Assembly (NCBI GenBank): GCA_016748015.1
Contig: JAAOMT010000617.1
Location: 314,257 to 378,256 of the forward strand
Direction: 5' to 3'
Length of the DNA stretch: 64,000 bases
Origin: Geosiphon pyriformis uo1
Taxonomy: Eukaryota > Fungi > Glomeromycota
The notes under the pieces were generated by a model. The model worked only from the letters and a program-made list of their open reading frames with translations. It was not told where the DNA came from and did no database searches. The stretch's first letter is position 1. Each line of letters opens with the position of its first letter. Below, in pieces: positions 1-64,000 of this stretch. A program made the position numbers and the translations under genes.

Positions 1-570
1 AAAAACGCTTTCTATTCAGACTTGGAGTTACTAATAGATTACTGAAATTGATAGCTAATTAATTTCAAAATGTTGTGTTGAGGAAATTTCAAATGTAATA
101 ATTTAAAGAATTTGGTTTTTAAATATTTAATTTTTATTTGAGATATGTAAAAAGTGATTTGTTTTAATTAAGATATCTAAAATAAGATACTATGGTAAAA
201 TATATTTTCTTAAAGAAAAAACTCTTTTTTTATACAACTTGTTGTAATATTAGTCTTTGAACTTGCACTTTTTTCTTTGCTCTAATTTTGGTAAACTAAA
301 GATACATTTTAGTGAATTACAAGTTATTTTTACAAACTATTAATTATTTTGGCCAATTTCTGCTAATTTCAGCAAATTTTTGAATATTAAATAATTCAGA
401 ATATTGTGTAATTTGATCATCTTAATTTCTATAGTACAAATTGAATTATTAATTAAATGATAATATTTGATAATTTGATTAAATAACAAATAATAATTAA
501 AATAATAATAATATATACTAATTAATAATAGAATTCATGTTAATTAATAGCTAAAATTTTACTGGTAACA
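1..570 (-). mobile_element. Partial LTR of the Gypsy A family (closest to the solo LTR at 15595-16588), truncated by the window edge and inserted into the gag of another Gypsy
   Basis: 1-570 aligns with ~15968-16588 and ends ...ACTGGTAACA at 570, the same terminus as 16588. Confidence 0.9.
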
Positions 571-3174
571 ATATTGTAAAAGATGATAAATTGCCTGATT
601 GCTAGTTAAATATCTTTCCAATTTCTGATTAATTAAATCATTAAATTGTTTTAATTTGGAATCCAAGTCAAATAATCTATTTATTACTAGATTTACAGCT
701 TGGACATAATTAACTTCTAGCTCAACTGATTTAAAATTTTGGGTGTAGGTGACTGTGTTTTGGAGTGATTATAAGTGTATTAAATATATGGGTTGTAGAA
801 TGCTACTATATAGATCATGGATGAATTGATTTAAGATTTGAGGCACAATAAAATAATTAGCATTAATGGCTTGAATTTGGCACAAATTTCTGTGGAAATG
901 TTCTAAGTAAGTGGTGACTGCTTCTGTATTATCTTGTTTAATAATAGTAAATGCTGTTATTAAGCAATTAATGCTATTGTTATTGCTAAAATATCTCAAA
1001 AATTTGGTTTTAAATTTGTCAAAAGTGATGAGTTTGTTGATTAAACTCTAATATCATGAATTGGCAGTATTTTAAAAAAAGTATGAGATTGCTTATAGGG
1101 TTCTGACATCATCCCAATTATTAGCTGTGATTGTTTTGGTGATATTATTAAGCCAGACTTGAATGTTGTTTTCTTTGTCAGTAAACTTCTTTAATTTGGT
1201 AATGAAAACATATGTTATTGATAACAGTTGTAGTTGTTGAAGTTGTTGTTGTTATTGTTGTTATTGTTGTTGTTGTTGTTGTTAGAATAATAGTTATAGC
1301 TATTATTATGGTTTTATAATTAGTGTAGCTAGTGGTGAATCGATTACAATTACTAAAAGTAAGTTTTAAGAGACAATAAGTATGGAATTGAGATTGTTTT
1401 GATTTTGCTAAACTGAAACAATTGGGGTTTGTATTTCTGGGTTTTCTGGAATTGGTTTTTGGTAATTAAATTCTTGATTTTTATCTTTTTTCTCTTTTAA
1501 ATCAGTTATTTCTTAAAAATGAGTGGCTCTAAAATTAAGTTAAGACAGCAATAATTAAAATTCTGATGATGTTGGTAATTACAATTTAAATCTTTTAAAG
1601 TAATTATTATAAGTTCCCAATAAATTGGCTTTTTTTTGTTGGCTTTAAAACATTATTCTTACTGATAGTGTTTTTGTTGATAATAATACATCTCTTAATG
1701 ATATGTTGATATTACTTCCAAGCATATAGTAATATAATAGGTGAATAGATAAAATTACTCTTGGTTTCTTCCAAGTAGATAGTTGTATTTTTCTTGGTAT
1801 TCTTGCTGATGTTTGTAATTTTCTTTTTTTGTTGTCTACAAAAGTAATAAAAAATTTCTGTCTAGTATGCTTCTTAATTTTTCTGTTAATTTCTGTTATT
1901 ATTGGGGTGAACAAATAATTTTGTGGCAGTGTAATATTTTGAAATAATTTGCTATAAAAATTAGTAAGTGCTGCTTCTAGATTTTTTTGATTCTCTAAGT
2001 AAGATTTAATCTTTTTATTGATATAAAAATTGAAAGTTGATTCTGTTGGCCAATGGTTGCTTGTTAATTCTAAATGAATTTGATAGTATTAGAATAAAGC
2101 TTTCATGAATCTCAAGTGGTTTGTCTTTGTTTTTTTTGATTCTGTCATTATTCCAAATGATTGCTGTTGGTGCTAATTTTCTGCTAAATTATACTTTACA
2201 GAAAGCACCAAATGTTACAGATCTTATTTGGGATGTTAGTACAAATAACAAACTTATTACTTGATGCTCAATAGTTAACTAATGTTAATAAATCTGAAGA
2301 TTTTTGTAATCTGAAGGTTTTTAATATTTGAAAGTTTTGGTTAAGTCTTTTGTATAATAAATAAAGATTCAATGATAATATTTTTTGGTAATGTTTTTAG
2401 TTTTTTTCCCAATTCTCGAGTTGGTATGATTTGGTATTTATAGCCTTCTAGAATGTTTTATTCTGTCAATTTTTTTTCAGCTTGGTGGCCAGTTTTCTGG
2501 TAAGTTATTCTCAAATTCTGAGTTATATACCCTTATTTTTAAGTTTTTTACCAATTCTTTTAATGTCAATTGCTTAGTGCTTAATCTCTTTAATCTGTTA
2601 ATAAATCAACACAACAAAAAAAAATAAAAAAAAATAAGAAGAAAATAAAAAATTAGTATCTTATTAATAATCATAATCAAAAACTATTGTTTTAGCATGA
2701 TTAAGTATTGGATATTATCAACATAAAGTGCTAATAAATGAAAAAGTGATTAAATTCTCAAATAAATAATGACAATATGGATTGAATAATAATAAATATG
2801 TTTTATTTAATATTTTGTTGATAAATTTACTTTAGTAAATATTAACTATTTGTAAAGTAAGAGTTAATTAATAAATAAAAAAGAGAATACTAAATTGGAA
2901 CTGAACTAAATTCTGCATTTCTTGCTTTTAATACTATTGCTATATATATATAGTTAGTATTATACAAGATTCCTGATATCTTGCAATTTTTTTAAAGGAA
3001 TCCTAGCATTCTGGAATTCTGGAATTCTACCATTCTTTATAAAGAATCCTAGAATTTTGGGATTTTAAAATTCTGCAATTCTCTTAGAAAAATCCTAAAA
3101 TTTTTTTGTTATTACATCTATTTCTGATTGGCTATTTTTTTATTATATAATACTTCTACTTTCTATAAGTAACA
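571..3174 (-). mobile_element. 5' portion of a third, degenerate Gypsy element (family C): 5' LTR ~2213-3174, PBS ~2194-2210, decayed gag ~2150-571
   Basis: TGTTAC at 2213 and GTAACA at 3174 form LTR-type termini. The minus strand reads TGTAACA-TT-TGGTGCTTTC (PBS). ORF 769-999 (FTIIKQDNTEAVTTYLEHFHRNL...ILNQFI) is retrotransposon Gag-like. The (TTG)n tract ~1227-1283 encodes Gag poly-Q. Confidence 0.75.
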
Positions 3175-4397
3175 ATAATTAAACTAAGTTAATTCTAATT
3201 CAATCAAATGGTTGTTTTATTTTAATTAATTTTAGTGTTTTACTGAATTTTGTTTCTTTTTTCTCTAATAAACATTACAATTTTGAATATATTAAATAAT
3301 ATCTGAATATATTAATGGCCAATAATATCTTTTTCTGTTTTTTCTATGATAATTTTTTTATAAAAGTGGCATAAACTTTTTTTTTATATTAGTTTAAAAA
3401 ATAAATAAAGTTTAAATATGATAAAAAGTTAAAAAAAAACTTGTTACTTCTTTTGTTTTTTTAAAAAAATAGAGCTGTAGTTCAAAAAAATTTCATAAAA
3501 TAATCTTAAGTATAACAAATATATTTGTAAAAATTATTTAATTAATTATATATATTAACCAAATTTATTTATAAATAATATATAAATTTAGATTTATAAT
3601 TATTGGTTAACCTAAAAATTATTATATAATATATCTAGTATAGTAAAAATAAAACTATTTTACTAAATTTTTAAGCATTCAAACATATTTATTTTTAATC
3701 TGTAAATAAAAAATTATTAGTATTTATTTATATAAAAAATTGAATTAATATTATATATTATGTTATAAGTTTTGTTTATTTCTTTATGTTCTATTTCTAA
3801 ATGAAATTTACATAGTTTTTTATATAATTTTTCTTTTAAACAAACTGGTTTTTTTGTTTTTTAAGATAAAATATATCTTGTCTTTTAATTTGTGCAATAT
3901 AAAAGATAATACATATCTAATATTTTTAATTTAGAATTGAAGTTTTTTTTTTTAGAGATATTTTTTAATATTTTAATATATTGATTTATATAATCTTAAG
4001 AAAACAAAGTTTTGGCTTGTTTTTTTTTATTTCTAGTTAATAAATAGCTTTTAAAATAGTGTTGAAAAGCCATAAAAATGCGTCAAATATCAAAACTTTG
4101 AAAAAAAAACTTTTTACTGGCCAATTAACCAAATAATGTAATTGGTTGAGTTGATTTGGAATCAACACAGTGTTGAAGCCACATGATGTTTATATTGAAT
4201 CAATCAAAATGACTAATCCTTCGTCATCATTCCCCTACGCTGATCTTTCCTCTAAAAACAGAAAATTTTTTTTTATAAATGAGCACAGATGTTTTCTTAT
4301 AGCAATCTTCTCCCTTCCTTTCTAAACGCTTCGTATTCGATTATACGGTGAGTTATGATGCTCTATGTTCTAGAAAAAGTATATTATTTAGTTGAAA

Positions 4398-4516
4398 GAG
4401 TGAAATGATGAATAAACGAAAGACTCTTCTTTCCCCATCTTATCGATCATGGTGATTCTTATGCTGCTCCTCTCGCTAAGGAGTAAATACTAGCCAGTAT
4501 CCCAAACTGATCACTT
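4398..4516 (+). ncRNA. snR190: Box C/D snoRNA, snR190 homolog
   Basis: Box C ATGATGA 4405-4411, box D CTGA 4507-4510, terminal stem AGTGA/TCACT. TCTTCTTTCCCC (4425-4436) is antisense to conserved LSU rRNA GGGGAAAGAAGA. TCGA(T/C)CATG and GCCAGT elements resemble yeast snR190, and it lies directly upstream of U14 as in other fungi. Confidence 0.85.
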
Positions 4517-4695
4517 TAATAAATATTAATATGTTTGATTCAAAAAATATATAAACAAAATTAAAAATATTAACTCAATTTTTCCTTGAACATATCAGGT
4601 CTATCGTCTAAGTTCCTCACCCCCAATATTGTAAGTAATTTAAAATCTTGAAGCTCGCGATAACATATAAGTCTATATAAGCTTGTATTAGTTTG

Positions 4696-4790
4696 AGTTT
4701 GTATGATGAATATACTATAATTCGCAGTTTCCACCGAAAGGATTAAGTTCCTCGTGATGGTTAACAATCTTCCTTGGATGTCTGACTTTA
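4696..4790 (+). ncRNA. U14: Box C/D snoRNA U14 (snR128)
   Basis: Box C ATGATGA 4703-4709; domain A ATTCGCAGTTTC 4720-4731 (antisense to 18S GAAACTGCGAAT); domain B CTTCCTTGGATGT 4769-4781 (antisense to 18S ACATCCAAGGAAG) abutting box D CTGA 4782-4785. Confidence 0.95.
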
Positions 4791-6260
4791 AATTCTACCT
4801 ACACTATTAAATCGTTTTTATTGAAACCTTTTCTCACTAACGAGCTTTCTTACATCTTTACTTTATGTCATCGTTCGTCGTATTCTTATACCATGCGACG
4901 CCGTTAAAAAATTATTTTCACACAAAAAGGTGAAAGATGAATTTTATTACTCTGCCGTGATGTTAGTTACAAGATCTGTGTTGGTTATATGACTTTGGAT
5001 CTGCCGCTAGTGGTATTACTTTGTATCCGCCGCGATGTTTGTTGTGCTAGTGGGTATTACTTTGCGTCTGCTGTGCTCTGTTGTGCTAGTAATGTCGATC
5101 AGGCCAGCGTTTATCTCTTTTGCTTCAATAGAATGTCCTATATTGCGGCTAACAGGGTGTCCCCAATGGCTGGAAGGTAAGTTGTATTTTGTGTTTTTTT
5201 CACTATAGAAATATAATTTATCTTTTATTTCAACTCGAACTATTTCAGGATCAAAGCCGCAGTTAATTTTGGCCCATGTTTGAACAGGATAATGAATATG
5301 AAAGTGATCTCTTGAACAATTTTTCCTCGAAGATCATCTTATAAAAATAGCCTTGAGCTTTTGATTCAAGATAACAGCAAGACAGCTACGAGGCATAAAA
5401 GTATCATTTTATGCCCTAAAATTTTCCGGTAATCTATATGGGCTACGTGATTTTTTTAATGAGAACTGGGAACCCTTTAAAAGGCTTCTGCACTGATGCT
5501 GCCAAAATCAGCTCGTGAAAACTATAGGTAAGACCTGTTTTTGGTGTTTTTTAGATTAAGCCTTTAGTTCATTGGATTTACAAGATATGCAAGGATGTCA
5601 GTGCTGGTTTGGAGGGATGTTCATTTTGAGAGATACTTTGCATCTTAAGGTGAGGTGAAGCGTTTCATGTAAAAATAACAATAGACAAGTGCTTCTCAAT
5701 TTCTAATATAACTTAGCTTGCAATTTTTTTTACTGTATTGTTTTATTAGGATGGTCGTAAGCTTGTTACTTTCAACTTATCTTATTTTTTTAATAAACAC
5801 ATGACATTAATTAATAGTTAACTATTTTATTAAAAGAAATAAATAATAAAAATAATTTTTTGATGTAACATTAAATGTTAAATTATAAATAATAAAAAAC
5901 AGTAAATAAAATTACAATATTGTTAGCAAATGATATTTAATTATTTAATAATATTATAACAGTTAATAAAACTTTAAAAAAACAATAATTTGCTTAAAAT
6001 ATTGATTTTAAAAATAAGTAATAAACAATTTAAAAAGTTTTAATTTTTTTATTGTTTTTATTACCAAAAATTTTTATTAAAGCAGTAATTTTAACAAAAA
6101 ATAAGCTTTTTATTATCTATATTAGTTTTAATAATAAACAAATTCAAATATTAAATATTTTAATTAATATTTTTTGTAATATTAAAAAGTTGTTTAAAAA
6201 CTGTATAATTAAAAAATTAAAAAGCAGAGTTTAAAGCTTAATATTTATAAATTTTATAAT

Positions 6261-6369
6261 TTTTTTTTTATTAATATTTTACAAATGAGGTCCAAACATT
6301 ACCTATAACTATACATCAAAAAAATGATCTAAAATAGATGTGAATCATGTACTTTTTACATGTGACCAG
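6261..6369 (-). mobile_element. 3' UTR and poly(A) tail of a 5'-truncated LINE that continues at 17279-18723 (split by Gypsy A)
   Basis: Joining 6261-6369 to 17279+ reconstitutes the reverse complement of the LINE 3' end seen intact at 25201-25351. T-run at 6261-6269; TSD ATTTTATAAT at 6251-6260 and 18724-18733. Confidence 0.9.
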
Positions 6370-7359
6370 TATTACCAGATGAAATTAGAGATATTGTTTA
6401 GCATGAAATTACCCTTATAAATCTTATCATTAATAAGCATATATTATCATTTCAAATTATCACTTATTATATTAGCAAAATATCCAAAATTATCATTTAA
6501 TTAATAACCCAATTTGTACATAACACAAATGTAACCTAATTGCAATAATCAATCATGCAATACTCCGAACTATGTAACATTCAAAAAGTTTGCTGAAATT
6601 TGTAAGAAATTCGCCGAAATAATTGATAGTTTACCGAAATATCTAATAGTTTGTAGAAATAACTTGTAGTTCACCGAAATGTATCTTTAGTTCAGCAAAA
6701 TTATAGAAAATAGCAAAGTTCAAGTTCATAGAATAGTGTTATGACAAGTTGTATAAAAAAAGAGCTTTTTTTTTTGAGAAAATGTATTTTACTCTAGATT
6801 TATCACTTGGAATCATTCCTACATACACAAAAAGAACTAAATATCAAATAATTCAAAAAAAAACCAAATTCTTTAATTATTGCACTTGGAAAATCCCCAA
6901 AACCCAACTAACATTTTAAAATTGATTAGCTACCAATTTCAGTAAACTGTTAGTGACTCCAGACCTGGATAGAAAACATTTCCCTTGACAGAATTCTATT
7001 TCTTTTACATTTTTTATTTTTATTTTCTTTCTTTTATTTTCTTATCATAATTATTAAGGTAGCCTACAGATGAGATTCCTGTAGAAAAGTTGATTTTCAC
7101 AACAAAGTAACTACACATTTTAGTAAGCTTCCAGACAAGCAATTTCTGGAAAAGAGTTGACATTTACTACAACATAACTACACAAAGCAACTGGCATGGA
7201 ATTGGCTATTCCACTTATAAGCCCAGCAGTTCAAATTATAGGAGATAATTTGAAGATAAATTCAGTTACTGGAGGTTCAACTACATCTAGAAAACGTGAA
7301 TTCATAGCAAATAGGCATCAACAACATTATAGAAAAGAGACCAAAAACCTCTGGTAACA
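6370..7359 (+). repeat. 5' LTR of Gypsy A (990 bp) with an internal ~20-21 bp tandem array (CCGAAAT...TAGTTCA) at ~6590-6700
   Basis: Direct repeat of 15288-15594 plus 16593-17274. Confidence 0.95.
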
Positions 7360-7404
7360 TTTGGTGCTCTTCCATGGAAATAACACAGCAACAACAAATT
7401 CAAA

Positions 7405-9300
7405 GTGGCAACCACACCAGACACAGCAACTCTAGAGTATTACCAGTCAATTTACACACACATCAAACAAAGATTCAACATTCCAGACGGAATTAAAGTT
7501 GTCAAAAAATCAGTATACCAATACATTGAAAACTGCATCAACAATTATTTTTTTGGAAACTACAACATTTCAAAAGTTAGAAGCAATCTCTACAATAATT
7601 TAGTGCACTATTCACAATTGGGAACAGAAGACCTGAACAGTGAAACACTTGCTACCTACTTTCAAGAACTTAATTTTAACATTATTGAGTATTGTAAAGA
7701 AAAATACCCAGTACAGTCTAAATACTCTTTTGACTTTGAATCAGAGACAGAAACAAGCAACAAAAGCAAACAAAAATTGAAGCAATACTCAAAAACCACC
7801 CTAAATACTCCAATACTACCAAAAACAATTGCCAAACACTTACAAACACCTGAACAAGGAACCAGTTCAAAACTCCCACTCACTATTACACCTTTTTCAG
7901 CTTCACTTGCACAAGCAGAAACTCCTAATTTACCTTTAAATCAATTTTCAAGACTAAAAAATTATACATCACCCAGAAGTCCCACCAGACAACAAGAAAC
8001 CCTTCAGACTAGTACCAATTTTCTTGACTATTTAGCAGAAAACACAAGCAAACACTCTGAAACATTAGCCAACGAAGAAAATGTTTTTGAATCCATTGAA
8101 GAAGAAGTAGAACCCGAAGAAAAAAGTGAATTAATAGATAATGAGGAAGAAAACAAAATGACAGCTTATATTGTAAAAATTCCCAAATTTAATGGAGAAG
8201 ATATTGAGACCAGTCCCCAAGAATGGCTCAACCAAGTTAATAAAGCTGGAGATGCAAATAGATGGAATGCTGCTAGAATGTTAAGAACAATTCCCTACTT
8301 TTTCAAAGGAACAACAGATGAATGGTTCAAAAACTTGACCACCCCTTTTAATGACTAGACAGCTTTCAAAACTGCCTTCTTAGAACAATTCACTGATAAC
8401 AACACCTCGTAATATCAAACAAGAACCCTCCGAATCTGTCATAACTTATATTGGGAAATTCAACAAACTTCTTAGACAAATTTGCCAACTTAAAACTAAT
8501 GATTATTATTCCAATGCTCAAATCTTGGATCAATTTATTGTTGGTTTAAAAGATAAACTGATTAAGAAAGTTTGCCTACATGCACTAGAAGATTTAGCCA
8601 CTGCTATTCAACAGGTGAAAAACTATAAAATGGCCATGGAAGAAGCCAACTGTACCAAACTTGTTAACCTAGTTATTGAAAAAACCAGCTCAACAGCTGA
8701 AGAAAAGATTGACCAATTAACCAAAAAAGTTGAACACTACTTCACCAACCAACAGCAACAACAGCAGCCACAGCAATCACAACAAACACAAAGATACCAA
8801 CTTCCACAAAGATGAAATCAAAATAATTTTCCACCACTTTCTAATAACCAGCCTTAGAATTGCCATTATTGTGGAATTTCTGGCCACTGGAAAAGAGATT
8901 GCAGAAAGCTATAATGAGACCAACAAAATAGGAGTAATTAATGTTACCTTTCACCACAGCAATCTTATTATCAACCACCACTACCAGCTTACTATCTACC
9001 AAGACCCCAATACCAAAGTAACTATTATCAGCCTGTCTCACAGCCAATCCAACAGCAATACTAACAACCACCCATACAATATTATCAAGTACCTGCTTGA
9101 AGATTGATTCCACAAAATCAATTCACATCACAAAATTGATACCAAGTAAACAACAATAGGATCAATTCAAACAACCAATTGGTTCTCCAAAATTCAGCTC
9201 AACCAAGATCCAACTACTATCATATTCAAACTAGTTATCTTACAATGCCAGAAGAACAGGATTTTCACTATACTGTACTCTTAGAAGGTAGAGCTGCAGC
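7405..9300 (+). pseudogene. gag: Gypsy A gag (decayed) with CCHC zinc knuckle
   Basis: ORFs 7405-8358 and 8525-8815 are Gag-like (IPKFNGED...PQEWL...; DQFIVGLKDKL). CHYCGISGHWKRDC at 8861-8902, followed by a Q/P/N-rich tail. Confidence 0.9.
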
Positions 9301-12300
9301 ACAATAACAAAACCCTTTCTATATTCCTACCACAATTCCACCAGCCAGAATTGCTGAAAACGCCAACCTTTTAGATATATTTCCTTTTGAATTTAAAGCA
9401 AATGAATCATCATTCTTGCTTAGCAATGCAACAGCTAATGAGCAAAAAGTCATCACTGTAATATACACAGAAACTAAAATAGAAGGAAAGCCAATTCATT
9501 TGATCCTAAACAATGGATTCGCCAAAAGCATCATCACATATCAATTAATACAACAGCTAAAGAGAAATGTTGACCGACCAGCTCAGACAATCATTGTCAC
9601 TGTTTATGGCATGAAAAAGACTCCAGTAGGAGAGATTGACAACTTCCTATTCACAATTGACAGAATTACCATTCCAGTCAAAGTTCTAGTCATAGATGCT
9701 CCCCAATATCAAGCTCTTGTTGGAAACAATTGGCTCCAAAAAGCCAATGCTAATTTGAATTGGGAGACACAAGAGTTAACAATCTCCTACCAAGAACAAC
9801 ATGCCCAAGTACCTGCCACTTGTAGTACATTCAACAAATGCTCCGAAAAAGCCCCGGCTTTTGAATTTGAACCAGAAGAAGAAAAACCCATTATTGAAAC
9901 ATTTATGGCACTTGGATCAACCTCCAATTGGGCTGATAAAACTGAACAACAGTATTTTTCAACATACGATTCTCTTAAAACAAAAGAACCAGTAACATCT
10001 GGATGGAATGTTCCTTGTTTAAAACCAGAACCATGAAAACAATGCCCTTACATTCTACTCAAATGCAAAGATTGCCACAAGAAACTTTCATCAATAGAAG
10101 CCTGCATTTTACCTAAAGAAGAATATGAAAATCATACTTGTTATTACTGCAAGGCTTGCTACAGAGAACGATGGGACCACCTAATAAAAAGAAGTAGAAA
10201 ATGGGACAACACCCCTTGTTTGATTTGTGGAAATATGCTACCAGAAGAATACAATTGGATTAATGTAGCAATGAGAGGAGGAGTCTGTGATCAAACCTGC
10301 CAATATGTTTTATCAATTTCAGAAAAAGTCAAAAGAGGAACACCTTTTGATGCTGTTTACAATAGCATTCTCAACAAACTGTACTATTACCCTCATGATG
10401 CCAAAATGATTTTCGATTTAGCAATGGCTTTAATTAACAAAGCCACTCAAGAAAATGTTCGTCAAATGAAAGAATCAGAATACATTGCATACACCTTTAA
10501 AATTACTGGATACAACTACGAAGATAAAGTAGAAGTATATTACCAAATTGCCAGTTACATCTACCCAACCAAAAAAGCTCAAGCTCAATGGCTAGAGCAA
10601 ATGAACATTAAATTATGTGAGAAATGCATAATGCCTTGCAATGAACAATGGTGTCCTGAATGCTATGCTCTTAGCATTCCCTTGCTCAGTGAAAGTAATG
10701 AATATGAAATTGAATTCAGAGAACCTGAAGCAACAGAAGAAATAGAAACCACACCCATCTATCTCATCGAAAATCAGCCTGCTTCACAACTCAAATACTT
10801 CAACAACAATGGACAAGAAATAAAGTCTAAAAAAGTCCACAAAATTGATATTGGATACAATCTAAGATATCCAGGAAAAGATACTCTTACTCTCAAACCT
10901 AAATTGCTTACAAAAATCAACCTCAAAATTGTTCTCAAAATCCCACCAGGAGCAATAGTCCAAATTACTTCATGATCATCATTGGCGAGCAAAGGAATTA
11001 ATGTTAGAGGAGGAATTATAGATGTGGAATATACAGGAGACATTACAATCATGTTACAAAATGAAACCAATAAATTTTTTCAGATTGAACATGCCGAAAA
11101 AATTGCTCAAGCTATTTATTTACTTTTAATCAACATTTTGGGTTTACAATTAGTCAGTTAAAGAGAACAATTGGGAAAGAATAAAAGAGGAACCAAAGGT
11201 TTTGGTTCAACTGGATGATTCACAGTTCCAGTAAACATAGCTTTTAATGAACAGAATGAATCTTACCAGATTTTATGACTCCCACAACCAATTACTATTT
11301 CACTCTTTGAAGAACATCTGGAAATCTACACCTGCCTAAAGTCAACAACTACACAACAAATTTTTGAATCCAACAAACAAGTCTGCTTGGAACATAATAT
11401 CTCAATCCCAAACATTTATATTCCAAAAGGAACAAAGAAAGTCTGAGTTACTTTTTATAATCCCAACAATTATCTCATAGTTTTATTAAATAACTTAGAA
11501 ATTAGAGTCATTCACAGTAATATCTTTCAACAAGAATTACCCCAAACAGTTCCCAATTTTTCAGAAATCATTGAACATTCACTACCAAAAATCAACCCAA
11601 ATCCCAGTTCTGAAAACTACTATGTTGTCATGGAAAAACTATCTCGAATCAACATGGGACAACTTGAATCACAACAACAGAGCCAGCTCAAAGAGCTAAT
11701 TGCAGAATTTGCCAATATCTTTGCTGAAAACAACAATGACTTAGAAAAAACCGATTTGGTTCAACACCAAATCTATACAGGAGATGCCAAACCAAGGCGA
11801 CAACAAGTCTACTGAGTTGCTCCAGAAAGTCACCAATTTATCCGAAAAGAAGTGCAATAGATGCTTAACAATGGCCTTATTCAACCATTAATGAGTCCAT
11901 GAGCCTCACCTGTGGTCCTAGTTAAAAAAAAAATGGAAAGATATGATTTTGTGTTGATTATCAACAATTCAACAGTGTTACCATTGGAGATGTCTACCCT
12001 TTTTTTCGAATTGATGACATGTTGGATGTCCTTGGAAAGTCCAAATACTTTTCAATATTAGATTTAGAGAGCGAATACTGGCAAGTTGCCATGGATTCCA
12101 AAGATCGCCCCAAAACAGCATTCACCATGTAAGGAGGAAATTACAAGTTCAATGTAATGCCTTTCGGATTATGCAATGCACCAGCAACATTTCAAAGACT
12201 CATAGATGTTGTTTACAAAGGCCTCCTTTGGAAATCAGTAGTTGTTTATCTCGATGATACTGATGTTTATTCACCATCTTTTGAATTACACTTAAAACAT

Positions 12301-13080
12301 CTGTGAAAAGTTTTTCAATGATTACGAAAAGCAGGATTGAAACTAAACATTAAAAAATGCTACTTCGGAAAAACAAGTTTGGCCTTTCTTGGCCACATTG
12401 TGAGCAAAGATGGAATTAAACCAGACTCTAGAAAAATCAGCACTGTCAAGAACTTCAAGACTCCATAAAATACCACAGAATTGAGAGGATTTATTGGATT
12501 AGCTTCCTATTACCGAAAATTTATCAAAGGATTCTTAGAAATCGCAAAACCCCTCAACCAGCTTACTACTAAAAACATCAAATACAAATGGATGGAAAAA
12601 CACCAAAAAGCTTTTAAAATTCTCAAGGAAAAGCTGACAACAGCTCCAATTCTAGCCTACTCAGACTTCAGTAACCAATTTCGACTAGCTACAGATGCTT
12701 TTTACACTGCCTTTGGTGCTATTTTATTACAATTAGATAACAATAGAAATGAGCAAGTAATCGCTTATGCTAGTAGAACATTAAAACCAGCCAAGAAAAA
12801 CTACCCTGCCACAGAACTAGAAACAGCAGCTGTAGTTTGGGCCCTACACTACTTCAACCTTTATTTCAGATCTAAAAAATTCGATATTATCACTGATAAT
12901 ATTGGACTCAAATAACTTCAGAACAAAAACACTCAGCTAAATGCAAAACAAACCTGATGGACAGGATTTTTAGCCAACTACTGATATATTATATACCACA
13001 AACCAGAAAAACTCCACACCAATGTTGATTGTCTCTTAAGAATGAGGCAAGATTAGAATACAAAACCAACACCCATTTGA
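9300..13080 (+). pseudogene. pol: Gypsy A pol: aspartic protease (~9480-9790), Cys-rich domain (~10040-10675), dUTPase, RT (~11780-12480), RNase H (~12670-13050)
   Basis: LILNNGFAKS (decayed LILDSGS protease motif), MPFGLCNAPATFQ, VYLDD at ~12244-12258, LATDA...IAYASRTL...ELETAAVVWAL...IITDN. Many TGA/TAA stops arise from CGA/CAA/TGG. Confidence 0.95.
10790..11215 (+). pseudogene. dut: dUTPase domain within Gypsy A pol
   Basis: All five trimeric dUTPase motifs in one frame: IGYNL (10850-10864), S*SSLA (RSS, CGA>TGA), GIIDVEYTGDI, KIAQAI, RGTKGFGSTG (11186-11215). Confidence 0.93.
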
Positions 13081-13102
13081 ATTAACAACAAAACAACAAA
13101 CA

Positions 13103-14480
13103 ATGAACTCTGAAAATTACAACAATTTTAAACAATATTTGAAAATATTAACAATCCCAACAAGATGAAAAACATTGGTTACAACAACAAGCCAAATAAT
13201 ACTTCTTACACAACAACATTATTTATTATTGAAACTTCAGAAACCCAAACAGTTCACTTAGATTAATACAAGAACATAAAAAAGAAACTATTTTATATAA
13301 CATATACTTAGACCCTTCATCAGCACACCTAGGAAAAGACAGCACCACCTAGAGAACACTAGAATATTATTTTTGGCCTCAAATGAGAAAAGACATTCAT
13401 GAATATGTTAAGTCTTGTGATAGTTGTCAAAGAAGAAAAGGAACTTGTCCTACAGAATCTTTAAACCCAATTAAAGTTGAACAGCCTTTTGACCGAGTTG
13501 GTATCAATTTAGTCAGACCACTCTTTATTACAAACCAAGGAAACTGTTATATTGTAGTAGCTGTAGACTATTTCACCAAATGGCCTAAAGCCAAAGCCAT
13601 TCAATGAGCAGATGCGAAATTAGTAGCAAACTTTATCTACAAAGACATTATTTGTAGACATGGATGTCCAATAGAACTTTTATCTGATCAAGAAACACAT
13701 TTTGTGAACAATTTAATCCAGGAAATTTGTGAACAATTTAATGTCAAGAGACCATTATCTTCACTCTATCATCCACAAACAAATAGACTTGTAGAATGTT
13801 TCAACAGAACATTGTGTGAATCATTAGCCAAAGTCTTAACCAATTTTGAGCAAGAATGGGATCTTTTTATTCCATCAGTGTTACTAGCATATAGAACACT
13901 AAAACAAGATACCACAAAACACACACTATTTGATTTAACTTATGAAAAGACAGCAACATTACCAATTAGTTTCACAGTGGAAACATACCCAGCACAACTA
14001 ATTGATAAAAACAATTTCCAGAAAACACTACAATGAAGAGCCTACACTCTACTTAGCACATTGGAAGGAAAACAATGAATAGCAGCCACCCATATTAAAC
14101 ACTTCCAAGCTCAACAAAAAGAATGACATGATGACAAATTGCCTCCAGTTACCAATGGATTTAAAATCGAAAACAAAGTTCTCTTATACAAAACTAAAGC
14201 TGAAAAACAATGAAGTGAAAAATTTGAAAATAAATGGAATGGACCATTCTTTATCCATGAAATCCTAGGCAATAGATCATACAAGCTAAGACTTGATGAC
14301 AAAATCCTAGCAAAAGTTGCACATGGAGATCATTTGAAACACTATAATTCCAGAAACAATCCTGAACTATTAATTCCACAAATTGATATACATTCCCCTT
14401 TAATCAATCCTGAAGATATTGCCCAAAATTTAGAACCAATAGTTGTCATTGAACAATCTTCCAACTTAAACACTTAATTT
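13103..14480 (+). pseudogene. Gypsy A integrase (separate ORF, decayed)
   Basis: ATG 13103 (MNSENYNNFKQYL...); AHLG...CDSCQRR zinc domain; GINLV/VDYFTKW/LSDQ/VECFNRTL catalytic core; KWNGPFFI GPF motif. No chromodomain recognised. Confidence 0.9.
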
Positions 14481-14599
14481 AAATTTATTATTATAGTTAT
14501 CTCCTTATAATTTAGAAACAATCTCACAAAAACAAAACAAAAATAACATAAAAACCCATACACCAAAAATAATTTTCTTTTATTTTCAAATCTCTTATA

Positions 14600-15319
14600 A
14601 TGACTATTTCTCAAAACATTCAACAATTATCCCAAAAACTAATATTAGGTTTAAAAACAATACCTGAATTATCCATTACTGTTACTGGAAACCACATTAA
14701 TTATACCCAAACAGAAGTAGTTACAAATTTAGTCCCAAATGCACAAAAATATCACCTGTATAAGAAGAACACAAGAAGTTATTCTGGAATTCACCTGCCA
14801 GAACTTTTAAAGCTTGCTTTAAGAGAAAACTTAATACTCACTCCTATTAGTATTCCACCAAATGCTACTATTTAACAAAAACTTTAACTGTGTCTTAATG
14901 AAGAAAACTACGACTATACTCCAATATATAAATATTTCTACATTGGAAAAACACTTCACGAACAAAAACAGGAGCTTATAGCAGCAAACCTCACAAAAGA
15001 AGCTATTCAGAAACAACTCCACAACGAATTCAAGACAACAGCTGGACCTACAAACAGTCATTATAAACTAAGAGCTGTTCTTAGACTTTATAACCTATTC
15101 TACACCTGTGAAAACGTCCTACAAAACCCAATTTTATAGTCTTTGAAGATTCAATACATTGGAAAGCTCACAGAACTGAAATTTCAACAATTTTCAGACC
15201 AAATTTCTTCAATAATTTTGGACTATTATCTGGAAATTACAGACAGTACTTGGACTTTAATGGAGCTCAGTCTTGAGGAGGAGGTTATGTTACCAGACGA
15301 AATTAAAGATATTGTTTAG
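14600..15319 (+). pseudogene. Gypsy A ORF3, unknown ~239-aa protein overlapping PPT and U3
   Basis: Single frame from ATG 14600 to TAG 15317-15319 with three internal stops (TAA, TAA, TAG), each a C>T change from a Gln codon. Alignable by eye to 41427-42083. Confidence 0.75.
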
Positions 15320-17274
15320 CATGAAATTACCCTTATAAATTTTATCATTAATTAGTATATATTATTGTTTCAAATTATCACTTATTACATTAGCAAAATA
15401 TCCGAAATATTATTTAATTAATAACCCAATTTGTACATAACACAAATGTAACCTAATTGTGATGATTAATCATGCAATACTCCGAACTATGTAATATTCA
15501 AAAAGTTTGCCAAAATTTGTAAGAAATTTGCCGAAATAATTGATAGTTCACCGAAATATCTAATAATTTGCAGAAATAACTTGTAGTTCACTGATGTTAC
15601 CAGAGGTTTTTGGTCTCTTTTCTTAAATATTGGTAATGTTAATTTGCTGTGAATTCACGTTTTCAGGAAGTAGTTAAACCTCCAATAACTGAATTTATCT
15701 TCAAATTATCTCCTATAATTTGAACTGCTGGACTTATAAGTGGAATGGCCAATTCCTTGCCACTTACTTTATGTAGTTACATTGTAATAAATGTCAACTC
15801 TTTCCCAGGAATTGCTCGTCTGGAAGCTCACTAAAAATGTGTAGTTACTTTGCTGTAAAAGTCAACTCTTCTACAGGAATCTTGTCTGTAAGCTACCCTA
15901 ATGATTGTAATAAGAAAAGAAAAGAAAAATAAAAGAAATGTAAAAGAAATAGAATTTTGTCAAGAGGAACGTTTTCTATCCAGGCCTGGAGTCACTAACA
16001 GTTTACTGAAATTGGTAGCTAATCAATTTCGAAATGTTAGTTGGTTTTTGGGGATTTTCCAAGGGCAATAATTAAAGAATTTGGTTTTTCAAATTATTTG
16101 GTATTTATTTCTTTTTGTGTGTGTAGAAATGGTTCTAAGTAATAAATCTAAAGTAAGATACATTTTCCAGAAGAGAAAAGCTCTTCTTTTATACAACTTG
16201 TTGTAGTACTAGTTTATGAACTTGCACTTTTTTCTTTTTGCCCAAATTCCGGCAAACTAAAGATACATTTTGATGAACTACAAGTTATTTCGCTGAACTA
16301 TTGATTAATTTGGGTGAACTATTCATAATTTCAGCGAATTTCTTATAAATTTCAGCAAATTTCTGTAAATTTCGGCAAATTTTTAAATGTTACAGAGTTC
16401 AAGGTATTGTGTAATTTGATCATCTTACTTTCTGTTATACTAATTAGATTATTTTAATTGAATCGTGATATGTGATAATTGATTAAATAATAACTGATAA
16501 TTTGAAATGATATTAATATACTAATGAATTATAGGAATTATAAGGGTAATTTCATGCTAATTTAATAGCTAAAATTCTACTGGTAACACCGAAATGTATT
16601 TTTAGTTCAGCAAAATTATAGAAAATAGCAAAATTCAAGTTCATAGAATAGTGTTATGACAAGTTGTATAAAAGAAGAGCTTCTCTCATCAAAAAAATGT
16701 ATCTTACTCTAAATTTATCACTTGAAATTATTCCTACATACACAAAAAAAAATAAATATCAAATAATTCAAAAAAAAACCAAATTCTTTAATTATTGCAC
16801 TTGGAAAATCCCCAAAACCCAACTAACGCTTTAAAATTAATTAGATACCAATTTTAGTAAACTATTAGTGATTTCAGGCCTGGATAGAAAACGTTTCCCT
16901 TGACAGAATTCTATTTCTTTTACATTTTTTATTTTTATTTTCTTTCTTTTATTTTCTTATCATAATTATTAGGGTAGTCTACAGACAAGATTCCTGTAGA
17001 AGAGTTGATTTTCACAGCAAAGTAACTACACATTTTAGTGAGCTTCCAAATGAGCAATTCCTAGGAAAGAGTTAATATTTACTACAACGTAACTACACAA
17101 AGCAACTGGCATGGAATTGGCCATTCCACTTATAAGCCCAGCAGTTCAAATTATAGGAGATAATTTGAAGATAAATTCAGTTACTGGAGGTTCAACCACA
17201 TCCAGAAAACGTAAATTCACAGCAAACAGGCATCAATAATATTACAGAAAAGAGACCAAAAACCTCCAGTAACA
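15288..17274 (+). repeat. 3' LTR of Gypsy A, interrupted at 15595-16588
   Basis: 15288-15594 and 16593-17274 together match 6370-7359. Confidence 0.95.
15595..16588 (-). mobile_element. Solo LTR (994 bp) of a sister subfamily, inserted in inverted orientation
   Basis: Begins TGTTACCAGAGGTTTTTGGTCTC (reverse complement of the A LTR end) and ends TGGTAACA. TSD CTGA (15591-15594) / CCGA (16589-16592); the empty site in the 5' LTR is CCGA. Confidence 0.95.
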
Positions 17275-17278
17275 CCAG

Positions 17279-18723
17279 CCACTTAAGCTGATCAGAACAA
17301 TACTATACAACTATATAAATTAAAACTAAGCTACCAATGTCCAAAAAAAACAAACAAGATTTGCAAAAACCAAAATACACATCAAAGACCTTAATAATAC
17401 CAAGCAATTTGACCACACTAGCAAAACATCTCAAAGCCAAACCAGATACTAATATGAAAGCCAAACCATCTAGAGGAATCAGTTCACTTCTCTTCAAACA
17501 TGCACAATGCTTAGCATAGACCAACCAGATGTTATCTTTATAACCAAGACTAAGAGAATACACAAAATTAACAATTTTCAATCTATCAACTTTGAGATTA
17601 TAGAAGATAGAAACAGTTTCATTAAACCAACCATTAAAAACAAAGCCCTTATAAAAAGCTGTAGACACAGAGGAATTAGAAACACAAGATGCCAACAACT
17701 GTAATACACTTGAAAAATGATGAAAGAAACCAGAAAGTGTTTTCCAAAAAGCCACATAGGAGTTTAATATATTATGATAAGCAAAGATATTGACCTCATA
17801 AGAGAAAACATGATCTGACAACTCCACTTCACCACAGTATAAACACAACACACTAGGGTAATGTCTATTATAAAGGCACTTCTGAACAGTAACAGACAGC
17901 TGATAGTACAAAGCTTTTATAAAATAGATATATGCATTAGCCAAAAACTTACTAGTAAAACTAGCAGCCATATGCAAATCAGAATGTTATACCAATAATA
18001 AGCTGAGCCAATCAACATCTGAAAGCAAACTGTCTGCCAAAAACTTTAAACTAAAACCAATCTTCCAATGCACTTGACAAATAAAATGAAAAATATCATA
18101 AACAAAGTGTCTAGAATTGTCAGAAACAACACTATCATCAGTCACTATAAAGTGTTCATCCAAGTAAAAAAGAAGATACCAGCCAGAAAAAGAAGTGGCA
18201 TCAGTTATTGTATTAACATGCTTATTCCCCAAAATGCCAGAGTAACCTTTTACTTTATGTTAGCCAACTCTCAAATTCTTACTATGAATAATGTTCACAA
18301 TATACTGGTGCTTAACCCAACACTAATTATGAAAATCAGGGCTTATCAGACTCAATTCTGACTTATAAGCATCTAAAGCAGATTGACTATCCAAAAACAA
18401 GTTAACAGAACTAAATAGGAAAACACACTCTAAAGCCAATATAATAGTCTGCAATTCCACCAAAGTAGATAATATTAAACCTAACACATCAACACCCAAA
18501 CCCAAATTAATGTCCTCGAAAAAAACTGCAGCATCAGCCCTTCTATTAACTATGTTCAGATCCTTTAAAGACCCATCTGTATAAACAGACAAACTGCCAG
18601 AAACAACTTGAAAAAGACAATCATGAACAGATATAAAATTACAAGAATCAAAAATGTTTAAAAGACCAACACCATCCAAAACAGTAGGAAAAGTAGGAGA
18701 AGAAACCATGCTTTTGAAAATGC
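17279..18723 (-). mobile_element. 5'-truncated LINE: ORF2 RNase H and C-terminal Cys/His domain
   Basis: VYTDGSL...STLVELQTI...LFLDSQSAL (18323-18745) and CLYCGEVELSDHVFS (17303-17977). Homologous to 27809-29100. Confidence 0.9.
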
Positions 18724-20959
18724 ATTTTATAATATATATAAACAAAAAAATAATGTTTTATTTAAAAAAACTTATTAAAATAATTTTTAGATATTTTTAA
18801 AGTAAAAATAAGAAAATAAAAATTATAAAATAATATAAATTTATTAAAATTAATTATATTTTATTTTATAAGAATATATTTTTTCTTAAATTATTTATAA
18901 TAGTAATTTTAATATTATTTTTGTTTAGTAAATTAATTTAACAAAATAAAAAATTATAACTAAAAATTATTAGTTTAAAATATTAATAAATAAATACAAG
19001 TGATATTTATTATTAACTAAAAATTAATTAAAATAACAATTTAAATTTATATATAAAATATAAAAAATAATTTTGGTTTTAAAATATATTTTACAATTTA
19101 ACAAAGTTTTAATAAATTTAAATAGTTAAACTATTTTAAATATTTAAATTTTTGAGATTTTTTAAATCTTATTCAATTTTTGCAATTATTGTTAATTAAA
19201 AAAAACATATTATAAATATTATAAAAAACAAAAATTATTTTAAAATTTATAAAAATAAATATTCAGATAAACTTATTAAAAACATAGCTGAATTATTGTT
19301 TTTTTATCTGTTTTAATTTGTAAATAATATATTAAAAATAAGAATATAATTGTATTTAATAATATATAGTATTTTATTTACAATATTTATTACACAATTT
19401 ATTATATATATTAAAAAACTGGCTTTAATTTTAATATTAATAATAATAATATAATTAAAAATATTAATTGAATTTATATTTTTATAATTTAGTATTTAGA
19501 TTTTTATATAGCTTTTAATTTTATAAACAAAGTTTTAACCAGTTTGCTATTTATATAATATAAATAATTCACAAAAAATTACTAATTATTATTAAAAAAT
19601 AGTTATATAATAGTTTTTATCTTAATATTTAATATTTATATTATAATAAAATTGAATTTTTAAATTATTTATTTATTTATGCATTTAATAATATTAACTA
19701 TATAGATTTGGTATTTATTAATACTAAGTTTTAATATTTAAAATATATATTTTATTATATTTTATTTTATAACTATTGTTTAATTATTTAGTTAATACTA
19801 ATTTGTATATAGTTTTATATAAAAACATCATATTTAAGAATTGATTTAATAAAACTTTTTTAGTTTTTGATAATATTAGAGTAATAATTGCTAAATTAAT
19901 CAAATTTATTTGTAATATAATAATTAAGTATTAAAATAAATATAATTAATTAAATTTAAATATAAAACTATTTTTAAGAAAAAAAATTAATTATATTTTA
20001 ATGTTTTTATTTTTTTTAAGTTTTTTAAAGATAATATAATTAAATTATTAAATATAATTAAGATTTTTGAAAAAAGTTTTAAAACATATATATATTGTGT
20101 TTTTTTAATTTAAACAATAATATTATAGTAAAAATAAATATATAATATAGTCTTAATTAATTTAAGTAACTAATTATATATAGTTAATACATAAACTATA
20201 TTTAATTTAAAATATGTAATTTTTGTATTATAATTAATAGCAATTAGATTTTATTTATAAAATTTAATAAAAAATAATAATTTTAACTTAAAAATTTTTA
20301 TTTTATTTTTAATATTTTTTTATTAATACAAAATATTTTATAATAATTTAATAATAATATTTTTTTATTCAGCTTAATAAGTATAATTTAATTATTATTT
20401 AATATAATATAGCAATTAAGTATTTTAAATTAGATATAATTTATGTATTTTTTATATATAATTATATTAAAAAAAATATTTTTATTAATTTGTAAAAAAC
20501 ATTTATTATAATCTTAAATCAAAATATAAAATATAATTTTTTTAATATTTAGTATTTTATTATATTTTTAAATAAAATCAAAAAATTATTATTAATAGAT
20601 AATAAACTATTTTTTTAACATAATTTTAAGTTTAAAATTAAACAAACAAAATTTCTTTTTATGTTTAATTACAAAATTATAAACAAAATTTACTAATTAT
20701 ATTAATATGTTTTTAATATTATCAGAAGTTAATATAGTTTTTATAATTTAATTTTTAAACAGAAAGTTTTAATATAATACAAATTAATATTACTAAAAAT
20801 TAAAACACTTTAGACAAATCTATATTAATATTGTTAATAATTATCAAATAAATATATTTTTATTTAACAAATTTTAATGAGCAGTTAAATTTAAACTGTA
20901 AATAAAACTATAATCTAAAATTTTTATCTTATTATATTTAATATATAATATATATATTT

Positions 20960-23900
20960 TTTATTATATTTAATAAATAAGATTTAAATATTATCTAATA
21001 TAATATATTAAACTAAATATTTTAAACTAATTATAAATCATATATTTACTATATATAACTAATTACTTAGACTAATTAAAACAACACTATGTTTTTACAT
21101 ATATAGAAATTATATTTTTAATATTTAAAAAAAATAAATACAATTTGTGTATACTAAAACTAATTCTAAAAGTCTTAGTAATTTCAAGCAGCTTAATTAT
21201 ATTATTAAATAGCATAAACAATAGATCAGTAATAATTATTAATATAGATTTATTATAGAAAATCAGATTACACTTTTTTATAAAAACTTAGTATTTAAAA
21301 CAAACAAACCAAATATTATTCTTATGAGCCAATTCAAAATTATATACAAAGTTTATAACCTTATAACTAACAATTTTAGCATTTTTAAAAACCGAAAAAA
21401 ACTTATAGAATCAATTTTTAAAGACAATTTTTTATACATAAAATAGAATATATAACAATATTAAAAAATACAAAGAAAATAATTGAAATATAGATAGTAA
21501 TAACTTGTACAGATTAAATAATATTTTTTAAATAACTACATAAATATTTAATAGTTTTTTATAAATTTTAACATCTATTTTACAAAAAAAATGTGGTTTA
21601 AAAATTCAATTTTTTTACAATATAAACACAAAATATTATAATAATACTTATTATACAAATATTTATAAACAGTCACTAATAGTTTCTAATATAATATTTT
21701 TATAAAATAAAAACATATTTTAGTTGTGATCTTGCTTATAAACTCAATTATCATGTAAAAATTAGAGTATTAAACCAGTAACAATCAAATTTAAACCATA
21801 TTTCCAAATTAATTTTATTATTAGTCTTAATAAATTATTTTTTTATATAAGTCAAAAATACTATATTTAAGAATAAAATAGTTTTAACTAAAATATTAGC
21901 TCTTTTATTGTCCAAAATGTTTGAATAATTTTTGATTTTATGTTAATTAATATTTGAATTTTTTTGATAATATTTACAATATATTATTACTTAATTTAAC
22001 AATAATTATAAAAATCTGATACTATTCAAAACCAATTTTGAATAGTATATATCCAAAGCAGTTTAACTGTCAAAAATTATTTCAATTATACAAAAAAAAA
22101 GAATACATTTTAAAACTAATACAATAATCTGCAGCTTAACTATTATAGAAAAAACTAACCCAAATATCCTAACAACTAAACTCAAATTTAAATTCTCAAA
22201 AAAAACTATAACACCAGTTCTTATATTAGTAATATTCAAATCACTTAGAAAATCATCAGTAAAAATAGAAAAACAGACTATACCAATACTAATAAGTCGA
22301 TTATAAATTAAACTAAACTTACATAAATCAAAAATATTCAAAAATTAAGAACTAACAACCAAAAACAATTTATTATAATAAGAAGTTAAGTTATTTAAAA
22401 ACCAAATAACTAATACAAACCAACCAAAAACAAAGTTTAAAAAGTTTATTTTCTTTTAGTATTTAAAATTTTTTAGTAAAAAACACTATTTTTTTTATTA
22501 TATAATTGTTTAATAAAAACAATCCTAAACTGTTTAAATAAGGAGAATATTTTAAAATAAACTGAATTATTTAAAAATTATTAATATCAAAGTTTTATTT
22601 TAAATTAAAATTTTTAACATAAAGAATTAACTAATGATAAATTATAATTACAAAAAATATAAACTATATTAGCCAAGAAATTATTTGCTAAATTGATTTT
22701 AATATAAACTTAAAAATACAAAAGATAATAAAAAAACCAGCTTAAAATCTATAAGTCAAGAGATATATAATTAAACAACTGGCTTAAAATACTATAAACA
22801 TTAAAAAAACTTAGTTCAAAAGCCAATTTATATTTAATTTATATTTGTTTTAAAGTTTTCAAACTATATAAAGAAAAATATTAAATTATATTACTTAAAA
22901 AGTCCAAAAAAAAACCAAATTTTAATTTCAAACTTTTATAGATTAAAGTATTTTATTTATTACATATATTATTAAAAACAAAATTAAATTGGATTCTATA
23001 ATTAATAATAGAATAAAGCACTACTAAAACTAAATACAAAAATTACTTAAAAAAAATAGTTTTTTTAATATTTTGTTAACAAAAAATTTAATATTTAAAT
23101 AAGTTTTTATTAAGCTAAGCTTTAATATATTTTTTATTAATAGAAAAATGCCTAAATATTTGTAAGTTTTCTTTTTTTTAGTAATTATAATTAACAAATT
23201 ATTAATTAATAAAAAAAAATTCACAATTTTATAATTAATCAAATAACTATTGTTTTATTATTATTGATCTAAAAAAACTTATTTATAATATTTAAAATAT
23301 ACTAAGTTATGACTTAATTATTGTCTACTTAAATTGTATTATTAATAAATATACTAACAGTAAAAAAAAATATTAGACTTATTTAACTCTTAACATATTT
23401 TGTTTTAATTACAAATTTAAAATCAATCTTATATTTACACACATATTCCTATTTTTTGACTTTATACAAAAGAGATTTATAAAAAATACACTTAAGAAAA
23501 GAGAAAAAAACTTTATTTTAATTTAATTTATTATGTATATAATAGCTATTTGTTAAGCCAAAATCAATTATAACTTGATTAATCTAATTATTGTAAATAC
23601 TACCAAAAACTTAACAAATCTGTTACATATTTTAACTTAATTTAAACTGTTTTTTAAGTGTTTTTAATTTATTAAATTATATATTTTATGTATATTTTAT
23701 AAAATTAACCACAATTTATAAATTTTTTTTCAAAATATTCTTTAATATTAAACCAATTACAAAAATCAAAAATTGTGTAGTTATATTCTTTAATATTAAG
23801 AAATTATCTTTATAAAAAATATTATATGTACTGCAAACTAAAAAAATTTTGTTAAACAAAATTTGGAATGAATTTTCTAAATAGTTTCAATTAGAGCAAT

Positions 23901-24500
23901 AAATCTGATGTTAATTAAAACTTTTTTTTACTTATATAACTTAAAAATTATTAATATTCAAGATTTTTTTCAAGATTAAAGAACTAATTTATTTATTAAA
24001 AAAATTTAACAACAAATTTAAACCTAAAAAATCACAATATTTTCAAAATTTATTTGATATTTTAAACAAACTAAAAGTCTTTTATTTGACAGCTCTATTA
24101 TAATACCTATTATTTTATTAAAACCAATCTTATTTATAATTTTAGAAAAAATATTATTAGCCATATAGTTAAAAACAAATACTGTTAATACTAAATATTT
24201 AGAACATTCTCTAATACTTTAAACTTCTTTGTTTATTTTTTTATAATTAAATTTATCTTAGATTTAATTTTCTTAGATTCTAGAACTAGATTTTTACTAT
24301 TTATTAAATAATTTAAAACTACTTTTTAAAAAAAACATTTTAAAATACTCTTAATAATGTGGTTTTTATTGACTTTAAAACTTTTTTAATAATAGTATAA
24401 ATTTTTATAATTTTAATTTGTTGAGATTCAGTAAGTTTAAGCATATAATACACTTTTTTGATCTTAGTTAACTTATATTTAACAGTATTAAGATTGATAT
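20960..24500 (-). mobile_element. Highly degenerate (AT-converted) LINE, ORF2 RT to 3' UTR
   Basis: Residual ORFs 22063-22341 (SIFTDD...IVKLQII...IIFDS, RNase H) and 23030-23242 (YKYLGIFL) are collinear with the full LINE; 3' UTR relic at ~21030-21090. Confidence 0.75.
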
Positions 24501-25075
24501 CTGATGTCAAAAAATTCTAAACATAAATATTAATAATATAGATTTTATATTTTTCTTATATGAATATATATTTTGTTTAATCTATTACAAAAATTAAAAA
24601 GTTATTATAATATTTTTAAAAAAAATATAAAAAGTACAAAAGTTTTTTAAAAACAAATTTTATAAAATACAATATTAATAATAAAACAAAAAACTCTTCA
24701 AAAAAAAGTAAATATTAAAAATTTACAGATTAAAAATAATTTAATAATATTAAAACTAATATAATATAATATATTATTATTAATAAAAAATTTATTTTAT
24801 CTATTTAAAACCATATTTGTTTAATTGTTACAATAATAAATTTATCAAAAAAAAATAAATCAGATAAAAAAACTTAGATTATACACAAAACTAAAAGTAA
24901 ACAAATTTTTTTAATACTAATTTTTAAATAAAATAAAACTTTATGTTTTTGTATTAACTATTATTAATTAAATATTAAAAAAGATATGTATTTATTTTTT
25001 AAATTAATAAAATATTAAATCAATTTAATAATGCTGTTTTTTTTAATTATTATATTTTAACAAGTAAAAATGAAT

Positions 25076-25351
25076 AGTGTCTGGTTTGGCTTCAAGATTT
25101 TCTGCTAATGTGGTCAAATTGCTTGGTATCACTGAGATTTTTAGTATGCATTTTGGTTTTCACAAATTTTGTTTGTTTTTTTCAGATGTTAATAACTCAG
25201 CTTCAGTTCATATAGTTGTATAGTGTTGTTCTGATCGGCTCAAATGGCTGGTCATATGTAGAAAGTACATGATTCATACCTATTTTAGATTATTTCTTTG
25301 ATGTATAGTTATAGGTGGTGTTTGGACCTTACTCATAAAATGTTAATAAAA
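25076..25351 (+). mobile_element. Short 5'-truncated LINE insertion with poly(A) and TSD
   Basis: Matches the ORF2 end and 3' UTR of the 17279 copy; TSD AAAAATGAAT at 25066-25075 and 25352-25361. Confidence 0.9.
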
Positions 25352-25469
25352 AAAAATGAATTTAAAAAGTTGTTAAAAAATTATTTTTATTATTAAGTAT
25401 AATATTTATAAATTACAGTTATGTTTTTTGGTTTAATCAATATTTTTTTTATTTTTTAATATTTAATAA

Positions 25470-26370
25470 ACAAAATATTTAAGAAGATTGAACCTGAGTT
25501 TGATGTAATTAATAAAAATATGTCAAAAAATGTAGATTGGGTTCAAATCTTTTCAGTTTGATATCTTAACTTGCATATGGTGGCTGGTTTTATAAATAAA
25601 TTTATTACTGGTTTGCACTCATACTTTATAAAAGCTTTGCACTATTATTTGCTGGTTGCTGTTTAGAAATATTTGTATAATAAGAAGTATTTTAGTGTGT
25701 TGTGTTTTTATTATAGGAAGATTGAAACTTCTAACTATTTTTTTGTATATTTAATAGATTTTAATGTCTATAACAATCTGCTTAAATTATGCTCAATTTA
25801 GTAAGGTGCTGTGTTAGACTTAGAATTGCCATTGTTTTATGTTCTGCAAATGCTTTTTTTGTGTATTTCTGATGATACTATGTAGACTGTTTTGTGTAAG
25901 AATTTTGTATTTAAGAAATAGTGCTTAAAAGCTGTATTTATTTTTAATAATATTAAAATTACTAATAGTAAGATAATCAATTTAATACAAAATTTGGAGA
26001 TAGCTCATTGTACTAAGATATAGATAGTAAAAATTAAGTATAGAATAGTTATGGAAAAAAAGATCTAATTTTGTTTGATATTTTGGTGTCTTTTAAGATC
26101 TGTGGTTTGTTGTTTTTGTTTTCTGGTGATGTTATTAAGTTGCTTAGAATTACAAAGACACATAAAATCAGTTTTGGTTTCAATAAGTCTTGCAGTTTTT
26201 TTTAATACAGATAGTGCTATAACTATTAAAATAGATTTATAGTATTGCTCTAATTAGCCCAAATGGCTGGTCATATATAGAAAATGCATAATTTGCATCT
26301 AGTTTAAATTACTTAATTTGATGTATTATGCTAAATAATATTTGGGTTTCATTTATTAAATAAATAAAAA
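25470..26370 (+). mobile_element. 5'-truncated degenerate LINE (ORF2 C-terminus and 3' UTR)
   Basis: Collinear with the reverse complement of 17300-18070; 3' UTR motif CCCAAATGGCTGGTCATAT at ~26258; A-rich tail. Confidence 0.8.
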
Positions 26371-27808
26371 ATATATATATTTAAATTAGTTAACAAAAAC
26401 TTTGCTTTAGTCTATTTAAAAAATGTTATTGTATACTTAAAAATTAATTCAATTAAATTTTTTTTAAATGTCAATTTATTTAGTTTTTTGATTATCTTAT
26501 TATAAAAGATAAATTAAAAAAATTAAAAAGTTCAAACAACTAATAAATATATATAAATTGTGTTTTTTTTTTAATTTAGTTTTTTATTATCAAAAATTTG
26601 TTAAAATTTTTTTAATCTATTTTTTTTAAATTAACTATTTAAAAGAAAATTTAATTATTATTAAAATATATATTAATAAAAGTTTTTAAGATTTATTATG
26701 TTAAATAATAGTTGCTAAATTATTTAATAAATAATATTAAACTCTTGATAATTTTTTTAATCCTATAATAAATTAATTAAAAATTTGAATATTAAAATAA
26801 TAATAATTATTTTTAATTGCTTAATTTTTCTGAAAAGTTTGTTAAATTTTCCAAAATAAATAATAACAAATTTAATTGGTTTTTATTTTATGATTTGAAA
26901 TTAATTTTGAGAAATATAAAACTTTATAATATTATAATCAAGTTTTTAAAAATGAGTTTAATAAATATTAAAGTTAGTAGCTTTTATTTATTTTAATAAA
27001 TAGTAAAATAAAATTTTTATAAAGATTGTATTTTTTTAATATTATAGTTTTTAAAAGATAATTATTAATTTGGTTTTTTATGTATTAATAAAATGTTTTT
27101 TTACAATTGTAATTCTGTTTTAAATTTTAAATTTTTGTTTGCAATAAATATAAATTAACTAATAGTACTTTAAAATATTATATTTAAAAGTAATTACTAA
27201 TTTACATAATTTTTAATTGTATAAATTTTTTTAAAAAGCACCAAATATTATACTTGAATTTTTAAATATTGTTAACACTAATTTTATTGCTAATTTTATT
27301 ATTAATAAAAGCTATTAAACTTTTAATAATATATTTATTTTCAAAGTATTTTTTATATTTTAAATTTATAAGATATTAAACTTATTATAAAATAGTTAAA
27401 TTTATGTTAATAATTTTTAATATAATTATTTTGCAATAAAACTCAACATTTTTACAAAAATTTTTGATTGTAAACTTTTTAAAATAATAATAAAATAACA
27501 AAATATTGTTTTAATTTATTAATTTAAAAAAATTTTTTTTAAACTTAAAATAATTAATTTTAGAATATTAATTTAAGTAATAAATTTTAAATAATAATTA
27601 TTATTAATTTTTAGATTATTAAAATAGAGATTTTATTTTGTTAATTTGTAATAATTAATAAATTTTATTTGTAATTTTTTTTTTATTAAATTTTCATGAG
27701 TGCAATTCAACTACTACTTAAATACATAAAATCAAACAAGATTCTAATTTAAATATAGCTCATGTCTTTTTTACATGTGATCAGACACTCGGCCCAATTA
27801 AGGCAGCA

Positions 27809-30800
27809 CTATGCACTCACAAGATTTGTTAAAGAAATATTACATAAGAAACTGAAACCTAAACTAGCAATATGGAAACACAAACCAAAGCTCACATAAA
27901 TATCCAACCTGATACTGAGACTATGAATGATATCACCAACCCAGAAGTCTGACAAATCAGCAACTGATAACACTGCAGATCCATCACGTGATAACAGATT
28001 GTGTTTCTCATAGAATGCCCTCAATTTGGCTGCAGATAACCAAATATCTAACCTATGATTTTCTATAAAACCACAAACCAAATCGACAATCATATGACCA
28101 CTAGAAGCAGAGCCAAAACACTGGATAGCATCAGCCATTCAGCTTTTCAACACAAATTTCTTGGCCAACAACATGTACAAACTATTAAATAAATTAGTTT
28201 CGCAGAGATAATGTGTCACCTTATCTCCTATAGCAAACTCACCAACCACCTCGCACCACTTTTTCCTAATAGACAATAATATAGTTCTTCTGGTATTGTC
28301 ATTATGTAAGCACAAAAATAGGTAATCAGAGTCCTCACTCATACCACATCTAATGCACATCATGCTAGAATATCTGGAATTGTACAACCTCTTTCTCATA
28401 GTAACCAGCAGACAACAATGCAGAGATTTTATAAAATAGAACCACAGAGAAACTGAAGATGAACTGGTATAACTGAAGTAGATTCTACCATCAGGGTACC
28501 AAATACTGAATGACTTGGGTGTATCAACTTTGCCAACATTATTAACATCAACAATGCTAGTGCTACATCTGGAGTCCTAACTGACAGAATTAATGGTATT
28601 GAACAAATTTTTAATGAAATGATGTGTATTCCCAAAAACAGATCTGTTTTTAATCTTAAAAAAGCAATATAGCACATCCAGGAACAGCATAGACTTAGAG
28701 AAAACAGCAGTATTAGCAAAAAAATCTGCTCGTTTGTTCTTGACAATGTCTGAATGTTTTTTGACCTTTTTCCACATGACTAACAGATTTTTTTTGAAAT
28801 AACTTGACAAATATGCTCTTTCTCAATCCAACACTTACAGCAAAAATCAAAACCAGACATGTCTATATCAAATTTACAAATATTCAGCAATGTCTGACTA
28901 TCTGTGAACAATTCAATTGTGCTAAAGACAGGTACACACTCCAGCACCAAAGTGATGGCTTGCAGCTCTACTAGTGTTAAGGACAATAAGCCAAGAACTT
29001 TACATTAATGCTAGCATTGGCTCTTAGAAAGTAAGCAGCAGTGCTGCCATAGACACTAATTGACCCTAAACTCTTAACAAACTCATCAATGTAAACTTCA
29101 ATGGATCTACTTTTAAAGACCAACAAATGCTCAGAAGTAAAACCAACATCATGAAAAAATTTGGTGGGAGCAGAATAGGACATCACAGTCACGTTGATAT
29201 CCAAACCACTATTTTTGACAAAATTAGTAACAGAAACAAACCAAGTAAGAATTGGATCTCTTGGGTCGAATCTTTTCCATCTGTAAAAGATGTTCCAAGT
29301 GAAGCACACACCATGACAATCTAAAAGTTGGCTGGCAAAAATGAGGCCATATTTTCTGAGAGATTTTCTAACACCTAAATAACCATCCAGGCCCAGCACA
29401 TCCAAAATTGACACACCAGTTCCAGCCCAAAAAACATTAGAAAACACACCACCTAAGAAGGTTTTGCACAAAGTAAGTATTCATGTAATGCCAGCCAAAA
29501 AACAATTCAAAGGATTAATAGGTAACGTAACCAGAAAACAAAGAGGATGCTAGGGCATCCAGCTGGCAGCCTGTAAGTTTATCACTCTGTGGTCAAAAAA
29601 TTTGCCAAGAGTTCCACCAGTATTACCAAAATTGATCAGATTGGCCAACAAACTTTCAGAAAGCACTTGTTCAAAAGGCTTTAGGCCATATAATTCAGGA
29701 TGATGCAATGCCATACTAGGAAAGTCTCTAGGCAAATTTGTTTTAAACTTAAGCTCTTTTCTTAACAATTTGTCCCATTTTTTACAAACACTCTTAGAGG
29801 CAAAGCTAAATTAAAGTCTATAACAAATGATAAACTGTAAAACAGCAGAAACCAAATACAAAAATTGCTTCTCAGTAATGGTTTTTTTCAAAACTACATT
29901 CAAAAAAAACTTGATATTATTATAAGTTTTGGTTAAACTCGGCTTAAAAAGGCCCTCAATTGCCAGATAGATCCCCAAATAATAATGAAACTTGCCTTTC
30001 TTAGCCACTAAGATTTTTAACCCACTAATAAACAGTTCAGCATTCTTAATATCTTAGTTGATGGGAATAGTAACAGTTTTCTCAGTATTTATTAAAATGT
30101 TATTAATAGAAAAGAATTTACTTGCTATGTTCAAGATATTTTGTGTTGCCACTAAGCAATTTCTGACCCAAATTGTGTCATCAACAAAGGCACCTGCAGC
30201 AAAAAATAAGGTTCTGTTATTACTTGGGTCAGGTTTGCCAGACTTGGCATAGAATCTCGAACACATTCAGTAGCCATATAATTGTTTATGTTTCTTGATT
30301 TTACAGAGCAATGGATTATAGAAAATATGTCACAGCAGTGGTAAAAATACCTTTCCTTGATCCAGACCATCATGCACAATGTAACCAACAGACAAACCAA
30401 AATCTATTATAACCCAATTGAATCGACTATTGTGTATGCTACTAAAAAAACTTATAAAACAGGAACACATTTTGATTCTGACCAGACTATTAAGCAAATA
30501 AGACCATCTAACAGAATTATAAGTCTTGCACATATTCTAAAAGACCAACCACAACTCTCTGTTCTTCTTCAGAGCATTTTCAATAATTGAGCCAACAGCA
30601 AAAATAGGGAATTGTGTAGAAGTGTCTTTCAACACTGAAAAATTGTCACCATGCAAAATATCAAACTGGCTGCAAGCCAGAGAAATCCTGTCTGAAAAAA
30701 TTTTAAACAAGATCTTCCACATAGTCTCAATTAGCATGATTGGTTTAGTATTAGTAAAAGTGCCTTTCTAATCATAAGGTTTAAGAATTATGGAGACCCA

Positions 30801-32477
30801 GGACCTTCTCCATTGCTCAAGAACCCCTCCAGATATCAAACATCTATTGAAAATACTTAAAAGACTATTGAGGTGTTTCTATAGTTCATTGAGAATGCCA
30901 GAAAGTCCAGTAGCCTTGCCATCTGGCAAGTCTCTGACAATCTGTAAAAGTTCTTTTATGCTAATATTACTCATAACCCCAGAAAATATATCATCATCTA
31001 CATAACTTAAAAGAGCCTATTGAACATTTTAGTGACCTAACAGAGCACCAATAACCAAATGTTTCCTTGTCCAACCTTCCATTATAGTATTAATTGAAGA
31101 CTTGATTGCCTAAGGCTCCAAGATAAGCTCATTGTCAACAATCAAATGATTGAAAACCACTTTCCTAAAGAGTTGATCTAGGATGCTATTTATCATTTGC
31201 TCCTTATCTGCACAAAAATTTTCCATGTATCTTGACACAGCCTTTCTGATAGAATCATTCTTGGCAACTTTGGATTCATAATACTTGGACCTATGGTAAC
31301 CTCTTTTGATAACCAAAATATGACCTAAAATATTCTTAACCTTAACATCCTTATCGATTATAATGCAAACTCTGGATGTCTCATTGCCATTTATGTTTGC
31401 CTAAGTACCAACCAAGTAGTCAGTCTCTAAACTCAAACCTGAATTTAAACTACTAACAATTTTGGACATCAGTAATTTCAACCTGTGAAACTTAGAAGAT
31501 GACTTGTTTCTTGCACTTTTAAACTCTTTAAACCAGAGTCTGGAGAATATTTCATCAGCAAAGTCAACCACTACCCCTTTAAAAATATCTCACATGTTGT
31601 CTAAATTACTACTGTGTTCTGCAACATAAAAATCAACTGTCTTCTTCAAAAATTTGTCCACAGAGCACTCCATAAAGCATTCCTACTCATTGACATCCAT
31701 GCTCTTCAGCTTGAATTTCTAACAATTCTTATTTGCTTGTTTGCATAACATCTTCAACCAAACATCCAAAAGCCCACCCAAATCTACTGAGACTAAGATA
31801 GCTTTGTAATCAATATCAAAAAATTCAGAAACAGAATTAATCCTATGACTGGCCACAGCTAAAATTAGAGTCTTACTAATCAAGATATAATCAATAACTT
31901 TTTCAACACTCCTCGAGTTGTTCCATGTAGAGGCTTCAGCCAAAGGATGTTTACCAAAAAAATTGACTAAGTCCAGACCCAAACAAAATCCATAATTCGC
32001 ACTTTTTTTAGAATTGCACTTATTAAAATCACCACTTAAGACAACAAAACTGCTGGAATTAACTACCCGAGCTATAAAAAAATTAACACTGAATGTCTGT
32101 TCAAATTGTTCACCTGAAGAGGCACAAACATACAAGCCAATAATTGAAACTGAAACTCTGCTTTTAAAAAGAAGATATACTAAAACAATGTGACCAAGAA
32201 CTTCCTCTATCTTGGAAACATGTTGAGCCAAAAAATTGTCTATAATTATTGTTACACCAGTCCCAAAAAACTCACTATTTAGACCAGATGTGAAAATGCG
32301 CACACCTTCAAATTTGTTCATAATCTATGGCCTAATGTTGGGCTTTAGTTTTGTTTTAGTAATTATAGACACCATATTACCTAATTTTTTGTGTCAACAA
32401 ACAATATCTTTCTGCTTGGCAAGAACATTGATGCTCCAAACATTGCATGTAGCTATCTTTCATATCAAACCACTTAT
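27809..32477 (-). pseudogene. LINE ORF2 (endonuclease, RT, RNase H, Zn finger), decayed
   Basis: IATCNV...SGDFN...IDYILIS (APE); MCKTYNSV, GLDQG, AFVDDTIW, YLGIYL (RT); VYIDE/VELQAI/FTDSQ/KHSDIVKNKRAD (RNase H); CIRCGMSEDSDYLFLC. Confidence 0.92.
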
Positions 32478-34323
32478 TGGGATGAAGAGGATAATAAAAG
32501 ACCCAAACCAGCATATAAATAATCTAACTTTGCCAAAACTGAACCAACAAAAGCCTCAAAAGCCACCAACTTAGATTCCAAACTGTCAATCTTGGTCATT
32601 AAGACCTTTGAACTACTCTGACTCAAGGCTGAAACACTAGAAGAAACAGAAAAAGAGGGTAGGAGTACCAACTCCAGACCATCCACAATCATATTCAAAG
32701 CCAAATTTTTTTTGGCAGCAATCAAGGTAGCCGAAACTTCAGAGGAGAAAAATGAAACTTATGGCACCAATTCATTTTGCTAAGCTTACACACAATGCCA
32801 GAAACTTGGTCAGTTAATAGCTCTAAGGATTGTTCTAAAGAGACCAAATAAGCATCCAAAGACAAATTGTCAACTGAGATAAGAAGGATACCACCATTTA
32901 AACTTGAAGTGTTAAAGAAAGGAGAACCAGAACCAGAAGTAAAGTGAAAACCATTAGAGAAACCAGCAAGTGAGACCACCTGGATCCAGAATTTGCCACC
33001 AAAGACAACAGGACAAGATATTTGAACACTTTTTTTCTCATACAACTTTGCCAATTAAAGATGACATCCATCAGATACAACCCTCTTAAATGTTTTTAAA
33101 AGCCTAAAAATAGATGCAACTGGTGCATTACATTCCAAAACAGAATGGCCAAACTTTTCACATCTTTTACACTGAACCAGATCTATTCTTGTCCAAGAAA
33201 GTTTAATACTACCAAGAATTAGCTTCGTGTAAAAAGCAGATTCCAGATCATCATCAGAATTAAAACCAACCACAATACAGTGAGTCTTATTGCCAGTTTC
33301 CACAGATCTGTTTATGACACAAGTTTTTTTACTAGCTCTCTCCAAAAAAGTCTCAAGATCATGTGCCATTGTTCCCATTGACAAAGTAAATAAAAATGCT
33401 TTAAACTGATACTTAGATGCTCAAGTCTCACAATTTCCCACTGCTTTGGCTATATACACAGAATCTTTACCTATCAGGAATAACTATTTAAAGACCAACA
33501 AATCAGCTTGGTCTAATTCAATAAATTCTACCACAGCTTTTTGCCACATTCCAATTAATTGAATTTTGATTGACTTAATTTCTCCAAATTTGGATACTAT
33601 AGTAACAATCATATCTTTAGACATATCTATGAGAATTTTCTTGATTATCACACCCCAATCTGACCTTATTCCTTGTTTCTTAAGATTGCTGTTTACATTG
33701 ATCCCTTTTTCTCTGACCAATGATGTGGCTATTTCCATGCTTTTTTCTGAAGTAAACATTAATCAGATAATCCCTTCAAATTTTGAGGGGATATTAGCCT
33801 TTCCAAAACTATTAACTGATGAAAAAATTTTTCTGATGAATTGAGTCTTTGCCATTGCTGATTTCCCTTCCACAACACTAAGATTAATGTCAAGAACAAA
33901 AGACTTTCTGACAGACATTTCAACTTGAGATTTGACAATTTTTAGGTCAACTCATTTTTTTTCAAGAGAGATTTTAAGAAAGGGGGGGAAGAGCCCATCA
34001 TTTTTATCCATGCTATAATTGATTGAGCCAAAAAGGGAGCCACAGACCAGATTGGTATTCACTTTTTTTATTTTAGAAGTATTTGTTGCCAAACCAAGAA
34101 AAAAACCATTACCAACACCAAAAAAAACATCATTATCTCTACTATCACCAGATACACTGTCCATATCCGAATACACATCATGACTAGGATCAGATTTGAC
34201 CAAAAAGATATCTTTTTCATCTCCAGAATGCTTAATATTACCAACAGAAACCCTTTTTTTTTAGAAGAAAGAATCCTCAACAGGACCATGAAGAACCCCT
34301 ATAAGTGTCTTTTTTTTAGACAT
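32474..34323 (-). pseudogene. LINE ORF1 (RRM-like region, CCHC knuckle, coiled coil), decayed
   Basis: ATG at 34323 (MSKKKT); VSKFGEIKSIKIQL...AVVEF (RRM-like); CKRCEKFGHSVLEC; ends SSSSQ* overlapping the ORF2 start. Confidence 0.85.
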
Positions 34324-35251
34324 AGCACTACTTGAAGCAGCAGTCAGGTTTACCACAAAAAGATTATTTGATTGAGAAATGTTTGAAAAAGATAGCAAGA
34401 AAAAATAAAAACTTCTTTTTTGAAAAAATTTGTTTTTTGGAGTTTTTTGGAAGTAAAAGAAAAAAAAAGTTTTAATTTTTTGTAATTCTAGGCTATAATT
34501 TCTTTTTCTCAAAAAAAACTTTTCTTTTATATAGTTATAATACTGTTACAGTTGAAACTTATACTTTTTATTAATTATCACATGTATTAGCCACTGATGT
34601 CATATAAATTAGCCACTCTATTTTTAGTAAGTAATCATTGACTTAGTTGTTGACCTAATTATTAACCATTTTTGATAGCTATATAAGTAATGAATCTTTT
34701 AACTGTAGAAAAGCATAAAGAAATCAAGGAAATCAAATAAATAAAATAACAACTTTCATCTCAATCCTTCTCTTATTGCTAATTTTTTTTTCCATACTTT
34801 CAAGTATCTGAACATTTTAAAGATAAAAGATTACTTGTTGGTTATTTCTTACTTTTTTTCTGAAATGTGTAATTGCAACATTTGGAGATTATTGAATAAA
34901 ACGTAACTGAAGAGCATATCTAATACTTGATATTGAATTCTAAGAGCGCCGACATAAAGCATAGAATTATACCAAGTATAATCATTTGTTGACAGTACAG
35001 ACTATTCCTCTACTTTCAGATTCCCCAGTTATCTTTGAAAAGTATAGCAACTGAGATATTTTATGAGACTAATCTCATATATTGAATTCATACTTATTCA
35101 ATTCACTCTTTGAAATTGAATTCCCTTTGATTATTCCCATCATCTTACAATCCTGTTCTCCCTTGCTATCCATTAGCTTGTTACTCCAACCTGTAACATA
35201 AAAGTGGTGCTCCCTGTAAAGTTGTCAAAATCCACTTTGTTTCCTATTTGT

Positions 35252-36802
35252 ATGGGTGATTATTCATATCTGCCACAACAATCAAAAAAACACTTTAAAG
35301 CACACAACAAAAATGACCTAGATTTTATTGAACTTAATCTTTTGCCCTCCTGCTTGATTTGCTTCCCCATTGAAGAACAATTCAGCAGACAATTTCAAGA
35401 CTTTTGGAACTGGTTCCTAAACAAACATTCAGCTGAAATCTACACAACTTATACAATCTATTACTTTGATTAAGCTTATTTTGAAGACAACTTTGAAGAA
35501 AGAAACAATAGTATCAATCAGCTTTTATATTCTACAACTTTTGAACAACAGCCCCCTGATCTCGAATATCTGAATCATCAAATCCACATTTGGATTGTTG
35601 CCCATCAATCAACAGAAACTTCTCTTGAAACAGAAGAAGAAAGCTATCAAACCACTCCTGTTTTTGATCTCTTTTCAAGTGAATTAAAACACTCTACACA
35701 AACAGTTACATCTGAACCAATGGCTCAAGACCCTTTGCAACAAAACATTCTGATTGCCCTCCAAGATATACAGACTGCTTTAGAGCGAAGAAACAACATC
35801 TCATTATTATTATTCAAAGATAATGTCCAAGATCTAATTAAATAGTTGGATGATTTTAAAAGAGCTGCCACAGCAAACCAATATGATAATGAATACAAGT
35901 TCCAAATCATTGGTGGCTACCTCCAAGGCTCTCTTACTACTTGGTTCTTACAAGAAACCAATGCCAATGCTTAGCAAAAAATTATTAGATGAGCACTGGC
36001 AAATGCTGAAAAAGACAACATCTCTTTCACTATCTGGTTTGAAACTAAATTTAGAACTCCTATCTTAATCTCAAAATGGTGTATAGAATTAGAAAGAAAA
36101 ACTCAAGGCTCTGGTGAGATTGTGACAGAATATGCTAAAGCAATAAGAAAACTCATTAAATGGGTAGACTCTGGAAGAAATTAAACAGAAAAGCAGAAAA
36201 TACATTCTTTTACAAAAAAACTGAGAACTGATCTATTATATGCTCTTTGGTCCCTCCTGGTCTTGAAAAATAATCCCACAATGGACATAGCCATTGAACT
36301 TGCTCAGAGAATAAAAGACAATCAAAAAATGCACCTAGGATCCACACTTCCAGTTTTTGCTCCTGTTTTTGTTATGGCTTCTGCTCCTCAAATGGCTGCT
36401 ATCTCTTTTGCTGCCTAAACTCAAGACCCAAATGAACAGTTAATAGATAGACTTACAGTTAATCTTGTCTGGCTATTAGAATCATTGGCCCAAGCAGTTA
36501 GAGAAAATCAACAACCCTAAAGACTCAGATTTGAACCTCATTTCAATCAGCCTTAACAACTACTATATCAAAGACAGCAAAATCGTAGCCCATCTATGTG
36601 CTATCATTGTGGACTAACTGGATATTTTTCAAGAGACTGCAACAATTCTTCATTGCCCTTTTCAGCTTCTAGAAACAATGACAATCAAAACAACAGAACC
36701 ATTAACAATAATGTTCCCAACCAAAGAACCAATTATGCCAACATCAATTTCTTTGGAGAGGATTTCCTAGTTGAAGCCACTGTTTATCAGCCTTTAAACT
36801 AG
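35252..36802 (+). pseudogene. gag: Gypsy B gag (decayed)
   Basis: Gag-like segments (LDDFKRAATANQY; RKTQGSGEIVTEYAKAIRKL); CYHCGLTGYFSRDC at ~36599; stop TAG 36800-36802. The start is approximate. Confidence 0.85.
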
Positions 36803-36830
36803 TAGGCGCACCTCCAAAGGGTGAGAGTAC
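36793..36830 (+). promoter_or_regulatory. -1 programmed ribosomal frameshift signal (gag to pol)
   Basis: T TTA AAC (36793-36799) is in the gag frame directly before TAG. The -1 frame is open into pol ORF 36889. Hairpin CACCT-ccaaa-GGGTG just downstream. Confidence 0.8.
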
Positions 36831-39485
36831 AAGCCAATTAGAAGAAAACCCCTTTTATGCTTTTAACCTAACTAATGATAATCATAATATGGATGAACTA
36901 GCAATCAACACTTCTGAATCAACCAGAAAGAAGAAAAAAGCTAAGGTTGATTTTGTTTTGGACCCAAACAAAGCATCCAAATCATCTGTTAATAACAATG
37001 AACCACCAAAGACTAAGATTTTTAAAAATCCTCCAAAGTTGGAACCCCCAGAAATTGTACAAAAATCTGGACTCTATTCTGTTGTTAAAGATCTCATGGA
37101 AACTCCAGCACACATTACATTTGGCCAACTGATGACCCATCCACAATTCAGAAAAGATCTTCACAAATCATTGATACCAAAAAAAAAGACACCAAAGACC
37201 AACAAATACTCTCGCCAAGCTGGACTTGCTGATAATAGCAATGTCATTCCTCTGATTTGTAAAGCCCAAGTGGCTGGCTACTTCATTGATCTGATCCTAG
37301 ACAGTGAATCATCTGTTAGTGTAATTACCAAACATTTTTTTGAAGCAATTGGCAGAAAAATTGATGAGCCTTCCATAAGACCAATGACTAATGTATATGG
37401 TAACAAGAAGAAAGGCCTGGGCATAACCAAAGCTATTCCTGTTCACATCAATGGTATCAGCATCAAAACAGATATGAAAGTATCTGAAGCAAAAGAGTAC
37501 ACCATTATTGTTAGTAATAAATGGCTTAAGAAAACCAAAGCACTACTTGACTATGAACTTTGTTAGCTAACCATCAGATGTGGTGAGAAACCTATTGTGG
37601 TTAAATGCTGACATTGGACAACTCCTCCAGTACCCAAGCAGAACCAAGAAGAAGAACAATCAGATGAATCAGATAATAATAAGAGCAATGATAAAAAAGA
37701 TCAAGAAGAACTAGAAAAAACTGCTGAACTCGCTTATACCATCTTCACCAGCAATGGCAAGCCACTGGACAATGTTAAAGCTAACAAAGAAAGAATCATG
37801 ATAAATGGCAAGCTGATCTGCTGGCCCTATTATAATATTCTCAGAAGAACTTTTGACAGAAAATCTAGCAAAAAAGCAAAATACAGTTATTAGTGGCATG
37901 GCCTTTGTGCATGATACTGATGTAATAAACCTTTGTATTTACCAAGTAATAAATGCAAATTCTGTCTAATCTACTACAAAGATTGGGAACCAATTAGCTT
38001 GATATTTCAAGAAGAACTTAAAGAAATACAAAAGTTTTTTGAGAATGAACCACCTGAAATCCAATCACTAGTTGTAAAACAAAGAAAACCTTTTCCTAAA
38101 AAAAGAAAAATGGACATTGAAAATCTGTTGGCTAGAAATAGCCCAGTTATCTTAAAAAAAGGTGATGCCCCTGGATGAATCCATGTGATACAACACACTA
38201 TCACCACCAAAGAAACTTGCCCCATCCATTTGAAGCCTTATCAATCCAATTGACACAATGATGAGTTTATCAAGAAAAAAATAAACTGGATGAAAGATCT
38301 TGGATTTATACAAAAAACCAAGAGTGAATGGGTTTCCCAGTTGTAGTGGTATCCAAGAAAGGTGGAACCCTATGCTTCTGTGTTAACTACCACCAATTAA
38401 ATGTCATCACTATAAGAGACATGTATTCACTTTCCAAAATTAATACAATGCTAGATAAATTCAATGGTGCTGTTTTCTTCTCAACTATTGATTTAACTGC
38501 TGGATTCTGGCAACTAGAAATGGATCCAGAAAGCAGAAAGAAAACTGCTTTTATAACCAAGTATGGCACCTATGAATTCACAGTCATGCCTTTTGGTCTC
38601 ACCAATACTCCTCCCACCTTTCAATGCCTAATGGATAAAGTGTTTGAATCAGTAAAAAAAAACTTTGTTCTGGTTTACTTGGATGACATAATAGTATATT
38701 CAAAAACCTGGGATGAACACCTTGAACATTTACAGAAGGTTTTTAACCTGCTCAGAAATGCTGGCCTTAAGATCAACCCAATCAAATCTTTCTTTAGATG
38801 CCAATCCACCCAATTTCTTGGTCATCTTGTTACAAAAGATGGAATTTTTCCTGACCCAGCTAAAGTTCAAAAAGTTCAAAACATTAGACAACCAATGAAT
38901 GTTCCTGAACTATGCTCTTTTCTTGGTTTGGCCTTTTACTATCACAAATTTATCAAAGATTTTTCCAAAATTGCCTTTTCTCTTAATCAACTATTCAAGA
39001 AAAATGTCAATTATCACTGAGACACTCATCAACAAAAAACTTTTGAATTTTTAAAGGAAAAACTTGTTATTGAACCAATTCTCAAACAACCTGATTTGAA
39101 CCAACTTTTTATCCTCCACACTGATACATCTGGCTATAAACTTGGTGCTGTTTTTTTACAGAAAGATGAAAATAACAGAGAACATGCCATAGCATATGCC
39201 AGTAGATCCCTCATACCAGCAGAAAAGAGCTATTTAATTACTAAACAAAAATGTCTAACAGTAGTTTGGGCTATCAACTACTGGGATCAATATCTTCTTG
39301 GTGCAAAATTCTTAGTGGTAACAAATCATCAAGCCTTGGTTTGGCTGCACAAGAAAAAAAAGCTGGAACACAAAAAAATAACTTGTTGGATACTTTACTT
39401 GGATGAATTCAACTATGATATTCAATATCACAAAAGAGCAAATCATCAAAATGCCGACACTTTATCTAGACTTACCATTCAGTAA
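36799..39485 (+). pseudogene. pol: Gypsy B pol: protease, RT, RNase H (decayed)
   Basis: LILDSESSVS; IDLTAGFWQ, MPFGLTN, VYLDDII; LHTDTSG...IAYASRSL...VTNHQAL...NADTLSR, then stop at 39483-39485. Confidence 0.95.
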
Positions 39486-39543
39486 CAGTACAACCTCTCA
39501 AACCAAACCAACTTAATTATTAGTAACTTCTTTATAAACAAAC

Positions 39544-40785
39544 ATGATAATGGACTTGGACAACTACTCTGTCTTAATGAAATTTTTGGGTAAAGAACAA
39601 TATCCACCTGAATACACTTGACAGCAAAGAGAACATTTGTGCAAACAATCAAATTTTTATTTGATCTGTTAGAACCAATTATACAAAAAAAACAGAAAAG
39701 ATCTTGACTGCCCCCAAAGAGTCATCAGATTTGAAAAAAGAAAAATTGTAATATACAACATGTACACTGATCCCTTAGCTGGACACTTTGGAAAAACAAA
39801 AACAATTCAGAAAACTTTAGCTCACTATTATTGGCCTACCTTGGAAAAAGACATTGCTGAATACATCAAAACCCGTGACATCTACCAAAGAAAAGGCAAA
39901 TCCAATCGCAAAAAAAATATCTATCCAATCTCTGTTGGTCAATCATTTGACAGAATTGGTATAGATATTATTGAATCTTTAACAATTACTCCTAATGGCA
40001 ACAAATATATTATCACAGCTACCAACTATCTTACAAAGTGAGTAGAAGCAAGAGCCACCCCAGACCAAACAGCAGTCTCAATAGCTAATTTTATTTATAA
40101 AAATATTATCTGCCATCATGACTGCTCCAAAGAACTTTTATCTAATAGAGAAAAAGCTTTTCTCAGTACACTGGTTGAAAAACTTTGTAGAAAAATGGGA
40201 ATATATCATAAACTTTCCTCCTCTTATTACTCCCAAACAAATGGTCTAGTAGAACATTTCAATAGAACATTATGTGAAACCCTAACCAAAACCAGTAAAG
40301 AAACAAACTTATGGGACAAAGTACTGCTTTTAGCTTTGTTTGCTTATAGAACTGTGAATCATGACATAACAAGTTATGAACCTTTTTATCTGCTCTATGA
40401 ATGCATGGCAACACTACTAATAGAAATTGATATTGAAACAATACTCTTTGAAGAGATCACAATAGGGAATTACAAAGACATTTTGCAAAAAAGACTTAAT
40501 ACTATTCTTGACTCCTTGGTAAAAGCACGAATAATTGCTTTTGAAAAGATAAAACAGTTTCAAGAAAAGCTTAAAAAAAAGAAAACCTATAAAACACTTT
40601 CTTTAAGTGTTGGTGACTTGATATTGGAATATTGTTCAGACAGAGACAATGTCTATGGTGATAAATTTTCTAGCTGATAAAAAGAACTCTTTATAGTCAA
40701 CAAAGTTTTGAACAATGGTTCTTATATTCTTCAAGATCAATCTGAAACAATCTTCAATGATTGTCCTGTTCATTGAAGTCACATA
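39544..40785 (+). pseudogene. Gypsy B integrase (separate ORF, decayed, 3' end replaced by an insertion)
   Basis: ATG 39544/39550 is in frame with GHFG...YYWP, GIDII, TNYLTK, TNGLVEHFNRTL. Confidence 0.9.
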
Positions 40786-41395
40786 AAATTAAACAGTAGT
40801 TACATAACTAAGTGTTTAGCTCTTCTAAATATTATTTTTGTTCTTTTTGTGTAGATGCCAAGTCTTGGTAGTATTTGTGGAATTGCTCTGGGTTACTTAT
40901 AATATTAAAAAATATATTTGAATTTGGGATAAGAATGGTTTTAACTGGTTCTTGTAAGTTATTTTTAATTGTCAATATTTTATTAAACGAAATGTTTTCA
41001 ACTTTAGCACTTATTATTCACCAAATTTTGTTTTTATTGTGTAAGTAACCATTCAAGCATGAGAGTGTTTAGTTCTATGCAGTAATAAAAAAAGTTCCTC
41101 GGCTTATCCAATTGCTAATAAAAATCATGTATTGACATGATGTATTGCACATTTTTCTTTGACCAGAAATGTTATTCTACATTTTTTTATCAAGTAATGT
41201 TATTTCACAAATAAGACATAATTTATTGTTCCACTTTTTTTGTTGTTTTGGGTAGCCAAAACATTTTTAATGACATGGCTTGTAGTAATAGTGATGGTAC
41301 ACAATTCAAAAAATACCATAAATGACCTAATTGGCTGCCTGTTGTGGTAATACCAACTCAAATGATCAACAAAAATCAAGTATAAATAAATGCAC
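40782..41395 (-). mobile_element. Antisense fragment of another Gypsy pol (Cys-rich domain) embedded in element B
   Basis: The minus strand translates YYYKPCH*KCFGYPKQQKKWNNKLCLICE...CNTSCQY...YQDLASTQKEQK*YLEELNT*LCNYCLI, collinear with Gypsy A 10140-10640. Confidence 0.8.
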
Positions 41396-41426
41396 CATTT
41401 CCAAAACAGAGGTATCTTTAATCGAC

Positions 41427-42083
41427 ATGAACAATTATTTTCTGAATCAAAACATTTAAAACACCTTCTATACTCTTCATGAGTATTGGATCAAAAACTA
41501 TTCAAATACTACTCTGACCATTGGAAAACAAACCACCATAACTGATAATAGTGGAACACATATTGTTATTAGACCAAAAAAAACCACTACCAAAAAAGAA
41601 AGAATTGGTAGTAAAATAGATAAATATCTATTGGAAAGTATAACAGCAGTTATACTCCCACCTTGCAACACAATTGGAAAAACACTTCAAGAAATCTTAT
41701 CCATAGACAAAAACTTGTCATATGGAAGGCAATTAGAACTTTATGGTCACCTTGGTGAAATTATAGAGGATATAAAACTCATGAAGAAAACAACTTCAGA
41801 GATACAGACAAAAATTTTGGGCATTATATAGTTAAATGTCTTAAGAGTTTTAACTATTGCTAAAAGAGCCAAAACTCTAATACAAAAATTTGGTCTCCTG
41901 AATACAAAACTCATTTCACTTCAAGTGTTATATATCTTATTAACAAAAGACTTCAACAAACTAGTTAGCTTTGAGTTAGATAAAACTCTTTCAATAGATT
42001 ACATCATAAATAGCTTAATTTTATCAGAGCTCAATTTCTTTGGAGAGAATGATGTTATAGTTGAAACTTATACTTCTTATTAA
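41427..42083 (+). pseudogene. Gypsy B ORF3, unknown ~218-aa protein overlapping PPT and U3
   Basis: One frame from ATG 41427 to TAA 42081-42083 with two Gln-derived stops (41457, 41829); includes track ORF 41631-41831. Confidence 0.75.
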
Positions 42084-42781
42084 TTATCACATGTATTAGC
42101 CACTCTATTTTTAGTAAGTAATCATTGACTTGATCAATGACCTAACTGTTGACCTGATCATTGACTTGATCATTGATCTGATTAATGACTTAATCATTGA
42201 TCTGATTATTAACCTGATTATTGACTTAGTTATTAACTTGATCATTGACCATTTTTGATAGCTATATAAGTGATGAATCTCTTAATTGTAGAAAAACATG
42301 AAGAAATCAAGAAAATCAAATAAATAAAATAACAACTTTCATCTCAATCTTTCTCTTATCGCTAATTTCTCTTTCCATACTTTCAAGTATCTGAACATCT
42401 TAAAGATAAAAAATTACTTGTTAGTTATTCTTTACACTTTTCCTGAAACGTGTAATTACAACATTTGGAGATTATTGAATAAAATATAACTAAAGAGCAC
42501 ATCTAATACTTGATATTGAATTCTAAGAGTACTGACATAAAGCATAGAATTATACCAAATATGATCATTTGTTAACAGTACAGACTATCCCTCTACCTTC
42601 AGATTCCCCAGTTATTTTTGAAAAGTATAGCAACTGAGATATTTTATGAGACTGATCTCACACATTGAATCCATACTTATTCAATTCGCTCTTTGAAGTT
42701 GAATTCTTTTTAATTATTCCTATCACCCTATAATCCTGTTTTCTCTTGCTATCCGTTAACTTGTTACTCCAATCCATAACA
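42053..42781 (+). repeat. 3' LTR of Gypsy B with a 12-bp tandem array (TTGACCTGATCA-like) at ~42124-42250
   Basis: Direct repeat of 34544-35198, 74 bp longer mainly through array copy number. Confidence 0.95.
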
Positions 42782-44635
42782 ATACTATTTTAAATTTTAA
42801 TAATATATTCTAAAAACTTTTGAAAATTAAACAGATATTTTAACAAATTAAAAATTATTTTGTTAAATTATTAAATATTTTATTAAGTTTTAATATTATA
42901 TTTACTTATAATTATGTATTATACAAATTAATTATTAATTAATAAAAAATACACATTAAAAATTAAAAATTAATTTATTAAAGTTAAAAACACTATTAAA
43001 AAAATAATTAAACACCAGAATAAATCTGCCAAAAAAAGCAAAAATATTAAACATAAAATTATTAAAAGCAATATTTTTACTAAATTTCTGTTTTTTATAC
43101 AAAAACTTTATTATAAAATCTTTAAATATACAAAATTTTTAAATATATTATGTATATATAATAATATTAAATAACAAAAACTTATTCAAAAAAATATTTG
43201 TAGCAACAATTAAAACAAAAAAATTTTAACACTATTTTTTACTATTAAAACCAATTAACAAACAAAACAAATTTAGCAGTATTAAAAAACTTAAAATACA
43301 CAATAGCATATTATTACAAACTAGCAAGTTTCAGCTTAATATTTACAATTCTACTAAAAACACTTAAAACTTTTTAATTTTATCAAAAAAACATTTAAGA
43401 AAATATTACACAAAATTATAAGAGTAAAAAAAAAATAAAACCAAATCATAAAAATTTTTACAATTTTGAAAGTAGTAAAAAAGAAAAAGTAACAATCATA
43501 ATTTAAACAAAAAAACTTGAAATGTAAATTTTATACAAAAGCTTAATATTGTTTTTAATAACCAATTTTAAATTAAAAAAAATATGTAAAAATTAAAATA
43601 CAGTTTTAACATAAGTCAATTTAATTTTAATAATTTTATCAAACATTAGAGTAAAGATTATTTACTCAAAAAATCTTTAAAAACTATTAAATATTTTTTA
43701 AATATTACTAAACCAGCAGTATTTTTAAAAGACAGAAAAGAAAAAAGTGTTTTGGTTTTATTTAATCAGCCCAATTTTAATAAATTAATTAGATAAAGTT
43801 ATATATAAAGACATAACTTGTTTTGTTTTTAAAATTGGTAATAATTAGTTGAATATATAATAAATTAAGCAATATAACTATATGTTAATCAAGACCAGTT
43901 TTGGCAGGTGTATTACTGCTATTATTATTTAAATAAAATAGAGATTATTGTTTAAAGTATAAAAATATTGCAATTTACCAATTTTTTTTTTTTTATACAA
44001 TTTGTATTAAACAAATAAAACACACTATATATAAAAATTATATTATATTAAAAAACAAATGTTTATAAATTTAAATAATTGAAAATCAAGTAAAAAATAC
44101 CAATTTAAAAAATCTATATAAACTTAATATCTTAGACTTGAATAAGATTAAAAGATAAAAAAGCAAAAATTCTTTTTAACATTGAATTTTGATATTTTGA
44201 TATTTTATACTTATTTTTACAAATGATTTTGTTCTTTTTTTTGGGTGTATACTTAATTCACTTAAATGTGATTAAAATATATACACTTTTTTTGGATCAA
44301 ATGTTGGCTTGAATCAAACAAGAAATTTTCCGGTGTGTATTCTCGGAAAAAACCAAAATAATATCGAATGTTAACGTAGATATATCAATGAATAATAATG
44401 TACACTGTATTGTGCATGGGATAGCGAAAATTCTCATATTGATTTGGAAAGTTTTGCTACTCAAAATTCTGTTTCCTTTGATAACTAAGCTAATGCAACT
44501 ATAATGGTTAGATGAATGTGTCAACAAACAAAAATGCTAAAAATTAAATTATGACGTGAAATTATATACGGTGAAATTTGATATTAAAAAATTTGGTAAT
44601 GTTCTGGATGGAATATTAGATTAAGATTTATTCAT

Positions 44636-46398
44636 TTAATATTTTGCCTGCTTCTGTTGTCCAGCTGGTTCCTCGAAGTAACTGTCCCATGACCTTATCG
44701 GATTCCAACTATGTTCCCCGAATGACATACGCGGATTGAACTCAATCCTTGGTAACCGACTTTTGACGTGATGTGAGTTTTGAGTCAGGGTCGATTGCGA
44801 CCATCGTGTAAAGACTTTATTTGATTCTTTGTACAGAAGCCTCTCATTCATTAAGTATGCTAGGGCGTTACCTATTCCCCCAAAGTTTATGCCTAGAGAT
44901 TGGGCAAAAGGGAAAAAAGAAAGAGATTAGCTAAATATTGTAGTTCATGAGAAAATAAAAGATGAGTAAAATTAATATAATATTACCGCCTATAATAAAT
45001 ACATAAGTCCATGTCCCGATTATCTAACAGAAACATAATAGTTTTATTTAATAAAAACAAAGTTTAATAGTTTCGAAAATTCAATTTAGAATTTCCTATG
45101 TACCTTTAAAAGGCCGGCTACCACATAGGTAAATACAGGTATCTAGGGAAATATATGGTAAATTATTGTTCAAATTCTTGCGGATATACAATCTTTGTCG
45201 GCACTTACCCATTGAAGCAAAAATACGAATACATAACTAAGAATTTTTCTGGTCACTCGATCGTCATATGTTTTGCCATGTACTGATACACTAGCCTCTT
45301 TCAATTCTGCTCGATTTTTTGCCAGTATAACAAGAATGTACAGGAAGCAGAATAAAGTGGTACCAAAGTTTGTTCCCATTAAGAAAAGTGACGTTATCGC
45401 TGAAAGGAGGGTTGTGTTTATTGTTGAGCACCTTTTATAAAAAAGTGTTGATGAGGATTTTCGAATCAAATCAAGAGAACATTGCAAAAATAGTGGGGTT
45501 TTTTTATTTACCAGTAATTATTGAGCCTGCCGTATCCACCATCAATTTTCGTCATTAAAGTGATCAAGTCTAAAACTATAATAATCGCAAACATTTTCCA
45601 ATCATATCTCCCAAATTCAAACTCTTTTTCACGAGCAACTGTTTAAAAATTTAAATAAGAATTAATTTACTGATTTTCATATTCGAAAATCGGAAAAAAG
45701 AAATGTTTCCTTACCTTTAAGGTAAGTTGTCACAGCAATAATGCCATAAAGGTAGAAATTGGCATTCATTGTTATTTGAAGTGCTCCGGCTAAATATGAA
45801 CAGGCTGGGTCTGGCCAAGGGTGCTCGTGAATATTAGTGTATACCTAAATTTTAAAGTTGATTATTAATTATTTTAGATATTTTACAAAATTGAAGATTG
45901 ATTTCATACCAAATTGAAAAGCAGTAATACAATCATCGAAGCATCTAGAATGACAATGTTAATTGAATTCAAGTATTTTTCACATAATATTAACATAATT
46001 GAAATCAAAATCAACTCCTTTGATTTCTATCTACCTGTACAAGCGGTATAAAATGGTAAGCGATAACACATTGGCAAAGTGTGTAATCCTCGCGCTCGCC
46101 ATTTCTTTATAGTTTGAAACAAAACAAAACTACATCCGATTGCATTCAAAAAGATGAATACAAATGCTGTCCAAAACACGATATAGCCTTCTCTTGTTCT
46201 TTTTCGAGGGATTGAGACTGTTACTTCAGCCTCTGTAGCATTACTATCTATAGTTAAATTTTCTCCACTTGTATAATTGTTTTTTAATATCACAGCTTCA
46301 TCTTCTGAATCAAAGATAGTGTTTTGCGGCATTGCAGAAATAACAAACACGAGGGATAATATTAATAAGAGGAAACCAGTAAATGATCTCATGCTCAT
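44636..46398 (-). CDS. Intact 8-exon 7TM GPCR-like protein (Git3/cAMP-receptor-like fold), 403 aa, with signal peptide
   Basis: Exons 46398-46035, 45944-45910, 45844-45715, 45638-45512, 45431-45209, 45142-45104, 45023-44987, 44892-44636. All introns are GT-AG and the exons total 1212 nt in frame. Signal peptide, three N-glycosylation sequons, seven hydrophobic segments, extracellular Cys pair (PAC / YWC), motifs RLPFY, GRYDWK, NFGGIGNALAY. Confidence 0.88.
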
Positions 46399-49300
46399 GA
46401 TGAAAATTAGGTATCTTTTTTTTGGGGGGATAAAATGTAAAACAAATTTTTGCAGCAGCAAACAGCAGCAGAATTAAAGTATTATTGTCATTCACTTCAC
46501 TTTTATAAAAAGAATCAACTATTTGTTAAAGAAGCAATGGGAAGGAGGGGAAGAAAAAAAAGAGAAGCTCAAGAAGATTGAAATGGTGGTAAAAAAGATC
46601 CTTTATTTATTTTCCTTGAAAAGTTAATTTATCAACATTTCTAGGATTTTTGAGTGATTTAGTGTTCAATTACAGATAGAAGATCTCTATGAGAGTGTGG
46701 AGATGTGAATATGTGAATATATTGCGGGACAAAAAATTATTTAATCCATCCTTGTCATTTTTTCACCAATTCTCTCTCGCTAACTAGCTTGACTAAATAT
46801 CGAGATAAAGGCAATTTAAATGATTTTGCTTATCAGTTGCCTCTTATCTCGTTATTATTCACTCGGAGATTCCAAATTTTCTATAGATTTTAAAGGTAAA
46901 AATGATGTGTGTTCCCTGACTTGCCAAACAAATCCAGTACAAAGCCTGGTATTTCACCTGTAAAATTACTTTATGATCGTTCACATACATAAGAGATAGA
47001 GATAAAATAGAGAAATCTTCATAATCCAAATCCAGAAAACTTGCTAGTATTGTTTTTATTTGATACCAAGGTTATTTACATCGGAAAATTGAATTTTTAA
47101 AATTTAAACATTACTTTTTCAAATTTAATATTATTGGCTCACGGATCGTCAAATATATCATTCCCGACATCCGAATTGTAAGTTCAACAAAGACGATTAT
47201 GAAAAATGTAGATTGATTATCAATTATAATTTGATTTGATTTGTTGTCTATTTATGATAAAGAAAGGTTCGAAATGTAGCAAGATAAATTTTCCTTTAAA
47301 TTTGCATGCGTTAAAAAATGCCATTAAAACCATTCTTTAAAAACCTCGTTTTTATATTTTAAAAGAAGATAAAGAATTCTGTATTCTCACGCGCTTGAAT
47401 TACTGATTGTTTATATTTGATAATGCGCTCATTTTTTTTATTCATCACAAAGAATATATAGAAAAGGAAACGAGTTTGTCTCATGTAGCAGACATTCAAA
47501 AGGACTAGAAATTAAATTTAGCAAATATTTTGGATAATTTGAAATAATAATTAAAAATTTTTCTATTAAAGGATAAAGTTGAAAAGTTTTCTGACTTCAT
47601 TTGTGTAAAAATTCTGGAACAAGATGTGGGGATTGGTTAAAGGTTTTAATGAGTCCAAATAAACTAAAAATTAAAAAATTGTCCAAAAGTCAAAAGAAAA
47701 TAGTGTAGGCTTTTATTTTTATTACCTTGTATTTGGGATCGGAAATTTTGGGTGATACATTGTGTGTTAAAAAACTGAAAATTTCAGAGGAATTAAAAAT
47801 ATTTTATCAAAAAGGCACGTCAATATTCATGTTCATTATAAAATTTTTTTTTTTGAAGAGAAAACTGGATTATTTTCTTTTAAATACATGTATATATTTT
47901 GTTTAATATTATAAAAAATCGATCATTAAAATGTTTAATTTCTTAAAGCTTTCGTGAACTTTTGATATATATATACGAAGCTTGCTTAGCAACAAGAAAC
48001 ACTTGACCAAAAAAGGTAAAACCTTCATATTTTTTGGTTAGATTTTTCCAAAAAGTACATATGATGTCCTATTCAGGAATTTAGAACTTAAGAAGGTTTA
48101 AAAAAACCTTATTCCAAAATCATTATCTCGGATTTCTTTCAGAGGCAGTTTATCGAATCTCCGGTGTTGAATTTTAATTATTCTGTTACACAAAAATAAT
48201 GCAGCACAGAAACCGCAAAAAATATCAAAAAACACGGAAAGAAACTTATATATCTTTAATCTGTTTGTAATACAAAAATTGTATTGTCACAAATGACAAT
48301 TATCTCTGATAATTAGCTTCATGTTTTAGCAACCTTCATCCCTGACAATTAGCAAAAAAGAATTTGGAAATTTAATCAGGGTTATATAGTCTCAAATATT
48401 ATAAAATAAAAATAGAGTTAAATCAAAACTATTCTTTCAGATAATATTTGACACATTTTTAAAAGTAAAATTCTTTTATTTAAAAAAAAAAAACATCAAG
48501 TTTTTAATAAAATCCTAAAGCTTGTTTGGGCAGCAAGAATTAGAGATAATTTTTTTCATGAAAATTTTTTACATATGAATCCATTTCATAAGTGTAACCA
48601 AAAAACATTTTTTTATTAGTTAAAAAATTTGAATTAGCTCAAGGCTAAAATGAAAAAATTAATCAGTAAAAATAATTATAATCTTGAAAATTGAGTTTGA
48701 ATTCATGATATCTTCTATTAGCTTTGACTTAATGAGAACAATTATTTAACAGAGTGTTATTTCTTTAATTTTAGTCTACATTCTCCAAAGAACCTTTTTG
48801 TGAGGTAAATAAGCGTCTTATATACCTCCTGGTGCAATCTTTTACTTGTTTATCTTGATAAGCGAAGCGAAAGAACCTTAATGCTTCATGAACATCTTTA
48901 AGAGTACCATGACCGTTTAAACTAGCCTTTGCAAGCTAATAATGGCCAACTGAGTTTCCAAAAATTGTTGAACTATGAAAAGAAGTCAAAAGATTTTAAT
49001 TAATATTATGATTTCTCATTGAGGATTGACATACAGAACAATGAAACAAAATACTACACAATTTAAAATCAAATTTCAGTTAAATAATTTGAAAAAACAT
49101 GTATATATGCCTCTTGAACCAAATAAACGCATCTCGAAAATGATTCCTTTGCCCACGTAATCCCAATATATGATATTGAATACCGACCGCGAGTTGTGCC
49201 GATGAATAATTATATTTAGAGTCTTGTTTTATTTTCGGGAAATAGGAAAATTCTTTATTCATTGATTTAAAATAGGAGTTTTTTCAATATAAAAAGATTT

Positions 49301-52300
49301 TGGTAAAGCAAGGGTAAATGTTTTATAATGAATTCGCAGCTTTACTTAGCCCTTTTTAAATTCACAATAAGATTGAGAAGTTCGAAACTGGCTGACAACT
49401 GGTAATATTTTATAGTTATTGAATTTAGTAATAAAAGTTTTACAATTTATTTCACCGCTTTTTTGGTTAAGTGTCATCTGGTATACAATTATTGCACACC
49501 TGGTATAAATTTTTATGCAAGAAAGGATCTCTCATTTAATTTTCTTACCAAGAGAATAATTATTGAATATAAGTTATACTAAAAAATTATGAGAAACTTC
49601 TTTGAATAAATTTTCTGTAGAATCCGTATATATATTTTCACTTGCTGATAAAATGTTTTAAAAGAATATAATAAAATATCCAATATCTATTCGTTTCTAA
49701 AAATAGTTAAAACTCCAATGTTTTTGTTGACCTCCAGTGTTTGAAATTTATAAATAAAATTTTTTATAAGATTTCTGAACACTTTATTCAGAATAACACT
49801 TTTAGTTTCCTTTTAAACTGTCATTTTTCTTATCTAAGAATAACCTTGAATTTATTTTGTCAACCAGGTATAGACGCTTTATTCAAGTAAAGAGAAAGGG
49901 TTTTTTAATCATCATAAAAGGGGTTCTGATTCTAAATTAATTTTATTGAGCGAAAATGAAAATTCTTAACCATTTACGAAACTCTTACTTTAGATTTGTA
50001 TTCAATACAGGTATAGGGAAAGAGAAATAGTGAATCCAGTGCTTTTTGTTATTAATTGCTCGTTTGCTAGTGGGAATTTTCTTTTCATCATCCCCTAGTT
50101 TTCGATGTTTGTCACTTGGGTCAAAAATGATTGGAATGTTTTCTAAAACCAGTCTTCTAAATTTAACCATTTCAACAAATTTACAAATATCAATAGAAAG
50201 TATATTAATTTTTTTTAAATTCAAACTACCCAAATTTTGAGTAAAAAATGAGATTTCATTCTTTAATCTACAAAATTTTTTAGAATGGTTTCATTTGCAT
50301 CTCAACGTTTTTATTATATCTTTATCGCTATAATTTTAACGCTGATAATTCAAAATTTAACACGATTCTTTTGTTATTCATGTAAAAACCTTCGAGATAA
50401 TTAGGGAGTTTGTTTAGACGCCAATAATAGTATGAAACTAAAATGCACACACAAATATGCTTTTTTATCCTTTTTTAAGAACTTAAAATGGTATTAATTT
50501 GGCGCCCGATAATTGTTTTTGTTTGTTCCTTAAAGCACATGTGACAATTTAAACCTTGAAAAAGAAATCAAATAGTTGCCATCTATTTTACAACTTATAA
50601 AAGTGAACAACTTTGAGCTTTTATGTTTGCTGTTTTAATTTTTGTAACTCTATATCTTGTTTACTAAAGCCATTTCATAGGTTAAATAAGTGCATTAACT
50701 TACAGTACACCACAAAAGTATCCAATTTCCAATAACTCTTTTTAATTGTACAACTTGCAAAAAAAGAAATAATCTACCACCACTAATTTACAATGTAGAA
50801 TAAAAAAACAAAAGACTAACATTAATGTACACATTATTCAATCATGTTTACATAAGTTTAAGAATATAATCTTTATTTATTAACAAATACAGAAAAAATG
50901 TAACCTAAATTGAGTTATATTTTTCAAATAAAAACACATAACATCTAAATCAGTCAACTTTAAAATTTTGGCAGTTTTTTAAATGAAAAAAAAATATTTC
51001 GGTCTATAAAGCATTTATTAAAAGTTAACATATAGTAATATTTTTATAAGTGTACACTTTTAGAACCAAATATATTTATGTACTTAGAAAAAGTATATAT
51101 TTAAAAAATAATCTATAATAACATTTTTTTTAATATTAAATACAGTATAATTTTATTATTATTTACATATATAATTCATATATTTTAGGGAACGAACATA
51201 TATTACGTCATTATGAAAGAGGAAAAGAGGGAAAATTCAAAATCTCATGTCTTACATGATTTTATATAACATGTGATTTTGGATTTTTATTACCCAGTTA
51301 AAATATAGAATGTCAAAATTTTACAACTTTAAATAGTACATGATTATTAGCCAATTAGAATATAGAAATGTAGTTTAATTTATATATTAGTCTATGATTT
51401 TTTTCTTTATTTTCTAATTATGAAACTTCTTAAGACTTCAGATCATAAAAAATTTAGTTGTCTTCTTATTTTCATTCTGAAAATACTTCATAACTTTGTA
51501 AGGCTAGCACTTGTTTAGAATTAACAAAAAAATTATCAATTAAATTAATAAGTCATTTTTGTTTAACTGATTATTTTTGTTATTTTAAATATTGGTTTTT
51601 TTTGTGTAATATAATCAATAAAAGTATCAGAAAATATGCATTGCAAATAAAACAACAAAAACAAATATAATTGCTTATAGTTGAAAAACAATAAACATTA
51701 TATTCAGATATTTTAATCTTGTTACAATACTTTAATACATAAAATAAATTTAAGTAATGACTATATTTTGATATGATTTTCTAGTCATTGCCAAAATACA
51801 AATTTATTAATATAATATTGACAAAAAAAGAGTTTTTTTACCAGTATATTATATTATAAATGTTTTCTTAAAAATAAAATTTCATTTTTAAAAAGTACAC
51901 AAAATTTCTTTAATATAATAAAAGTTTTTTATTACAAGCTTTAAATTAATTACCTAGTCTTAAAAATTAAGATAAAAATCATATTTATTAATTAGTAATG
52001 TTATTTCAACAAGTTTTTGAGAAAGTATTGTTATATTACATTTAATTAAATTATATATTAATTAATTATAAATATTTATTCTAATTAAAAAATAATTAAG
52101 ATTAAATACACAAAACATTTAACAATATTCAAAAATATTTTTTATATAACAAAAATTTTTATCTGGGTTTTTATTAACTAAAAAAATTTAGATAGATTAG
52201 ATTTAATTATTAATTTTATATATTTTATTAAAGTAAGTATTTTATGTTAATAAATTTAAATTATTTATATAAATAGTAAAGTTTATTTTAACTTTATATT

Positions 52301-54859
52301 ACAAATAAATAAAACTTAATAGTTAATTATTATAAGAAATATTATTTATATTACTTGGATTTTATTAGCAAATAAATTAATAAAATTAACTTTTATTGTA
52401 TACTAATTAAAAAATTGTGATCTAATAATATAATTGGCTTTTAAAAATTTTGTATAATTTAAAAAATTTTTAACTATAAGAAAATCAAGAAAAATTTTGG
52501 TTTTGTTGTTCTGTAAATAATTACAAATTAAATAAAAAATAAAACTGCAAATTATTTAGCTTTCTTTACTAAAGCAAAACAATAGTATTTATTAGAGTGT
52601 TTTTTTATTTTGTAAAACAAAAATAATTATAATATTGGCTAAATAATAATAGGCTTTTATTAATATTGTAGTTAATTAATATAATAATAAATAATTATTC
52701 AAAATAGTACAAAAAAAATATTTATTATATTTTAAATTTAAAGTTTTATAAAGATAATTAATAGTTCTAATTTTTATAACTTTTTTTTTTCTTTTTTGTT
52801 TGTAGTTTTAAACTTAATATATATTATAAATATGTTCATATAATTTAAATATTGAATCAAAAGGAATAAGTAATTAAATAAATCATAGTTTATAATTTCT
52901 TGTTGTTTTTTAAAAAATTTTGCTTTTTTTGTCTGATTTTTACTTTGGTATTTTGTAAAATACTTTAATTTTTTTATTTTTCTAGTTTTATTATGCAAAA
53001 TTTTCTTGAAATTTTTAATACAAATTAAAAAACTATGTTAAATTTCCAAGTTAATAATAGAATTATAGATTTGTTAAAGTTTAACAAGCTTTTTATTATT
53101 TGTGTTAATAATTTCTATGACTTTTTTTTGTACTAAAACATTAAAAAAAATTATATTACTTACAATAATTTCTTTAATTGTTTTTGAAATAGTTGAAGTT
53201 AAAATGATTTAAATAGTTTTAAAGTTTTAAGATAATAGTATTAATTGTAAAAATACAAAAAACTTTAAATTAAAATTGAAGTTGCCAAATTTTTTCAATT
53301 TTTCTGTAAAAATTTTGCCAAATTTTTTTTATGTATTAGTATATTTAATATATAAATTAAATTTTTAATATGCAAAATCTCTAATGTTAATTTGTAGAAA
53401 TTTTATAAATATAAAACTTATTATATTGTAGCATAATTAAAAAAACTTGCATATTAAGAAAGTTTAACAATAAATAAAATCAAAAATACAATATCAAAAA
53501 CACAATAGATTAGAAATAAAAAAATAAATAAAAAATATACTAATTAAAAAATAAAAGATATATTAGATTAAAAGATAAAAAACATATTAGATTAAAAGAT
53601 AAAAGACACAAATTTATGGTTATTTTTATATAAAAAAAACAATATAATAAGTTAAAATATTTAAACTAGCATATTTTTATAATAATTTTGATTATAAGTT
53701 TAATTATATTTATTATATAAGTTTGATTATATTATGTCATAATTGTGTATATTATTATAATGTAAAATAATATTATTATAAAATGTTTAATTATATATAT
53801 TATTAAAAAGAAAAAAAATAGTCTTATAATAATCAATAATAACATAATATATATTTATTTCTTTATAATAAGTACAAATTATGTATTTTTTTACACATAA
53901 TTAATTATTAAACCAATTAAAAATATCTAAATTAGATTTAAAAATTTTTAATTAATTATTATTATATAATTATTATATATATATATTTATAAAAATATTT
54001 TAATATACTTAAAACTTAAAATTATTTGCATATACAGATTATAAAAAATGTATACTTAGTTTTAAGTCTTAAAACTTAAAATTAAGCTATAATATTATAT
54101 AAAAAATATGTGTATTTGTAAAAAAGCATTTTTAAAAGTATTATTATATAAAATTGTTTTTTAGTTTTAGACTTTAAAATTAATATAAACATAATTTTTT
54201 TATTTTTTAATAGAATAAATTTTGTGAAAAATAAATAAAAAAACAATGTTAATTAAATTTGATTAAAATATTTAAAGATTAATAAAACTTATTATAATAA
54301 AATTTTATAAAATTATAAAATAAAATTGTTTACTTAAAAAATTTGTTATAAATTTTATTTATAATATAAAAAATTAAGTTGTATTATATATTAGTTACTT
54401 TTTACAAAACCAATTTAAATTTATATTTTTACAATTTAATTAAATTATTATATAAATAATGCAATATTTTTAAAAAATTGCTACATATTAATAAATATTA
54501 TGGTTGTTTATAATGAAGTGTTTTTTAATTATAAAACACTATAAATTACTTAAAGCATAATAAAAAATTAAATATATAATTTATATTTAATTTTATATAA
54601 AAAAAACTTATTTTTTATTTTATTAAACTAATATTTATTAGAATTACTAATAAATAAATATTAAAATTCTATATATATTAATATTACGTATTATAAATAA
54701 GTTAATTTAGCAATTAATTATTTATATAATTTATTAAAATAATATACATTATAAAAAAATTTAATTTTTTTCTTTTGGTATATTTACTGTTTTTATATAT
54801 AATTGATTAGAAATTTTTTTGTAAATTTATATATTAAAAATATATTATTATTTTATAAT

Positions 54860-55240
54860 TATTTGGTAGAATTGTATTATACTAGGACATAGCTAGTAAG
54901 ATTTGGATATAAGATGAATATAAAAAAAGCTGAATTGATTAAAGATGGTAGTTTAATATTAAAACTGTCTTGTAATATAGTATTTATGCTGTTAAATAAG
55001 ATGATTTGATTGTTTAGTATTATTGAGTTTTTTGTTATTAGTTTTGATAATTGCAGATTATGTCTTTTTTTTGATTTGGGTGGTAATATGTACATTTATA
55101 TAAATATATAGTATTGTTTTGTTTAATCTAAGTGGCTAATCATATGTAATATGAATATAAATTATGTTTAGTTTAAGCCACTTAGTTTGATTTTATGTAC
55201 TAGATAGCAATTGGACTTTACTTAATAAAATATTTAATAT
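54860..55240 (+). mobile_element. Degenerate LINE 3' end relic
   Basis: TAGTATTGTT...CTAAGTGGCTAATCATATGTA (~55110-55150) matches the LINE 3' UTR motif, with ORF2 C-terminal similarity upstream. Confidence 0.65.
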
Positions 55241-57006
55241 AATAATTATTTTTTTATTTATTATGTTCTTAAATTTAAAACATAAATATTCTTTAATTAA
55301 AAAATTTATATATTGGTTTAAAATTTATAATTGATTATTATTTTATTAACAAATTATTATTTATTTAAATTTATTTTATTAAGTTTATTTGAATATTTTG
55401 CATAAAAATCTACTTATTACTATAAAAATAAATTTATAATCTTAGTTATCTTAGTGTAAATTATATTTATTATAATTTAAAAAAAAACTTTAATCATATT
55501 TTTGTATATATTTTTGATTTTGCTGCAAAAAAACTGTTATTAAGAATTGTTTTAATAAATAGATTACAAATTGTTTATAAGCTTTTTTATTTTTTAATTA
55601 TTAATAATTATGTTTATATATTATTTATTAAAAACTTTGTTTTTAAAAATTGATTTGCTAAATCACTTATAATATTTAAAAATATTATCAAAATTGACTT
55701 ATATATAAAAATTTTATTTATAATATAATAATGTTTTACAAAAAAAATATTTGGTTATTAAATTCTAAATTAAAAATAAAATATAAAAAAGATTTTTGAT
55801 TATTAATAATAAGTTTATTTAATTAATAATTAATAACTAGTTTTAATAATTTTGTTTATAAAAAGAGTTTTGCTTAAAATTAACTTGTTAATTTTGGTTT
55901 TGTTATTAATTTGTAATTGGTTTTAATATTTTTGGTAAATTAATTAGTGTTTTAAGTATTTTTAACATATAATATAAACTTAATTGGTTAGCTATATATA
56001 AAAAAGGCATGAATTACACTTATAATATAAAAAAATATTATTTATTTGGATTTGTTTTATGCATATTATAAAATTTATAAGTATTAAGCCAGATAAATCT
56101 TTCTAATTTGGCATTATATTTAAATATCTTGGTTATACAGTTTTTGAAATTTTCTATGTTACTTATAAAATTGAAGGAGCACTTGTCTATTGTTATCTTA
56201 ATACATAAAACGCTTCCCCTCATTTTAAATTGCAAACCCAATGAACTAAAGGCCTGATTTAAAGAACACCAAAAATAGGTCCTACCTATAGTTTTAGTTT
56301 CTTTTTTCGCGAGCTGATTTTCCAGTTTTCATGAAAAAAATCACGTAACTCATATAGATCACCGGAAAATTTGAGTGCATAAAACGATACTTTTATGCTT
56401 CATAGCTTTCTTGCTGATATCTTGAGTCAAAAGCTCAAGGCTATTTTTATAAGATGATTTTCGAGAAAAATTGTTCCAGAGATCTCTTTCATATTCATTA
56501 TCCTGTTCAACCATGGGCCAAAAATTAACTGTGGCTTTGATCCTGAATTAGTTCGAGTTGAAATAAAAGATAAATTATATTTCTGTAGTGAAAAAAACAC
56601 AAAATACAACTTAGGACCTTCCAGCCATTGGGGACACCTGTTAGCCGCAATATAGGACATTCTATTAAAGCAAAAGAGAGATAAACGCTGGCCTAATCGA
56701 TATTACCAGCAAAACAGAGATCACGGCAGACGCCAAGTAATACCCACCAGCACAACGGACATCGCGGCAGATCCAAAGTAATATAACCAACACAGGTCTC
56801 GCAGCAGATGCATAACAACATAACCAACAAAACTAACATCACGGCAGAGTAATAAAATTCATCTTTCACCTTTTTGTGTGAAAATAAATTTTTTAACGGC
56901 GTCGCATGGTATAAGAGCACGACGATGATATAAAGTAAAGATGTAAGAAAACTTGTTAGCGAGAAAATGGTTCAATAAAAACGATTTAATAGTGTAGGTA
57001 GAATTT

Positions 57007-57062
57007 AAAATCAACTTAATCCTTTCGGTGGAAACTTCGATTTATGGTATATTAATCAAACT
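57007..57062 (-). pseudogene. U14: U14 pseudogene
   Basis: Retains AGTTTCCACCGAAAGGATTAAGTT, but box C is lost, domain A is mutated (ATCGAAGTTTC), and domain B with most of box D is deleted. Confidence 0.85.
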
Positions 57063-57262
57063 AATATAGACTTATATGTTATCGCGAGCTTCAAAGATTT
57101 TAAATTACTTACAATATAGGGGTGAAGAGCTTAGGCGATAGACCTGGACATGTTCAAGGAAAAACTGAGTTAATATGGTTGAGTTTGTTTATATTTTTTT
57201 AATAGCGTTAAACTAGTCGAGTACTGTTTTTTGAATCAACAAGTACATAATAATTTTTATTT

Positions 57263-57381
57263 GAGTGATCAGTTTGGGATACTGGCTAGTATTTACTCCT
57301 TAGCGAGAGGAGCAGCATAAGAATCACCATGGTCGATAAGATGGGGAAAGAAGAGTCTTTCGTTTATTCATCATTTCACTC
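57263..57381 (-). ncRNA. snR190: Box C/D snoRNA snR190 homolog, copy B
   Basis: One difference from copy A over the 106 nt from box C to box D; 6-bp terminal stem GAGTGA/TCACTC. Confidence 0.85.
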
Positions 57382-57799
57382 TTTAAACTAAATATCTAGA
57401 ACATAGAGCATCATAACTCACCGTATACTCGAATACGAAGCGTTTAAAAAGGAAGGGAGAATATAAGATTGCTATAAGAAAACATCTGTGCTGATTTATA
57501 AAAAAAAATTTTCTGTTTTTATAGGAAAGATCAGCGTAGGGATTAGTCATTTGATTAATTCCATATAACCAAAGTCATAACATCTTGTGGCTTCAATTGG
57601 ATGACGTCATATTGGTTAAACAAACGGGGATTGGCTAAAAACCAGACAAAGTGAACATTTTAGTTGCGTTATTAATTTGGTATCAAGACGTAAACTTGGT
57701 TGAGATAAACGTTTTACTTGCAGTTATCATTATAACAGTAACATAGGCCATACCTCTAAGGTATTGTGGTGAATGGGCGAACAGCAGATACTATATTTA

Positions 57800-58750
57800 T
57801 ATGAAATATCCTCTTCTTTTTAAATAAATGCATAACTCAGCCTCACCGTTCTTAAAAATAAACTGTCAAATTTGTGATTTTCAGTAACAAACATTAATGA
57901 GTAAGTGAAAAAGTTGACAATAATCCGGTGTATTGATGCTAAACACTCGTCATAACCCATCTAAATGTATTAATAAAAAATGTTGCGATAATTATTTTGG
58001 ACACCATGTCTGGGCTCATCAAAATTGCACTGAAGAAACAAGGCAGTAAACTACAAGCAACTCTACTCACTCAAAATTATTTTCACATTCACTACGGTAT
58101 TCTTCGAAAAAATTTTCCAAATTGACATTTTCGACTATCAGTGCTGTTCTTTCCACTCTCCCAATCATCGATTCCGCCACTTTTTTAAATCATCATCTGA
58201 ATCTGAGTTAAATTCAAGTGATTTTATCAGCAACGTAGCGAAAGTGTAACAAGACTATTTGTTTGAGATATACTTGTACTAGATATAGTGGCCCTTCCAT
58301 CTTGACATTGGTCTGGATTTTTCCCGTCTATGTCTTCATTTGATTCATGTCTAAATATGGTCATGTAAGCCTAAAAGGAGTCTATATTCAGAAAGGAAGA
58401 ATCTTGAAAGAAATACCTGAACTCCTGTTGATGCTAAAAGAAAAGAAATGAAAGACAACTTTTTGCATCAAGTGATCAGAACCTAAACTAACAGATACAT
58501 AAAATAACGTTAAAAAAAACATGCCATCAATACCTTGAGATCATTTTCCGAGAATTCAGAAGGTTGTTTAGAACCAGCTAGTGTTGATATCGTGGCGTCA
58601 ATGTCGTCAAGAATCGCATTGCGGACCTTTGACATTGATTTTGCTCCATCAGCGTAGGTAGAAACAGTGGCCTCTCTCTTGCATATTGTAGAACGAATGA
58701 GCGTTAATTGAAAGGATTAGCAACTGGAAAAATCCTAAAGCTTACCCTGA
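57800..58750 (-). pseudogene. Probable decayed multi-exon gene remnant, unknown product
   Basis: CpG-retaining, coding-like segments (LIRSTICKREATVSTYADGAKSMSKVRNAILDD...NDLK|GT; ERTALIVENVNLENFFEEYRSECENNF) with an intron-like gap, but broken frames. Confidence 0.35.
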
Positions 58751-58999
58751 TTTGATCAAAAGGTTATGCGATTCTTCACGGTTTTAGCGAGATCCTCGAT
58801 AAAGTTAATATCTTAAGAATCTTAACGGTCATTCGGCAAAGATCAAGAGTCATCACTGAGAAACCAAGAGTCGCTCAGCTAGCTGCCGAAAACGCACCGG
58901 CCAAGAGCCATCACCATACGACCAAGAGTTATATAGCTTGGTGACCTGACACGTATCTCTATCCATAAAAACCAAATCTTATTTACGTACATTCCAGCT

Positions 59000-60649
59000 A
59001 TGTATTTGAAAAAAAATGTGGCAGTTTAAAATTTTTATCCTGATCATCACAAAAAGCGATTGAAGTAATATTAAAAATTCTAATTATAACTGTTCCGCCG
59101 AATATGAAAAGGCAATACGTTTCTTGGAGTTAGGTTGCAATTGTGGTTGCTCAAAAAAGATTCCGAGAGAAATGTCTGCCGAATTGCGTGAAGCGTTTCA
59201 AGCCCTCTCTAGACCGGAACAAGATATATTTTTAATGGTCCAGTTGAAAGCAATGAATGGTGGAGAAATAACTGCCAGTAGACGTCTTAAAAAGAAAACG
59301 CGTATTAATAAGAGAACGTTTTATTACTGAAATCGCACTACGCCTCTTTGTCAAAAAACGTCAGAAATCATCTAGCAACGAATGGCATAATACCGCCCAT
59401 TCATGGTAATGTAAAAAAAGTGCCGCAATGGAAAACCAAAATAACCATTGATATAACCGTTGCCACCACCGTGAAGAGTATTCTCGAAAACTATGCTGAA
59501 ATCAATGGACTACCAAGTCCTGGTAGAAATGTCAATCGCATTATTCAATCACTTACACTTTTGCCAGCTGAAACGAGTTACAAATCGGTCTATAGTGATT
59601 TTATTGCAGGTCTTGAAAATGACAACACGTTGAAATTGTTAAAATATGATGCGTTTCGCAAGGTATGGCACCAATTAAAACCTTATATTCAAATCATGAG
59701 TCCGAGAACAGATTTATGTGACACCTGCCAACATTTTCGGAACGGCTTACAGTATAATGCTCGTAAGGAAGAAGAAGCAAGAGACTTATTAAAAAAATTC
59801 AAAGAATATTTAGTTAATTATTGTAGTGTTGATGCTACTGCTCATTACAGTTACGATTGAGCACAAAACGTTCACGTACCCCATTCCGATCAACAGGTAA
59901 GTAAGATTTATTATCTTAGTCCTCGTAAAGTACATTTATTTGGTATTCAAGATGAAGCAGTGCGCGAACAAAATAATTATGTTCTCGATGAAGACGAAAT
60001 TATCGGCAAAGGACCTAATGGTACACTGAGTATGGTATTCGATGGAATTAAGAGATTGAATAAAGGTGAAAAGTATTTAAAGATTACTTGTGTCAATGCG
60101 GGTGGTCAGAATAAAAACAATGCTACCATTTGATTTTACTTGTATTTGGTAATTTATGGTTATTATGAAAGTATCGAATTAAATTTCATGGTACCTGGAC
60201 ACACTAAATTTAAGTCTGATGGTGGTTTTGGGTTGATTAAAAAACTTTATAGTAAAAAAATCAAGTACGGTGGGATTAAATAAAGCTCAGCGTTATGACA
60301 ACGGAAAAGGTTTTCAATACTTAGATCTCAATTCTGTGTTAGAGATTTTTTTTAAAAATTTAAATGGTTTGCAAAAATATCAGCATTTTGTATTTGAAGC
60401 AGCCAATCCTGGAGTTGTCAAAGCCCAACTGGTTGCTAATGGGTACTTAGTTTATTGAAAACCAGAAAAGCAAATGTTTCTGAAATTACCATAGAAATTA
60501 AATCTTTTTCCATCCTAGTACTAACGCCTCCTCCTTTGGATTACAAAAGACAAGAATATCTTTATCACAATATTCGCTCATTTGTCAGAGATGAATTTAA
60601 AGACATAACTTGTTCCAAGCCAATATTGAATAATTTTTATATTAAATAA
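59000..60649 (+). pseudogene. Sola-like DNA transposase pseudogene
   Basis: CNCGC N-terminus, PPIHGN, GLPSPGR, PRTDLCDTC, HYSYD*AQN, VHLFGI, KGPNG, CVNAGGQNKNN (DNxxGQNKN), FMVPGHTKFKSDGGFG. Trp>stop changes, deletions and frameshifts. Confidence 0.75.
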
Positions 60650-61489
60650 AATTGTTAAAGCTGCCTATGATTAATTCTTTTTTCCCTTGATCTTAATTAT
60701 TATAATTATTAAAATAATTAGGAAATATAACAGTGTTCCACAACCAATCATTAAGTAAGGCCTCTCTTTTTCTATCTTATTAAGTCGATTTTCTAATTCA
60801 ACCTTTGGAGTTTTGTTTCATTTCGAACTCAAACTGAACTGCTCAAGCAGATAACATCCCTAATTATAACAAGTTTGATTTACAACCTTCTCTTTTTTAT
60901 AACCTTTACTTAATCTTTTATTATATCAACAAATTCAGTAATTATAAATTGGTTGCAAAGCCCATGAAATTTATCATTTGTCTATTTTACTCCAATTCTC
61001 AAATCTATCTCCAACATAGAAAAGTTTTCTGTAACAAATTTTATTAATTTGATTATCTTAAAATCCGTTTAATTGAAAATTATAGCAGTATTTGACTTTA
61101 TTAAACTTTTTAGTATTGGAAAAGATAAAACTATAATTTGGTTTCTTTTTTATTATTTTGGAATTCTAATTTATAATCCAAATAAAAATCTGTGGATTCC
61201 AAATAATATCACAAAATTAAATATATATACTGTTTTGGTATTTTATATTTATTAATATAAGCTTTATTATTTATGTCTTAAAATAGTTTACCATTTTTCT
61301 ATGTGCTGTTATAAGAGTTGTATAATATAATAGCTGGCAATATTCAGTATTTAACTTTTTTTAGCATAGTAACTAGTTTATTCTGGTGTTTTTTATCTTT
61401 TTGGTAAACAATTTAATGTATTAATAAGTCAATTTCATGCTTATTTCTGTGTTTTTTATCAGACAATTTTTGATATTGTAATTTTAATA

Positions 61490-61650
61490 TTTTTTTAATT
61501 AATTATTAAAACAAATAACCAAAAAAGAAGAAAATAAAAGAAATTATAAATAAAAAATTAATATTTTGTCAATAATTATAATCAAAAACTATTGTTTTAG
61601 TATTATTAAAATTTTTGGAATATTTTTTGTAAATACTAATAGTAAAATTT
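61490..61650. repeat. Relic related to the family C LTR
   Basis: AAGAAGAAAATAAAA...ATAATCAAAAACTATTGTTTTAG is shared with ~2635-2696. Confidence 0.5.
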
Positions 61651-62671
61651 TTAAAGACAGTAAATAAAGCCATATTTTAAAATATTATTAAAGTTTTTTT
61701 GAATATGTTGAAAATTCATGTGTTTAAACTTTGTTTTATAATTAATAGAACCAAAAATAAAGAAAAAAATTATTTTAGATTTATTAAAATTAAAAAATAT
61801 TATATTAATAAGTTTTTTAAGAGACTTAATAAATGATTAAAAAAGCTTTATATAGCTATAAAAAATTTCAAAATTTGTTAAATAAGTTATTAAAAAAAAT
61901 ATATATATTAATAAAAAAATAAAAAAAATTAGTATTAATAACTGTTAGTATTGTTATTAAAAAATACAATAAAACAGTTTAAAACATATTTAAAAATTAT
62001 TACAAAAAGCAAACTATAATATTTTTATGATTTAAAAGTTTTAAACAATCAGATTAATATTAAAAAAAACAATTAAAAGCAAATATATTTTTGTTTTATG
62101 TTAGTATTCTTAAATTGTTTGTATTTTAATATTTACAACATTTTTACAATGTATTAAACGTTTATAATTTACAGTATAACTTAAAAAAATGCTTTAAATT
62201 GTCAAATTAAAATTTTAATCAAGTAATTACGATAATCTTAATTTTTTTATTTTAACTTGACATTTAAAAAATTATACAATTATAAATTTTTAATCGACTT
62301 ATCATTTTTATATGCATAAATAATCTTTAATTTTAATGTTAACTTGATTAAAATTGATAAATTCAGGCTATCTGTTGTATAAATTAAAAAAGTAACATTT
62401 CATATAAAAGATTATTTTGAAGTTGAATAATTAAAAATAAAAATAAAAAGAAGTCATTAAATAAATCCATTTAAAAGTTTTTTCAAAAATGTTTTAAGTC
62501 TAAGATGAAAACAAACTAATCAATTTCAAAGCTATTAAATTATCATGTAATAAAATAGAATTCAAAAAAATAATTGGGTTTTTATTAATTATTGTGTATT
62601 CAAAATAAAGAATATATTATTATTAAATGTTGTAATTAATTTTAAGCTATTAATTATTCTAGCTAAAATAC

Positions 62672-62900
62672 TGTTACCAGTTGAAATTTGAATTAAAATT
62701 AGCATAAAATTATCTTTCTGATTCTTATTATTAATTAGTATTAATTATTCAATTTAAAATTGGGTTATAAGATTTAAAATTAATGTAAATTTTACTTAAA
62801 CTGTTTAATATTTATTTAAACTTTACTTGAATTGCTTAAAATTTATCTGAATTATCTAAATTTTACTATAAACTACCAATTTTAATAAATTAAAATAATT
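62672..62900 (+). repeat. Degenerate LTR relic related to the Gypsy A LTR
   Basis: TGTTACCAG...AAATTAGCATAAAATTATC matches the 5' end of the solo-LTR subfamily; the right end is undefined. Confidence 0.55.
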
Positions 62901-64000
62901 CTTTAATGTTTTGAATTTTAATTTTCAACTAATAACAATAATTTTAGCAGTATAAAGTTTTTGATTATTAAAGTTTTATTCTTAAGATATAACTAATATT
63001 AATCAAAAAATGTATTGATTAGATTTAAAAAAAATCTAAAAAGTTTTATACATTTTGGCAAATGCTTTTTTGAAAACTTTGAACAAGCAATCACAATTAC
63101 AGTCTATTTTTAAAAATTTATTACTTTTTAAGATTTAGTTATTATAATAATATATTTTTATATACAGTTTGTTTAATTTTTTAATATTATTAAAAATTAA
63201 TCATTATATATAAAATAGCCATATAAACTAATTAAATTAAATATAAAACCTAAAAACTGCACTTTTTTTTTACAATAAAACCAAAACCAAAAGATTGCTT
63301 TTGTATTTTTAAAATATTTAATAACAAATTTATTAAGAAATATTCAAATAAAAAAATTAAACAAAAACCCAAAAAAATAACAAAAAATAAATATTTTTAG
63401 ATACTTACTAAAAATTTAAAAATAAATGAAAATATTAAAAAATAAATTACCTATTTTATATAAGAATAATTCTATATTATTTGAACATGTAAAATTTTTG
63501 TATTTAAGTTTTATTTAATAATGTATATATTACAATAATACTTACATAAATATGCTTAATCATTTCATCAACTATTTTATTGCCGCTTGAAAAGGCCCCG
63601 GTAAAGTTTTCAAAAAATATAAAACGGCAAGCATTGCAGTAGTTACTTCCACTATTTTAATATTCTTTTGAGACGTTGGAAACTTAAAATCTTTTTATAC
63701 AAAATTTATAAAGAATCAGTCTATGAAAAACTATGAATTAATTAAATCAAACATTTAATTACATATATTTTATTTTATAACATGTTTTGAAGATCTTATT
63801 TTTAATCAAGAAATATTGAATTATTTTAACTTATATGTATAATCAAGTGTTTTAAATTCCAAAAATTAATTTTCTAATTATAATGTTTGATTATTTTTTG
63901 AAATAAAAGAAAATCTACAAATTTAAAATTTTTAATTGAAACATTAAACTTTTTTTTCAAAATTTATTGTAAATTAGCACTGAATTTATTGATTATAGCA

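What the first reader, a model, noticed from the sequence alone, without database searches (positions are those of the whole stretch)
14600..15319. Unknown third ORF in the env position, reading through the PPT into U3, conserved between two divergent Gypsy families
Seen: both complete elements carry, after integrase, a ~220-240 aa single-frame ORF (A 14600-15319; B 41427-42083) broken only by CAA/CAG>stop changes. They align by eye despite unrelated LTRs: QNIQ/QNI*, YFYIGKTL/YGHLGEII, TKEAIQKQL/TTSEIQTKI, LRAVLRLYNLF/LTIAKRAKTLI, IQYIGKLTELKFQQF/LQVLYILLTKDFNKL, MELSLEEEV/SELNFFGEND. Both cross the PPT and stop ~30 nt inside the 3' LTR, and both have GAGCTCA just before the PPT. I see no signal peptide or TM helix, so it is not a classical envelope; the layout recalls lentiviral nef. 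Inference: a lineage-wide accessory protein, for example anti-silencing, RNA export or particle movement between nuclei in coenocytic hyphae. I cannot place it in a known family.
Basis: partly seen in the sequence, partly recalled or inferred. Interest (0 to 1): 0.85.

Follow-up and report, generated by a model that had tools for sequence, protein, structure and literature searches.

The report
Orphan third gene in Geosiphon retrotransposons
Two dead Gypsy-type jumping genes of a fungus, most likely Geosiphon pyriformis, each carry after integrase a real extra gene of no known protein family; the first has distant relatives in other elements and is predicted to be a soluble helical protein, likely a nuclear regulator of its own element, while its kinship to the second is only weakly supported.

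Summary
Both ORFs are real. A (14600-15319) and B (41427-42083) lie between integrase and the 3' LTR of two complete, decayed Ty3/gypsy elements and stop 32 and 31 nt inside the LTR. Each has many intact sister copies among Geosiphon pyriformis gene models (191 and 130 hits). ORF3-A belongs to a wider family: two more Geosiphon lineages and two metagenomic proteins at 20-30% identity, one of them seen in the same position of a gypsy element (L001). AlphaFold gives a confident helical core (pLDDT >90) with no clear match in Pfam, PDB or viral structures. There is no membrane segment, so it is not an envelope. A-B homology is only weakly supported: BLAST and hhalign fail, while a global profile alignment gives z 3-4. 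GAGCTCA is a positional DNA/RNA motif, and the U3 tail is short, variable and absent in one lineage, so the nef analogy is superficial. The A family keeps a PY-type nuclear-import-like motif in a flexible basic linker. Best guess: a nuclear DNA-binding regulator of the element's own expression; RNA export is the main rival. Function is untested. It is a new family within a known kind (additional ORFs of LTR retrotransposons).

The parts
6370..7359 (+). Element A 5' LTR (990 bp; first TG decayed to TA), preceded by target-site duplication CCAG
7362..7373 (+). Element A putative primer-binding site, beginning TGGTGCTC as in element B
   Evidence: tRNA partner not identified
7384..9034 (+). Element A gag region, frameshifted; long N-terminal extension, capsid-like part, zinc knuckle
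9308..13056 (+). Element A protease, Cys-rich insert, dUTPase, RT and RNase H; frame stops at 13056
13103..14477 (+). Element A integrase, starting at its own ATG 46 nt after the RNase H stop; ends in an SH3-like domain, no chromodomain match
14516..14599 (+). 84-nt G-free leader directly before the ORF3-A start, the longest G-free run in the element (next 48 nt); 71 nt at the same place in L001; absent in B
14600..15319 (+). ORF3-A, 239 codons, dead copy (stops at codons 92, 96, 180)
15263..15269 (+). GAGCTCA motif, 25 nt before the LTR
15275..15284 (+). Element A polypurine tract, inside ORF3-A
15288..17274 (+). Element A 3' LTR (15288-15594 and 16587-17274), split by an inverted solo LTR of the same family at 15595-16586; followed by CCAG
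34544..35198 (+). Element B 5' LTR (655 bp), preceded by target-site duplication ATAC
35255..39485 (+). Element B gag, protease, RT, RNase H; frame stops at 39485
39544..41385 (+). Element B integrase with its own ATG, interrupted at about 40772-41293 by an inverted fragment related to the Cys-rich insert of A-type pol; last codons end 41 nt before ORF3-B
41427..42083 (+). ORF3-B, 218 codons, dead copy (stops at codons 11, 135)
42027..42033 (+). GAGCTCA motif, 26 nt before the LTR
42042..42049 (+). Element B polypurine tract, inside ORF3-B
42053..42781 (+). Element B 3' LTR, followed by ATAC

Best explanation
ORF3 is a real accessory gene of these Gypsy elements, dead in both window copies, whose product is predicted to be a soluble helical protein that likely enters the nucleus and likely binds DNA of its own element to keep it transcribed against host silencing. 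Shown: open frame, many intact sister copies, protein-level conservation to 20-30% identity, position after integrase in A, B and L001, no membrane segment, no known family. Predicted: a small N-terminal helix/hairpin/helix unit, a flexible basic linker and a compact helical core (residues about 82-200). Inferred: separate expression (own ATG, G-free leader in A and L001), nuclear import through the linker (PY-type motif in the A family, plain basic cluster in B), and nucleic-acid binding by the basic helix-turn-helix pair around the conserved G-x-T-N turn. The read-through of the polypurine tract and LTR start is likely a by-product of compact packing. B is likely (about 65%) a very distant member of the same family.
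For: Real gene: 191 of 382 and 130 of 409 candidates; of the 120 listed each, 65 are 221-239 aa and 20 are 218 aa; 0 of 3000 shuffles. Selection: 40 differences fixed between subfamilies A1 and A2 are more conservative than 105 private changes (mean BLOSUM62 0.20 vs -0.46, p 0.01), and 26 of the 40 fall in residues 25-99 against 8 in residues 100-199. A and L001 match in ORF3 only as protein in the coding frame (27%; no blastn hit outside the polypurine region), while RT-RH and integrase are 60-61% identical: fast but constrained evolution. Fold: pLDDT 80 overall, above 87 in every 10-residue block from 81 to 200. Nuclear: a [RHK]x2-5PY motif occurs at the same place in A1 (20 of 36 copies; Pro in 22, the rest Leu or Ser, as C>T decay would give), A2 (8 of 27), both metagenomic proteins, C and D, inside the linker with pLDDT below 50; chance per lineage 2-6% (rule from PMC2408616). 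DNA binding: basic segment at residues 121-160 in P0268 and in B (+7, +6); ParB/Spo0J/KorB DNA-binding domains, the CHD1 C-terminal domain and Orc6 recur among the weak structural neighbours (Z 3.3-4.2). Motive: CG is depleted to 0.07-0.19 of expectation in both elements, and related fungi methylate transposons.
Against: No binding or activity was tested. The best structural match has Z 4.7 among 48,161 chains, below what the tool calls meaningful, and RNA-binding and unrelated helical proteins score as well. The Pfam DUF1016_N hint (5 of 57 members, E 0.015-0.12) did not hold in hhalign or in the E, C/D and B profiles. Net charge of residues 121-160 is only 0 to +4 in A copies. B has no PY in 41 of 41 aligned copies. 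PY-type signals are typical of RNA-binding cargo, which fits the RNA rival as well. The elements are heavily mutated at CG, so any anti-silencing did not protect these copies. No transcript evidence. dN/dS could not be computed (no DNA of sister copies), and annotated gene models over-represent unbroken copies.
Confidence: 0.35

Rival explanations
1. ORF3 is a nuclear RNA-binding regulator that exports unspliced element RNA or sets the splicing balance, working like CERV of Cer1 or retroviral Rev.
For: Integrase and ORF3 have their own ATGs in A, B and L001, so subgenomic RNAs are likely needed; branch-point/acceptor-like sequences lie just after the integrase stop in A and L001; yeast PY-signal cargoes are mRNA-processing proteins; CERV is a precedent in an LTR retrotransposon (abstract); the PNPase helical domain is among weak structural neighbours (Z 3.4-4.6).
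Against: No transcript data; acceptor-like matches are common in AT-rich DNA and were not scored against shuffles; no export-signal pattern is shared by all lineages (by inspection; lineage D lacks the tail); no known RNA-binding fold matched.
Confidence: 0.22
2. ORF3 is an integration or nuclear-entry cofactor that tethers the integrase complex to chromatin, standing in for the chromodomain that these integrases lack.
For: Integrases of A and B end in an SH3-like or no recognised domain, with no chromodomain match; ORF3 directly follows integrase; nuclear-signal-like linker; CHD1 C-terminal domain and Orc6 among weak neighbours.
Against: No interaction evidence; many gypsy elements without a chromodomain have no third ORF (established knowledge); ORF3 diverges much faster than integrase (27% vs 60%).
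Confidence: 0.12
3. ORF3 is a cytoplasmic particle or movement protein that carries element particles between nuclei of the coenocytic hyphae, or a suppressor of host small-RNA silencing acting on host proteins.
For: Position in the envelope slot; soluble, fast-evolving; accessory transposon proteins are reported as rich in predicted host contacts (passage); small RNAs target young transposons in Rhizophagus.
Against: No membrane segment; no match to viral structures (0 with E <= 0.001); conserved nuclear-signal-like motif.
Confidence: 0.16
4. ORF3-A and ORF3-B are unrelated genes captured independently into the same slot, and their likeness comes from composition, the start position and the shared DNA motif. 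(This concerns kinship only and can hold together with any function above.)
For: BLASTP E 5.9; hhalign 0.3-1.6% against 83-99% for true A-family pairs; B core scores z 0-0.6 on the A core profile, and B ranks 3rd (full) and 2nd (core) among non-A peaks in a six-frame scan; the B profile does not pick out ORF3-A; different leaders, no PY in B.
Against: End-to-end profile alignment without the motif-encoded tail beats 200 of 200 shuffles in four schemes (z 3.2-4.2; eight unrelated frames reach at most z 2.5), and the signal rises as the A profile widens; HMM match over B residues 6-124 at pairwise E about 1e-4; same slot, size and order of motifs; RT identity of 45% predicts near-saturation of so fast a gene.
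Confidence: 0.35
5. The frames are non-functional leftovers, open only because the elements spread recently.
For: Both window copies are broken; no RNA evidence.
Against: Full-length colinear homologues at 20-30% identity, frame-specific conservation, conservative fixed changes, confident fold from the alignment. For B the test is weaker: only one family is known and just 2 fixed differences were found.
Confidence: 0.04

Closest known systems
Sense additional ORFs between pol and the 3' LTR of LTR retrotransposons (aORF-3S; Vicient and Casacuberta 2020, PMC7264820, first 10,000 of 24,000 characters read)
   Same: Same slot and sense; present in many copies of the family; function unknown.
   Different: Fungal; no membrane segment; no Pfam family; overlaps the polypurine tract and LTR start.
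Non-envelope ORF3s of bdelloid rotifer LTR retrotransposons (Rodriguez et al. 2017, PMC5408684, passages)
   Same: Third ORF after integrase, some 210-230 aa; some carriers have dUTPase, as element A does.
   Different: Those are GDSL, DEDDy, coiled-coil or membrane proteins; none of these families matched here.
CERV of C. elegans Cer1 (Sun et al. 2023, PMC10309623, abstract)
   Same: Accessory nuclear protein of an LTR retrotransposon, made apart from Gag-Pol.
   Different: Function is shown for CERV only; no sequence comparison was made; splicing is not shown here.
VANC anti-silencing proteins of VANDAL DNA transposons (passages in PMC6719617, and PMC13547354)
   Same: Model for a transposon accessory protein acting on its own family; fast-evolving.
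   Different: Plant DNA transposons, related to MAIN; no Pfam or structural match here; no tandem target motif was sought or shown.
Foamy-virus tas/bel-2 and lentiviral nef (tas and bel-2 named in a figure legend of PMC7828637; their function and the extent of the nef/U3 overlap are recalled)
   Same: Accessory ORFs at the 3' end, next to or overlapping the 3' LTR.
   Different: Here only 5-11 codons lie in the LTR and one lineage stops before it; no envelope gene; no match among viral structures.
Fungal chromovirus elements drawn with an 'additional ORF of unknown function' and dUTPase (Novikova et al. 2010, PMC2864245, passages)
   Same: Fungal gypsy elements with extra ORF; dUTPase between protease and RT as in element A.
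   Different: Those carry chromodomains; homology of their extra ORF to this one was not tested.

Membership tests
Ty3/gypsy LTR retrotransposon (host elements) | Domain order protease-RT-RNase H-integrase between two LTRs with target-site duplication | tested here: met
Chromovirus | Chromodomain at the integrase C-terminus | tested here: not met
   No chromodomain at E <= 1 in the integrase regions scanned; the last 30 codons of B's integrase beyond the insertion were only inspected
Additional ORF (aORF-3S) of LTR retrotransposons | Sense ORF between pol and the 3' LTR | tested here: met
   A, B and L001; B and D gene models fused to the integrase end
Additional ORF (aORF-3S) of LTR retrotransposons | Present and conserved in many copies of the family | tested here: met
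   the share of all copies that carry it is unknown (no genome held)
Additional ORF (aORF-3S) of LTR retrotransposons | Expressed from its own (often spliced) RNA | not testable with these tools
   no RNA holder listed
Env / env-like fusion proteins | Transmembrane anchor | tested here: not met
   max 19-residue hydropathy 0.44-1.52 in 9 of 9 proteins
Env / env-like fusion proteins | Signal peptide | tested here: inconclusive
   No predictor available; the N-terminus is an amphipathic helix without a hydrophobic core by hydropathy
Lentiviral Nef | Large part of the ORF inside U3 (recalled) | tested here: not met
   20-38 nt of overlap in A1, A2, B, L001 and (from the protein end) P0266; none inferred in D
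Lentiviral Nef | Nef fold / Pfam family | tested here: inconclusive
   not listed
DUF1016_N (YhcG N-terminal domain, PF17761) | Pfam score above the curated cut-off of 32.8 bits | tested here: not met
   12.9-15.8 bits in 5 of 57 members
DUF1016_N (YhcG N-terminal domain, PF17761) | Profile-profile match to natural members | tested here: inconclusive
   30 of 50 fetched loci aligned; hhalign 0.1-0.6%; own local alignment z 3.0-3.9 for A alone, 2.4-2.6 for the wide profile, none for E, E+C+D or B
ParB/KorB-type helix-turn-helix DNA-binding domain | Structural superposition of the core | tested here: inconclusive
   Z 4.2, rmsd 5.2, 87 aligned (1vz0); Z 3.4, rmsd 5.3, 97 aligned (1r71); within background
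PY-type nuclear localisation signal | R/H/K-x2-5-PY motif | tested here: met
   A1, A2, both metagenomic proteins, C, D; not in B; lost in the window's A copy
PY-type nuclear localisation signal | Disordered segment of 30 or more residues, overall basic | tested here: inconclusive
   Basic in most, but the coil is about 15 residues in P0268 (pLDDT < 50 at 41-51) and 28 in A
VANC-type anti-silencing factor | Sequence-specific demethylation of the cognate family | not testable with these tools
   needs expression experiments
CERV/Rev-type export factor | Required for export of unspliced element RNA | not testable with these tools
   needs expression experiments

The most novel reading that the evidence does not exclude
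Gypsy elements of Geosiphon and related fungi form a four-cistron class (gag, protease-RT-RNase H, a separately started integrase, ORF3) whose ORF3, shared by lineages as distant as A and B, is a nuclear protein of a new fold that binds its own element and counters methylation-based silencing: a VANC-like counter-defence in a fungal LTR retrotransposon that would help explain why LTR elements cover about 41% of this genome.
Probability: 0.18. Interest if true: 0.82.

Novelty: new variant of a known kind. Interest (0 to 1): 0.5.

Why it matters
LTR elements cover 41.2% of the G. pyriformis genome (PMC11952901, passage), and hundreds of its 'hypothetical proteins' turn out to be copies of these third genes, so the finding corrects annotation at once. 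The family gives a confidently modelled helical domain with no clear known structure and a concrete, testable nuclear-import motif. If it is a counter-silencing or RNA-export factor, it would be a rare mechanistic handle on how transposons expand in mycorrhizal-type fungi that methylate their repeats. Additional ORFs as such are well known, so without a function the surprise is moderate.

Tried and rejected
Pfam, NCBIfam and PDB sequence searches: nothing at cut-off; FtsQ (E 0.0035-0.2) rejected, since it rests on one short helical stretch while the model here is all-helical there. First AlphaFold run on 67 close copies was poor (pLDDT 48); its fold searches were set aside. Fold searches with the good model: 0 matches at E <= 0.001 in PDB and viral libraries, best Z 4.7; this does not show that the fold is new, and the N-terminal unit was barely tested. 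ORF3-B was not folded (both jobs went to the A family). DUF1016_N lead followed up and left inconclusive. The global hhalign control gave trivial alignments and was uninformative; the six-frame scan produced gap-tail artefact peaks behind the true hits, which were left out when ranking B. A 21-nt DNA match between ORF3-A and ORF3-B is out of register with the profile alignment and is treated as chance. No RNA holder listed. No relatives in viral contigs (88, 89) or prokaryotic genomes; one locus in metagenome contigs. No genome was held, so no genome-wide HMM or dN/dS. Literature searches listed no paper describing this ORF; the library lacks most subscription papers, including the Geosiphon genome papers, and no supplementary files were opened, where repeat libraries could hold these elements. 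A recalled likeness to a common helical domain of Glomeromycotina hypothetical proteins could not be tested and is not used as evidence.

Full report
Setting. All 120 listed hits of each ORF are hypothetical proteins of Geosiphon pyriformis, the best at 82-88% identity, so the window most likely comes from that fungus. No genome was held. Element A spans 6370-17274 and B 34544-42781; both have protease, RT, RNase H and integrase in gypsy order, paired LTRs and 4-bp target-site duplications. The LTR pairs differ at 75 of 993 (A) and 72 of 655 (B, partly in a poorly aligned repeat) positions, nearly all transitions, and CG is at 0.19 and 0.07 of expectation. Both copies are dead.

The observation. 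ORF3-A has 239 codons with 3 internal stops and ORF3-B 218 with 2; 0 of 3000 shuffles come close. They end 32 and 31 nt inside the 3' LTR. The window copies differ from the family majority at 26 of 239 and 40 of 219 positions; four stops replace Gln and one sits at a decaying Arg codon. Hydropathy shows no membrane segment in 9 of 9 proteins.

The A family. The search with ORF3-A found 191 proteins among 382 candidates, in two subfamilies about 65% identical. A profile search of 1.84 billion representatives gave 35 hits at E <= 0.001. I looked up 8 of them: 6 are Geosiphon gene models, including lineages C (P0269, P0270) and D (P0271, P0272) at 17-30% identity, and 2 are unnamed metagenomic proteins (P0266, P0268) at 25-30%. 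hhalign links these lineages at 83-99%. The contig of P0268 (L001) reads RT-RNase H, stop, integrase, spacer, ORF3, polypurine tract, LTR, with the stop 32 nt inside the LTR. For D the position is inferred from gene models fused to the integrase end (7 of 51 hits carry the integrase SH3 family). For C no position is known. Against L001, RT-RNase H and integrase of A are 60-61% identical and ORF3 27%, matching only as protein in the coding frame. Fixed differences between A1 and A2 are more conservative than private ones and cluster outside the core. Together this shows selection on the protein. dN/dS could not be run, and gene models favour unbroken copies.

The B family. It has 130 hits among 409 candidates, 20 of the 120 listed being intact 218-aa proteins. 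Only one lineage is known. Kinship to A is the weak point. BLASTP and hhalign fail. An HMM of the wide A family matches B residues 6-124 at pairwise E about 1e-4 with high composition bias. An end-to-end profile alignment, with the motif-encoded tails removed, beats 200 of 200 shuffles in four schemes (z 3.2-4.2), while single lineages reach only z 1-2.5 and eight unrelated frames at most 2.5; the local version gives z 2.1-3.3. In a six-frame scan of the window B is near the top but behind one or two decoys, and six intact B proteins score z 0.9-2.4 on the full profile and 0-0.6 on the core. A and B are 45% identical in RT-RNase H, so saturation of ORF3 is expected. I put homology at about 65%.

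The 3' end. GAGCTCA lies 25, 26 and 25 nt before the LTR in A, B and L001. In D the proteins end in GAQF or a variant (16 of 48 end in AQF), which is how this motif reads in another frame, followed by a stop; this is inferred from protein only. The LTR begins at different codon positions in A and B. The LTR-encoded tail is 5-11 residues and has low model confidence. So the motif is best read as a DNA/RNA signal and the overlap as compact packing, not as a nef-like gene.

Structure. With 57 sequences spanning all lineages the model of P0268 reached mean pLDDT 80 and pTM 0.65 (best of five; the others 62-68): helix 7-21, hairpin 25-38, coil, helix 54-66, then a helical core 82-200. Foldseek found nothing at E <= 0.001 in PDB or viral structures. 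The wide structural search had no chain at Z >= 5 among 48,161; ParB/KorB DNA-binding domains, the CHD1 C-terminal domain, Orc6 and the PNPase helical domain are among rows at Z 3.3-4.6, which is background. A Pfam hint to DUF1016_N in 5 of 57 members did not survive profile tests.

Clues to function. The coil holds a Pro-Tyr pair preceded by R, H or K in all A-family lineages, matching the C-terminal rule for Kap104/transportin signals (PMC2408616, passages); the coil is shorter than the 30 residues of that rule. B has a basic cluster in the same place and no PY. Invariant core residues include the Asn of a G-x-T-N turn between two helices. ORF3 has its own ATG 122, 41 and 316 nt after the integrase stop in A, B and L001; A and L001 have G-free leaders of 84 and 71 nt. 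In all three elements integrase also begins at its own ATG after an RNase H stop (spacers 46, 58, 24 nt), so subgenomic expression is likely; no RNA run was listed.

Mechanism. I commit to a nuclear, DNA-binding regulator of the element's own transcription (0.35). The steps gene, selection and solubility are shown; the fold is predicted; nuclear import, DNA binding and effect on silencing are inferred. RNA export or splicing control (0.22), a cytoplasmic particle or suppressor role (0.16) and integration tethering (0.12) remain open.

Known context. Extra ORFs between pol and the 3' LTR are well described in plants (PMC7264820, first part read) and rotifers (PMC5408684, passages), and drawn for some fungal elements (PMC2864245, passages). 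CERV (PMC10309623, abstract) and VANC (PMC6719617 and PMC13547354, passages) are functional models. Passages of PMC3248453, PMC11952901 and bioRxiv 2021.03.30.436303 did not mention such an ORF; seven searches listed no description, within the limits of the library. Earlier notes of this scan report similar third ORFs in other genomes; no sequence look-alike was found, and they are not counted as support.

Verdict. A real, previously unnamed accessory gene family of fungal gypsy elements with a confidently predicted, unmatched helical core; the two-family claim is probable but unproven, the nef analogy fails, and function is open. New variant of a known kind; interest 0.5.

Noticed in passing
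window 13056-13103, 39485-39544; L001 774-799: In all three elements the pol frame stops right after RNase H and integrase starts at its own ATG behind an A/C-rich spacer (46, 58, 24 nt). A separately started integrase is unusual for gypsy elements; one literature search gave no clear precedent in its listing.
   Followed up: partly
window 9308-11270: Element A has a Cys-rich insert of about 250 residues and a dUTPase between protease and RT; dUTPase there is known from other fungal gypsy elements, the Cys-rich insert had no Pfam match.
   Followed up: partly
window 7384-8225 and 35255-35700: Both gag regions have long N-terminal extensions without a Pfam match.
   Followed up: no
window 15595-16586 and 3-538: An inverted solo LTR of the A family (81% identical) is inserted in A's 3' LTR with a 4-bp duplication; another, more diverged inverted piece lies at the window start.
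   Followed up: yes
window 40772-41293: An inverted fragment related to the Cys-rich insert of A-type pol interrupts the end of B's integrase.
   Followed up: yes
window 7362 and 35205: Both elements share the primer-site start TGGTGCTC and make 4-bp target duplications despite unrelated LTRs.
   Followed up: no
window 27700-34600 (-) and 17177-18853 (-): Decayed LINE-like elements with two ORFs and a C-terminal RNase H-like region, judged from translations only.
   Followed up: no
window 4233-5472 and 56319-57541: Two inverted copies, about 90% alike, of an unidentified repeat of about 1.2 kb, 51-53 kb apart.
   Followed up: no
window 58950-60300 (+) and 45883-46518 (-): A decayed transposase-like frame, and a possible host gene with signal-peptide-like start and a hydrophobic segment, seen in translations.
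   Followed up: no
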